A stretch of DNA of 63,056 nucleotides, filler included, from Platydemus manokwari (Eukaryota), in NCBI GenBank assembly GCA_037951405.1. It is 6 parts of 6 records of this genome, joined end to end, with 100 filler letters (N's around TTAATTAATTAA, not from the genome) between each part and the next. Parts side by side here need not be neighbours in the genome. Positions count along the whole stretch, not along the records: positions 9,105 to 22,699 come from JBBMOY011675846.1; 5 more parts are not named here. One strand, written 5' to 3'. Below are positions 1 through 63,056 of the stretch, piece after piece (positions within the stretch are counted from its first letter, which is position 1; each line of letters opens with the position of its first letter). The notes below the pieces were generated by a model. The model worked only from the letters and a program-made list of their open reading frames with translations. It did not search any database and had not been told where the DNA came from. Position numbers and translations under genes: made by a program.

Positions 1-283
1 TAATAATAATAATAATACTAACAATTCTATTTATTCTCGTCGTTTATGCTGATCGATTTTCATGAAATCATTCTAATGTTGATCATAATCAATAGACGAC
101 AACAGAATTAATCTATTGATAATCATAAATGGATTTTTTATTGAATGATGATTATACCGTGAAGAAATAATAGACAAAAAAATATATTGAAATACAAAAA
201 TCATCACAAAATAATGACGAAAGTCATTTGGTCGTTTTAAAAAACCGATATAAACATAAAAATGTAGAAAATGTCATTGTGAT

Positions 284-3200
284 TCAATTATCCGATTCCA
301 GTTCCGCATTTTGACGAGTAAGCTTGAGAGTGGTTTCGGTGAAATTTGGACTGTCTTGAACGATATTGTCTTTGGTACTGCTGATAATGTCTTCGTTATT
401 TGCACCTATATTGTTGCACATAATTTGATCTACAACATGTAAATTGACATATTAATTATTGTCATTTACCTTTTTTCCAATCGTCCTCAGCAATATTTGA
501 AACGGTTGAATTCTAAAATAATGAACCAATTACGGAAAAGAAATTTTAACAGCATTAAAAGCATTGTCTTTTGTAAGAAAAATCTCTTATTCTCCTGGAA
601 ATATGAAAAATCCTAAGATCACCGGCTATACGTTTAAATGCGCATATAACCGATTCTATCATTTTAATATCGATTTATGCCGCCATTTATACCTATTATT
701 CATTCCTGAGAAATAGCTACAACGATTATAATGTATTCGAATCGACTTGACTATTAATTAGTCTGTCGTATAAATACCAGGATATAAAACAAAAGGTTTA
801 ATTAAATTAAATGCGATAAGTGGAATCGTGATTCTTGGAATGTTAACGAGAATTATTTTAATATATATATATATATTATCAATACAATTATTCCTATAAT
901 ATACTGTTTCCTGCTGAACGCATGGGTTTGTAAATACATAAGAGAATATATCGCTCTTAAAACTTCATAGTTAGCTTTTCAAAAAAAGCCAAGTTACATG
1001 AAACCGTGAGCAGTTTTCAGTACAAAGTATGAGGCCATGTTCTGAAAAAAGTGTTTAACTTTCACCGTAAAAACATCATACAAAGCTTTAAGCACAATTC
1101 TAAACGAGCTCTTCAATATATTATCGATCAAAGAAACTAACCTGATCCCAAGCCTTTGTCAGATCATTCATTTGGAAATTGAGATTCTGCAACTCACTGA
1201 TGTGTAACGAAACGATAGCAGTTTGTGTCAATAAGTTTGGATCGATTTTCTGGAATTTATCAAGCATCTCCGTTCCGATATCGGTATAGTTTTGCAGTAA
1301 CTTTAAATATTTCAGGAAAAACTCATTGAATGTATTGTTTGCTTCTTGAGATGTCTAGAATCAATGATGATATAAAAGTTATTATGATAGTAAATCCTAA
1401 TATTCAATAAAACACACAACCAATCTCAAAATTCTTTTCGCATTCGTGATGTTTAGCTTATCGGAAATGGAGAATGTCGCCTTATATATAAAAAATATTC
1501 CATGGAAATTATTTATGGTCAACAATAAATGATCGAATCAATGAAGCGTAGAGAATTATTACGATACAATAATAAATACCTTCTATACTCATTGTAAAAT
1601 TATAAAAGTTTTTCGTGAATGGAATTATTGAAAAAAATCAATGGGTTTTGCATGCAGAATTATGAAATACTTTTAAAATATATTGTCCTAATATAAAATT
1701 AAAGTATATAATGAAAAGAGAAACACCTGAAATTTCTCTTCCGTATCCCTCAGGTCTTCAGAAATGAGATCAATAGTTTTCTGGAAACCAATTGATAAAT
1801 CGCCTTCAAAAAAACTTTCAGCTGTGATCAATGAGAATATAAACATATAGAATACCTAAATTATTCAGTATTGAAGTTATGGTCGAATTGTTAGGAGAAT
1901 AGTCTGTAATGTCTTTGTCTTCATATGTCATCTCGGTGAGTGTGTCAATATTCGGCGATATGGCCATATCGTTCTTTGGCGATTTTCTTGTTATTTTTAC
2001 GATATGATCAAACCACCTGTTATTGATATTATAATGTCATTGTATTACTTAAATATTATTAATATTATTATTCATTATCATTATCGAATATCGCACAATC
2101 AGCCCCGACTCAAAACTAAGTTTGCATTAATTCTTTAAACATTCGTTCTATTAGAACCAGATAACCTTAGAAATGTATTGAATAAACAAATTCAACTTTT
2201 TAAAGAACAGAAAACTGTCTTGAAGAGGCTAAAACCTATTTTGGGAATTTTTATTGCAAATCTACAGATCGCAAGTAAATTCTTTCTTCATTTGATAGAT
2301 TTAGACCATCTGGAATTAATAACTATAATGGGCAAGCCAAGCATTATGTTAATAATTGCGACCATATAGTTACTGTAATAGCTAATGGTGTGAATAGAAT
2401 GAGTGAAAGTTTCTCTTTACGAAACTTATCTAAAAATCTCAATATTTCAAAATAATCGGTTCATTACATTTTGTCAACGAATACGAGTCTCAAATGCTTT
2501 CACATTTCTTTGTTTCAAAAGCTTAAAGAGAATGAAAGGACCTTAAAGAAAACCAAAGTTGGAAGAGAAAGTCTTTATAAAATGAGACTTAAAAATTCAT
2601 ATTGTGAGACATTTTATAAATATTAGCATGCCTAATTAACCTTGTTTTAATCACGTTATGATCCAGATATGTGGACATTGACCAAAAATAGCGGAATCAC
2701 CATCTTCTCCACCATAAAACGTAATAATAGTCCTGATTCAGTAATCAAATTTACCTTCTCAAGTTTTCATATTAAAAGATCATTTTTGATATTTGTGAGA
2801 GAAATGGTCATGTGATCAAATCCACCAATAGGCGAATAATAAAATACTAATTCGGTGTCCTATCAGATATTAATAATTAGTAGGCATTACAAGAACCGGT
2901 GTCGAGTTATGACATAATCCAATCATCAAACTCCATCGAATTAAGCAACGTTGTGTATTATCGCAGTCTGTCACCATTCATTCATAGGAAAATTAATATT
3001 CATGCCCGAACACATGAGATATTCATTGATATTTGAGATATTTATCCAATCATTTGAAAAATAATGATAATATAAACAAATATAATCAAATGATTGATCC
3101 ATCCAATGTTTATGTTAAAGGTCAAATATCACACAGAATATCACTCAAATTATTCCAACAATCAAACAATTCCAACCCAATGAAAAGACGAAATGAATGA

Positions 3201-6200
3201 ATGAAAAAGCAAAATTGACCTCAAAGCTTTCAGACCCAAGCAGATCACAATCAATCCAATAATCCCAACAAATCTGTATTGAATAAATCTTGTAATACAA
3301 CACACACACACATGATTGATCCATACAATGTTTATATTAAAGGTCAAATCAGAATTTCACTCATTATTATTTTGACATTTTTTACAATTTTCATTCATTG
3401 GAATAATAAACTAAACCTGGAATCGTTATGGTAAATATCTATCTCAACAAATTCACAATCACCGTTGTTATTGATACTTAGTGATCAATATATTTTAATG
3501 ACAAACCTTTCAGATAAAAATATCAACTCATACTAAATAAAGGATTTCTTTATATTCATCTTTTTCACAGCTTAATATCAAAAATAATATAACCGATGTT
3601 TGATAACTGAAGTTTGATACCAACTTGATAATAACTACACCTAAAAGCCACTGAAAAAACGACAATTACAGTCTCAGGGAATAATATATTTACATTGTTT
3701 AGTACTTGTCTTTTCTTAAATTTATAATTACTTATTATATGCTATTATTATAGAGCTAGCCATTAAAACAACTGGAAAGCTAGGCTTAAGTTAAGACCTG
3801 CTTTCGTTATAATGAATTTTCGCGCATCAGATAATTTTATTTGATTTATTCGTACAATTCAGTTAATATCTCATTTTATAAGATGTCTAATAGTGTCAAA
3901 ACATAGTTTTAAAACCAAGTTCCCATTCTAATCACAACACTTCTATATGATTATTTGAATTTTTAAATTTATTTAATTATAAATCGAGTTAGTTAATTAC
4001 AGATATGTTTAATAATATCATTGGTTATTTTTAATAAATAATTGTAAAAATTGGGAATATCTCTCAATTTGCTTCTAATGTTAAAAAGGGGTCCTCGCTA
4101 ATTTTCAACAAATTGCAATTTAACCTACTTTTTTCATTTTATCAAATAATCAAATTTTAGGAAATTTTGAAGCTCTTGTATATTTAATATTCGACATCAA
4201 ACAACTAATGTTCTTCTTAAGTACTTAAATTAAAAATACACTAAACAAATTTAAAATTTCATTTAAGGATTTTTTAATTTAACCACAATTCTAACTAGCT
4301 CTCGACCATTATATAGATATGTATAGTTATCGATTATTAGTTGTCCAATTTCGTCTACAAAATGTTATATTTTGATTTTAGTTTTCGATTATCCGTTATC
4401 AACCATTAGATGCCAATGATAAATTAATGATAATCGGTTTAAAATTTTACTCATCTGCTTATAATCAGTAAAAACTGCTAAATTAGTAGACTAAAGATAA
4501 CTTGCAAACACCTTACAACAAATAATATTTTCTCGGTAATTTTTATCGATTTGATAAATCAAATTATACCAATGAATTAATGGCGATGAAATAAAATCTA
4601 TTATATGGTCTATTTTAGGACCCTTTTTTAACTTGATCAATATCAGTAGCTCTTTATTATTTCCATAATGAAGTCAAATTGATTTCGTAATTATCGTTAT
4701 CTCTACATAATAATTAAAAATTCTAAAACTCGAATTTGTGCGCGTCTATTAATTTTTCATTGTCTGAAATCAAAGGATCGAATAACAAAAGTCCAAATAT
4801 GAAAATTAAGAATTTAAGCTAAAGTGGCATAAGAAAAATAACAAAACTGGTGAGCCTTCAAAATTCGATGACAATTCTTGAAAATTGAGTATCAAAAATT
4901 GAAAAATGACGATTAAGTTTTTGAATTTTAATAATAAATTAAGAATAAATTAAAATGGTTTTTATAATTATGAGATTTATAGCAAGAAATCCAAATAAAA
5001 TTCAATGTTGGGTCTTTTGGTTGGGATTCAGATTCAGAGATTCTTAAATATGATGGTATTCTTATCTTCTTAATTTTTTTCTTTAAAGCTCATCGTCTTG
5101 ATTACAGTACATCAAAAAATTTTTCTTTATTTGCATTTAATTCCAAGTGCTGTCATTGCTTTTTGTTGCCCAAATAATTTTTGATAGCATTACCCCTGTA
5201 AGAATCTCCTCTTTATGTTTGTCTCCCTTATGCGCTAGTACAGGTTTTCCTATTAAAAATAACTTGTTTTGAACAAAAAGTCAATACTCCATGAATAAAA
5301 TATGTATAACTAGACTAAACAGTTGGGTCTTGCATTTTTGATACTCTTTCCAAGCTCATCATCATTTTCAAAGAGCTTACTATGCTTATTTTCAAGAAAT
5401 CGTTGATCATCCATTTGGAATTTATCATCAATTAACAGGATGACACTTTTCATTCTATTTTGATATTAAGTAATGACATTCATGTTCTAGGAAAATGGTG
5501 TACTTTAGGTTTTATCGCTGATCTTATATTTATATTGTTGGTTTATATTTATGATCGACACACGGTTAGATTTTTATTACGAATTAAAATTGTAATTTTA
5601 AACGAACTGAAAGCTTAAGACAACAAGCTATCTAAACAAATTAATGTAATTTAATATTTTAATCAAATATTTACAAATTTAATTCATATAAAAACTCCCA
5701 CATTTTCCTTTCTTTAAAATCTTTGATTTCATTTGTATTTTTACTCGTCTCTGTATTGATTACTGTATATATTTATCTAGATGAAAATCTCTAATTCTCT
5801 ATCTTCTTAAATCCTTATGTATCTCCTTTATATATTCGTCCTTCTCTTAAAAGATTTCCCCACAATTATCAAGGTCATCTTTTCTTTCATCTTCACCATC
5901 AAAGCTTCGAATTAATTTTGGTGAAATTTTGCTGACTACTCGCATAGATTACTGGAGTTTTTATTAAATAATTTTGATGAATAATGAATAGGAAGCCAAA
6001 GTGAGAGATGGAGAGGCGATTTTGTTAATATTCAAGTAATAATATAAAGAAATAATATTCTAACATATCTCGATCTTTCTCTAATTTAAACAGAATCTGA
6101 ACAAGAATGGCTTGTTTGATGAGTAGAATCGTTAACTCAAATGAATGATCTACAACGGAGATCAGATTTGCCATACTATTAATGAATTACGTTTGATTTC

Positions 6201-8023
6201 TTTGACTGTCTGTTTCGTTACATGAACCTGATCAAAATATATGACTGGGAACAATTTCTGCTGATTTAACGATCTGAATTGCTTCAATATGTATTTTTCG
6301 TTTTCTTTTTGTAATATAATCATTTTGTTTTCATAACAAATAGCCGCTCCTTCAATTTCCTCTCTCGTATACACAGAAGAACACTGAAATCAATAAGATA
6401 TCGTTCTTTATAATGACATAAACAATGCCGAATGAAACATTTACCGTATTTTTAGATTCATTGAATTGAAGCTGTCTTAGATTTGATATCACAATTAATT
6501 GGAAATCGATAAAATGATCTTTGAAAATGGTTTTCGGGAAATTGGTAATAAACTTCTGAGCAAATCATAATAAATATATAATAATTATTATTAAATTTAT
6601 TATGTAGGATTGGAACAAAAGTCTTGTCCGATCAAAAATAATATTTATTTAACCAATAAAAAAATATGTGACATGAGAAATATAAACAAAACATCATTCG
6701 TCTGTAAATCTGAAATGTTGAAAAATAATCACCTTGAACAGCCAAATTCTTTTGCCAGCGTTCCGAAAATTGTTTTATGGCTTGGTCATAGAATTCCGCA
6801 ATTATCGTTCATCTATTAAACGGAGTCATACGTTTTCCCACGAAGTGAGTTTTTCATAGGGGAAAATAGGTAAAAGTCTTAAGGGTCAATGTTTTGGGTG
6901 TATGATGAATGCGGTATAACAATAAAACCGATCTGAACAAGCTTATTTTCAGTCCAACGTTTCACATGCTGTCGAACGTTATCGTGAAAGAAATGGAACT
7001 TTTCAAAATTGTTTCCACACAACCAACGGCCTCTTTTCTCGAATCGCAGTAAATTTCTGCTTTATGTTTTCGTAGACACGGTACCAGTGCCAAATACGGA
7101 GGTAATCTTCTTCTCAATTTCTGTGGAATTCATTCCATCTTTACACTAAAAATACGTCAGCTTTTTCAAATCGCTTCGCTTAAACTCCATCATATGCCAC
7201 AAAATAATATTTTTTAAATGATAGCTATCTGAAACAATTATTTAATTATAAGATAGAAATTAAATATTTAAAAAAGAATTTAATAATGCATTTAAACAAA
7301 ACATTTCTTCATAAAACATTGAAATTTTTTAGATTTACAGATGATTGATGTTTTGTTTATATTTATCAATTTACATATTGTCTTTATTGGTTAAATAAAT
7401 ATTATTTCCTATCGGACAAGACTTTCGTCTCAATCATATAATAATGGAGTCAATATATGATTGAATCCATAGATCAGGAACAAATGGTGGCGGTTGTCAG
7501 ATATTCAAATCAACTAAGGAGTATTTATGTATTAACCATTTATTTATGGAGAAATTCGAAATTTCTTGTCACAGGTGTCACTTAATTGTAGAAAAGGAGG
7601 AAGTAGTGTGTTTATCGATGAACTAATTGCTGTAATCCTCATCGGCTCATTAGGCCAACACATGAACACGTATAAATAATTATTACAATCTATCGGAGTC
7701 TCAGAAGGTTTATTAATTTATTTTTGTACATTCATCTCATTGCTTTTCGAAAATGCTAAAAAAATTGATTTGAGTAAAACAAATCCTGCCTGTTAACTAA
7801 ATCCAACATCAACACGATAGAAAGGCTGATCGATTATATTAATCAATATTTCTTACTTCGAATTTATCATCGTTTTCCATTTCCCGATTTGATTTTGCGT
7901 ATTTCAAAGAACTTATCACGGATCCATTATTGATCAGTTTAACAAGCGGCATGCATCTTTCATCAATAAATCGAGGTAAATAGCTCAGCTTCAGTTGAAC
8001 CGATTTCCAAATCAATGCTTCAT
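284..8023 (-). CDS. 3' part of a multi-exon DH-PH Rho guanine nucleotide exchange factor-like gene (5' end not identified)
   Basis: Ten exons with GT-AG boundaries and matching phases: 7857-8023, 6445-6555, 6191-6383, 6065-6149, 1856-2016, 1727-1821, 1421-1480, 1142-1354, 470-512, 284-429 (TGA). The spliced protein includes ENKMIILQKENEKYILKQFRSLNQQKLFPVIYFDQVHV...FKLEKDRDMWFDHIVK, which resembles the PH domain of Lbc-family RhoGEFs (LLQKQD.K..L, PVI.L, terminal-helix Trp). Gene structure is well supported; family call is less certain. Confidence 0.65.
2180..2760 (+). mobile_element. Degenerate Tc1/mariner-superfamily transposase remnant in an intron
   Basis: Broken frame ...SFSLRNLSKNLNISK*SVHYILSTNTSLKCFHISLFQKLKEN resembles the second HTH and linker of Tc1/mariner transposases; many stops. 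Confidence 0.4.
3091..3363. repeat. Imperfect ~50 bp direct repeat pair
   Basis: tgattgatccatccaatgtttatgttaaaggtcaaat (from 3091) vs tgattgatccatacaatgtttatattaaaggtcaaat (from 3313). Confidence 0.75.
6603..7440 (-). mobile_element. Internally deleted mariner element with ~58 bp terminal inverted repeats, inside a RhoGEF intron
   Basis: TIRs at 6603-6660 and 7383-7440 share aaagtcttgtccgat and aaataatatttatttaaccaataaa. The minus strand gives MEFKRSDLKKLTYF*CKDGMNSTEIEKKI (N-terminal HTH) joined to HFFHDNVRQHV...IPHSSYTQNIDP*DFYLFSPMKNSLRGK, the degenerate HDNARPH / YSPDLAPSDFYLF mariner motifs. Confidence 0.9.
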
Positions 8024-8969
8024 CTGTTATCAGGAAAGATATATAAATAAATATTTATTGGTAATTGGATTTGGAACAATTATATTTCAACAGAAAATCT
8101 ATTCATTAAAACAAAACCTAATAATTAATTTGATTTGGAAAATTAATTTATCGATATTCTATGTCCAAATGTCTGGAAAAGTTTTTCATGTGCAAATGAA
8201 AGTTAATTAACTTTGCTTTTGTTTTAATAAAATCAATCGATAAATGATAATGAAATTAAAAAATTATTGGAGAAAATACAATTCATAATTATCGATTTTT
8301 TTTAATAAAAGTATAAATTATTTTAAAAAATAATATATAAAAAAATAAAATAATAAAAAAAGAATTTATATTTAAAATAAGGAACGAATATTATTAACGA
8401 TATCACGTCCTGCGAAGAAAAGGTTTTAAAAAATCTTCTGAGTTGAAATTCGAAATTATCGAATAATTATTGCTGTAAATAAACAAATATTGGCTTCTGA
8501 GTTTGTTTACATCTCCAACAAATAGAAATATAACAACAACGACTTAATACATTCGAAACAATTGAGATTTACGGCTTCTAGGAACAACAAGATATTATAC
8601 GACGTGTAGCAATTAAAAAGGCAACATAGGGATTTATTTTCAATCGCATATTCCAAGCTACGCCATGTGGAAAAATAATTCGGCCCTGATCATCAGTGTT
8701 TCGAGAAAATATAACAAAGAGGAAATGTGGCTAGGGTTGTCTACCTTTTATGAGTAGAATCAACTAGCTACTGAACAGAAAGGTCGTTCAATACTATGCT
8801 GATTTATTATAACAAATTTATTGATTCTTGGCGATCTCTAACAAACAATCCATTTATATATCGACTTTCAGTCATTTCTACTCATCAGTTCAGGATAGAA
8901 CTTACTGACAATCTTTCAGATGTTCGAACCATATGCCACTATAGTAAGCTTTACTGTCAATACCCATTG

Positions 8970-9004
8970 AATAATAATAACAATAATAATAATGATAATA
9001 ATAA
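8970..9004. repeat. (AAT)n microsatellite at contig end
   Basis: aataataataacaataataataatgataataataa directly before the gap. Confidence 0.85.
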
Positions 9005-9104
9005 NNNNNNNNNNNNNNNNNNNNNNNNNNNNNNNNNNNNNNNNNNNNTTAATTAATTAANNNNNNNNNNNNNNNNNNNNNNNNNNNNNNNNNNNNNNNN
9101 NNNN
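9005..9104. other. Artificial contig spacer
   Basis: N44-TTAATTAATTAA-N44 (stops in all six frames), identical at five places. Confidence 0.97.
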
Positions 9105-10006
9105 TATGGAATTGTTTCATGAGCAATAGTGTATAAGAGATTTGTTGATAATATTGATTTTCAGAAATACCAATTGTCGTACATGATTACAATGGATGAG
9201 ACAGCTGTATTTATGGGACAAGATTCGCAGATAACAGTAGACATTCGTGGTGCATCATCAACAGGTTATGAAAACTAGAGGGTTGCCTGTATTCTTGCAC
9301 TTTGTTTGGATGGAGCAAAGCCAGCGCCTTTTATTATTATTAAAGAAAAGAAAAATAAAATTGAGCAGTTGGCTGGTGTGTACATTTTGGAAACAGAAAA
9401 GGCATGGAGTACCCAAGCAGTAATTAGAAAATGGATTGACCTAATGTTGAAAATAGTTTTATGAGGCAACAGAAGATGTTTACTTACTAATTATATGAAA
9501 AATTTTCTTTAAGCAAGAAGCGTTGATCAAATAATGAAACCGGCTGGCATGACAGGGTATCTTCAAAGTTCAAATTTGGTAATAAATAAGCCATTTAAGG
9601 ACAATATTAGTTTAGAAATCAATGAGTATATTGAGAAGAGAATTATAAGAAATGAAAAGGGAAACTTTGTAAAACCGAATCCACAAGTAATAGTCAAGCG
9701 GATTAGTTATACCTGTGCTAAAATTAATGATAACTGTGTCAAAAAAGCTTTGAATACTGCTTCATTGCAAAAAATGAAAGATTAAGACCACTTATCAAAG
9801 AAAAACTTAATTCACAGGAATTAATTGAGTGTTCAAAATCTTGTCGCAGGAGAGGACGACTTAACTGTGTTTGATTAAAATGCCTGTATCTTATTTAAAC
9901 CTTTGAAGTATTATAATAAAAATATTTTGATTTTTTTAATTAATCGGTATAAACCTTAACAATTTTATTATTTATAATTTATAGGGTCCGAATTTAATTC
10001 CGACAG
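9105..10006 (+). mobile_element. pogo-family (DDE_1) transposase pseudogene with probable right terminal repeat
   Basis: ITMDETAVFMG...RVACILALCLDGAKPAPFIIIK...KAWSTQAVIRKWI and MKPAGMTGYLQSSNLVINKPFKD match the pogo MDET, G.KLPP.II.K, AW and P.G.T..LQP.D..N.PFK motifs. Terminal-like gggtccgaatttaattccgacag-TA at ~9984-10008. Confidence 0.85.
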
Positions 10007-11544
10007 TAATGATAACATCAGTGAAGAGAATTGCAATGGTGATAAGAATGCGGATAAATCAATCTCCAAATGGATTGTGAGACAGCTATAATGAATTACA
10101 ATTTTCAAACGAAAATGAGATAACAAAGATAGTTTAGAAATGAACACCGAATTTAAAATAAATTTTTTTATAATTTTGAGTTATATTAAAATAAAATCGA
10201 AGGTTTGGCGTTATTGAATATCGAATAATAGACAAATAAAGGAAAGAGCTGTTGGTATATTAAAAATTAAAACTTGTTTATCATGGTTACGTTATTGAAA
10301 GATTAATTTTATTTGAAAAATTTCATTGAATTCTCTACTAGAGGAAAAATAAGGCAAATAAGAAACAATTGTTAGAATTGAAATGTATAACAAAATACAT
10401 TATAGTCAATAATAATTGACCTATAACAATGAAAAATATACCGGCACCTACTAGTTTAAAACTCAAGACAATTTATGAAAGATATACATTCACAAGAAAC
10501 AATTAAAGACGGAGTAATAAATATCCCGTAGTTAATAGAAGAGAAGGGGAAATAAATATTAATGAGTAGAAACATGAATATGGAAACTAAATGACAACAA
10601 ACACACCATGAAAAAGAGAAAGCTAGTATCCTAAATTAAACTAGTAATCCAGATCAGGGTAATTTTCTTTAAATAAATTTTTTATATCTTGATGATATTG
10701 CTTAATTAACGTCTTTGTTAAATATTATAAATTCAATGGATCGAGTTTTCATTGATTTATGAGAATATTTATATTCAATAAATATATTTATTTTAAAATA
10801 TGTTTTAATCTTTTATGTCGATGTATTTTATTTTATTTTTATCTATTCTTTAGAAAAATCATTATTAATATTATAAAGAAAAACACAACCAGCTACACAC
10901 AATTGATTTTTATTACTTGCTTTAATAACTAGGAATATTTGAACACCAATTTAGTAAAATTGTTCGGATTTTCTGATTGAATTTCAAAAATAAAATTGAT
11001 TAGTTTTTTACAAGTAAATTGATATAAATATTGAGGTAATTCGATTAAGATTCCAATTAATGGAACTTTGTGATCAAATGGGATACACTCATTACCGTGT
11101 TCAACAAGAAGAATAATCATAAAGCTAATCGATTTAAGACCAGGAAATTTGACAGCAGATTTTCGGGCCCTAATTAAAAGAAAATGGCGATAAACAAGAT
11201 ACCAGAATTTTAATAGTGCTTTACGAAACGAAGATCCCTTAAACATTACACACTTGATATTTGAATAACAACCAGAAACGATAGGGGAGGTTAGCCACTC
11301 TTTTCCTGTATTATACTAAAAGTAGATTTATTTGTACGTTCTGGGAGCTGTAAACGAGCAAAGTATTGTAAAAGTATTTACGAGAGTATTAATCGACCAG
11401 GAGTAGTCCCTCGGATAGAATCCTAAGTTTGAGCGCAGACGAGATTCGTTTCTTGATATACGAGTTTTCCATTGTTCATTGACTGTGAAAACGAATTCTT
11501 CTAATTCCAGAGAATTATTAAATAAATCTAAATATCCTAAGCCT

Positions 11545-12050
11545 GTACGTCTTTTATTTAATTTAAATAAAATACTAAAATTAGAATTATTTCCAAATGT
11601 AGTTTTTGTTAAATCAAACCAACTTGAGATGAATAAATTATATTACAATTAGTGTGCCTTCCTTTTTTTAATTAGCACTTATAATTTTTTTTCGTTTGTT
11701 ATGTAGCACAATCATCAAATATTATTAAATTCTTTTTAGATTGGTTTGGATCAAACAGACTAATAATTTAATCACAAATTTCTCTAATAACTAAAGTTTT
11801 TGTCAAATTTACCTTGTTCTTCACATATTTTGATTATACGTTCTTTTGATATGTCAATTTTAAAAGCATGATATAAAAGTTTAAATTCTTCTTGATAAAC
11901 CTCATGCAAAAATATTATTAAATTATTGTAATCTAAAAAATTTGCAGTTAATAACATTTTCAAAAGTAATCCAATTTTACCGCAACCCGAACTTCCAATA
12001 ATTAACATTCTGAAAGATGAAGGAACATTTCCGTTATTTTTAAATATCAT
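11545..12050 (-). pseudogene. Polinton/Maverick A32-like (FtsK-HerA) DNA packaging ATPase, frameshifted
   Basis: Walker A RMLIIGSSGCGK. After frameshifts: Walker B KKNLIIFDDC, KGRHTNCNIIYSSQ, and WFDLTKTTFGNNSNFSILFK, the conserved motif series of A32-type ATPases. Confidence 0.9.
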
Positions 12051-12369
12051 TTTATTTTGGTTCCAACCAAAGTCATTTTAAAAAGACTTTTTTATGCATA
12101 AAAATAACTTTAAAAGGAGCAATTATTTTTTTGAATGAAATTTCAAATTAAGAATATGAAACGTTCTAATATTATTTAGATAATATGAAATACGAATAAT
12201 AATATCTTAAAATGCTTTGATTATGAAGGAGGAGATATAATGGAGTTCCGTGCCGATTATGGGGTTCCTTAAAACAATCTTTAACGAAAAATAAGTTTTA
12301 AAATCAAATTTCTACTTGTTCTCATTCTGGAGAATTTCATTTTAAAAATATGAAGCCATTTTATAATAC

Positions 12370-12692
12370 TTATCCTTTTTTTATAATTTCATTGGGCGAA
12401 TATCGAATCTTCAATAACATTTACTAAATTATGATGAAATTCTAAATAATGATTATGGAAGATAAAATTTAAATATTTCACCTATTCCAAAAGAAAAACA
12501 TTTTCCAGTAATTGAATTGATGCAACTGCTATGCAACATGATGTCGATTTTATTTCAAAGGATTTACAAGATAGACATATTGCAGATTTAAAAATGAAAC
12601 AAAAAATGAATAATATTTCCCGTCTTACATTTAGACAAAAATTAGAGAAAATCATTAGTAAAGGTATTATAAAAGGAAAATAGTAATTGGGC
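12370..12692 (+). pseudogene. Parvovirus VP1u-like phospholipase A2 domain (PLA2X of Polintons/adintoviruses), degenerate
   Basis: YNFIGRISNLQ*HL...PIPKEKHFPV.IDATAMQHDVDFISKDLQDRHIADLKM...RQKLEKIISKGIIKGK**LG matches the Y..GP..L...P.N.LD.AA..HD..Y...R..AD pattern. Not in the ORF track because of stops and a frameshift. Confidence 0.8.
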
Positions 12693-12931
12693 AAAGATTG
12701 GAATATATAAGAAAAGCCAAAGATACTAAAAAATTATTGAGAATCCAGAAGATTTTAAAAAACAATCTAAATTATAGAATTAATATTAAAAGTATCATGA
12801 AAGGAAAGATCACTATCGGATAGAATTGGAATATGATAGAAAATCAAAAGATTTAGCTATTAAAAATATTCGAAAAATCGGAGGAAAAAGATACAAAATT
12901 AAATTATTCAAAATTACATGTTCCAACTAAA

Positions 12932-13600
12932 TTGGCATTACACCACGAAGGCTTATTAGGTCAAGAATTACACCATGATTATAAGAAAAATTTAGTTGTC
13001 AAGCCTAAAAAATCTAGTGATGGTCATAATTATGTTTTAATTGCTGTTGATTTATATACAGGATATGGTTGGTGGATTCCTTCAAAAGATAAAAAAAAAC
13101 AAGAGTTTAGTTGAAGTGTTTGAAAATTGTTTTGAGAAAGATTAAATAATTCCAAGATATATTTGGTTGGATAAAGAAGCTGGGATGACAAGTTAATTTT
13201 TTAAAACATCTTATGATGATAATTAAATTATTTTATGAACAAAAGAAAAGCAGAATTTCTTGATAGATTTATTAAAACTTTAAAAACCATTTTACAGCTG
13301 TTGGAAATCGATAATGGGTTAATAATTTATTAATAAATATAATAATAAAATTCATTCAAGTATTGGAGTGTGTTCTGTACAAGCTTAGAAAAATCCAGAA
13401 ATTGTTAGAGATTATAGAAAATCATAACAATTTTAATGATAATTCAAATAATATACAAACATTTAAAGTTTCGGATAAAGTTAGAATATTTAAATCTAAA
13501 AATAAATTTGATAAAGATATACAACACAAATTTGCAAAAGTTATATTTATTATTAAAGAGGTTTGTAAAACAAACATATAATTTATAAATGTTTAAAATA
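12932..13600 (+). pseudogene. Polinton/Maverick retroviral-like (rve) integrase, degenerate
   Basis: LGQELHHDYKK, GHNYVLIAVDLYTGYGWWIPSKDKK, PRYIWLDKEAG, DRFIKTLKT, YNNKIHSSIG and FKVSDKVRIFKSKNKFDK...IFII across frameshifts. Confidence 0.9.
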
Positions 13601-13907
13601 AAAGAATATTTGCTTGTGGAAAAGATGTAATATGGAAATATATTATTGAAGTGTTACCAAATTATGACTTTTGAATCCAAAATAAAAATGAAGAAGTGTT
13701 AGCAACTAACAAACATTATTATCATTGTCAACATTTGTCATGACGTAAAACTAAATGAAAATTACCAGATAAACATTTATTTTGAAAATATTTATAATTA
13801 CATGAAATATATGTCATTCGTTACCACTAATTTCTTGATTTGATCATGATTAAATATCTCAGGAAAATCAATAATTAGATCTTGACTAAATTGTTGGGAT
13901 AGCCCGC

Positions 13908-14110
13908 TACATAAAACTATATAAAAACATAAAACTATATAAAAACAAAAAACTATATAAAACCCCCTAAACTCCAAAACCATATAAAAAACTCCTTAAA
14001 CTCCCTATAAATAAACCTCATACAGATATCATGTCCTACAATAAATGCACGCTACATAGAATTAATATTTAAAAACTCCCTATAAATCACTAAATATATA
14101 CCTTAAAATA
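13908..14110. repeat. Short tandem repeats (aaaactatataaaaac), probably Polinton subterminal region
   Basis: Three near-identical ~18 bp units at 13913-13965, followed by aaactccctataaa variants. Confidence 0.7.
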
Positions 14111-14349
14111 TTTCCTGAAGTGTGGACTGATCTGCTGCAAGCCGTCAATAACAATCAACAATACAATCTCCGTCAACAGTATATTCTCCAAAATAAACAA
14201 TAAAACGGAGTTGATTATAACAATAAAGCTGATTTGATCTTTTGCTCTTAGTAGACTGTTGTGTGTTTTAATATTGTTTGTAACGCTTTTATTACTATGT
14301 TACGGGTATTTTATTAAGAGCCAAGGGCATTGAGCATATAATAATGTTA

Positions 14350-15355
14350 ATCTGAGTATTTGATCGATATAGGATGCATGCAGAATGAGTTAAGTATAAT
14401 TACTGACATAGATAATAAAGGATAAATGATGCCAAGGCCCGTCTCGCTATACCATCTAAATAACTTAACAGAACTGCAAGAAAGAGAAGTGCAACTTAAA
14501 CTACTGATTAACGAAACGCCTCTTTCAATAGCAGAAGAGCCTACAAGGATGGTCATAGAAGTAGGGGATCCCGACGACGTAATATTGGAAGAAATTCAAG
14601 AGGTGTAGAACCAGAAGAAATTCAAATCCAAGAAGAAAAAAAATTAGAAGAAAGTCAAGAGAAATTCGTCGAGTCACAGGAAGAGGGAGATTATGGGCAA
14701 TTAATCCCACCTGTCAGAAGACAATCAGAATTCGCAGTGCCTGAATGAAGAAGCCAATCAGCTAACCAAGCAAGGATAGAAGAATCTAGACCAAGACATT
14801 CATGACCTGGGAGACCAAGAAAGGATCAAATGACAAGGCACACGCTAAGTGCCACCACAAATGCAAAGATTAAAGCCAGAGCTTTAGAGTAGGTTGCACG
14901 GAATTTGATAGAGCCCACAGGGATTACGCATGAGGCATCTACACATGCAGAGGACATTTTATAGAAAGTTTTGAAACTGTTACATCCGGAATTAACCTCA
15001 CCAACAGATCTTTTGGATAATGAGTTATTAAGAAAACTGAGGACCGAATTGGTTAGAGTAGAAGCTCAAATTCAACATATCATATCAGATGAAAAGAAAG
15101 ATGACGAAGAAATCATCAGAAGCTTTGCTCAAGGAATAATGGGGCGTGAGAAAGATCAAATAACTATATGGGGTAACTACAAAGCATCCACAGAAATATC
15201 AAGAAACTCTAGGAAAAATGGCCACGTCGATGGAAAAGTATATCAAGCCATGGATGGATAGACATTTTGGATGGGAAGGACTGATCAGAGAGAAGAGCAA
15301 ACCCAAACCATCCAAAGTAAGAGAAGCACCGACTATAGAATTGGGATCACAGATG
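14350..15355 (+). pseudogene. Degenerate retroelement-like polyprotein segment (acidic low-complexity region, AT-hook, helical domain) running in frame into the glycoprotein
   Basis: Purine-rich, higher-GC segment with a continuous frame after two frameshifts: MPRPVSLYHLNN...EPEEIQIQEEKKLEES...PGRPRK...LLHPELTSPTDLLDNELLRKLR...KYIKPWMDRHFGWEGLIREK...ELGSQMTMIL. Confidence 0.6.
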
Positions 15356-16006
15356 ACTATGATATTATAAATAATAATCATTGTAATGAGTTTATTTAAT
15401 AGGACAGGAACTACGGCCATACGAGCATTCGATTGCGATAAATCCAAACTGGGAAAGATATATTCGTTAATGGATTTGGAAGAGTTTCCGGAGGCACTAC
15501 CGATGAAGATAAAAAAAACAAAAGTAATATACCACGTATATCAAGAGACTGGCTATGGAAGAGTGAAGGTAAGAGAATGTAGAGTAAAAAGGGCTAAATT
15601 CGAATAACATTGCGGATATCATAGCCACGCATCCATAGTCACTCCCGAAATGATAACCAGAGCCATAGAAATTCTCACAACAGCTTGCAACGATGCTTTT
15701 ACCACAAAGAAGTTAAGAATTGATGAGAAGACGACTCTCAAGGTAGAAAAAGGGGTAATAAATATAAAAAATCCTAATCGAAGGAGGAGAAATTAACGGT
15801 GATGGTCTATGTACTGAACGAACGGTCAAGTTACTGTCTATGATTGTGAAACCAAGTTGAGAGAAGTAGAAGTTTTTGATGAGAAATCAGAAGCCATGTT
15901 ATCACATCCAAACTGTACTACTAAAGTAACTAGCTGTTTCACCGGACAAGCAACTTTAGTATATGAGGTACGGCCAATGGAATGTCAATTAGCTTATATA
16001 AGCTGA
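15353..16006 (+). pseudogene. Chuvirus-like (Jingchuvirales-type, class III) envelope glycoprotein, N-terminal ~210 codons, truncated
   Basis: Signal peptide MTMIL*IIIIVMSLFNRTGTTA, then IRAFDCDKSKLGKIYSLMDLEE...VYQETGYGRVKVRECRVKRAKFE*HCGYHSHASIV...ACNDAF...GEINGDGLCT...NCTTKVTSCFTGQATLVYEVRPMEC. Motif order matches chuviral G (YDC..SL.D, CGMHSH.S.V, G..C, C.....C...T..W...C). Confidence 0.85.
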
Positions 16007-16249
16007 GTTGAATTTTTCCAAAACAAAAGGAGAAATAATTAAGAAATAATTAATCATAATATTATTTAAGTGAGACTAATTTAAACAAAAATTCAATTAA
16101 CAAGCCCGAAACCCACAATGTCAAAAAAGTTTTTTTATTTTTCAAAAAGGGGAATAATTCTAAGTTTTTATTTTTGTATTTTAAAAAAGGGGGGTATCTT
16201 TTTTTAATTTTTTGGGGGTGTGTGCTAAAATCACCTTTTCCCCACTACT
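16007..16249. mobile_element. Probable Polinton/Maverick terminal inverted repeat end
   Basis: AT-rich homopolymer-rich block ending ...ttttccccACTACT (reverse strand 5'-AGTAGTgggg), the typical Polinton terminus, with sharp compositional change on both sides. The partner end was not found. Confidence 0.6.
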
Positions 16250-17860
16250 TGTTTCGCCGACCTAACACAGCTGCCAAACGACCTCAAGTTTGGGACAAGA
16301 GTTACGCATGACCAGGGCAGTCATTATCTAAGTTGCCGGAAGATATCTTTTGGATAAAACAATTCCGCTCCAAGTGAGTGTATGGAAACGAACCCATGTT
16401 TACTTGCACACCACTACGGAGGCAGTATCAATATGAATGGTGGTGCGGACTAAATTATAGAATTGGCACCACACTACACCCTTGAAATCAAAAACTGTGA
16501 CCATAGATTGTGCAAAACCACCATAGAAACCTTTGCACTGAACACAACTCTGGTAATGGAAAGAGAAGAAGCAGAATACAAGTCCACCTTCATCGCTCCA
16601 ACAATCACGAAATGGGCACCACTCTCCCTAAAAGAAGTGTACCCGTACCACTCATTTATCTGCCAGAGGCTAAGTGTGACAGACATCAGAAATCAATTTC
16701 TCATTCTCAACACTCGAATGGTAGCCACAGCGGATATAACAATACAGAGGGAAACCGAAAACGCATTATTTGCCGTTACCATCATGGATTAAACCCATTA
16801 GACATTGGGAAAATACGGAGATGACAAAATTACTGAAAGAGATATAGTTGGCCAATGGGACGTGGTGCTGTGCAAAAACACGTTGAAAGAAGTTATGGAT
16901 GGAAAGATACTTGTAGGATTCATAAAAGCCGACTCACTAGAGGCCACAGGCATCCAACAAGAGAGGGTATTATGAATCAGAGACCTGGCTCGGGCAAAAT
17001 GTTTAAACGTCAAAGCGTTCATAGCCGCCTCGGCCTTCAAATGGAACTGGATTAAAAAGGCAACCATCCAATCCCAACTATATACCAGAAAGAGTGTCGG
17101 ACCGAGAATATATCTCAGAAATCAGACAAATTTATAGTCTTAGAGCCAACTTGGCAGGACCAGGTACAGATTGTAACTGATTCCGCCATGTAGATTGAAG
17201 AAACAGACGAGGAAATTGGACAGCTCGTAATTGATGAAGAGCTAACCGTACAGGCTATAAGCCAGAAAACCGAGAAAATGCTAATCGAAGTAAAACAGAA
17301 CAAGCAATTCATCAACGCAGATACCAAGCCACATCAGATCCAAATAATCACTAAGGAGCAAACAAGAGCAAACGAGAACGAAAAAACGAGCAGTATAGAA
17401 GAACCAAAGGAAAGAGCACAGAACCAAAGTAATAGCACAGTAATAATAGAAACTAGAGTACCATAAAGTGGACCTGGCCGCCGACCCAGTGGAACCAATC
17501 CTGGCACCGTCAGCCAGCGAAATCAGGTAAACCATCAAAAGCAGTAAAACCAGGCAAGGAACACCGGCGAACACACCTCAGAGTACACCTCAAATGTAAT
17601 CAAAGGTGAAAGTAAAAGATAAGCCAAGGGTCGAAGTAAAGAATTTTTCCAGGATCCCTAAAAAATTTAAGAATCTACCGCAGAAAATACCAGTACTGAA
17701 ACTAATAGACAAAGTCATTAAAGAAGATGACAACGAATAGCTCATCACAGCGGTGCAGTATACTAATAAACGCACAAAAGAGAAACTGTTCCTCAAGTAT
17801 GCAAACCCGATATTGTAATTCTAACCGAAGACAAGGACAGAACAAACCCAGTCAACTAGT
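16250..17860 (+). pseudogene. ~540-codon degenerate ORF of unknown function, probably the C-terminal part of a retroelement polyprotein
   Basis: One frame with isolated stops from CFADLTQLPNDLKFG...LAPHYTLEIKNCDHRLCK...GQWDVVLCKNTLKEVMDGKILVGFIK...FKWNWIKK, then an acidic/Pro-rich tail after frameshifts. Composition is similar to 14350-16006. Confidence 0.65.
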
Positions 17861-18193
17861 AGAAGTGATCCAATAGACAATTATTGTTATTCATCAAACT
17901 TTAATTATTATAAATTTTATCATACTTTGTGATCTTTATCAACCTTCTGACTCTTGTGCTATGTAAAGACTCTATATGTAAAAGTGTATGCCTGTAAATA
18001 ATTTTATAAATTTATGATAATCAGTAAATATGATAATCAGTATAATCAATCAAAGTATGTAAAGAGTTGTGTCCTACCGTCAAAAATCTTTAAATCTTGG
18101 CCGTCTAATTTCTAATCTTTAACCTGAAAATAATTATAATAATTAATAATCAACTCCAACGTACGCCCACAGGGAAAAAATACTATATATAAA

Positions 18194-21100
18194 TGGGCGA
18201 CGAAGGAGATTGGCCGGAAAAAATTTTCTCCAATCATCACGGATAATCTTCAAGGGAAAATTATCGTATCATCACTTCGTCATTTTTAAGCGAAAACTAT
18301 CGACAAATTCGCATATTCTCGATCGTTAGGATAAATCTTCAAGTGGAAATTATTGTCAAATCCTCATATTCTCGATCGTTAGGATAAATATTCTAAATCC
18401 TCGATTCATTGATTCGTTTTTAAACTTCGAGCGATATCAATTCAGCCTCTAAATTAAATTCCGAACAATATAATTATCATCAGGATTATTCTCACAAATG
18501 CATTCGGTAATTTTACTTATAATCTCTACATCTGTGTATAAAGGCGCAAGGGTTTGTACCCGGGAGCACTTTTAAATTATGAGATCTTGGTATAAAGGCG
18601 GAAGAATTTGTAGCCCTAAATTACTAAAATTAAATTCACGTCTCCTTTAGTTTATCATCCGAAGTAAAGCGGCACTTAGTTCCTTTCGTCGGTTTGTTTT
18701 AAACATCTTCAGGACGCAACACTGTTATCTGTCAAATTATTACATAACACATTTGTTAATTTTTATAATAGAATTGAATTATCATTTTGTTATTGGTTAT
18801 ATCATTAATATAGTTTTCAGTACTATTACACCTGAATTATTACACGCAACCCAATTACTGATTAAAGTCGGATTATTGGTGGAATCATCATTGTTCCGAT
18901 TCTAATAATCATTTGAATAGTGCATAGATAGTGCATAGAGTTTTACTAGTTGAATTAACTCTTATAATTAACTATTCACCAGATACTACTTAGTACAGGC
19001 TAGTAGGATTCCATCAGAGTAATTGATAAACATAAAGAAATAGTAAATGAGGAATGGAAAAAGACAAAAGAATACTAACAAATAATAAGAAGTGTAAGCA
19101 ATAAAATTAAGCGCGAAGAGTGGAAAAAATATTCAATGGGAAAATAACTTAGTGTAAACATAAATTAGAAATTAAATAACAAAAAGGAAGGAGTAATTTA
19201 ATAAAGGACGACACTAACTCAAACGATAAAGAAAACAGAAAAAGACATTAAAAACAAGAACAGCATGTATACTAAGTTTCGCCATTATAGTTACATAAAT
19301 AATATTAGCAGTCATAATAATGTATGAAAAGAAAGAAAAAGTCGATCTAGCAGCTATAAATATAAGACAAGTACCTAGAATAGCGACAATTATATAAGCT
19401 TTGTTAGTGATGTTCAACCATGTGAAAGTCCAGTGATGTATAAAAAAAAAAGATCAAAGTATACTCAAGATACGGACAGATTACATTAATTGATAATAAT
19501 GATAAAGAACAGTTTACTGTGCAATTATTGAATGAAACGAATGTTAGAGGACATGTTTGGAGAAAATAGAGTGCACGAAAGTGTAAAGGGAGAGAAAAGT
19601 ATGTATAATTTGAATTGCGGTGTAATTTACCAATTAATAATAAGAAAGGGTAAAAGTAAGAAAACAATGATAGTTCAAAGACCTGAAATGCCAAGGAAAG
19701 TGTTTGTTGAGATATTTTTAAATAAGTGCAAATAAAATGGGAAGATTTGAATTGTATGAATGTAAGAATGCATGTAAACAAATATCAATACATGATAAAT
19801 TCAATAGAGAGAACAATGACCCAAGAAATAAAAGAGGATCAGTTAGTCCAAATAAATATCTGGTATTACATGAAAAGTAACCCGATAATGATAATACATC
19901 GAGAACAAATAATCATACAGTCTAAAATCTTGATAAAAATACAATTAAATCGATGGTCATAACAAAAGAAAATAGAACAGAAGTTGAGTAAGAAATTACG
20001 AGCATTATGCTTAAAGGAAAAACATCAATGAATATAGAGAATAAAAAAACATTAGGAACAATAATTTAAAGAGTAACAATTACAAGCGTGACCACTATGG
20101 AGTTGATGATTCTGAGTTATAAGGTCTATAGGATCACCATAGATGTGTCATTAAGGCTTGACAATTACAGGACAAGATGTTGTATATTGATAAAACATAT
20201 AGATAAAACTGTAACATAACAATATTATAGTCGTATGCTATAGAAATAGAGTCTGTATGAATATATCTAGTAGCAACAAATTTGGTATGAATGAAATTGC
20301 TAATAAAAATAGAGTAAATTGGAAAACAATTGATGTAAATAAAAATAATATAGGAAAAATTCTAAATATTAAATATTCTTTAAATATTCGGAATATGGTA
20401 GAAAATCTGTAAATAATTCGGTAGAAAATGAATCTGTAAATAAAAATAATTTAGTCAGCAAAAAACCATTTAATTTTTTACCCAGTATAAAGTCGGATAA
20501 ATTAAATAAACATTCGTTGGCAAAAAATAATTCGCCAACCAATCAGAATAATGAGAAAAGTCGCAACCAATGAAAATTCAACCGTAAAATCATATAAAAA
20601 CTCGAAACACCCTTTTAAAACTGTCACTTGTCAAATTTGCTCGGAAACAAGTAAGTTATAATTCGTTGATAACTTGTATTTGACCATAATGTTGGGAAAG
20701 TGCTTCCAATGCCCCAAGCACCTCCTATAATATAGCCACAAATGCCCATAGCACCTCGAATAATGAGAAGTTAATACTAGACGAGAATGAAGATAGGATA
20801 AATGGGATAAGCCCGAAAAAGTCGATCGGAGCGAGCCTAAAGAAACAGTAAAAACAGAACCGATGACCTCAGAAGATCCAAGAACGGAAAACTCAAGATG
20901 GTGGGAGATGCAAAAGCGAGTAGATATGGGCGAGGAATATGACCTCGGATATCTATAAAAATTACATTATCTATAACATTTTATGATTATAAACATGTCT
21001 ATAATCTTTGAATTTTAATTTCTAAGTGAAAAACTAAAAATATTTTAAATTTCTAAAGCGAATTTTCCACTTCTAAAGTAGTATAAATAGGCACCAAAAA

Positions 21101-22699
21101 TCATTAATTTTCGCACATAAAAATATCTACTGGAAAAGTTAAAATCTTGAAGACAAGTCTACGAAAAACTGCCTACGATATCATTTTTAAAAAGAATAGT
21201 TAATAGATTGAGAAAACTTTATAGAAAGAAACTCGAACATCTGCGACAATTCTGGATATTGCATAAACAAGGCTTAACAGCAAGGTGCGCAGAGTGAAGA
21301 AACCTAATTGAAGTTAATATTTTAAAATTTATAAATTTAAAATCTAGTATTTATAAGGCCGTTTCGTCAAATTCGAATCGGCCATTCCCAAACCATAAAT
21401 TGATTGAGTTAATTTTCGCGTCTGTTTGGAAATAAATAAAATTGATTGTTGTGCCGGTATATTAATTAAATAAATCAATTATCTGTTAATTGTAATTTGT
21501 ATAAAACTTGTATTTGTAAAAGTTTCAATAGAGGACTATTCTCATAAAATCATCTTACATTTTTGATTTATTATTTTATTAATAGTTTCGTTTTATAAAG
21601 ATATTCATATGGTAAACAATTGTTGTAAGTTATGGTATTGTTTAAATAGACTGATATTCAAGAAGGTTGATTTGAATTTAAATTAGATCAACTTTAATGA
21701 ACTCACTTGTGTTGGGAATACTAACTAATAAGACTAAAACCCAACAGTAATTAAGAAAATAATGAAGGAAATAAACCGCGGTATTATTCGTTACTACCCA
21801 AGAAGATTTTATCATGCATATTAAGGCCAAGAAGTATTACAAGGGAACATCTCACTGCTTCTAAGGAACTGTAAGCACTTTATATTGTTGCAACACTTTC
21901 AATTAGTAATAGTAATTCATTTTTAATCTTAATATTTAATTGCGCAGCAACAACCCTATTGAGTTGTTCTGGTGTTTAAATTATTAAACTACAAAAGTAT
22001 TTTTAACCTTTTGTTATATACTCACAATACACTCTAGTCTGAACCCGGTTCAACTAGAGCCAAACTCTATTAAAATCTAAAATCATAAAACAAATTCGGT
22101 CCAAGAGGTTACGGTGCCAAGTAGGCCTAACCTCCAATAATCTTTCAAATTTACGGCTCTTACCGGGAAACCTAAGAGACTATACAAAAATCATCCGCTC
22201 TATCGATATAGGGCCAGTAACTTTTCTACTTAAGCGCAAACTTATAAAAACAGGCCTGGTTATTCGTTTAAAACATCATTATTTTGAAATTTTATTCACT
22301 GATAATTCTGTTAACTATTATTGTTTGAAACTTTATTTACTAATTGTATTATATTGTATTCTATATTCCAATATATATTTACAAACAAAATTAGTTTTAA
22401 CCATTAATTATCATCAGTATAGTTATAATACACTGCACCTTTGGAGTCAGGTGATACGAAAAATAATAAGCTATATTTAGAATACGCAAGTTGGGATAGA
22501 ACTATTTATTAAACTAAGCAATAACAATCAACTGTTGGGAAAGCGCCTCTAACACCCCAAATACATCTCACTATGCACCACCTAATGCCCCAACAACAGC
22601 CACAAATGCAAGTGAGAGAATAGAATTGGATCAGGATGGCAACTGGGATGGAACGGTTTATCGTGGGGATAAGCCCGAGAAGGTTGGCCGGAAGGAACC
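18194..22699 (+). mobile_element. Putative polypurine tract and long LTR-like region
   Basis: gggcgacgaaggagat followed by TGgccgg (~18211) downstream of the ORF and an AT-rich UTR. Internal direct repeats catattctcgatcgttaggataaat (18313, 18365), two TATAAAggcg boxes (~18537, ~18592), and a segment similar to 40520-40620. Confidence 0.4.
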
Positions 22700-22799
22700 N
22701 NNNNNNNNNNNNNNNNNNNNNNNNNNNNNNNNNNNNNNNNNNNTTAATTAATTAANNNNNNNNNNNNNNNNNNNNNNNNNNNNNNNNNNNNNNNNNNNN
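22700..22799. other. Artificial contig spacer
   Basis: N44-TTAATTAATTAA-N44. Confidence 0.97.
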
Positions 22800-22934
22800 C
22801 AAACAATGTTGACTGATTTTGATAGCTTATGAATAGAGCTTCAAAATGACGTGTATGTTAATGATTTGCTACAGCATACACACAAGTGTTTACATCTGGT
22901 GTCAAATTCCGGTTATTAAGTTATAGACCCAATA
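22800..22934 (-). mobile_element. End of a mariner-like element running into the gap
   Basis: Reverse strand reads TA-ttgggtctataacttaataaccggaatttgacaccagatg..., nearly identical to 32904-32974. Confidence 0.7.
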
Positions 22935-23587
22935 AAAATTTTATTTTTTAATAAAAGAAGATAAGTCAGGTGTATTAGTTTCAAATTTGCTTTAAAAAAT
23001 GTATAATAAATAAATAGTTGGCTTTAAGATTTGATTAAAATTCCAAAATACACAATACGAAAAGGCCGAATTATGAAAAATGGAAGTGATTTGATTAATT
23101 GATAAACCAGAATAAGCATTTTTACCAGATTAATTATGGTACCTAAATTCATACACCGACAGGCTTTTCTGCAAGCTTTATAGTATCATACGCAAATGAA
23201 GAAATATTCTGAATTTTTTCAATTATTTTTTGTAAATAATTGACATGAATTTATCAAACATATCGATGGAAACCGACTTTAAATTTAAAACTGAAAAGAT
23301 CTTATAGAAAAGCTGTGATTTGAATTGGCTTAGCAATTATTTTTTGTTTCTATTCGACAAAATTTTCTATAAACAAATGAAATTGAAAATGAAATTTAAA
23401 TCGAATATAATAATATGTAATTATAAATAAATTTTAAAATTAAAAAAACATGAAAAATCATTACATCGAAATTAGGTAAATAATCCTTTTTCTTAATTTA
23501 AGCCGATTATTTTATTAATTATAACATTGAAAGTTAAATTTGACCTTTTTAAAATATTTTCTAAAATATACTTTTATTTTCTTTAAA

Positions 23588-25392
23588 ATGTCGAAAATCT
23601 TTCGAGCTAAATTATAAAGATTTAAATAAATTGGTAATTAAAGATAAAAGTATCCCGGTAAGCTCTAAGAAAATTAAAAATGTTAAACATGCATTATTAA
23701 TTAATTTCTTGTTTAGTCTTGTGGCTTTCTCTGTGAAGGTTATCGTTACTGTTGAAAACCAGGAACTAATTCCAGAACAAATAATGGATTCATTTATTAA
23801 TGCGATTGAGGAAGTTGCTGGATCTGAAATAAATTCATCATCAGTCACAGATGTTGAAGAATCTAATGATAAACTCACAAATTGGATTAATTCCAATAAG
23901 AGGCATAAAATTTATCATTATTTTGATGATTTTCTCTTTGGGTATTGATTTATTTTTTAAAAAATAACTTGACTTAAAGCTACTATAAATGTTCTCAGTG
24001 CTTTATATGCTCGGAAAAAATTCAAAAATCAATGTAAGATATTTGGAAAGACATTGAAAATTCTTTCCAGAAATTCTGTTATCGATTCTTTATTGAAATC
24101 AGTGAGTTTTTTCTTTTTGTGATTTTATATTAGTTGTCCGTTAATTAATCAATTAAAATCTTATTTTAGAGTCATTCGGTTGTGAGTTTTGGATGTGGAC
24201 CTGGCCCAGAAATTGTGGCATATATTAATTGCATTCGTAATGTTTTGAAATGCGATAATTTACCATTGGATATATTGGCAGTTGACAGATTAAAATATTG
24301 GGGGAAATATATTTCGAAGCTAAATGAGATTTCAGATTCTAATACAACAATTCGATTTGAAGTAGTTTATATTACTTGGATAAGAAATATTGTTTTTATC
24401 AGTAGTATGAAACCAATATTAATAATAATTATATTAATTATATCATAAGTGGATTTAATTTAATTTTGCATTACTTGACAATAGGGAGTATTTTGTATTT
24501 CAGTTTGATTTATTAACTCATTTATTTGCCATTTGCAGTTATATAAATGGAAATGCTGATACTGAACTCAAATAGAAAAATAACATGTTTCCATGGTTAC
24601 TGATTGACTGACATTGCAGATATAAATGAACATATTTAAGATTCCTAAACAGATCTATTAACGTATTATTTGTTGGAACTGAGTCATAATTTATTGATTC
24701 AATCCATAAATCTTTAAATCGATATTCATCGTCATCTGGCATTGATAATATTTTATCGGTATTAAAACAATCAAATAATTATAAATCAGTTACAATTAAT
24801 TAATTTGTACAAAATCAGTCGACAACATTTAAGTGAGTCATAATGAGATGTGCTGTAAATGTTAAATTGAGATATTAATGTGATGAGCTCAAAATAATCT
24901 TTATGTTTATTTTTGTTTGAATGAATATTGTGTGGATTGATTCTATTATCTTGTTTTTATTTAAATTTGATTTCGAATGAGCCACAATAGCCCAATATTT
25001 TATAAATAATATTTTAAATGACAACTTTATCAATTAAGGAAGGAGATCTTTGTGAAACATTTCTGCTAAATATGTCAATCGATGCCGATGTGTGCATTAT
25101 GTTATTCCCTCATTCGATGAATTTCTCGAATATCTGCGATCTGATGACAATGAGATTTGATTTGATAATACTTGTTGATAATTTGAGTCGTGAAAGAGAT
25201 TCGATGATGATAAGTTATGGTTTTCAAAAAGAAAGTTTACAAGGGATCGGGATTTATTATTATTTGAAGGATAGATTTTCTGGCTTGGAAAGCATTAGAT
25301 ATCAAGAAAAAGATGATAACGTTTTTTCTCTTAACACCTATTTTGATGATGAGGTTCATGATTATAGTGATTTCTTTAATGATGCTATTTAA
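23588..25392 (+). pseudogene. Intron-containing class I SAM-dependent methyltransferase-like gene, possibly disrupted
   Basis: Exons near 23588-23657, 23718-23941, 23980-24101, 24170-24361 and 25018-25392. Motif I SHSVVSFGCGPGPEIVAY, motif II ILAVDRLKYW, then ADVCIMLF. Apparent 1-nt frameshift just after the ATG and no clean AG before the last exon. Confidence 0.6.
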
Positions 25393-27237
25393 TTTACAAA
25401 GCGTGTTTTAAAACTAATGTTATCTCATATAATATCAATGATTATTTCAGGCTTCGATGTATTTCTTTTTCATTGATTTTGTGAAAAATATTTTGTTAAA
25501 TATTATTTTATGGGGATGAAATTGTTGATTCTTATAATGTTTATGATGGACCTTTAGATCAAAGCAATAGCAACTGGGTAAGAAAGTATTTCAGCTGTAT
25601 TTAGTCAAGTTAAAAGAATTTATTTGATTTCAAGTGATGTACGTGAATATAAACAAAATAGAATTAATATATTAGGTCATCCGAAAAGTAATGTCCGTTT
25701 TGACAATTTCAAATTTTGATTGATATATTATCAATCAATAGGATATCCAATCTAATTTTCGTCATATCTATCGATCGTAGTATTTGTGGAGTGTAATTTT
25801 GTTGAATAATATAATAAATAAATAGAATAAATAACTTGACCTAAGTAAATTATAAATAAGATGACAATAAGAACTGCTTAATACCCGAAAATAAAATCGT
25901 AAAATAAAATGATATTACTATAGACGAGAATTTGAGAAAATAACTAGCCGTGCAATACTTTTAGATTTTCAATTGTTCAGTTTTTGTAAGATTTTTTGAC
26001 CTCTTATACCGGTACCTGCCAGTGCTCTCAGTTGATTTTATCGATTTTAATTTTAAGATCTTAGATTTTTAATTTGGGTCTTAGGTGAATGAGATTCGGA
26101 TCAGAACTTTTATTTTGAAATATAGATCAAATATGATTTTAACGTAATTACAATCACTTGATCGACGCGTACACGTTAATATCCATTTCGTACTCAGATA
26201 ATAATATATAATATTTCTTTGAGGGAAGGTATTCTTCAATAATAAATAGCATAGTTTGTAGAAACTGCGTTGATGAATGTGAACCGTGAATTGATATTAA
26301 TCCATGAACTTATCTTGTTCACTATTGGACTCGTTAAAATCTATAGCATATAACCAAACTATTTTAGAAGATGATAGCCACAAGGGTAATGGTAAAATTC
26401 ACCAATTATAACTAGGCCAAAATAGAAATTTATTTATTTGCATTTAATTATATCTAGTAGACGACTAAATTTAGAATGAAATTGTGTCTTTTATACTTTC
26501 TAATATGGTCATTTATAACTTAGTTCAAACCAAATAAAATTCAATTATATTACACCAAGAAAATACCATTTTTATTGAACATGTTTCTTTTAATTGGAGA
26601 TAAAATCTTTTTTTAATTTATTTTTATGAAGTGATATCACATATTACATATGATATTACATATTAGCCACACATAAAATATTTTAATAAACAAATCGCTG
26701 ACAGTTTAATTTCTTCGGCACTTTAATAATCTCTTTCCACGTGGTGTAGGATAAATGAAACTATTTTTTATGTATGACCATCAATTCCATATGAGAACAA
26801 TCGTTCGTATACTCATTAATATCTGTCAATTAATATAATCAATTGGAAACCTGCTAATATCTTTGAAACAGTTTGCTATTTGGTATACTGATAATATGTT
26901 CCACTTGATTTACGTGTCTTGCTTAGATTGGATAGATATGACATTCTTTGTAAGTGGTCACGTGAAAAAGATTGAAGTTGAAATAATTCAAAATGAAATC
27001 ATTTATGGTTTTGAAGCAATTTTTAATGAGATATTTAGTTAATAAAATACCTCATACATTATTTATTGATGTCATGACGCATCCGATGAAAATAATAAAT
27101 ATTGGAGATTTTCCAGTTTATGATCTGCATCACTATGTAAGATGTATGATAACACTGAACGCTTTTAATAAAAATATAACAACAACCCACCTGTAAACTT
27201 TATTTATGATGAGGACTTCATGATTTTTATTATTAAA

Positions 27238-28810
27238 GACAGATTAGCATATTGGGGGAAATATATTTCCAAGCTGAATGAGATTTCAGATTCTAATATA
27301 TCAATTCAATTCAAAGTATTTTATACTACTCGAAATACAAATATTGTTTGTATAAGTAGTATTAAATCAATAATAAATATTATATAAATAATATCATAAA
27401 TGACATTTCAAATGACAACTTTATCGATTAAGGAAGGAGATCTTTGTGAAACATTTCTGCCAAATATGTCAAATGATGCTGATGTTTGCATCATGTTATT
27501 CCCTTATTCGATGAATTTCTCGAATATCTGGGATCTGCTGACAAAGAGATTTAATTTGATAATATTGATTGATAATTTGATACGGGAAAGAGATTCGATG
27601 ATGTTAAGTTATGGTTTTGGAAAAGAAAGTTTACATGGGATGGGGATTTATTATTATTTGAAGGATGAATTTTGTGTCTTTGAAGCACAGGGTGGTTTCG
27701 GTTTTGAATTTGATTCTAAAATCGATTCTGATTATAATATCTTATAATATCGATGATGTCAATATTTGTGATACAATTATTAATTCTGATTTCATATATT
27801 TGGTTGTGATCAATTGTTTTGTTGAGTTATTTTAGATACTAGTTATTGATTTTTCATGTTGATTAGTTGAGTAAAAATAAAATTAGTTTCATTGATGTAT
27901 TATGTTTTCTAAAAGTATTCCAGAAACACAAATCGATTGAATAATAAAACATGTTCCACACAACCAAACATATTTCAACAATTTTTTTGGAATAATTATT
28001 GTTAAAAATTCCAAGATGTAAAACTAGATTGATTTATTGATTTTAATTAAATTATGAATGAAAATAAGATAACAAGGCTGATAGCTCCTGAATAGGTTAT
28101 CTGTTTGAAAATTTCTCTATTTTTGTGCTAATGAAATGTGTTTTAAAACTAATGTTATCTTTGTCTAAAATCAATTCCTATTTCTTTTTCATTTATTTTG
28201 TTCAAAATATTTCGTTAAATATTATTTTAAGGGGATAAAATTGTTGAATTCTATAAGGTTTATGGTGTACCTGTAGATGAAAGCAATAGCAACTGGGTAA
28301 TGGAACCCAGTATTTCGGCTCTATTTAGTCAAGTTAAAAGAATTTATTTAATTTCAAAAGCTGTTATGAACGAAATAGAATTAATAATCAATAATTTGAT
28401 CTAAGTAATTTATGAATAAGATGGCAATAGAACTGATTAATACGAGAAAATAAAATCGTAAAATAAAATGATATTACTATGTACGAGAATTTGAGAAAAT
28501 AACTAGCTGTGCAATACTTTCAGCTATTGTAAGATTTTTTGATCACTTATACCAGTACCTACCAATGCCCTCGATTGATTTTATCGATGGTTAGGCCTAA
28601 TGGCATTGTAGAATTATTTTGATTTTAAGATCATAGATATTAATTTGGGTCCAAGGTGAATGAGATTAGAATTAGAACTTTCATATTGAAATATATATCA
28701 AATGCGATTTTAACATAATTATCATCACTTGATCGATGAGCACACGACAATATCCATTTCGCACTCAGATGATAATATAAAATATTTCTTTGATGGAAGG
28801 TATTGTTCAA
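27238..28810 (+). pseudogene. Partial tandem duplicate of the methyltransferase-like locus
   Basis: gacagatta..atattgggggaaatatatttc.aagct.aatgagatttcagattctaat and MTTLSIKEGDLCETFL are repeated, and 28135-28810 closely matches 25400-26240. The motif I exon is absent. Confidence 0.85.
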
Positions 28811-31794
28811 TAACGAATAACATAACTTTTCTTGTGCTGTGAAAAGTTGAATGATAAACTGAAATTGTTTTCTGAAAACTCTGTTCTGCTTGAATCTATT
28901 TCTGAGGTTCGGTTCTGAAATTATGGCCCTGTTGAAATACAAATTCCTCGAAATTCTCGCGAAAATTATGGCAGTCAGCAACTGAAAGCCTTCTTTTTTA
29001 TACTGCATCACTGTGCAGTGTACCAATTAGCCACCATCTCGAGCTGGTTAACCACCAATTCCATGAATTGATGTTGTTCTGTCCTAAAATCGGTCGAAAT
29101 CATTTCGCCGATTGACTATCTTCCAGTGAAGCCAAAGTTCAATTTCCCACCACCTACACTTTTTGGTACTTTGGCCCTGATAATATGCTGAATTTACGAG
29201 AATTTCCGACCTGGGAAATTGATTTCTATTTTATTTAAATAATTCAGTTAAACAAACTGAATTATTTAATAATTTATTTTATTCATTATTTTTTAAAAAT
29301 AATTATACTTAAATACATATTCTTTAGAAAGAAATAATTTTATTTTAATAACCATTATTCTATTTTAGTTTTATTGATATATTTTCACATTTAGATCATT
29401 TCAATTCAAACTCCTTTAATCCTTTTGTTTAAATCAATCAATTTCTGTTATTTCTTTTCATTAATTATATTTAATTGGTGCGCTCTTCATTATTATTTTA
29501 ACTATATATAAATAATAATTATTATAAATATCAATATTTCAATCTGGTATTTTCTCAAAAATTCCAAAGATTGTCAAAATATAAAAAATACATATTGATT
29601 AAATAAAAAATTAATACAATAAAAATTAATACCCATTTTATACGTACTGCCATGCAAATGTATATAATATTTTTCTATGTGAATTAATTGTTGTAAGTAA
29701 CTTGTTGGGTCAGAACCCCAATAAATAAATTAGAGATCAACACAATGTTAACTAATTATTGCAGAATTTCAATCGGCATTCCGCCAAATTAGAAAACCTG
29801 GTAAACCGGAAGAGAGAAGATCAAGATTCTATATGACTAGTATTGCTCTGGAAGATAAATTGTAATTAAAGTCAAGCATATTTACCAAATTAAACAATAA
29901 GATACATTATTGTAAAATTATCAATAATTTATATCGTCGAATATTGTTCTCAATCTATAAAGCAATGCTTATTCTCGTGAACTATATTTCTCACGATTTA
30001 CTTATTTATCTGTGAAATGTTACAGCAAATTTTCATTGTAAATGCTTATCAAAACTAGATTATTAACAAGTTTTATTTTGGAATATTTAAAACAATAAAC
30101 TTTTTATTAAAATCAAATGTTCAGTTTTGTATTTGCCAGGGGTCTTTAAAGTTCATAACGTCACTTTGGTAATTATCATTCATCATCTTTTAAAAATTGG
30201 TCAATGATGAAATGATTGTACAGGCTTGATATGAACATCAACGAGAATATGTATCAAGAATAATTCAATTGTGTTTTACAAAGTACCAAACTTAAGAATA
30301 ATAAAATACTATCGTACTCCGTTTATCTTGTCCCCATAGAAGTGATTAAACGATTGTGACGAAGGAACGCCTATGATAATATTAAATTACTACCCGATGG
30401 TCATTAGAAATCAAAAGACTGGTATAAATAGTTAATATTGAAAGAACTTGAGTAAAGAAGTAACATTTCAGATTATAAATGTATTCTACAGTAGTTGTAA
30501 TAGATAACATTTGTACTAATACAATTTGATAAATTATTGCATCGTTAAGTTTGCGATGTTTAATCATTTTTACGACAAATTTAAGAATTTAAATGAGCTC
30601 TGTGGAAATAAATTAATTGTCGCAATTTAAAACATGCTGATGAAATATGATTGCTATCGATTTTAATTAAAAATCCGACTCTAATAGATGTAATTACTTT
30701 AGTAGTTATAAGACTTTTTAAATGACAAACATTAGTACTAAAATATAATTAATGAATCAAGGTAAATTAAATATGATCCAATATATCAGATGAAAATCTG
30801 ATTCAAAATAATAATTGACAATTAAAAATTTACGAATAATCAGGGTTAGTTAAATTCAAAAATATTGTTGCTGTAGAAGTCCAAAGTTTCGTAAGGCATT
30901 TTCTTTGATTGTCTTCTATGCTTTTAGCCGTAAGAGCCCTGTCTGTCACTACAGGCTTACTGATAGTTGAGACAAAAATTCAAGCAACCACTCCTTAAAT
31001 TTCAACTTATACTGTTGTTTATAAATTACTTATCAATTGAACTGGGTTCAAGTCAGGAATTTATTAAAATAATTTTCGAATACAATTGTTGAGGATGCAC
31101 CATTTCAATTCACATCCAATTCTACAAACACATCCAACACCCATCCAATTCTAATTCCAACGATATCAACAATAAACTTTTTCTTAATCAACTATACTCT
31201 TATTACAATCAATTATCAACAAACTTTATGTTTAATCAATTTTTGCACAATCCTAACAACACAAACAACACATCAGTCCCAATTCATTAATCAAATCAAA
31301 TATCTCAAGTTTCAATCAAAATCTAAAACCTCAATTCAAATCTGAAATTCCAATCCAAATAACAATCCCAACTCTTCAATCAACAATCGAGTTCAAACCC
31401 GAGCGCCCATCACCGACTTTGACTCCTATTTACCGACTTCGAATTCCATTCAATTCCATTTACCGACTTCAAGTTCCATTCATCAATATTAAACTTTTAA
31501 CTGATATTTGATTTGATTTAATTTGACTAACATTTTAATTAATTTTTGAACTCTTAAAATATCTTTACTTTGCTTAAAAATTATCTTTGATTGTGAAATA
31601 ATCATCTTTTAATTTGTAAACCGGAAGATAACGGTTATAGAGAACGACACATGGTTGAGCAATGTTAATTAAAAATTAAATAAGAGCAAAATCACAATAG
31701 CAATAATAGCGAATAATAAGAAATCAAGCACAGCAATTTTATATATTAATATAAGAAAGAAAGAATAAGAATAGTAAATTATGTTGAATAATAA

Positions 31795-31902
31795 AAATAT
31801 AATAACAATAATAATAATGATTAATAATAATAATTATTATAATAAATATTGCGATAATAATAATAGTAATAATAATAATAACCACAGTAATAATAATAAT
31901 AA
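31795..31902. repeat. Degenerate (AAT)n microsatellite
   Basis: Runs of aataataat that produce the spurious poly-Asn ORF 31781-32062. Confidence 0.85.
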
Positions 31903-32903
31903 AAGTACAATTCATGAAGATAGAATAAAATATTTAGTTTTATCTGATTGGAAACAAAGAAACCAGATCAAAATAACAAAGGAAACAAAAATATTATCAG
32001 AGAATATTTCATTATATGTGATTTTATCTGATCAGAAAAAGGCACATAACAAAGGAAAATAAATTTAGTAACGGCCATTATGCCGCATAAGTGTAAAGAA
32101 TAAATTTTATTAACAAAGAATAAAAATGTCGCCAATCATATAAATGAAACCAACAAAAATACTATATAAGAACAAGACAATTTAGTCAAACCACAACATA
32201 ACCAAAGCCTATATTCGAATTTGACGATAGAGATTATTATTCTTCTTCGACAAAGCCGAGATTATTCTTCACCGACTGGTTGCGACGGGACACTCGATTC
32301 CTTGTTGCTACGTTTAATACATTTTGGGGTTTTCATGTCCATATGAGTTATTGAAGCCCTCATAAGTGCCAGGTGAAAATAATCAACAAGCCACACCCAA
32401 TAACTTATTTAATAGATTTAGTAGATTTTTTATACTTTTCTAATTTCTGTCTTTATTTTAATCTTTCAAATTCTGAACTCATTGTGACTTTATATTTGGT
32501 TTTTAAATTTATTTTTCTGAGTAATTTGGATTTGCAATTTCTGAGAATAATGAGTTGACTCACATTGAATTTGTACGAAATGTTATTTTACACTTTGAAA
32601 TTTGGACATGTAGTCTATTATGTTCCTCAGCAATTTTATAGTTCCACGTAGTTTTTTAAAAATTCTGTCATCTTTAACACACATTTATCATCAACTTTTT
32701 TTCTCGTTCATAATAATATATTTCTTGTTTTTCAGATGTAAGTCTTTTAGTTGGGAAATCATGGAAACAAGTCTAGTGCACTTCTCAGAAAGTTTAGAAA
32801 GCGATGATGAAAATATACCCATCACTATTAGTTAATTGAAGAAAAACATGTTGAAACGGAAAATACAAGACAAAAACCAATAAAACAACAAAATACCAAA
32901 TAA

Positions 32904-32974
32904 TATTGGGTCTATAACTTAATAACCGGAATTTGACACCAGATGTAAACACTTGTGTGTGTGCTGTAGCAAAT
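32904..32974 (+). mobile_element. End of a mariner-like element running into the gap
   Basis: TA-ttgggtctataacttaataaccggaatttgacaccagatgtaaacac; reverse complement of ~22864-22934 with one mismatch. Confidence 0.7.
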
Positions 32975-33074
32975 NNNNNNNNNNNNNNNNNNNNNNNNNN
33001 NNNNNNNNNNNNNNNNNNTTAATTAATTAANNNNNNNNNNNNNNNNNNNNNNNNNNNNNNNNNNNNNNNNNNNN
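32975..33074. other. Artificial contig spacer
   Basis: N44-TTAATTAATTAA-N44. Confidence 0.97.
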
Positions 33075-35859
33075 TAATTATTTCTTTTTCCTTCAAGTAA
33101 AACATAAATTTATTATTTGATCAATAAACAATTTCGATTAGGATAAACTCATAAATAAATTAATAAATAATTAAGAAAGAGATTCATCTAATATTTATTT
33201 TTATTCGTTAATTTTCATTACTTGAACTGTAGTCAGTTATCGTGAATTATTAATTACTGGAATTAGAAATCCAGATGAAATTATTTTTATTTTGTTTAGA
33301 ATTTTTAATGATTAAATGAAGATTAGATGGATAAACATTTTTGAAATAAAATATATTTTAATTAGAGAAAGTTGTCGGTTGTAACAATTAATTATTAGAA
33401 GATTTTTCTTAGGTGGTTTGGTTGAGTTATTATAGATATTATGATGCAGTAGTCTGAGTTGAATCACTATAACTGAGTCAAAAACTAATATTAATCTTTA
33501 TGTTCCTTTCGATGACAATGAGTTGCTCTTATAGATTTTTACTTTGTTAAATCAGAAGAAGTAGTAAAGTAGTAAAAAAATTTGTAAAAATTATAATATT
33601 AGAAACCGTATATATATATGTAGTCAGGACGCTCAAAGTCCTTAATCATTTTTAAAAATTCATTAGTAATGTCTTAATAAACAATCTTTATTTAAATAAT
33701 CTACATATAATATTGTATCAATTCATAATGCTGAAAAATGTTTGTTTATGTTTATCTAAGATAACTGTGCGGTTTTATACCTTTAATCATGTCTTTAAAT
33801 ATCCTTCTATCTTACCTGTATCTCTAATTTCTTTTTAATTTGTAAAATGATGTAAAAAGGAATCGACAGACTAATAACAAATGATATAAAAATTATTGGC
33901 AATTAATATTTTAATAAATTCTGCGAATGGCGATAAAACTATTACATTAAATACCGGATAAATGAAATAATAAATTCGATCGATGCGAGCAGTGAAATGG
34001 AGCATATAAAAATAAGAAAACAATCACTAACAACCTATATGAAACTAGTTAGACAATTACTACTTGTGTAAAATTAATTGGTAGACGAAGTCCTTAATCA
34101 TTCCACTGTTTGACAGTAGCCTAGTTTCCGTATGTAAAATAATCATTAATCTATTACTTTAGTCAAATATGAATACTAGTTCGTGATTCAATAAAGAGGC
34201 CATTGTGCTATTCGGACAGAAATTTATTTGTGAATATTTATTTCTCGAGGAATTGTTACGTAATTTTTAATGTAATATTATACTCGTAATATAATCAGTA
34301 ATTCATCATCCATCAAATTTCAGTTCAAATTTTATTTCAAAATGATCAATATCACCTTACATTTTGACAATAAAAGTAAAAAATTATATTAATTCGCAAT
34401 ATGATTACACATAATATAATAAGGCTTCTCACTATAATTATAATAATTCATTATGATTCACTTATGATAATAATAATTATTATTATTATCCATTTTGGTA
34501 CTTTCAAATCTCGTCCCATTCAGATTTTCCAGCCTGTAAATTAATATTAGTAAAGTTCAATGAAACATATAGTTACTCCATGCTGATTTGAAGGAATGAG
34601 AACTGAGATCCAGTCATACCAGCCATCTAGTCAAGCATCTGTTAATAACTAAATGATAATTTGAAAATCAATTTATGTGATCGGTGATAATATCAGAATT
34701 TCCTGATCTATATATGTTTTCTGAAGAAGTTATTTAAGCAGATATTGAATATAAAACATTATTTCGGACTTACCGTGGATGGTACTTAAAATATTTAAAA
34801 TAAGTAAAAACGTATTAATAAAAAAATAAAGTACAAAAATTAATTAAATTAATTTAAAGACACCAATATTTCAATAAAGGTAGCGAAAAGTTTGATAAAA
34901 TAAATAAATTATATTTAATTTTAAAATAAACTGTCATAATTCTCTCAGTAAAAACATGGGAAAGTTAACTATAAATTTAATTTATTATATGAAAATAGAA
35001 AAAATATTAATATTCGAGGGACCATAAATTTTAGGTTGTTATATTGATATGTGGAAATTGACCACGATGAAAATAACACAAATAATTAGTCGACTCCAAT
35101 CGAATTCTCAAAAATATTTTGAACAGTGAACTGGATGAATAGTTTTTGAGTAGTTTCTAGGCAATTTTAATGAACCCAAGAGCAGTAATACAGTTTATTT
35201 GCACAAATACCTTAAAATTTATGGTAAAAAAAACAAAATGTTGAAGAAATCAATTGTTCTCTAATCGATCTTCGGTCCTTTTTTAAAAAACTAAGTTTGT
35301 GACTTGTGTTTGATCAATATGTACTTGGATTACTACTAAAAAGGAATTAATTATCTGAGATAATTTTGTTTGGTATATAACCAAACTTTAAATTTGACTT
35401 AAATTGACTTTCGAGATCATCCATTCGGTCATTTGACAACAGCGTATCAAAGTCTCAAACCACAGAAACTGAAAAAGTTAAAAGATTAAATTCATACCAC
35501 CTTAAAATCCATATAAGCACTCTTCGAACAATTTATCGACGCTCTTGTTGGGAATCTAAATCTGATATTTTCATTGTTGTTAAGTGTTGGAATTAAAATA
35601 ATATGAGCTTTTGGATCGGCTGTGACTATACTAACATTAATTAAAATTTAATACTCTCTGACAACATAGAGGTAAAGTCGATAACTTTTTATCAATATAC
35701 ATTAAAAAAAATAATAAAATAATAGAAATTTTATATAAAATAATGGCATTAACGAACTCAGATAAATTAAATAGTTCAAAGTTTCTGTTTCAATAACTAT
35801 TTGCTCAAGGAAAAATATAATGACAAAATGTGACAGCTAATAGATCATGGACCACCTAG

Positions 35860-36450
35860 ACATATATTCAACTTTTATAGACTTGTAGTATGTGTTTATC
35901 TTCTGCCTTACAGCTTTACTTTGGTTAAACCCGTCTACATATTAGTTTATATGTAGATTTTTTTATAACTCTCGTGCTGCTGGCTAATCTAGTTGTTTGT
36001 TGCCTGTTGTTGGTGTGCAAAATTTTATGATCGGCTTTTGTGGATTGATATTTTTGAGACATCTGACTGTTTATTGACATCGAACCTTTTCAGAGTTACT
36101 CAGAGGTATTCGGAAGTATTATGATTTCTTTTGTTACACTATCAACATAATTATGAAGTTTACTTGTACAGCAAAAATGACAAGTATTTGTCTTTCGTCA
36201 AACTTCTGAACATTAGGTGCTGCTTTTACGATTAAACATAAAAGTAAAGCTATCCTGCATTATTTTCGGATAATCTGCAAAGTTTGTAAATATAACTAAT
36301 TGATTCTGCTAACTTAGAATCTTGTGAAATTTCGATAATGATAAGTTTTGTGCTTGAATAATTTAACCATCTTGTTTTATCAATTTGTTGTCCTCTTGTA
36401 GTTGTACAGTTTAGAGAATTTTGTATGCTCATTTTCACAATAACGCGTTT
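35860..36450 (-). mobile_element. Degenerate retroelement fragment, possibly Penelope-like
   Basis: DKTRWLNYSSTKLIIIE resembles the Penelope N-terminal W..N.S...L...E motif. The reverse strand of 35880-36020 (gcacaccaacaacaggcaac...cacgagagtt...agacgg) recurs at 42300-42460. Confidence 0.35.
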
Positions 36451-38300
36451 GTTTATATATTTATGTTGGATTTCTATAGTTTGTCAAGATCACTTTGTTT
36501 CTAAAACCCGACTGATGAGTTTCATTTACTAATAAACATCTCTATCTATGTAACTTTAGAACAGTAAAGAGATAATACCGATCCCCCGTTCAATAATTAT
36601 ATTCTTTGTTATACAGACATGCTTGTTTTAATTAAACTGAGAATACATTTTGTAAATCAATTTAATTATTTTATTTATTATTTATTGTTTATTTAAAATA
36701 TTGTTTAAGATTTTGTATTTAAATCAAATTTTTACATGAGGGACAACCTTTGATCTAATTGTGGTCAGTTAAGTTTCCATTAACTTGCGTGTGTGAATCG
36801 TTAAATTGTTTGTAGATTATTTATAAACTCATCTGAAGATAATGTATCCGGAACATCTGAAATCATGGTTTTCTCGACATCAGTTATACCAGAAGTTTCT
36901 GTATGACATCTTGGTCATCGCAACAATTAATCACTAAAAAGTTTGACAGATAAATAACATTTCAGGATATTGTTCGTGAATAAAAGTTTTAGTACAGCGA
37001 TGATTTCTGAAGGTGTTAAAATTTCGTGGATGTGTTTTGAGAATCTGAATATAATAAATATAATAATCAAAATAATAATAGTGATTTTACTGGATAATAT
37101 TAATTTAACAAAAAATAACGAAAACCAATTGACATTTTTTTAAAAAGAAAAGGATTTTTACTAAAATGTTACATTACAGGCGAAATAATGTGCTATTTAG
37201 CACACTACTATTATTACTCCCAGGACTATTAATGGTTGTCAAAACCAAAAAAGACAAAAATTAAGTTCAATGAAAATTAGTAAGAATAAAAATAGATCAA
37301 CAAAATAGAGAAAATTAATGTGTAATTTAAATTTAAATTTTAATCATATTCAAATTATAATTTTCAAATGATATGCCCTCAAATAATACATACTTTATAT
37401 ACTTTCAAATGTAGGTGGAAACTTGCTAAAACAACTTATATGCATTCTTCGATAAATAAATTCATTGACTGTTTCTATTGTTGGACTGAAGTCAGTGCCA
37501 TTAGCCTTGACGCTAGTATTTGGCTACATCATTCTTTAGGACACGCCAGTTTTATGTAACATAATCTTAAGAATTTTTTATTAAATAAATTTTCGTTTTA
37601 AGTATTTCTTAATGGAATAAAGTTTAGGATCACATAAAAATGTATTTTTTTATCTGCATCATTATTCTCCATGTGCTTTCTAACGTTTATCTGGCTCAAA
37701 TATCATGAAATGATTTTGATTAATTTGAGTACACGTGAATAAAATATAAAATAAGCTTGATTTTTTTCGAGTGTTATTTAACTATAAATTCATTTTTGCA
37801 AATTAAAACATAGTTGAATTATATCAACTACGTTGAAAAATTTGAAATAACACTATGAAATAATTAGATTTGAAGAATTTTCAATTTCTAAAGTCTAATA
37901 AAAATAGTTGTTTAAATATTCAACTAATGCTGAAATGAACTTACATTTTAATGTTACATATAATTGCTCTATATGCAAAACTAGCTTGGAATATTTATTA
38001 GATCAATATAATGGTATTGATTATTCAATAATCTTATGTTCTCAAATTTATTTTAAGATTGCATAGCTTATCAGTGGTTAGAGATATCAAATAATAATTT
38101 AGAAAATAAGGCTACTCAGCTTAAATTAACTATTGACAAATTAAGATTTGAAGAAGTAAAGCAACATTTATCTCACAATATTTATGACGAAGGTAATTCT
38201 CGTATTAAAGTTGGTTAATTAACTTCGTTGATAGAATGTTCTTTATTAAATAATGTGTAAGATTGAAACATTTTAGTTATTGTTAACTATCAGTTTATAG

Positions 38301-39355
38301 AAGCAATTCTAAAAAACTCAAAGAACAAATTTTAGTGAGTTATGTCACAGATGATATAACAAATTGTTATAAATGCCATTTGATTCCTTTTGTAGCTTTT
38401 GATGTTGCGGATAAAAAGTTACTAGGTGATTTGATTAGTAAATTAAATTTATCATATAAGATGCCTTTGCAATTCAAATTTTTGAAACGAATTAATTCCA
38501 CACCGGGTAATACAACTAAAGTTTTGCTGTATCCCCAATCGTCGAAGTTTTGTTTTACTTTATTATATATATTTTATGTTTAATAGATTTGATTTTGACA
38601 CTGCCAAAGAATATTTAAAACATATCAGTATTTCATCGGAACTATATACTCAATATGTTTACTTCAATCCACCGACAGCGAGACATCAGTTTAATAAATA
38701 CAAATTACATTGGCCATGTACTTTCCATCCAAATTGCCAATTGGAAAAATTACTTTTGAACAATAGCGGATTTAGTGACTCAGAAATACAAAGGTGTATA
38801 ATTTTAAATAAACCTTTCAAAGTTTAATTTATATTCAGACATCATTTCCTAACGAAAAGAGCATGCGAAATCGGTGATTTGTCAAAATCAAGCAAAAAAA
38901 TTGGTGTTGTAATATATGACCCGACAAAACGTCGAATTATCACCGAAGCTTATGATTGTCGTGACACAACAGAAAATATTTTAAACCATGCAATAATGAT
39001 GGGACTTAAAAGGTTAGCCCAAAGCCAAAGTGTTAATAAATCAGACAAATTGTTTGATTTATCATTTGATGATGAAAACCCAGGTAATTAATAATTTAAA
39101 ATTAAATTTTATTCAATTCAATTAGGTGGATATCTTTGCACTGGATTGGACATCTATGTGTCAACTCCTCCCTGCCTGATGTGTTCCATGGCATTAGTTC
39201 ATTCAAGGATATCAAGATTATTTTACAAATTTGGTGAACATGACAGTGAACATATCAACGATGATGGAGTTTCGTCAAAATCTCATTTTAAATTATTTTC
39301 AATTAAATCACTAAATCATAGTTTTAATGTCTATGAAATAAATCTTGAAAAGTAA
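38301..39355 (+). CDS. ADAT3: tRNA-specific adenosine-34 deaminase regulatory subunit (ADAT3/Tad3); start exon uncertain
   Basis: Exons ~38301-38546, 38587-38793, 38839-39082, 39126-39355. Motifs [28 protein letters not shown] (no catalytic Glu), [36 protein letters not shown]. Confidence 0.93.
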
Positions 39356-39369
39356 AAAGCTTTATTATT

Positions 39370-39779
39370 TTAATAAACATGAACCATTCCATAAATAAAT
39401 GTCCAAAACAATATGTATGTTGTTAGCTCGCCGAAAATTCCATGTGTTAGCAAAGGTGATCTCGATAAGAAATAATTATTCCAGTTTCTTCCAGCTTTTA
39501 TCATCAATAATATTGACATGAACCCACTAGCAACAACATAAAATACAAACCCTAAAAGACCTGAATAACAAAAAATATTAGCTTTGATCTAAATGTTATT
39601 TAACCTGTTAATCCAAGAATACCAGCAGTCGTTCCTGAGATAGCCGCCATTGCGGATCGACAGTATGATATAACTACTGAATTGTTTTGTGTGGACAAAG
39701 GATTATATGCCACATTGTAAAATTCTTCGTCGATTTTGGGAACGGTTCCCATTTCAAAAGCACTAAAGGGACTTGCCAT
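39370..39779 (-). CDS. EMC6: ER membrane protein complex subunit 6, two exons (39605-39779, 39370-39560)
   Basis: Spliced protein MASPFSAF...[42 protein letters not shown]...[10 protein letters not shown]...[16 protein letters not shown], with the EMC6 signature C-terminus. 44-nt GT-AG intron; missed by the ORF track. Confidence 0.96.
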
Positions 39780-41819
39780 TACAAATATATGTAATCAAAA
39801 TATCAAATATTGTTTCTTATAATATTATTAAAACAATCGCATATTGTTATGATATTTCAAATATTAAATTCATAACAATATCTTAATTAATTTTATCCCT
39901 AAAATTTTAAAATATTTTCTTAAGAAAATTTAATTCTATGTAGTTAAAAATAGTTAAATTTCTGGTGAAATACTGTTTTTTAATAATAATTTTAACTTAA
40001 AAATTTGCAAAATATTAACAGGTTTCTAAAAATATTGAATTTTTCAAATTATCATAGTCAGTTGGATTAGGTAACATTATCTGATGTGAGTATTTAAATA
40101 GTTACATGGTTTTAAGTTGAGAAAAGGGGTTAATTTAATTTGTATACATGATTATAAAATTTAATGCAAAATTTTATCTTTACATAGTTATTTTTGCATT
40201 TATTCTCTTTCAATTGGAAATAAGAAATAATAATAACATCGGCAAATTTTATGTCATAATAAAAGTTATAAATATTTTAATTTTGTGAAGGCTAATTAAA
40301 TTCATTTTTAGAATGCCTATAGCATTAAAATTTATATTTTAAAATTATAAATCAATTAAGTAATTTTTTTCACATTTATTAATGTAACATTTTTGCATCA
40401 GTCTCTGACCGGAGGTTCTTTGTAAAATAATAATCAAACTAATCCCACAAAGTCGATGAGAATTTTGTTGGGCACTAAAATCAGAGCAGTGCCATTTGTT
40501 TACTCAGGTAATTTTTATCATCTTCAAGACACCACAGCTTTGTTTTTTTAAACTTATACGTTACACATTTGTTAATTTTTATTATAATATGTCTTATTGT
40601 TATTAGAATTTGGTTATCATTATTTGTATTTTATTACACAGTCTGTTAATCTATTAGAAACCAGATCTTTAATGGAAAAATCATCAAATATCTCATCAAA
40701 CTACTGTTGAGTAAGATGAAATTCTGCAAAAATAAAAACGGATTTGCATCCTAGAATCCTTGTTTAACACTTTAAAGATTTGCACAACCATAGGAATAGC
40801 AATCAGGCAATCGTAAAGAAGTTGGATGAGAAATGAATATTGGAAAAAGGGACATAACTACACAACAACGCATACATAGGGATTGACCAATTCCACTCAT
40901 GCAAGAACATAAAAACCAAATAAAAAAATGGGAAAGCAAACATCGAATTTAAATATGATACTAGGTGATACAAAACATTAATAATAAAAATCGATGTAAA
41001 GATGGCCAACTGCCAGTTAGAAGCCAAGTTTTGGTTGATATTTTGTACTATATTTTGTGTAAGTGTAGCGATTAGTATACAAGAAAAAATATTATTAGCT
41101 TTTTCTTTTTAATTACTCATACTAAATTACGAAATAGTTCATTGATAAATTATTGCTGAATATTCTTAATCATCACAAAATCTCGAATTCATCCATTGAA
41201 ATTCCATCAATAGTAATATATATTACTGAGATCATAGAAATTTATAAGCAGTATGTAAAGCATGGCCAGTTCAAAGTTTATATTCCTAACATTTCTAACT
41301 TGTCTATGAAAATGTAAAACTAAATTTGTAGTAATTCCTAAATCAAATTGCAAACTGTAGCTATTCTAAATCACTCTATGATTGATTTGATCTAATACAG
41401 AAGACTTGCGAACTTTCCTTTCGATATCATCACTGCTGCTTGAATTCAATTACAATATCATAATAACAACTTCCTTTAATTATCTAACGTCTCTCAAATT
41501 TTTTTAATAGGCTTTTAGTTGAAACAATGATTGCGAAATATTAGTATAAGATAAAAACCATAACGAGACAAGTAATTATTAGTAAATGCTGTCTTGATAC
41601 ATCTAATATCTGCAATGTCATAGCTAAATTTTAAGTATAACTAACTCCAGTGTTAAAATGGAGACTCATTCTTGATAAAAGCGGAAGCAATGTAACTTGA
41701 AAACAGGCTTTATAATATCTTTATTGATAAATATCATTTTATAGAAATTTATTGACTAAAACAAAGCAAAGCTAACAGCACAATATTGTTGCTAAATGTC
41801 TCAAATTCTATATTCATAT

Positions 41820-42176
41820 TTACTTTTCCACAAGTAAAAATCTTTTAAACAAATTATTGAATTTTTTAATCATAATTATATATAGAAATAGATTCACCAT
41901 AGCGTTGAAGCCTAAAGAAAAGTTACAATAATAATAATATCTGGTTGCATTTTTGAAATTTAATTTCTCCATCATATTTAAAATATAAACAATCTTTACG
42001 TTATAAAATGCGAAAATTATTGAAAAAATGGTGAAATGAATTGAGATATTCTTTTTGATTGCATCAGTATTGTCATTTGATGCAATATTCTTTGTATTTA
42101 AATTAAATATTATCTCCATGTACATACCAATTGATAATGGAAACTCAAGTGTTGAGTGAGGAACAAAAGCAATCAA
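41820..42176 (-). pseudogene. C-terminal fragment (TM5-TM7, helix 8) of a rhodopsin-like GPCR
   Basis: Hydrophobic segments ending FNAMVNLFLYIIMIKKFNNLFKR (NPxxY-like plus F...F helix 8). Directly upstream is the 42180-42470 repeat. Confidence 0.5.
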
Positions 42177-42179
42177 GAT

Positions 42180-42470
42180 ACCTATAAGGACTTAGAATAA
42201 TGCTCAAAAGGGTAGATACAAACAGGCTCAATTAGCGCACGCGTCAATAACCAATTAGATGTCTCCAAAATACCTATCCACAAATTGTATTCGATCATCA
42301 ATCGGTGCACATCAACAACAGGCAACTAACATCAAGATAACCAATTACACGAGAGTTTGGAGAGAATCTAAAAGTAGACTAGAATACAGACGGTTTTGAC
42401 GAATTAAAAAGCAAAGCTACAAGACAGCAAGTAAACACACACACTAGTAGTTTATGAAAGTAGATGAATC
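42180..42470 (+). repeat. Interspersed repeat related to 35880-36020
   Basis: Shared blocks gcac.(c/t)caacaacaggcaac, cacgagagtt, agacgg, aaagct, taaacaca in the same order, opposite orientation. Confidence 0.6.
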
Positions 42471-43184
42471 TCATAAGCAACTGTCAATCTTTCAATGTCA
42501 GTAATTTTCTATCTGTCTTAATTTTTTTTGTTAAAAATCTGATGACCAATGATACTTATTTCTGCCAATATTTTATTTATGGTACACATCATAGTTACTG
42601 ACTTTAAGTGTTCTTGAAACTTCAAATGAATCTTAACAAGTTATTATTACGGCTATTTAGATATAACATTATTATTACTGTTATTTGCTATAATAACTTT
42701 TATGGCGACCAAGAAGCAAAGCAAAACTAGTTTTAAGTGGTCAAAACACAAAATAAATAAATAAACTTCCTTTTACTAAAAATTAATTCTATTTCGACTC
42801 TCCGTCGGAGCCTTCAAGAAAAATACCTGCAATGATGATTTATGCATATTAATTTTCTCGGTAATATAAGCTTAAATTGGTCCGAATATTTTTCATGCAC
42901 TTACTAGACAGGATAATCTTAATGAATGATGTCCTGTATATTATAATTTATTGTGATTATTATGACTGGCACTTTTACTGTCATTATTTCTGTTACCGGA
43001 TTTTTATTATTATTTTATTTGTTTTAATGGGGAAATATATTTTGAGGGATTATATATTTTTTAATCTAATTTTCTACCTGGAATAGAAAAGATTATTTAA
43101 TGAAAATTGTTAATGAATTAAAAATATTGTTATATCACAAATTAACATAAAACACTAAAACATTTTCCTTAAGTATACATTATA

Positions 43185-43284
43185 NNNNNNNNNNNNNNNN
43201 NNNNNNNNNNNNNNNNNNNNNNNNNNNNTTAATTAATTAANNNNNNNNNNNNNNNNNNNNNNNNNNNNNNNNNNNNNNNNNNNN
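43185..43284. other. Artificial contig spacer
   Basis: N44-TTAATTAATTAA-N44. Confidence 0.97.
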
Positions 43285-45109
43285 AAAATATGTTTATATT
43301 TATACAAGGCTAATTTAATATTAAACATAATAATAATCATTATTGATTATTTATAAATAATAGTTAATCAATCAATTTGCTTAATTTATCACTGATCAAT
43401 ATCAAACCAATTATGAAATAATCTAATCAAAATATTGATGATAATATAAATCAATAGATAAAGGTCAAATTGAATCAAATCATTTAGTAAAATAAATGGG
43501 TTGCAATGTGATGTAGGTATTGATTGATAGTAAGATCAGGGTCAATATCAATTCATTTAACAGGAAAAATCACTGAAAATCGTGCTTTCATATCGAGGTG
43601 AATAATTCAATATGAGGTCGGGCATTTCCTAAAATTTTTTCCTTAAATTTCACAAAATCGATATCATTATTTTCCGATAGAATTCGTGTAGAAGACTCCT
43701 TAAACATGGTATAATATTTCTCTCTGATACGCATTAAAATGATAACAGTGATATTATATTTCTATGAATACCTCAATCAATAAGCTCATAAATCAATCAA
43801 TATTCAATGAGATCAAAAAATGTTGAAAATATTCCAAAAATATATCAATTTCCAATATTTATAATTTCTCATGAAAAATCCTCAATACCAAGTCTAAATA
43901 TACCAAACTCTAAACATAATATCGATTTTCTTTCGTTTCTCAACAAGAAAAATTGTCCATGAAGTAAGTAGTCTTCATTGGGTTGAGAATAGCTCAAAGA
44001 ATCTCTCAATTTCAGAACACATAAACTGGAATATATCGATTAATATTGATAATTGTTATTGATTTGCGATATTTGTGGTAGAAATCAGAATATTTCAGCA
44101 AATGGCATGAATCATCACAATTTCTATTTCTTTATTTCTATATCCAGCTTGATATTTCCAACACAACAATATCAGAATCTCACATAACAAAACTTATCAA
44201 GATTGAACGAGATAATGTTGTCAAGTAAATTTGTAGAATATATCCACTGGCAACCACATGAGACTGAGAGAAATCAATATATTACAATTTGAACTACATA
44301 TTTATATGTTAACAATACACGTTTATGAGGGTTGTGGTGCGATAAACTGTATCAGAAATCATCATCTGATCAAATTTTGTGATCAATTTTTAAATGCATG
44401 ACAGCAGAAATTGCTAAAATCGATAATAATAATAATTATTATTATTATCATATAAAAAATAAATAAACAAAAATTATCATTGGGACTGACAAAATCGTTT
44501 ATTTGCAATAAAAAAATCGATTTTAATTTTATTAAAATCAATATTTTACTATCCACAACGATTGAATGAATTTGGGTGAAGAAAATAATCGAATCAAAAA
44601 ACCAATCGGTAAAAAATCGATTGGACAAACTCGGATCGATTATGAAAAACACATTTGAAGTAAAAAGGCATAAAAAAGTTAGAAGAAAACATTTTTTAAA
44701 AGACGATATCTATTTGATAGATATTGATTATATAAAATGTGAGAATAAACATCTTTACATGAATGTGTATTAATTTCAGTGACGTCATCACATCGATAAA
44801 AATGTAGTCGCATTATATCGCATTAGATCAATAAAAATTACAACAAAAACGAACAAGATTTCATTGATCGTATCAGTAGTAGCTGCTTCACTTGAAATCG
44901 AGGATTCAACAAGGAAGAAGTCATGTCAACGATTTTCTTAACTTTTATTTCATTCAAACCAATAAATCAATTTTTAAATCAATTTCATTTCTTTTGTAAA
45001 AATCTTTTCAAAGTGCTTCAGCTTCCAATCTTAATCAGGTATGGATAAAAATATTTAATTTGTTCAATAATTCCTTTATATCTAAAGTCCTTATTTAATA
45101 TTTACTCTC

Positions 45110-45178
45110 AGTTCTGTGGCACCCCCGGTTTTGGGGCACTTTCTCAAAAATGGTGTCCCAAATCGGAATCCGACTGTA
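45110..45178. mobile_element. pogo/Tigger-like terminal repeat
   Basis: Reverse strand TA-cagtcggattccgatttgggacacc...gtgccccaaaaccgggggtgcc; CAGT start after TA with internal sub-repeats. Confidence 0.5.
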
Positions 45179-46660
45179 TTAAATAATTTAACGGAATTTC
45201 AAAATATTATTTTTTTATTAAAATTATTATTAGTTTTTCTAAATTTTCCTCACAGATGAAATAGACTATTTTGATAAATGGGATCAAATAAGACTTCATA
45301 AACTTTTCTGGTTAGGTTTGGAACAAAATAGAGATTTTATTGAGTACTTCAATACAATTATCAACTTTAAGAGAACTTAGTGGCTTCTATACTTGTACTG
45401 CCTTTGAAGGATCTATTATACTCGTCGAAATTACATGCAAATAGTAATTTGACATCCAAGTGATTTGTTACCTGATGTCTGGGTGTTCGATATTGTTTAC
45501 CAATGGGCAGTATTAAAAATAATCTTTGGTTCCAAATTAGAATATCGGATAATAATACCAATAATTACGCTGATTTTTTCAGGTCATTTATCATCGATTG
45601 CGGCTTGAAAGAAATGACAATTTAGAATTTATCACGTGTTAGATTATGGGAAATAATTTCTGGATATTTGTACAAGAAAATCAGGAATTCCGAGGGAAAT
45701 CCACAAAATAAATCAATAAACAATTTTCCAGTCTAATTACGATTATATGGACTTTAAAATTCAGGGGGAAATCGGTTCGGAAAATTAGCAACAACAAAAG
45801 ACAAGCAGCTGTTGGATGTAGATGAAAAGTCACAATGAAAATCCACTGTGCAACGTTGATTGCGACACATATTTATCTCTTAATCCTCGTGCATCGGTGT
45901 GTGACTGTAGAAAGTTTTTTGCAGGAAAGATATTTTCCATAGCTCAATTCTGCACATCGAAAACACTTTCACAAAGACAAGGCCGACTCCTAACGGAAAA
46001 TAGATTAGCTATCTAATATAAACAGTTTCGGTGTCGTGAAGAAATTTAAGCTGGGATTCGTTTATCTGTAATAAATGAAATTAGCAGGCGAATTATTTTT
46101 CTCCTATATAGGTCATCGATTTCCCCGAGGCTAGAACATTGGGAATTTTACAGATTAAATATACCTCAACTCTTTGCTGCTTAGAAACAATGATGAGTGT
46201 TGGAAGCACTTGATTTTTTGGCTTTCAGTTCAAGCCGTTGGCCCAAAATTTCCAAAAAATCGCGCCACAGTTGTATCAAAGTGTAATTATTTTAGAAATA
46301 AATTCGGTACTTTGAATTTCATTCTAATAAGGTGTCGTATCTTTCGCTCGGCCTATTATTATTATCATTTTTCCATATCATAGTTTCCAGAAGAGAACAT
46401 AGGTGATCAAATTCGAAGGTGCAAATGTTTGGTTGCAATCTCTAGCATGGCATTTGTGAGAATTTTGAAATGAGATAAATTTATAAAGATTGAATTTAAT
46501 ATAAAATTATATTGATATGTAAATATAATTATATTTAATTATATAATTTGGTGTTGTGACTTTTCAGTTCGTTTGAATGCATGTTTTATAATATAGTAGC
46601 GAGCCCAACAAAAACATGAAAATCTTGGAAATTTATACTCAAATAAATATAATATCCTAT

Positions 46661-46810
46661 TTGATAATGATAATATATTAATTAATAATGATAATATATT
46701 AATTGATAATGATAATATATTAATTGATAATGATAATATATTTATCGATAATATTGATATATTAATTGATAGACAAGATATTTAATCGATAATGATGATA
46801 TTGATAATGA
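46661..46810. repeat. 21-bp minisatellite (ttgataatgataatatattaa)
   Basis: Four near-perfect units followed by degenerate copies. Confidence 0.9.
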
Positions 46811-49800
46811 AAAAAATTTCTAATTCATTTCTATTATAAAATGAAAATATAAATATATTCGAGCTAAATATAAATCTTTCTTCTGAGCATTTAAAGATGG
46901 TGAAAACAATGTGTGAACCAATCTAGAAATGGAGGATTTATTTCAACTCTAAATCATTTGAACCTCCAAAGCCTGTTCAACCCCAAGAATGCACTGTCAA
47001 CATTAACATTATATTCTTACCATAAATTAATAAGAATTGTAAAATAATATGTTACGAAATAATATTAATATATTCACTACCATATTGTTCACTTAAAAAC
47101 GGAATCTATTATCTCTTAATCTAACCGGATAAGATAGTTTTGTTTTATTAATATCGTTTGATTGACCAATGGTAATCAAGTTGAAAGTATGTAAACTATA
47201 TATTTCCTATCAAAATTAACTTTATAAATGGAATACAGACCGATATTGCTCTTGCGATTTACGAGATCTAATCGAGGAAATATTTATTGAAATTCGATAA
47301 TCATTATATATGCATTTGTATTACTCGACACATTGATGCCATCACAGGGAATAGCTAAGATAATGATAGTTTTTGACTCAGAGCTCGATTTACATTTGAT
47401 AATATATAATCATAATAAATAATGCCATCAGATAGATAAACTCCTCAAAAAATCACAAATCAAAGTCGATTTCATAAAACCTCCACAAAACCCATTATTT
47501 AAAAAATATTTAAAATGGTTTGTATGTTGAGAGGCTTTTACTGGAATAGTTCTGATCAAAACATTTTGACAAAATTTCCTATTAAAGATCACCCAGTTTT
47601 GTAATCATTTCTACCCAAATCAATCCTATTTCCCAATCTGGTATCAAATCTGGTATCATTATTGATAACATTTGTAACAAATAGGCCAATTACTTTATCA
47701 GATCAGCACAATCGATCAATGAAATATCCATCAAATCAGTCATATTTAGCACCAAAAGTGAAATCTTATCCATATCTTCAAAAATTTCTCCCACATTTTA
47801 TTTTCCCACAGTGATAATTGGACAGAAAAATTTCTCACATCGCACCATATTATTTCACGATTCTCTGTTACATCTTGTGCTCTTTCATAACAGCTATAAT
47901 TTTAGAACTTCCTAACAGATAAGTGTTTTCTGAAACATTTTATTTCATCAAATAACTTCGATAGAAAGATTCCTGCTCATCTTCTTTGAATAAAGGCGGG
48001 TCTTCTTTATCAACTCTTTCTAATAAGCAATTCTGTAATACTTCATTGAGTTTCTTAATATGGTCTAATTTGTCTCATTATTTTCTAAGGAATCTCATTG
48101 GCAACAAATTCTGATAAGTAAAACATGTTTTCCTGATGAGGATTATTTATTTAAAATTTATTGACACAACTTATAAGCCTCTAGTCTATGCAACACACAT
48201 TATCAAAGACAATATATCATCTACATTTCTCAATTGATATCATATACCCATTAACACATATACTGATATTGATCTGCCAATGTTTTATAACAAAATGTTC
48301 TCGTTATAAATTATGAAGCGCAAAATAATCCCATTATTGATATACTGATATTATATCTGATCAATTTTACTGTATTCAACACATTTTAAAATGCACTTGA
48401 CTCAGGAGTTCAAGTGGAATATATTCTGCAATGGGGACTGCATGATTGGAATCAATTGATTTGATATCAGGGTTCCAGATATTGTAATGAAATCAATATA
48501 AAAGATTGTAATGTATAATAGAAATTGAGATATCCTTCTGAACAGTTCTTAAAGCTTTAAGGAGTGAAAAGTGTCGAACCATTTCGAATATAAAACAAAA
48601 ACCACCACTTCACTTATTTTATGATTGATATATTGATTTCTCGAGTAAAAACGGTGGTCATATATAGGAAAGGAAAAAACTTGTATATCACAGGTCATTT
48701 TATTGATAGAATTATTTGTTACGGTAATATTGACCTCTATCTTTCAAGTACATCATTCTAATCTTTTCAGTTTAAGGTTTAGTGGAATATCTTTCCAATG
48801 AAAATGATACCTCAATGCTGTTGACAGGTGTTGTCGAGATGGAACTACAAGTTATGGCATCATATAAATATGAAAATCAAGCGCAAATATTGATTTTCAA
48901 TAATATATAGATATTAAACTACAAATAAAAAGTTACAGCCCACACACACACACAAATCATACTAACACGTGTCGAGGTTTGCTTTTAACATTAAAATACC
49001 CTTGGTGAGAAAAGTATTGACAAAATACTCAATCAGACTCAAACTGAAAAGTCACGACATCAAATTAAAGCAATGATTTAAGCAAATTAACTGTTTATAA
49101 AAATCTGATTTTCTAATTTTTCCCATTTCAATTTATTAATAAATCCTCACAATGATGATCTCCATACATCACCTATGACAAACGCTATACTCCATCAAAT
49201 TTCAATCGATGACTACAACAGTGCCATTTCTAGACGTGTAAACAACACTGGCTAGCTCAACATTTCGAAATATTATTTCACTGAGAACTGGTATTTAATT
49301 TCGGTAAAACCATGATCTGATTTGATCCGATCAACCATCCGATTACGACGGATATTTTGCGTGACAATTTTTTCTGATAATTTGGTTAGATGAATTGCAG
49401 GAAATATTATATCGCTTAGAAAATAGGAATTTCGATAATTGGATTAGCTGGAAATGATCATATTATTCGTAATATAAATAAAATGATCTCCGTTTGGTTT
49501 GATTAGAATGTCAGTGCCAAACCAGAAAAAAACATACCACGCTATGAAAATAAATAAAATTTACAGAAAATGCTAGTCTACTAAAGAAAAAAAAATATAA
49601 TTTTTAAGGCACTGTTGCCATAGAAAAAGTCATTCAATGTAGTTTATAAAATAGAACTCATTTAATTTCAAGCACCACATTAAAACACAATTCAATTTCC
49701 CCTTTATCAATAATTGATTTTAAATAATAAAAGTTGAGTTTAATAAATTTTCTAGTGAAGCGCGAAAATCCCGGTGATTGGACCACAAATTTGAAAAGTT

Positions 49801-50257
49801 TCTTTTGTAAAAGAAATAATTAAAATAAATTGAAAAATTATGGCTTTCAAAGAAATCCAATAATTAATGTCGTAGAGCGTTACCATCGTCATAGCAAATT
49901 GGAATAAATGGAATATCAATCAGAATCTATTAATTCAAATCGATATGATAACGGATGTTTATAGTAATGCTTATAACAGTGTCTTGGTGTTTTCTAGAAC
50001 TCAAGTTGGAGATTTGTTTTATTTAAATCTTCCGAGATTTATTTCTCACGAAAGAAACTTTTATTGAGACAAAACATTTTATCTTTGTTATAATCGAATT
50101 ATCAAGCTCAACTAACAAATCATAAAAGGATAAAAACCTTATCAGAATTCAGGGTGAATCTGAATGCCAGTTTTGTTGATGAAACTGATTTAATATCGTG
50201 CCACTTTGTAGATAAATTTTAACGAATTATAAATAATAATTAAATCAAAAAATCTCA

Positions 50258-51966
50258 CCATATTCGTGGTAGAACATTGTCAACATCGAGAAATTCTGTC
50301 CACATGGGAGCTTCACCACCGAGAATATTATCACGCCAATTCTCATTGAGGGGAACATTGCCGTAATCGTTTATTGCCATCTGATTGCCGTACTCGTCTC
50401 CGGGATCACACTGATAATGGTTCACCCATTGAGCTCCATATTCTAATCGATCGAGATACCAACAAGCTGAATACAAAACCTGAATATTTTGCTTGGCTAA
50501 TACAGCAGCCTCGGAAGTGGATTGGCTTTTCCAGAGCTGTACAATGGTTCCCTTTTTCAACAGTGAATTGCGCTCGTATGCTTCTTGCCAAACGATGAAA
50601 CCTCTCTGTTTTTTATTGTTCGACATTCCTATTTTTGTAATGATGTTTTGCAATTTACCAGTGTAGAAATCGATTAATGAATCGACAGAAAAAATGCTTC
50701 TCGACCGCATCCAATTCTGGATTGCTTGGTTACTGGAAACACAGGTGGTGGCTACCTCATCCGATCCCAAATGTATCCATTGATCGGGAAATAGATTCAC
50801 TATATCTGTATACAAGCTGGTCAACAATCGATAGGTGGATGCGGCTGCCATATTAATTGGTCCATAGTTACCGGACCATTTTCCATTTATATCAATACAA
50901 CGGGTCATAATTTCAGGGTGACTTTTCCTCCAACTCAATGTGTGACTGGGTGAATCGATTTCCGGAACTATTCGGATTCCTCTGACCCTAGCATATTCAA
51001 TAATCTCCCTGACATCGTCCGGCCGATATACTTTATGCTCAGGATCATAAGCACCGTATTGAGCGAATTCTGGATGGTTATCTGTGATTAAAGGAAATGA
51101 TTGGTCATCAGTGATATGCCAGTGAAAAACGTTCATTTTATTCATCACCATGGCATCCAAATTCTTCAATATTATATCTTTGGAAATGTAATGTCTAGCC
51201 GTATCTAACATGATTCCACGATGTTTGAAACGCGGCTGATCTTGAATTTTAGTTTCGTTTATAAATATTCTACCGGCTCTTGTTCGCCACATCAACTGGG
51301 TCAAGCTTTCTAGAGCTCTAATAGCTCCCCAAGTCTCTTTAGCATTGATAAATATCCCTTTCATCGATACAGACAGATGATAAGACTCATTCATGTATAA
51401 GCTAGGCCATTGATAACCGTCCGATTCAACGTAGATATTTACAATATGCAGTACTGCTTTCAGAGTAGCGGGATAATTGTAGGAGTTTGCAAACTTATTT
51501 TTCGATACTTTTGCTTTTCCACTAGCTACAAAAAGATCTCCAATCGATGCTCCATCGAGAATTGGCTCTTGATGCCGCCAGTTTGATGGGTAATACGACA
51601 CGGATTTTGAATTGCAAATCATTTCCTTGTAACGTAGAACGGCTTCCTGAGTAGAGAAACAAAACAACTCAAAAAATAAAATTCGCCCAGCAACAATGAG
51701 ATTAAATAGAAATTACAATGAATACCTTAAAAGGCTTCAAAGAACAAAGCTTAAGAACTTAAAATATTTATATAAATTCGAGATGATAGACGTTGGATTC
51801 CGTTTATTGTAACGTTTTTAAAGTTAGTTCGTGATTTTTTATTAGTTTCAATTAGAAGGATATCGACTGTGAAACAATGAGGATCAATTAACAAACCAAA
51901 TGATAATGTACTGTTAATAATAATGATATTGGTAATAATTATTATAATCACTATAAAACAAATCAT
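50258..51966 (-). CDS. Beta-N-acetylhexosaminidase (GH20), 3'-partial
   Basis: NESYHL, ETWGAIRALESLTQL, DQPRFKHRGIMLDTARHY, NVFHWHITDDQSFP, PEIDSPSHT, HLGSDEV, WQE, CWYLD, GGEAPMWTE. Signal-peptide exon 51726-51966, intron 51648-51725, splice donor after PRIW. The last exon (PRxxAxAERLW) was not found in this contig. Confidence 0.95.
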
Positions 51967-54029
51967 AGTAATATAATTATAAATATTTCAGTATCTCTCC
52001 TTAATGAAATTCATTTGTAAAGTCAGTCACGATTCAATAGATGCCAGATAACCCAATTATATTGAATGTTTGGAACAAATCATTATTGCAGAAAAGCTGT
52101 CATTATCAGTCAAGTCAGCAATAAACCATTGGTCTAATGATTGATTAGTCAGGGCATAATGGTATATAAATATATGCTATCAATATTAGCGAAAAAGATA
52201 TGAGATCTGCTTTGACAAGCCTTGATGTATTAGATTTAATAAATAATTATTTCATTGGATATCATTCTAATAATATCATAAAATTAATAATAAATTGGGC
52301 CAATGTAATGGTGATTCAATGAGCATGTTTAATGATCTCAAATATGATCCCATCAATCTCATTGATCGATATCAAGTATAAAAGTTGTATTATACATCTA
52401 ATAAACGCCATTCATACAACTTTGGGGTTATTCTATCAAGTATGTATGTAACGGTTATGAGATGTTAGCTGATGCTTTTCTGTTATGTTTTATCAATATT
52501 ATTTCATTTTATTATAATTATAATTATTTAATGATGACCACAAATGGGATTCTGCGGGCACGACAAACAATATCAGCAGATAATCCACCAATCATATATT
52601 TCTGATAGGAACTAGAATCCAATGGTTTCCAGTGAATGCCATGATCAATAATGCATCATCCCAATGGATATTCTATCATTAAATATATGGGAAAAGAAAA
52701 TCAATGAAATCATTTTGATAAATGGCTGACAAGTGGGACAGATGCGTTGACGAAATCAAGCAGATTTAATTGATTTAAACAAAGCTTTCTTTGGGCTGGG
52801 AGGTGAAAGATGGATTAATAAAATCAATAGAAAACAAGCCGTTAAAAGTGAATCGTCTTTCATAAATTTAATAATTCGAACCAATCATAGAATTCAATGG
52901 TTGTGCCTTAGGTCGTATTGATTCTGTCTAGATTCACTTTTTAAGGTATGCTAGGTGAAACTTTGATATGAGGAGTAAAGATTTGATTTGATTTTATTGT
53001 TTTAATGGTCCAGATATGAGCTGTGTTGAAAAATATTTTGAAAAACCAATGAAAAATGACATTTTTAATAAAATAAAACTGCCATTCTCCTATTTAACAA
53101 CCATATATCTTATATTTTAATATTATGTAGAAGTATGAAATAACCTTTACCATTTTATATAATTATATATAACTATTACTGATAATAGTTATAAATGTAT
53201 TATTGTTGTATTTCTCGTCTTTATTTTATAATTATTCTCACTAATGAGATAAATGATTAATGCGTATTCCCCCTTCAAATTATTCACATATCTAAATCAA
53301 TCCATTTAATAGACAATCTATTTGGTCCTAACACAAATGAAATGAGATTTGAAAGCTTAAATGAAAGTCACTATTTTCAAAAAGTCAGCCCGATGAAGTA
53401 ATCTGTTCACCTCACACAAACCGTCTAAAATGGATTCGTTAATCCCGGTCATTTTAATCACACAAATGTATTCAGATAAAATAATGTGTCAGTAATGTGA
53501 AAAGACATTTTTGCCACAAATTTCCTACTGATGTAATCAATAAAGAGTAATGATTTAATCAATAAATATTAATAGTGACCTATCCCAATTAGGAAATGGT
53601 ATTGTAAGGATGTCAATCAACTGACCGATGATGATGTTGATGGTATAATCTACCATTGATTTCATTGGCATGTTTCCATGGTTACCAATTACCACTAGAG
53701 AAAAGGAAAGCAGCTAAATAGATCTTCCACAGATCACTTAATATATTTTTACATAATTTCATGTCCTGGATATATCAATATCTTCTCGAATAAAATATTT
53801 AAGTGTTTCAGAATTAATAAGAATGTGATTTTATAAAGAAATAATAGAAAGGACTTAAATCATCAACAAATCAACTTGGTTTAAATAGGCTTGTTGTGAA
53901 TAAATTAATATCGATTATTCACATAAAATTTCTGTCATTAAATTCAATATAATTTTAATATCATCATTAATTATCGCAACGTTGATGTCATTCATTTGTA
54001 TCATTGAATTATTAGCATTATTCTTTTAA

Positions 54030-54154
54030 TGATTATTATTAATAAATATAATTATTATTATAAATATAATTGTTATTAATAAATAAAATCATTATTAGAG
54101 TGATAATAATTATTAATAAATATAATTATTATTAATAAATATAATTGTTATTAA
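54030..54154. repeat. AT-only ~19 bp tandem repeat at contig end
   Basis: attattaataaatataatt units. Confidence 0.85.
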
Positions 54155-54254
54155 NNNNNNNNNNNNNNNNNNNNNNNNNNNNNNNNNNNNNNNNNNNNTT
54201 AATTAATTAANNNNNNNNNNNNNNNNNNNNNNNNNNNNNNNNNNNNNNNNNNNN
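54155..54254. other. Artificial contig spacer
   Basis: N44-TTAATTAATTAA-N44. Confidence 0.97.
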
Positions 54255-56999
54255 GTAGATTTTGGAAGGGCCTGGATTTTTAAAAACTATTTATATAATT
54301 TAATAATATTATTTTAGAGTATTTTTGTACCAAGCACTTGTAAATGAATTTTGAATAAGAAAATAATATAGAGAAATAATTAAGTACCATTTTCTTTAAG
54401 AATTAATATTTGCTTGATGTAACTATTGACACCGAAACTCTACTGAGTTAAATAGAGAAATTGTATTTGATAGTTGTTTTATAAAAATGATGTGAACTAC
54501 ATGTAAAATTATGTTGCTATTCGAATACGGCTTAATAATTGCAGTTATTACTTAACAGTTGGATATATTTGGTAAGTAATTGCTTACATTTCTTGGTTCT
54601 CACTGATAAACACATGTAAGTATAATTATAAAATATATTTATAAGCTCTGTGTATAAAGAAGTCTAATAAACACAGTACAATCAAACCCTTAATAGATAA
54701 CTTTGCTCTCAAAAAGAAAATCTAGTCGTTGTACAATTTTGTAATTCTTTCTGGTAGAATATTTACAATACAACCTTTAAAGAATAATTCGTAACAGTTA
54801 TATGTTTATCATGTCTTTTGTTAAATAAATACAATTTTACTGCTCTCTAATGAGTTACTTTTATCATAATTTTGTATAACACTGATTATTAAAAATTTGT
54901 TTTTCATATTCATCTACTGGGTTTGTACATAGAGATTATTCAAAATTAAGATGCCTAATAAGATACATTTTAAAATACAAAATAAGAATGAAGATTTTTC
55001 ATACAATCTACGTGAAGAAGAATATTATATTATGCTTCAGACTAGCAGCCCAGATTCATGGCCGAATGCTCCAAGAACTCAGTGGATAGTAAGATCTGAT
55101 TAGGATTGTTCGCGTTCTCTATTAAGTATTATAAAAGATCTCCAGTGAATTGGAATCTATCCTCTTCCGTTGCTAAGGTAATTTTACCCATGTCTTTGGT
55201 TACTCTTTGTCACACATTATTATAGCATTGCATCATTTCATCAGATTAACGTTGGGGTATACTGTGTCGTGACCTCAAATAATATGTTTTCATATTTGAA
55301 TTATATCTACAAGTGCTCCAGATCAGGGTAGACATTGAGACAAACTAAATGTATTGTACGATACTATTTTTTTATTTTGTCTTTTTGGATAGTGTAAAAG
55401 GTATTGTTTTAATTAGCTAATTGGTTTTAAATTTAGATTTAAAAAGTAAACGATAAATAATTGTTAACATCAATATGAATAATAAATTTTTGTTACGATT
55501 ATAAGTCTATACCAATTTAGAAATACTTTTTCGGGATTTCCTATCAAAAAGACTCGGTTGTTCTAACTTACCAAGATTACTATATTTCCTTCGGAGTCCT
55601 ATTAGAGAAATCTCAAAATTCGAAATTAAAATCATTGTATTCATGAGTCTTAAGACTCCTTCTTAATGATCATCTAAATGTCGCCTATCGTTGGATTACA
55701 TGTTGAAGTTAAAAATCAATTTATCATCAAATTATTTAAAAACTAATGGGTTTATTAAATAAATATTTATTTAGTAAATGCAAACTATCTGATATCCTAC
55801 TTGAGAATTTTTACACAATCAATAAAATCGGATCGGATTTTATGTTTACGTTTAATACATGTTTATGTGTGTTCGATTAGCTGCTTACGCTTAATGCTGA
55901 AAGTTAAAATCGTAACGTGACAGTTTATGTAATACCTATTAATCTATTCTCACATATCTATTAATAATTAAATATTAGTAATAGTAAATCATCACTATTA
56001 GTCCAGAGGACATTGTCTATCACTGATATATCTTTTCTAGTCAGATATACCAGTTCCTGTCGAGATGCCGTTTTGCCATCATATTTTTAAAAATTGTGTA
56101 TTTGTTCCTTGAGCTATAAAGATCTGTTTTTGACAGCTATTATGATTCTGTTTTGGAACTGTGATTAACAAAATAAATGGCTCATATATCGTTGCTGCTC
56201 ATCTATTTATCGTATTAATATCTTATGGTCTTATCCTCACATCCAAGTATATTGATCTTACAAAAAATAAATTAAAATATTTATAATAAAAAATAAAATT
56301 ATTAAGAGTAATAATAATAATTAAAATTATTCAATGAATAAAATGAAATCTGATGAGGCAATTATGATCAAATTCAACCTAAAAAGGATAAAACATAGAA
56401 ACACAATTACCACTGGCACGGATGTATTTAACTTCATATGATTACAGAGGAATACATGATTATTTTAAAAAGGCAAGAAATACGAAATATTCATTTTGGA
56501 AATATGGTGCAAATTGAGTATGGAAAAAGTATTATATGACGAATTATGAATACGTAAAATGAAGATGTAAATTTCAAAAAATCATCAAAGTATTATAAGA
56601 GAGATAAGAAATGAAGATAAAACACCCTAAAGGTGAAACAAGAATAAGGTATCATGATCTTTTAAGTTGAAAATATAGCGGAACTTTTTGTAATAATTCT
56701 AATTTAAGTTATAAATCAAATTGCAATTTCTTTATTCTGTTGGGTTTATTAGGTTTATCGATTTAGTATAACTCGAATTAAAATAAGTTGAAGATTATAT
56801 GAGACAAATGAGCATTGGAACCCTATAAATAGAAAAGTTGAGCTCTCTTTTATTTTAAACTGATAATATTTAATTAGCACATTTGACTCCCAAAGGTGAA
56901 TGTAAATTATGAACTGTATATAAGGTTATATTATATTGGTTGAAGAAAGTCATTCATGTGGAGTAGTGGATGATGTCATACAGTTTATCGCGACTATAT

Positions 57000-58780
57000 T
57001 TTGAGAAGAAGTAAGTCTTGTCCGCGTTGGTGATTAGATTAGACATCAATTTGGAGTTTTCTTAGTTTACTAGTCTCTAATTTGTGTTTTGGTCCACCAG
57101 ATTGCTTTTGTACTTTTTTTATTGGAGGTGATTTTATCAGAAATCCAGTACAGTGCCGTAGTTAAGTCTGAAGAATCCGGTAGCCTGTATTTGACTAGAT
57201 TAGTTAGATATTTTATCATGAAAGTTCTGAATTCCTGGTCCAGCGCCTTTGTTTTGACTTGTTGTATTCTGAATTTGAATGTAAAAATATATTATAGGCT
57301 TGGAATTTCCGTGATGAATGTAGTATAGATACTGCTATTTATTTAAAATCGTAATAATTGATTGAAGAATATCATTGACTGGTGTATGTTTTGGAAGACC
57401 AAATGGGGCGTCTAGATATTTCTACAGGTTGGTGCTGCACTCAGTTGGCAGATTGTAAGATCAATACTGTTTAAGATGTTTTTGGTGAAATATCCGCATT
57501 TGTTGACAATGAGGTGTAGATGAATATCGGTAGCAAGATGAATGAAATGGTTCAACCTGAGTTCTAAGTTCACAATGGAGTTGGCCAGAAAGACTATGTC
57601 ATCTGCTGAGGTTAATGTTGAAAATTGATTATCATGCACTGTTAGACGCTCCGGGAGTGCTGTGGATGATTTTATTATGTCATTGAAAAAGGACATCCTT
57701 GTTTGACATTGTGATATATTGGTATTGGTGGTGTCTTTAGCTGACCCCAAGGATAAGTTGATTTGGTTTTCATATAGAGGGTTTTTATCATTTGGATGTA
57801 GCCCATTTTATCCACGGTATATTTGATGACCTCATGTGATAAGCTTGGGAATATTTGGAAGTCTTTGTTATGTTACGCTGCATCGATTGTTAATTCCGGT
57901 TGTGCTTGGATCCAAGGGGTTGCCATTGTTCAGTTTTGAGTATCCGATTCATTGGTGGTTTTGCCTGATGACAGCGGTCCCGTGATGTTTAGTGAGTTTT
58001 GGAAAGAAGTTATCCTTTTTGAGAGATCTAGAGATGTGCTCTGGATGTTATTTGGTTTGTTTTTTTGTTTATAATTAAATCCAAAATTCACCTGATAGTT
58101 GGGTTGTTTTTTGGTTTTGTTATATCCGAAGGAATTTGATTGGAAGATTATTTTTACTTGCTGCAACCACCGAGTTTTTGTCGATTTTATTTTCGTAAGC
58201 AAATAGGTTACCCTTGATGATGTTGTGAGTACTTATCGCCTGGTTATGCATATTAGTTTTTGTTAGCTATAGTGGATAAGGATACTATTCACAAAGTTGA
58301 CGCATTTTGCAATCTTGCCCTATTATTGGAAGCCAAAAGTCAGTCTTCTGGTGGTAGAACGTTATGTTGCATAAAGTTGTGATTGTAAATTTTGAAAGCA
58401 TTTCCTGAGATTCTTATCTGATTTTCATTTGGCGGGACGTTATCGTGCAAAAGAAGATGAACCTTCATTCTGTTTTGTCTGGGTATAAAAGCCTGTGATC
58501 TTTACTGGAACGTCTCTGGGCTTATGTCCAAAGATTTGTTGATGAGATTTCGATGTTGCATTTTTCTCAGTTGGTTGTCTGACCAGGTGACTCTCCGGAT
58601 GTGGTAGAGTCTGCATCAAACCTCTAGGAAAAGAACCTAAAGTTCATTTTGGTCATAGCTGGTGTATGACTTTGTCTGTGGTTCAGAGTTATTCAAGAGT
58701 TCATCGGTGAAACTTTTAGTACAAAATCAAAACAGTTGGGATCGATTTGAGTTCTATTCTATCTAGGTAATCTCAAACAA
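57000..58780 (-). mobile_element. Degenerate non-LTR retrotransposon (reverse transcriptase remnant)
   Basis: RMSFFNDIIKS...FSTLTSADDIVFLANSIVNLELRLNHF...IHLHLIVNKCGYF corresponds to RT motifs (SP.LFN, YADD, L.LN..KC). Boundaries approximate. Confidence 0.75.
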
Positions 58781-59714
58781 ACAAGCACCTTACACTGAAT
58801 GAACTTCTCTCTCTTATAACTACTAACATTATCAACGTATAAAAAACTACGTGAAAACATTTTCTGGTCTACCAATATTCATCACTCTAAATCCATACCC
58901 GTTCTCCAAGAAAGTTTGTTATGCTATCCCAAGTAACTCGTCGAATCTCAGTTCAGAACAGCTTTTTATGCCCTGTAAAACATCAAATGTAACTGGAGTC
59001 TTTGCGCAACTCTTTTCTCTAAAGCATTGGCTGGTTCCTTCAACTTAACAACTGACCAAATTGCACTATCGTCATCCGACTTGCTATACGAGTTTCCAAT
59101 CATCGAAGGCAAAGCCAAAATAAAATGCTATTTCAGATTTCAGCCGAAATTCAAGATAAAGCACACCAACTGTTTCACATATGCGCTCCACTTCTATGTT
59201 CATGCATCATTTACTCCAAAACTATCCAAGTCGAGGTCAAAGACATTAGTTCCAAATGGAAGAACTTCAACACCTTTTTGCAATAAATTTAGTTACCAAA
59301 CTTCAACAAAATACGTGCTCCAGGGTTATTTAGATATTGTTGTTGCGTAATAGGACGGTTAGTGTACACAGCTTGTTGCAATCTTTAGATGCTTAAAATA
59401 TCAAGCTATCACGTGAGGCAATTGATTCAAACTTAGATAGTTATTATTAAATATTTTGTAACAAGTCACTTTATTTTGAAATTCTTTGTTTTATACTTTG
59501 TTCTTCTATTAGAATTTATTAAATGGGGTAGATATTTAATAAATTACCAAAAAAGAAAAAATTATTTCAAAGTAACAGTTAACTTATTATTAATAATCTG
59601 TTTATTTATTTTTCGATATGACTTACAATGTTTATTCAACAAAATGCAAAAATGATTTTTCAAATATAAATCTATCGATTATTTATTCATTTTGATTCTA
59701 TAGTTATTCATAAA

Positions 59715-60343
59715 ATGCAGATAAATTCAAATGAAAATAACTTGGTCATTTTTATCGCAATGAGTCTGTTTTGTGTTGTCGGAGGTTTTCATGATCTTAC
59801 TTTTCTCAATGAAAAATTCAGTGAGTTTTATTTAATAAAATGTGAAAATGTTCGATTGTTGTTTGTGTTTTTATTTTCTTTAGAAATATTCTTTACACCT
59901 GGACCACCGATACCACCAGATAAAATATTTTGTTTTTCACGTTATTTTGATCAAATAGAAGGTGAATGTTACTATTGTTCGGTTAGATTTTGCTGTAGAA
60001 TAAAATAATTACGACAATTGTTCTTTAATTTATCAAATAGATTTATTTTGAATACCATTTCAAAAACGGTGGAGTTGTCAGCTCATTTCCATCCTGTATC
60101 AAGCATCAAGCACTGTTTCGCGATTACTTTTTCTTGCGCAATGAGGAAATGTTAATTGTCTACATACAATGTCGCGGCCATCAATGTAATACGTTGAAAA
60201 ATTTCTCGCTTGACAATATCAATTGGCGATGTGAATTCGGTCATTTCATGGTGTCAGATAATAATTTGAGCTTTCACATACGATGCAATATTCGTATTAT
60301 TGTCATTTTGCTTTGGATAAGAACTTTTATTTTCAAATTATAG
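59715..60343 (+). CDS. Three-exon Cys-rich Ly6/three-finger-like (possibly GPI-anchored) protein; start uncertain
   Basis: Exons 59715-59820, 59884-59981 and 60041-60343 are phase-consistent with GT-AG introns. Product ...SLFCVVG...IFCFSRY...ECYYCSIYF...PSCIK...IQCRGHQCN...IIVILLWIRTFIFKL has the C-x4-CN motif and a hydrophobic tail. Confidence 0.6.
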
Positions 60344-62815
60344 AAAACTTATAATTTAAAATATTCTTTCCAACAATGTATTATCGTGGAGAAATGATTC
60401 TCATTTTCCCAATTTTATTTGGAAATTTTCAAATCATCATTAAATATTTGATATTTTTGCTTTTGTTGTAAAATGATATTTAATCAGGCGAAAATAAACA
60501 CTCGGAAGAATACAACACACTAATTAATCATTTGCAGTGATTATGTGGAGAAGTTAGTTTTATATATATGCTTTAACCCTTTCACGACTTCATCTCTAAG
60601 TATATTTTTTTAAAATATATTCTACTGTGTGTAGAAATTCACAAATATATTTGACAATGGGTAATGTCAATAAAAATACAAATTAATTAAAATTCGACAT
60701 AAATAATAACTGAGAATTATTTTCAGAATCTAAAAAATCATTATATCCCGATGATGATTACGGTAGGTAGTCTGATAGGTAAGAAAATTTCATTGGTAAC
60801 CACCCAGTTGGTATCATGTCAGTTATGTGAGTCCATCAAATGGAAACCAGTAGTACTCAGCAAGAATAAAAACTTATTAACACATACGCAAGGAAAAAAC
60901 AAATATATGTTATTAGCAGAAATTTGATGTAACCGTTCAATGGCTATTATAATATCGCAATCTCAATTCACCAACGGCCTAAATGTGTATCTAATTTACA
61001 TTAAATTGATTAATTGCGTCGACTTAAGCGTCTAATTGAACTGCACTGAATTGGATAATTAACCGAATTATCAAGAGCTTCGTAAAGTAAACATTTTCAT
61101 ACTACAATATTATTAAAATTAAAAAAAAAACATCTACAGCCACTCTTTAATCAAATCCTTATTTAGAAGAATATTAACCTTTATCGTAAAAAACAATTCG
61201 TACCTTCTTATATATTTTTAATTTAGTTATCGGCATAGTTGTCGTCGATTTGATCGATGTATCAAATATTTATCTGTTAAAATTAATTATTGTATATTCG
61301 ATATTATCTATCTCTCTTCATATCATATGAATTTATCTGATCTTTATTGATGTATTATTTTACATTTATACACATCATTGTTATCGATTCGAGTCAGATA
61401 TTCCGTATGGTTAAACCTCAACAACTTCCTAAAGCTACCAAAACAATATTAAATCGATTTTTATCGATAATTAATAATTGAAAGACACTCTAATTTTGTA
61501 AACAATATTAATTGACAAATACCATGTTATTAATACATACATATACTTTCCGAATATTTCTTCTATAATTATAATTGTCCAATCTTAATGAAGAATTTAA
61601 AGACTAAAATCCTATTTTTAATTTTTACTCTCATTAATCTCTATTAGAGCAACATTTTTTAATTAACATCTTTTCTAGATGTTTTTTATTTCTCAAATAT
61701 TTATTAAAATAGATTTTTTGTATTAATAATATTTTTTATTAAAATACTTTACTCGTCTTAAATTTTATAATTAGCACAGTAATAAGTATTATAATTGTTC
61801 GCTAGATTTCATAACAAAATTTGGAAATTTGTAAAATGTAAAATTATATACTGATTAGTTACTAAATGTTAAAAGTAGTATAAAATCAAACGAAATATTA
61901 AAAATTATGAATTTGTTAATAATGGCGTATACAATGCAAAAACTAATCGAAATAGTCAGGTCTATTAATGGATCAAATATATCTGAACCGAGCTATTGTT
62001 TCACAGTGGGTAATAAAAGAGGATAACAACAATTAAAGCATTAATATGGGCGATAGATGTGATATGTAATAAACGATTTAAAACTGCATGTTTATTGCAG
62101 TCATTAAAAGAACAATGAGTCCAAAAAAATAATTATTACATTAATAATATTCTCGAACAGATTGATAAACAATATAATAAATGAGCAAATCCTTATTTAT
62201 TGCCACAACAAATTACAACCGGCGACTGTTACTCACCAAACATCCTAACTAGTGAGTAGCACTCGCACTTTATTGGCAGATTTTACTCATTAATACAACA
62301 GGACCCCGTCTCTATGTATACTCAGATATTTATTCATCAAACGATTCCGATAATTGACGATAACTCGTACTAGCCTTCTAACAGCATCATCAGTGTCATT
62401 TATTGTTCCAATTTGTTTTTCTAATCAACCTCACACAACGGAACTGCGACATCATTTGAGTAAGCCATTAGGGATTTCTTTAGATATTTATTTTCTCTTA
62501 CATTATCTTTCAGCGGTTGTTGATAATCAATTAATGAAAATATCAATAACGATCAACAATACAAACAACGAAAATGAAGTTGTCAATAAATATCGAAAAC
62601 AAATATCGAACGTTCAAATATTTTTTTGACAAATAAATCCATTTATTTTCTCGATGAGATTGATATATTATTATTATTGTTAATATTAGTATTATTAATA
62701 ATATTATTTTTTATTATTATAACTATTGTGACTGTTATCAATATTTATGGGAGTTTAAATATGGAATTTTAACACGGGGTTTATTAGATATTGGTAAAGA
62801 ACGTTAATGCTGTTC

Positions 62816-62915
62816 CGGTAATTGATGAGATAGACCAATGGTTTTCAACCTTCTTGCTGGAGAGGAACTCCATGGAAACATTCTTCTGGCTCGAGGAACC
62901 CTTATGCAATAATGT
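62816..62915 (+). mobile_element. hAT (Charlie/Buster-like) terminal fragment
   Basis: caatggttttcaacct...ggaaccc resembles the CAGTGGTT.YCAACCT hAT terminus. Confidence 0.55.
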
Positions 62916-62979
62916 AGCAAGTGTAATTATGTTAAATTCAGTATATTTAAACAATAACTGATAATAAAATAATACAAAT

Positions 62980-63056
62980 ACTGTAAAATCCCGAGTATAA
63001 GCTGCAGCGCGTATTAGCTGCAGATGACATATTTATAAAAATGTATTGAGGTTTTG
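62980..63056 (+). mobile_element. pogo/Tc2-like terminal repeat
   Basis: TA-ctgtaaaatcccgagtataagctgca.cgcgtattagctgca with duplicated gtat.agctgca sub-repeat. Confidence 0.5.

Follow-up and report, generated by a model that had tools for sequence, protein, structure and literature searches.

The locus at 11545-16249 of the window, the 63,056-nucleotide stretch of Platydemus manokwari DNA that was analysed (filler included), is probably a dead, single-locus composite, in which a broken Polinton (Maverick) copy holds an internal piece of about 2.1 kb from a Burro-like gypsy polyprotein. Of that polyprotein it retains the opening 37% of a class III envelope protein (Env) and, ahead of it, a BCL2-like and probably also a ubiquitin-like domain. 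The whole layout is carried by one contig (9105-22699), which a check of the filler positions found to be gap-free. The order proposed by an earlier, sequence-only reading was confirmed on it: a packaging ATPase on the minus strand, PLA2 and integrase on the plus strand, tandem repeats, a glycoprotein piece on the plus strand and a block with ACTACT at 16249. All the genes at the locus are broken. Along it the GC content rises from 0.23 to 0.39 before dropping to 0.25 again, and decayed elements form a patchwork over the contig, among them a DDE_1 relic at 9117-9788. The depths given below are summed over contigs of one sequencing run, probably the source of the window, and do not equal copy numbers; single-copy contigs have depths of 8-17. 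No RNA data set with the stretch was found, and this run is the only one carrying it, as contigs.

A frameshifted A32-like packaging ATPase of the Polinton kind was identified on the minus strand at 11460..12077 (Pox_A32, E 6e-4). The gene had been given an edge at 11545; its presence was upheld but it runs to about 11460, ending some 20 residues early (profile columns 10-228 of 248). Its nine relatives share 47-57% identity and all belong to PF04665; relatives adjoin a double jelly-roll capsid gene (L007) and pPolB (L012). We found no ATPase-related loci in viral contigs, and no left terminus beyond the ATPase end on the contig. PLA2 and integrase are likewise both present, not as the two separate genes first described but as pieces of one fused ORF, as in the relative L001. 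Four window pieces (iE 3e-9, 7e-8, 9e-6 and 7e-11) match the 456-aa ORF of L001, which contains PF08398 and rve domains (rve E 1.5e-11), and they delimit a broken PLA2-integrase fusion ORF of Polinton type on the plus strand (homology range 12513..13575). The PLA2 piece had no match among PDB sequences. The genes for pPolB, major and minor capsid proteins and protease are absent; 101 ORFs from 18 related loci, such genes included, match nothing else in the window. Judged by sequence, the ATPase and the PLA2-integrase fusion are of Polinton type and the copy is a fragment. The AT-rich stretch at 13590..13890, with a GC content of 0.23 as in the Polinton genes, is probably still Polinton.

The glycoprotein piece, on the plus strand at 15350..16031, is a chuvirus-like class III Env of which only the N-terminal 37% is left. 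It matches PF24664 of Pfam (E 1.9e-16), and positions 9-245 of the 658 in a profile of the relatives' Env match 15350-16028 (iE 2e-57), equivalent to about residues 131-372 of the relative P0006. The piece contains six stops in its main frame, frame breaks and an internal deletion near 15829, where other copies keep env sequence missing from the window copy. In the P0006 model, the long helix (444-491) and the C-terminal helix (667-720) both lie beyond the point where the piece stops; the trimer helix, the membrane anchor and about 63% of Env are missing. Thirteen of 15 relatives have a C-x-L-(9-13)-G spacing, which in the window crosses a frame break and extends to about 16031. As the env homology reaches this point, the right junction does not lie at 16006/16007 as first placed, and the terminal block measures at most 218 bp instead of 243 bp. 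The CTGA at 14115 and 16004 was discarded as a target-site duplication, since neither occurrence marks an edge: homology or the sequence of other copies runs on past both. A tree built from 20 env pieces, with 27 shorter matches set aside, placed the window piece in no supported group. The env alignment had no match among PDB sequences, and no env-related loci were found in metagenome, viral or genome contigs. The profile coverage, the stops and the retroelement domains upstream set the piece apart from a complete, stand-alone class III fusogen with a membrane anchor.

The model of P0006, a natural relative (pLDDT 69.5), matched HSV-1 gB (E 2e-12) and the G protein of Tacheng tick virus 4 (E 5e-38), with low TM-scores (0.2-0.46), the fold being thus known from this relative and not from the window piece. 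These matches supported the earlier placement of the chuviral-G-like glycoprotein in the gB structural class and, at the level of the model, show the Burro-type Env family to be gB-like class III, closest to chuvirus G. A passage of the review PMC6431247 likened the Burro Env to gypsy Env and to mononegavirus fusion proteins.

The context of the env relatives is that of retroelements. Nine of the 11 env-bearing relatives of at least 700 aa encode, in one ORF with env, a retroviral protease, zf-CCHC or RT/RNase H/integrase; the full protease-RT-RNase H-integrase series occurs in four env-bearing relatives (P0024, P0029, P0038 and P0049), with env in frame upstream; P0021 and P0049 belong to the same cluster. 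Of the remaining two, one has Bcl-2 only and one env only, and none of the 11 has a Polinton domain. P0048 (Sel1/TPR) was excluded as a spurious match; P0010 and P0011 fall below the 700-aa threshold and look like gene-calling chimeras. The Burro layout published in PMC6431247, as the passage gives it, has Ubi2/SUMO and BCL2 upstream and env before the protease, and the window keeps this order: ubiquitin-like (probably), BCL2-like, env. The BCL2-like domain lies on the plus strand at 14956..15295 in two frames (profile iE 0.015 and 4e-7, partly circular), and P0001 aligns with it; six relatives show sub-threshold Pfam Bcl-2 matches directly upstream of env, and the window region had no direct match to Pfam Bcl-2. 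The likely degraded ubiquitin/SUMO-like domain would occupy 14108..14420 on the plus strand. A relatives-only profile had its top match in the window, both strands considered, ending here at 14404 (column 86 of 89; 25.4 vs 18.8 for the next). A longer profile gave 25.4 vs 24.7, hmmsearch an iE of 1.9, and the label itself comes from the review and from reading the alignment, not from Pfam; these data are only suggestive of such a domain. The pol part is absent from the window. On these sequence comparisons, the glycoprotein is not a Maverick gene but a broken stretch from the interior of a gypsy polyprotein, which is Burro-like judging by the published layout.

At the left side of this piece, depth was 1348 at 13577-13819 vs 182 at 13820-14062, the minimum of the studied interval, and the junction likely lies at about 13820-13900, a position that we infer. 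The A/C-rich tandem repeats that follow on the plus strand at 13907..14100 (TRF; an 18-bp unit three times at 13909-13962) could belong to the retroelement or to the Polinton, and their description as subterminal was not supported. Contigs of other copies connect them with sequence to the right of 14110. This position, proposed as a unique junction, is not one, since 14099 is covered in other copies by 13 contigs with a summed depth of 667, of which the best has 35 letters to its end; a separate contig joins 14089 to 14177. An LTR start at 13892 (TGTTGGG) is unsupported: the window has 13 occurrences of this motif, and a comparison with the 17850-18320 block showed no similarity.

At the right side, the multi-copy terminal block at 16032..16249, ending in ACTACT, is likely the right end of a Polinton. 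Depth falls from 1061 to 61 across 16249 and is the same in env (about 1050) as in the block (1061); length variants of the block occur in other contigs at 16150-16213. According to a passage of PMC8097293, (ACT)2 is the commonest 3' end of vertebrate Mavericks. The terminus at 16249 is backed by the depth step, but the motif alone is not rare, with 12 ACTACT on the plus strand and 18 AGTAGT in the window. A left end and a 6-bp target-site duplication were looked for and neither was found on the contig, nor was a partner of the right end. The AGTAGT at 11402 was not retained as a left end: its match to the right end stops at those six bases, and the 6-mers beside the two are different. No viral contig was found with the terminal pattern. 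Beyond the terminus, 16250..18200 on the plus strand consists of a low-copy, A-rich, coding-like repeat (GC 0.42, depth 39-68) followed by a higher-copy block at about 17950-18200 (depth 350), possibly an LTR. The claim that retro-like sequence resumes here was not confirmed, since 16250-17900 matched nothing in Pfam, PDB, NCBIfam, a protein search or a gypsy-integrase profile; read as a gypsy integrase core, the sequence from 16250 scored 27.8, below background peaks of 31-38.

Because only the first third of the Env fusion protein is left in the scrap, the locus is likely a nested fossil of an ordinary kind and not a Maverick armed with a fusogen, and an internal piece with only 37% of Env would be a passenger with no possible fusogen action. 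Of the two options offered by the sequence-only reading, nesting plus deletion fits best, and a Maverick with a working retroelement-derived fusogen does not describe the window copy. No LTR is recognisable at either end, and therefore the piece would have arrived in one of two ways: the retroelement inserted in full and subsequent deletions removed its two flanks, or its cDNA patched a chromosome break in a single step, as is known from work on yeast Ty1. Against the insertion origin, removing both LTRs takes two deletions. The piece occupies the place of the 2-5 kb, high-GC cargo of nematode Mavericks, and may have been copied as Maverick cargo.

The last point leads to an unlikely alternative, in which the Burro piece was taken up as cargo by a Polinton, in the interval from integrase to terminus, and multiplied with it into a subfamily of tens of copies, with a longer or complete env possible in others. 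The lack of an LTR at either end agrees with it, as does the match in position, size and higher GC to the nematode cargo slot, whose proteins often start with ubiquitin-like domains according to a passage of the Widen preprint. Depth is also flat from env to the terminal block, and the contigs crossing 14099 far exceed single-copy depth (667 vs 8-17), as expected too from a copied composite; however, the same depths would be seen if ordinary Burro copies were abundant and the repeats theirs, and PMC6431247 mentions, in the passage concerned, thousands of Burro copies in Schmidtea. Moreover, all long env relatives are retroelement polyproteins, and env was found in none of the 18 related Polinton loci (1-5.7 kb, none showing the integrase-to-terminus interval). 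That a flatworm Polinton subfamily took the Burro ubiquitin-like/BCL2-like/env cassette into this slot and spread with it is a shade more doubtful still. Less probable again is that the left Polinton genes and the right ACTACT end come from different copies or elements joined to the retroelement piece by deletions, so that env was never inside one Polinton. The contig has no left end, inverted partner or target-site duplication, and the relatives differ from the window: L001 and L016 have the ATPase behind the integrase and in the same orientation, whereas the window has them on opposite strands, and the tandem repeats of L001 precede its integrase. Nevertheless, Maverick gene order is variable (PMC8097293, in part), and one element is the simplest explanation because the Polinton integrase has, 2.7 kb away, a correctly oriented end of Polinton type. 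It is very improbable that high-copy repeats were joined into an assembly chimera: the contigs are short, both junctions fall between multi-copy repeats and no piece among those listed bridges either junction, but the joined parts share no sequence similarity, so that an assembler had little reason to join them, and at least five pieces are identical to the window (0 differences over 463-1202 bases).

The original reports on Burro/GYPSM1 are reportedly those of Grohme 2018 and Jurka 2007. The nested piece resembles these giant gypsy LTR retrotransposons of dugesiid planarians, more than 25 kb long, as outlined in part of PMC6431247, in having env, related to fusion proteins of negative-strand RNA viruses, in frame inside a polyprotein, with a BCL2-like and probably a Ubi2/SUMO-like domain ahead of it, and followed, in the relatives, by protease(s), RT, RNase H and integrase; it differs in being a broken internal piece of about 2 kb without gag, pol or a recognisable LTR. 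With the nematode Mavericks carrying MFUS-1/PC1 (passages of 10.1101/2022.07.12.499685 and 10.1101/2023.08.22.554363) it shares the class III gB-like fold and a higher-GC foreign segment between integrase and terminus. MFUS-1 is described there as having a gene of its own, whose 866-aa product includes a signal peptide and a membrane anchor and is well conserved from copy to copy (a median identity of 85% in C. briggsae), whereas the window Env is a cut, decayed part of a retroelement polyprotein. Anakin, a mosquito Pao element (PMC7642597, in part), also carries a chuvirus-like glycoprotein on an LTR retrotransposon and has many solo or defective copies, but in the relatives of the window piece the Pfam domains are of gypsy type and env precedes the protease. 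Polintons and adintoviruses with a PLA2-like gene, according to passages of PMC8502044 and PMC8097293, share the A32-like ATPase, rve, PLA2 and the candidate (ACT)2 end; in contrast, the PLA2 of the window is fused to the integrase (as in L001) with no PLA2X gene, and its contig lacks pPolB, capsids, protease and a left end.

As read, the locus is ordinary, one decayed transposon nested in another and each belonging to a known kind. Literature searches, with most subscription journals outside their coverage, found no published case of a Polinton containing a Burro env, and the literature passages on the nematode Maverick fusogen name no donor for it. The value of the locus is that it illustrates a Burro-type class III env landing in the Maverick region used for cargo in nematodes. 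If the junction were multi-copy, it would provide a traceable donor for the capture of a fusogen by a Maverick; and if the cassette-bearing subfamily proved true, it would represent a second, independent route to a Maverick class III fusogen, with the donor retroelement still in the genome.

The Polinton (Maverick) and env (chuvirus-like glycoprotein) composite of P. manokwari lies on the contig at 9105-22699, in a window of about 27% GC that is built of contigs of about 10 kb and 100-base linkers; all the ORFs around it are of 130 aa or less. The composite is probably a Burro-like piece, akin to the giant gypsy LTR retrotransposons of planarians, in one Polinton copy, with both elements decayed. 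The Maverick-with-fusogen layout proposed by the sequence-only reading was partly confirmed; a working fusogen-bearing Maverick was not, as env is incomplete.

In the left part, an A32-like ATPase on the minus strand, with homology ending near 11460, gave a weak Pox_A32 match, spans columns 10-228 of 248 in an ATPase profile and has nine relatives with 47-57% identity. The alignment of these relatives was used to fetch 18 metagenome loci, among which a double jelly-roll capsid was found in one and a protein-primed polymerase in one. One locus, L001, carries PLA2 and integrase in a single ORF, which is matched by four plus-strand pieces at 12513-13575. On the strength of these relatives, loci and matches, the left part is, by homology, a broken Polinton-type fragment. 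When the 101 ORFs of the 18 loci were searched against the window, no match was found outside the ATPase/PLA2-integrase region. In L001 and L016, another of these loci, both genes share a strand and the ATPase is downstream of the integrase, whereas in the window it is located upstream and on the opposite strand. At 10929-11460 (-), the ATPase frame continues into a low-copy 128-aa open frame without a family match, which marks the left break of the Polinton; one contig bridges this break with 0 differences. The L001 fusion (L001:296-1609; 438 aa, PF08398 and rve) is intact and preceded by tandem repeats of about 30 bp. In contrast, the available excerpt on adintoviruses describes PLA2 as joined to pX, not to integrase.

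The glycoprotein piece matches Pfam PF24664 at 15371-15750 (+). Its nearest protein, P0001, also aligns to 200 residues upstream of this match, which places the glycoprotein within a longer ORF. A BCL2-like profile, whose match is partly circular, hits 14956-15295 (+). The highest score of a ubiquitin-like profile anywhere in the window falls at 14404, which is only suggestive of a ubiquitin-like domain upstream of the BCL2-like one. A profile search identified 48 relatives, and 15 of the longer ones plus 2 cluster members were scanned for domains. A retroviral protease, zinc knuckle or RT-RNase H-integrase was present in the same chain in 9 of the 11 env-bearing proteins of at least 700 aa, the other two having Bcl-2 only or env only; none of the 11 showed a Polinton domain. 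In planarian Burro elements, env is likewise described ahead of the protease, in the order Ubi2/SUMO-like, BCL2-like, env and then protease (PMC6431247). Taken by itself, this architecture would suggest a flatworm host. Three Burro-like polyproteins among the relatives (P0049, P0008 and P0024) have several aspartic-protease-like repeats each and long post-integrase tails ending in hydrophobic segments; P0049 (4844 aa) contains six such protease-like stretches, ankyrin and C2H2 fingers. Another, P0029 (HBK71150.1), is labelled a Flavobacteriaceae MAG protein, yet it is a polyprotein of Burro-like type with the order env-PR-RT-RH-IN and probably entered the MAG as eukaryotic contamination.

The predicted model of the relative P0006 resembles herpes gB and chuvirus-like G, which upholds the proposed class III assignment. 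The window env covers only profile positions 9-245 of 658, has six stops in its main frame and stops short of the long central helix and C-terminal membrane helix of that model; this piece cannot be a working fusogen. On the single defining feature that could be examined, the composite falls outside the fusogen-bearing Mavericks.

A unique left junction at 14110 did not hold, because 14099 lies within 13 contigs of other copies, and in a further contig 14089 is joined to 14177; the minimum of summed depth in the left interval is at 13820-14062. The tandem repeats may be owned by the retroelement, as their 18-bp unit divides into whole codons, or by a copied composite. On the right, env homology crosses a frame break near 16020 and reaches about 16031, with a spacing common to 13 of 15 relatives, and contigs of other copies align over 16020 (summed depth 920). 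The terminal block ending ACTACT at 16249, formerly placed from 16007 (243 bp), therefore spans no more than 218 bp. It is multi-copy, with length variants at 16150-16213 in contigs of other copies, and summed depth falls from 1061 before 16249 to 61 beyond it, in bins that we set to break there. The commonest end of vertebrate Mavericks is (ACT)2 (PMC8097293). Neither a left partner end nor a 6-bp target-site duplication was found on the contig. Beyond 16249, the flanking sequence is A-rich and low in copy number, and gave no match in Pfam, PDB, NCBIfam, a protein search or a gypsy-integrase profile.

Elsewhere on this contig we observed a decayed DDE_1 (pogo-like) transposase at 9117-9788 (+; weak Pfam match, E 0.013) and two related segments at 20690 and 22533 (+), possibly ends of another element. 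Their local similarity score is 31, against a mean of 17.5 for shuffled sequence, and both start at one short motif that unrelated sequence precedes. The sole long ORF of the window, at 50255-51712 (-), is an apparently intronless 485-aa frame resembling GH20 beta-hexosaminidase (E 8e-79). At 24284-28824, a segment of about 2.5 kb is duplicated in tandem (78-89% identity); this duplication contains two related ORFs of 115-124 aa. Inverted-repeat pairs at 6597-7444 (120 bp, 85%) and 35868-42464 (about 220 bp, 72%) are possibly non-autonomous DNA transposon ends.

The main alternative, unlikely though credible, is that the env piece was captured as Polinton cargo and then copied. The piece has no LTRs and occupies the slot where, according to the Widen preprint, nematode Mavericks hold 2-5 kb of high-GC cargo, often with ubiquitin-like N-termini, between TIR and integrase; its GC contrast (0.39 vs 0.23) is similar to that of this cargo. 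Its summed depth equals that of the terminus, but this depth is not a copy number and abundant Burro copies account for it equally well; env sequence near 15829 is missing from this copy and present in others. None of the contig pieces listed bridges the left or the right junction; a join of unrelated elements is improbable, and an assembly chimera very improbable.

Patching of a chromosome break is a route for inserting a retroelement piece. The Burro-like piece would have arrived in one Polinton copy in this way, or by insertion and later deletions, and both would then have decayed. The composite behaves as nested decay, a Burro-like element within a Polinton.

Follow-up and report, generated by a model that had tools for sequence, protein, structure and literature searches.

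A fragment of a probable Burro-like retrotransposon joining a Bcl-2-like domain to a class III fusogen in a likely flatworm genome

We report that positions 14348-16003 of the window, by which we mean the whole 63,056-nucleotide stretch of DNA analyzed here, are probably the broken middle of a single long ORF from a Burro-like Ty3/gypsy retrotransposon of the GAG-ENV-POL arrangement, an assignment made by sequence comparison, in what is likely to be a flatworm host. The fragment preserves, on the forward strand, the order probable ubiquitin/SUMO-like (Ubl) remnant, acidic linker with an AT-hook-like motif, Bcl-2-like domain (BCL2), signal peptide, and envelope (env) domain. The window consists of contigs strung together through N-spacers, and the env fragment lies on the contig at 9105-22699. 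The G+C content of the whole stretch is mostly 21-32%, and the region from ~14300 to 17900, which holds the env fragment, stands at ~37-39%. Neither gag nor pol gave any signal in the window, either in a Pfam scan of its frames or with a pol profile built from relatives, and a direct repeat pair or paired LTRs are absent from the 13.6-kb contig. With gag, pol, and paired LTRs all missing here, relatives at 27-51% identity are the guide to both the RT type and the size of the window's own family.

The downstream part of the fragment, 15425-16003 (+), encodes the first third of a class III fusogen of the chuvirus/gB type, as the earlier note had proposed on the strength of a set of motifs. All of these are present on the forward strand, namely AFDC (15425), YSL.D (15461), C.V (15578), HCGYHSHASIV (15608-15640), G.DG.C (near 15798, in a second frame), and C-x6-C (15914-15937), and the match is far beyond chance. 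With stops read as X, the region matches the Pfam family PF24664 (Monjiviricetes_fusion) at E 5.5e-18 and 64.7 bits, against a curated cut-off of 27, over profile positions 5-132 of 653, and a profile built only from 13 relatives recovers 15362-16015 at E 5.3e-56. When only the C-terminal two thirds of env are used as a profile, nothing in the window matches. We therefore take the env gene to be real, broken, and cut off at ~16003, about one third of the way through; in relatives, the distance between the same motif and the membrane anchor at the C-terminus is ~540-555 residues. The env frame carries four stops in 207 codons (the other two frames have 24 and 16), and the reading frame changes near 14600, 15170-15200, and 15775-15825. 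With its stops, frame changes, and truncation, the copy is dead, in keeping with the first reading of the sequence.

Structural comparison with chuvirus G and gB, made on a relative, points the same way. The relative P0010, which is 34% identical to the window env over the shared part, was modeled with a mean pLDDT of 75.9, and its model matches HSV-1 gB at E 5.5e-13, with TM-scores of only ~0.3, and chuvirus-type glycoproteins (Tacheng tick virus 4 G) at E 3e-42; these values describe the fold of the relative and not that of the broken copy. PDB sequence and sequence-profile searches with env returned nothing relevant. A word-index search with the env piece gave zero matches among longer proteins, whereas a full HMMER scan succeeded.

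Upstream of the fusogen, the earlier note had recognized an acidic, AT-hook-bearing, and helical stretch; all three are present as read, but the Bcl-2-like nature of the helical part had been missed. This domain (14926-15298 (+), interrupted by the frame change near 15170-15200 and containing a BH2-like motif at 15251-15274) is classified as Bcl-2-like by its profile and relative matches. The upstream part of the relative P0028 matches 14926-15168 (E 0.0013) and 15209-15298 (E 5.7e-5), and a Bcl-2-like profile made from relatives only, with the window rows left out, recovers 15179-15295 (E 5.8e-5) and 14953-15153 (E 0.028). When seven relatives are aligned with the two window pieces of the domain (alignment A2), a PDB search with the alignment hits Bcl-xL at E 2.2e-5, and seven of its nine rows match Pfam Bcl-2, all below the curated cut-off. 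In a fold search with a model of the domain, every listed row is Bcl-xL or Bcl-2, at E 0.03-0.2, with no E below 0.001. The seven relatives, picked by eye from the 65 matches to env, have the same Bcl-2-like domain directly ahead of the env signal; a profile search found no further bearers among the 65, many of which begin inside env. A search with P0028 also returned a locus (L001) that we rejected as a chance match, given its G+C content of 63% and its lack of an env.

Ahead of env lies a hydrophobic segment (15353-15424 (+), containing one stop), whose core at 15353-15397 has a mean hydropathy of 2.75 over 15 residues. It agrees with the internal signal peptide suggested earlier, and a hydrophobic segment occupies the equivalent place in all 12 of the relatives checked. 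The 3' part of BCL2, the signal, and env share a single frame. On the other side of the Bcl-2-like domain, the acidic low-complexity linker (14408-14925 (+), with the frame change near 14600) contains RPVSLYHL at 14435-14458 (+) and the AT-hook-like PGRPRK at 14806-14823 (+); an AT-hook-like motif is found upstream of env in four of the 12 relatives checked (P0007, P0013, P0015, and P0019). The 5' edge of the recognizable polyprotein fragment, 14348-14407 (+), probably represents the C-terminal remnant of a Ubl domain. It ranks first among 125,988 six-frame positions (score 25.7, the next being 17.0) for a 20-column motif from three relatives that was chosen post hoc, and P0013 has a Pfam ubiquitin match at the same place in the domain order (E 0.031). 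Because the motif was chosen after the likeness had been seen and a whole-domain Ubl profile does not detect the window remnant, this 20-residue call is a weaker one.

The wider setting of the fragment emerges from its relatives. The HMMER scan of 1.84 billion representative proteins gave 65 matches at E <= 0.001, of which 26, mostly long ones picked out of the set, were scanned with Pfam, and eight of these were rescanned at a looser cut-off. The best match to the window env is a Gag-env-protease polyprotein at E 3e-33. Four of the 26 (P0011, P0019, P0032, and P0037) carry env, protease (PR), RT, RNase H (RH), and integrase (IN) in one ORF, the integrase being of the H2C2/rve type, and three more (P0007, P0009, and P0015) have a protease downstream of env. 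Taken across P0007, P0013, P0032, P0011, P0019, and P0037, env lies in frame between Gag (CCHC knuckles) and PR-RT-RH-IN; the window copy is truncated at either end and has neither. P0032 reads Ty3 capsid-CCHC-env-PR-RT-RH-IN, and P0013 reads CCHC knuckle-ubiquitin-Bcl-2-env; the capsid match of the former and the ubiquitin and Bcl-2 matches of the latter are weak (E 0.02-0.06, looser cut-off). P0009 holds Bcl-2, env, and protease only, and none of the polyproteins scanned has Bcl-2 and RT in the same sequence. With single-ORF Gag/env/pol polyproteins as the nearest relatives, the proposal that the env was encoded in frame inside a retroelement polyprotein is supported. Among the 20 matches whose names were looked up, 14 had none, and the others comprised two viral glycoproteins, two wasp proteins, and two entries named 'hypothetical'. 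Repeated aspartyl-protease domains follow env in P0007, P0009, P0015, and P0019, with up to four stretches in P0007. The NCBI entry for P0011 is a hypothetical protein assigned to a Flavobacteriaceae MAG, which likely reflects eukaryotic contamination of that bin.

The same order of domains is on record for Burro/GYPSM1, giant planarian LTR retrotransposons of the Ty3/gypsy type (Jurka, 2007; Grohme et al., 2018; reviewed in PMC6431247). In the account of Burro given in that 2019 review, ORF1, of 4,873 aa, runs in a single frame through Gag, accessory domains, a Ubi2/SUMO-like domain, BCL2, env, protease, and pol (PMC6431247). As this Bcl-2-env layout was already described in 2019, the fragment is likely to be an unremarkable dead copy of an element type already known. 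Its likely membership in the Burro-like elements is predicted from domain order and env relatedness, with the order compared to the published description of Burro.

It is unlikely that the fragment instead derives from a gypsy GAG-ENV-POL element with Ubl-BCL2-env outside Burro proper, be it from a family of smaller size or from a host that is not a triclad. P0013, which fits Gag, Ubl, BCL2, and the start of env into 800 residues as against the 4,873 aa of Burro ORF1, speaks for it, as does the derivation of the relatives from ENA/JGI assemblies. So does the host marker, which gives only a weak, phylum-level hint. That marker is an uninterrupted 485-codon, single-exon GH20 beta-hexosaminidase on another contig (50255-51712 (-); Pfam E 8e-79), with two close relatives at 91% and 82% identity; its best named matches are from Macrostomum (47%), a trematode (40%), and amphioxus (37%), with no named triclad match. 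These matches lean to flatworm, though amphioxus is also among the top ones, and the flatworm-like genome surmised earlier is thus likely. Against an origin outside Burro proper stand the domain order, which is that printed for Burro in the 2019 review (PMC6431247), and the env itself, whose closeness to one Schmidtea family is like that among the Schmidtea families themselves: in one ungapped block, counted by eye, it shares 33 of 77 residues with the env of Smed_errantivirus_4, within the 31-64% seen among Schmidtea families in the 2026 eLife catalogue (PMC13524379). Were the fragment from outside Burro proper, the working would be the same and the known range would be extended.

The earlier note had drawn a parallel to the BEL/Pao (Anakin) retrotransposons and proposed an independent env capture, with RPVSLYHL as a possible integrase tail; the corresponding reading, a BEL/Pao retrotransposon with env behind the integrase as an Anakin-like independent capture, we regard as very unlikely. 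RPVSLYHL, which is loosely like a BEL/Pao tail motif, misfits the spacing of that motif and follows the probable Ubl remnant, between it and the Bcl-2-like domain. Neither Pfam nor the pol profile detects an integrase or pol domain upstream of env in the window, and neither RT nor integrase is found upstream of env in any of the 26 relatives scanned; in all four pol-bearing relatives, pol is downstream of env. The domains listed for these four are of the Ty3/gypsy type, namely RT_RNaseH, Integrase_H2C2, rve, and one Ty3_capsid, with none of the Pfam families that we presume to be specific to BEL/Pao. The membership of the env in the same broad fusogen family as the Anakin env (PMC7642597) agrees with a BEL/Pao element, a reading that is already largely refuted by the above. 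We conclude that the element is not BEL/Pao and that there is no evidence here of an independent env capture, the arrangement being already published for planarian Burro in the 2019 review (PMC6431247) and for planarian errantiviruses in the eLife catalogue (PMC13524379).

A plain endogenous chuvirus glycoprotein gene, devoid of retroelement context, would account for the Pfam and fold matches to chuvirus-type glycoproteins and for the lack of pol in the window, but its likelihood is exceedingly small. The two viral glycoproteins among the matches, those of Tacheng tick virus 4 and Wuchang cockroach virus 3 (P0048 and P0066), rank low, with E 4e-6 and 6e-4 as against the 3e-33 of the polyprotein, at 29-30% identity over ~110 residues, and their match starts within the first 20 residues, leaving no room for Ubl or Bcl-2. 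In an unrooted env tree with 33 rows, one for the window and the rest drawn from the 65 matches, a 98/93 branch separates a 9-row side containing both viral proteins from a 24-row side containing the window and all pol-bearing rows. Within this retroelement side the window env has no firm placement, and the rows that carry Bcl-2 do not group together as a single clade (three changes). The scanned frames of the contig have no Pfam match to viral N or L. Domestication of such an element into a host gene has no better prospects: the Burro1 IAP region, which is anti-apoptotic, is said to benefit the host (cited in PMC13465017), but the multiple stops, frame changes, and truncation already refute this reading for the window copy, unless the breaks are assembly errors.

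Several other features were observed around the fragment and elsewhere in the window, which has zero Rfam and tRNA matches. Contigs of one sequencing run (X1) are identical to the window at 14265-14876, and this run, the one with window DNA among the listed sequencing matches, may be the window's own source; no RNA run is among those matches. The summed contig depth in one sequencing run, which is not a copy number, is 459-1665 over 14099-16368 versus 45-56 over 16369-17730. Three stretches, at 13892, 20690, and 22533 (+), begin with TGTTGGGA, like LTR 5' ends, and X1 contigs join 14188-14205 to 20870-20893 and 22635-22699. This suggests that the stretches are dispersed remnants of a single repeat family; no two of them bracket the env fragment. 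After an AT-rich break, a second decayed coding stretch occupies 16230-17880 (+), with five stops in 298 codons of one frame and ~40% G+C. It has no Pfam match, no match to the pol profile of four relatives, and no tblastn match from the 65 relatives, and a comparison with proteins 163-522 aa long gave no homologue either. Because all these searches came back empty, we rejected its reading as a leftover integrase; it is probably another element. By eye, 12900-13650 (+) has heavily decayed integrase-like frames, which we take to be of the Maverick/Polinton or Ginger type; their AT content exceeds that of the env fragment, to which they seem unrelated. Also by eye, 9105-9900 (+) has a decayed DDE/pogo-like transposase frame, and 10900-11650 (-) a decayed frame with GxxGxGK, a motif reminiscent of a Polinton packaging ATPase; none of the three has a Pfam match. 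Further along the window, 24284-26253 and 27238-28824 form a degenerate direct duplication with a spacing of ~2.4-3 kb, 82-91% identical in blocks.

Returning to the Burro-like element that we favor, the two hydrophobic segments flanking env in the relatives suggest how an intact member might work. Its polyprotein would cross the ER membrane twice: Gag and the accessory domains would remain cytosolic, the internal signal peptide would direct the env ectodomain into the ER lumen, and the C-terminal env anchor would bring the protease, RT, RNase H, and integrase back to the cytosol. The parts would then be freed by signal peptidase together with the protease of the element, and env would let particles enter other cells. 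A cut after this peptide would give the Bcl-2-like domain a hydrophobic C-terminal tail, like that of cellular tail-anchored Bcl-2 proteins, and it would likely dampen apoptosis in the expressing cell. Having lost gag, the whole of pol, and two thirds of env, the window copy is capable of none of these steps.

One may go further and envisage, in this genome, a compact and still active lineage of Burro-like elements whose env signal peptide also serves as the membrane anchor of the Bcl-2-like protein, such that a single cut gives both an apoptosis regulator and a fusogen by which the element spreads from cell to cell. We consider this doubtful; if true, it would be a second anti-death cargo besides the Burro1 IAP, gained or lost several times across the relatives. 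In the literature that we found, the BCL2 motif is named only in the 2019 review (PMC6431247), and Grohme 2018 and Lee 2026 may cover it as well. That literature holds no test of the signal-peptide/Bcl-2 anchor idea; Jurka 2007, the 2026 Burro1 paper, and the figures and supplements of the eLife catalogue (PMC13524379) may cover Bcl-2. In the main text of that catalogue of planarian gB-type env elements, 'Bcl', 'apopto', and 'Burro' have zero occurrences (PMC13524379), and the finding thus joins two literatures. By itself, the fragment adds one more occurrence of a published architecture and little else; the interest lies in the family, which combines a class III fusogen and apoptosis regulators within one retrotransposon polyprotein. 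For the questions of infectious particles and of the role of the Bcl-2-like domain, intact Schmidtea copies are far better material than the window copy.

Compared with known systems, the fragment shares its class III fold and cysteine pattern with the glycoproteins of Tacheng tick virus 4 and Wuchang cockroach virus 3 and with herpesvirus gB. However, the chuvirus-type glycoproteins are stand-alone viral genes whose signal peptide is N-terminal, and they fall on the other side of the env tree. The Anakin elements of mosquitoes likewise couple this broad fusogen family, as a chuvirus glycoprotein, to an LTR retrotransposon (PMC7642597); in contrast to that BEL/Pao element of an insect host, the relatives of the window fragment have a gypsy-type pol downstream of env, with Ubl and Bcl-2 upstream. 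Closer still are the errantiviruses of Platyhelminthes with an HSV/gB-type env of subtype C1a, of which the 2026 eLife catalogue lists nine, six of them in Schmidtea, in a GAG-ENV-POL arrangement that likewise places the gB-type env before pol; those elements are intact, whereas the window copy is dead and lacks pol (PMC13524379). With Burro, the fragment has in common the order Ubi2/SUMO-like-BCL2-env in one frame, the Ubl part here being a short and only probable remnant, although the window keeps only a 1.65-kb middle piece without Gag, MATH/BIR/ankyrin domains, protease, RT, integrase, or long LTRs. According to the review's treatment of Burro, its env is likewise related to mononegavirus-type fusion glycoproteins, and decayed fragments with stops and frameshifts, such as the one described here, are known from Dugesia japonica (PMC6431247).
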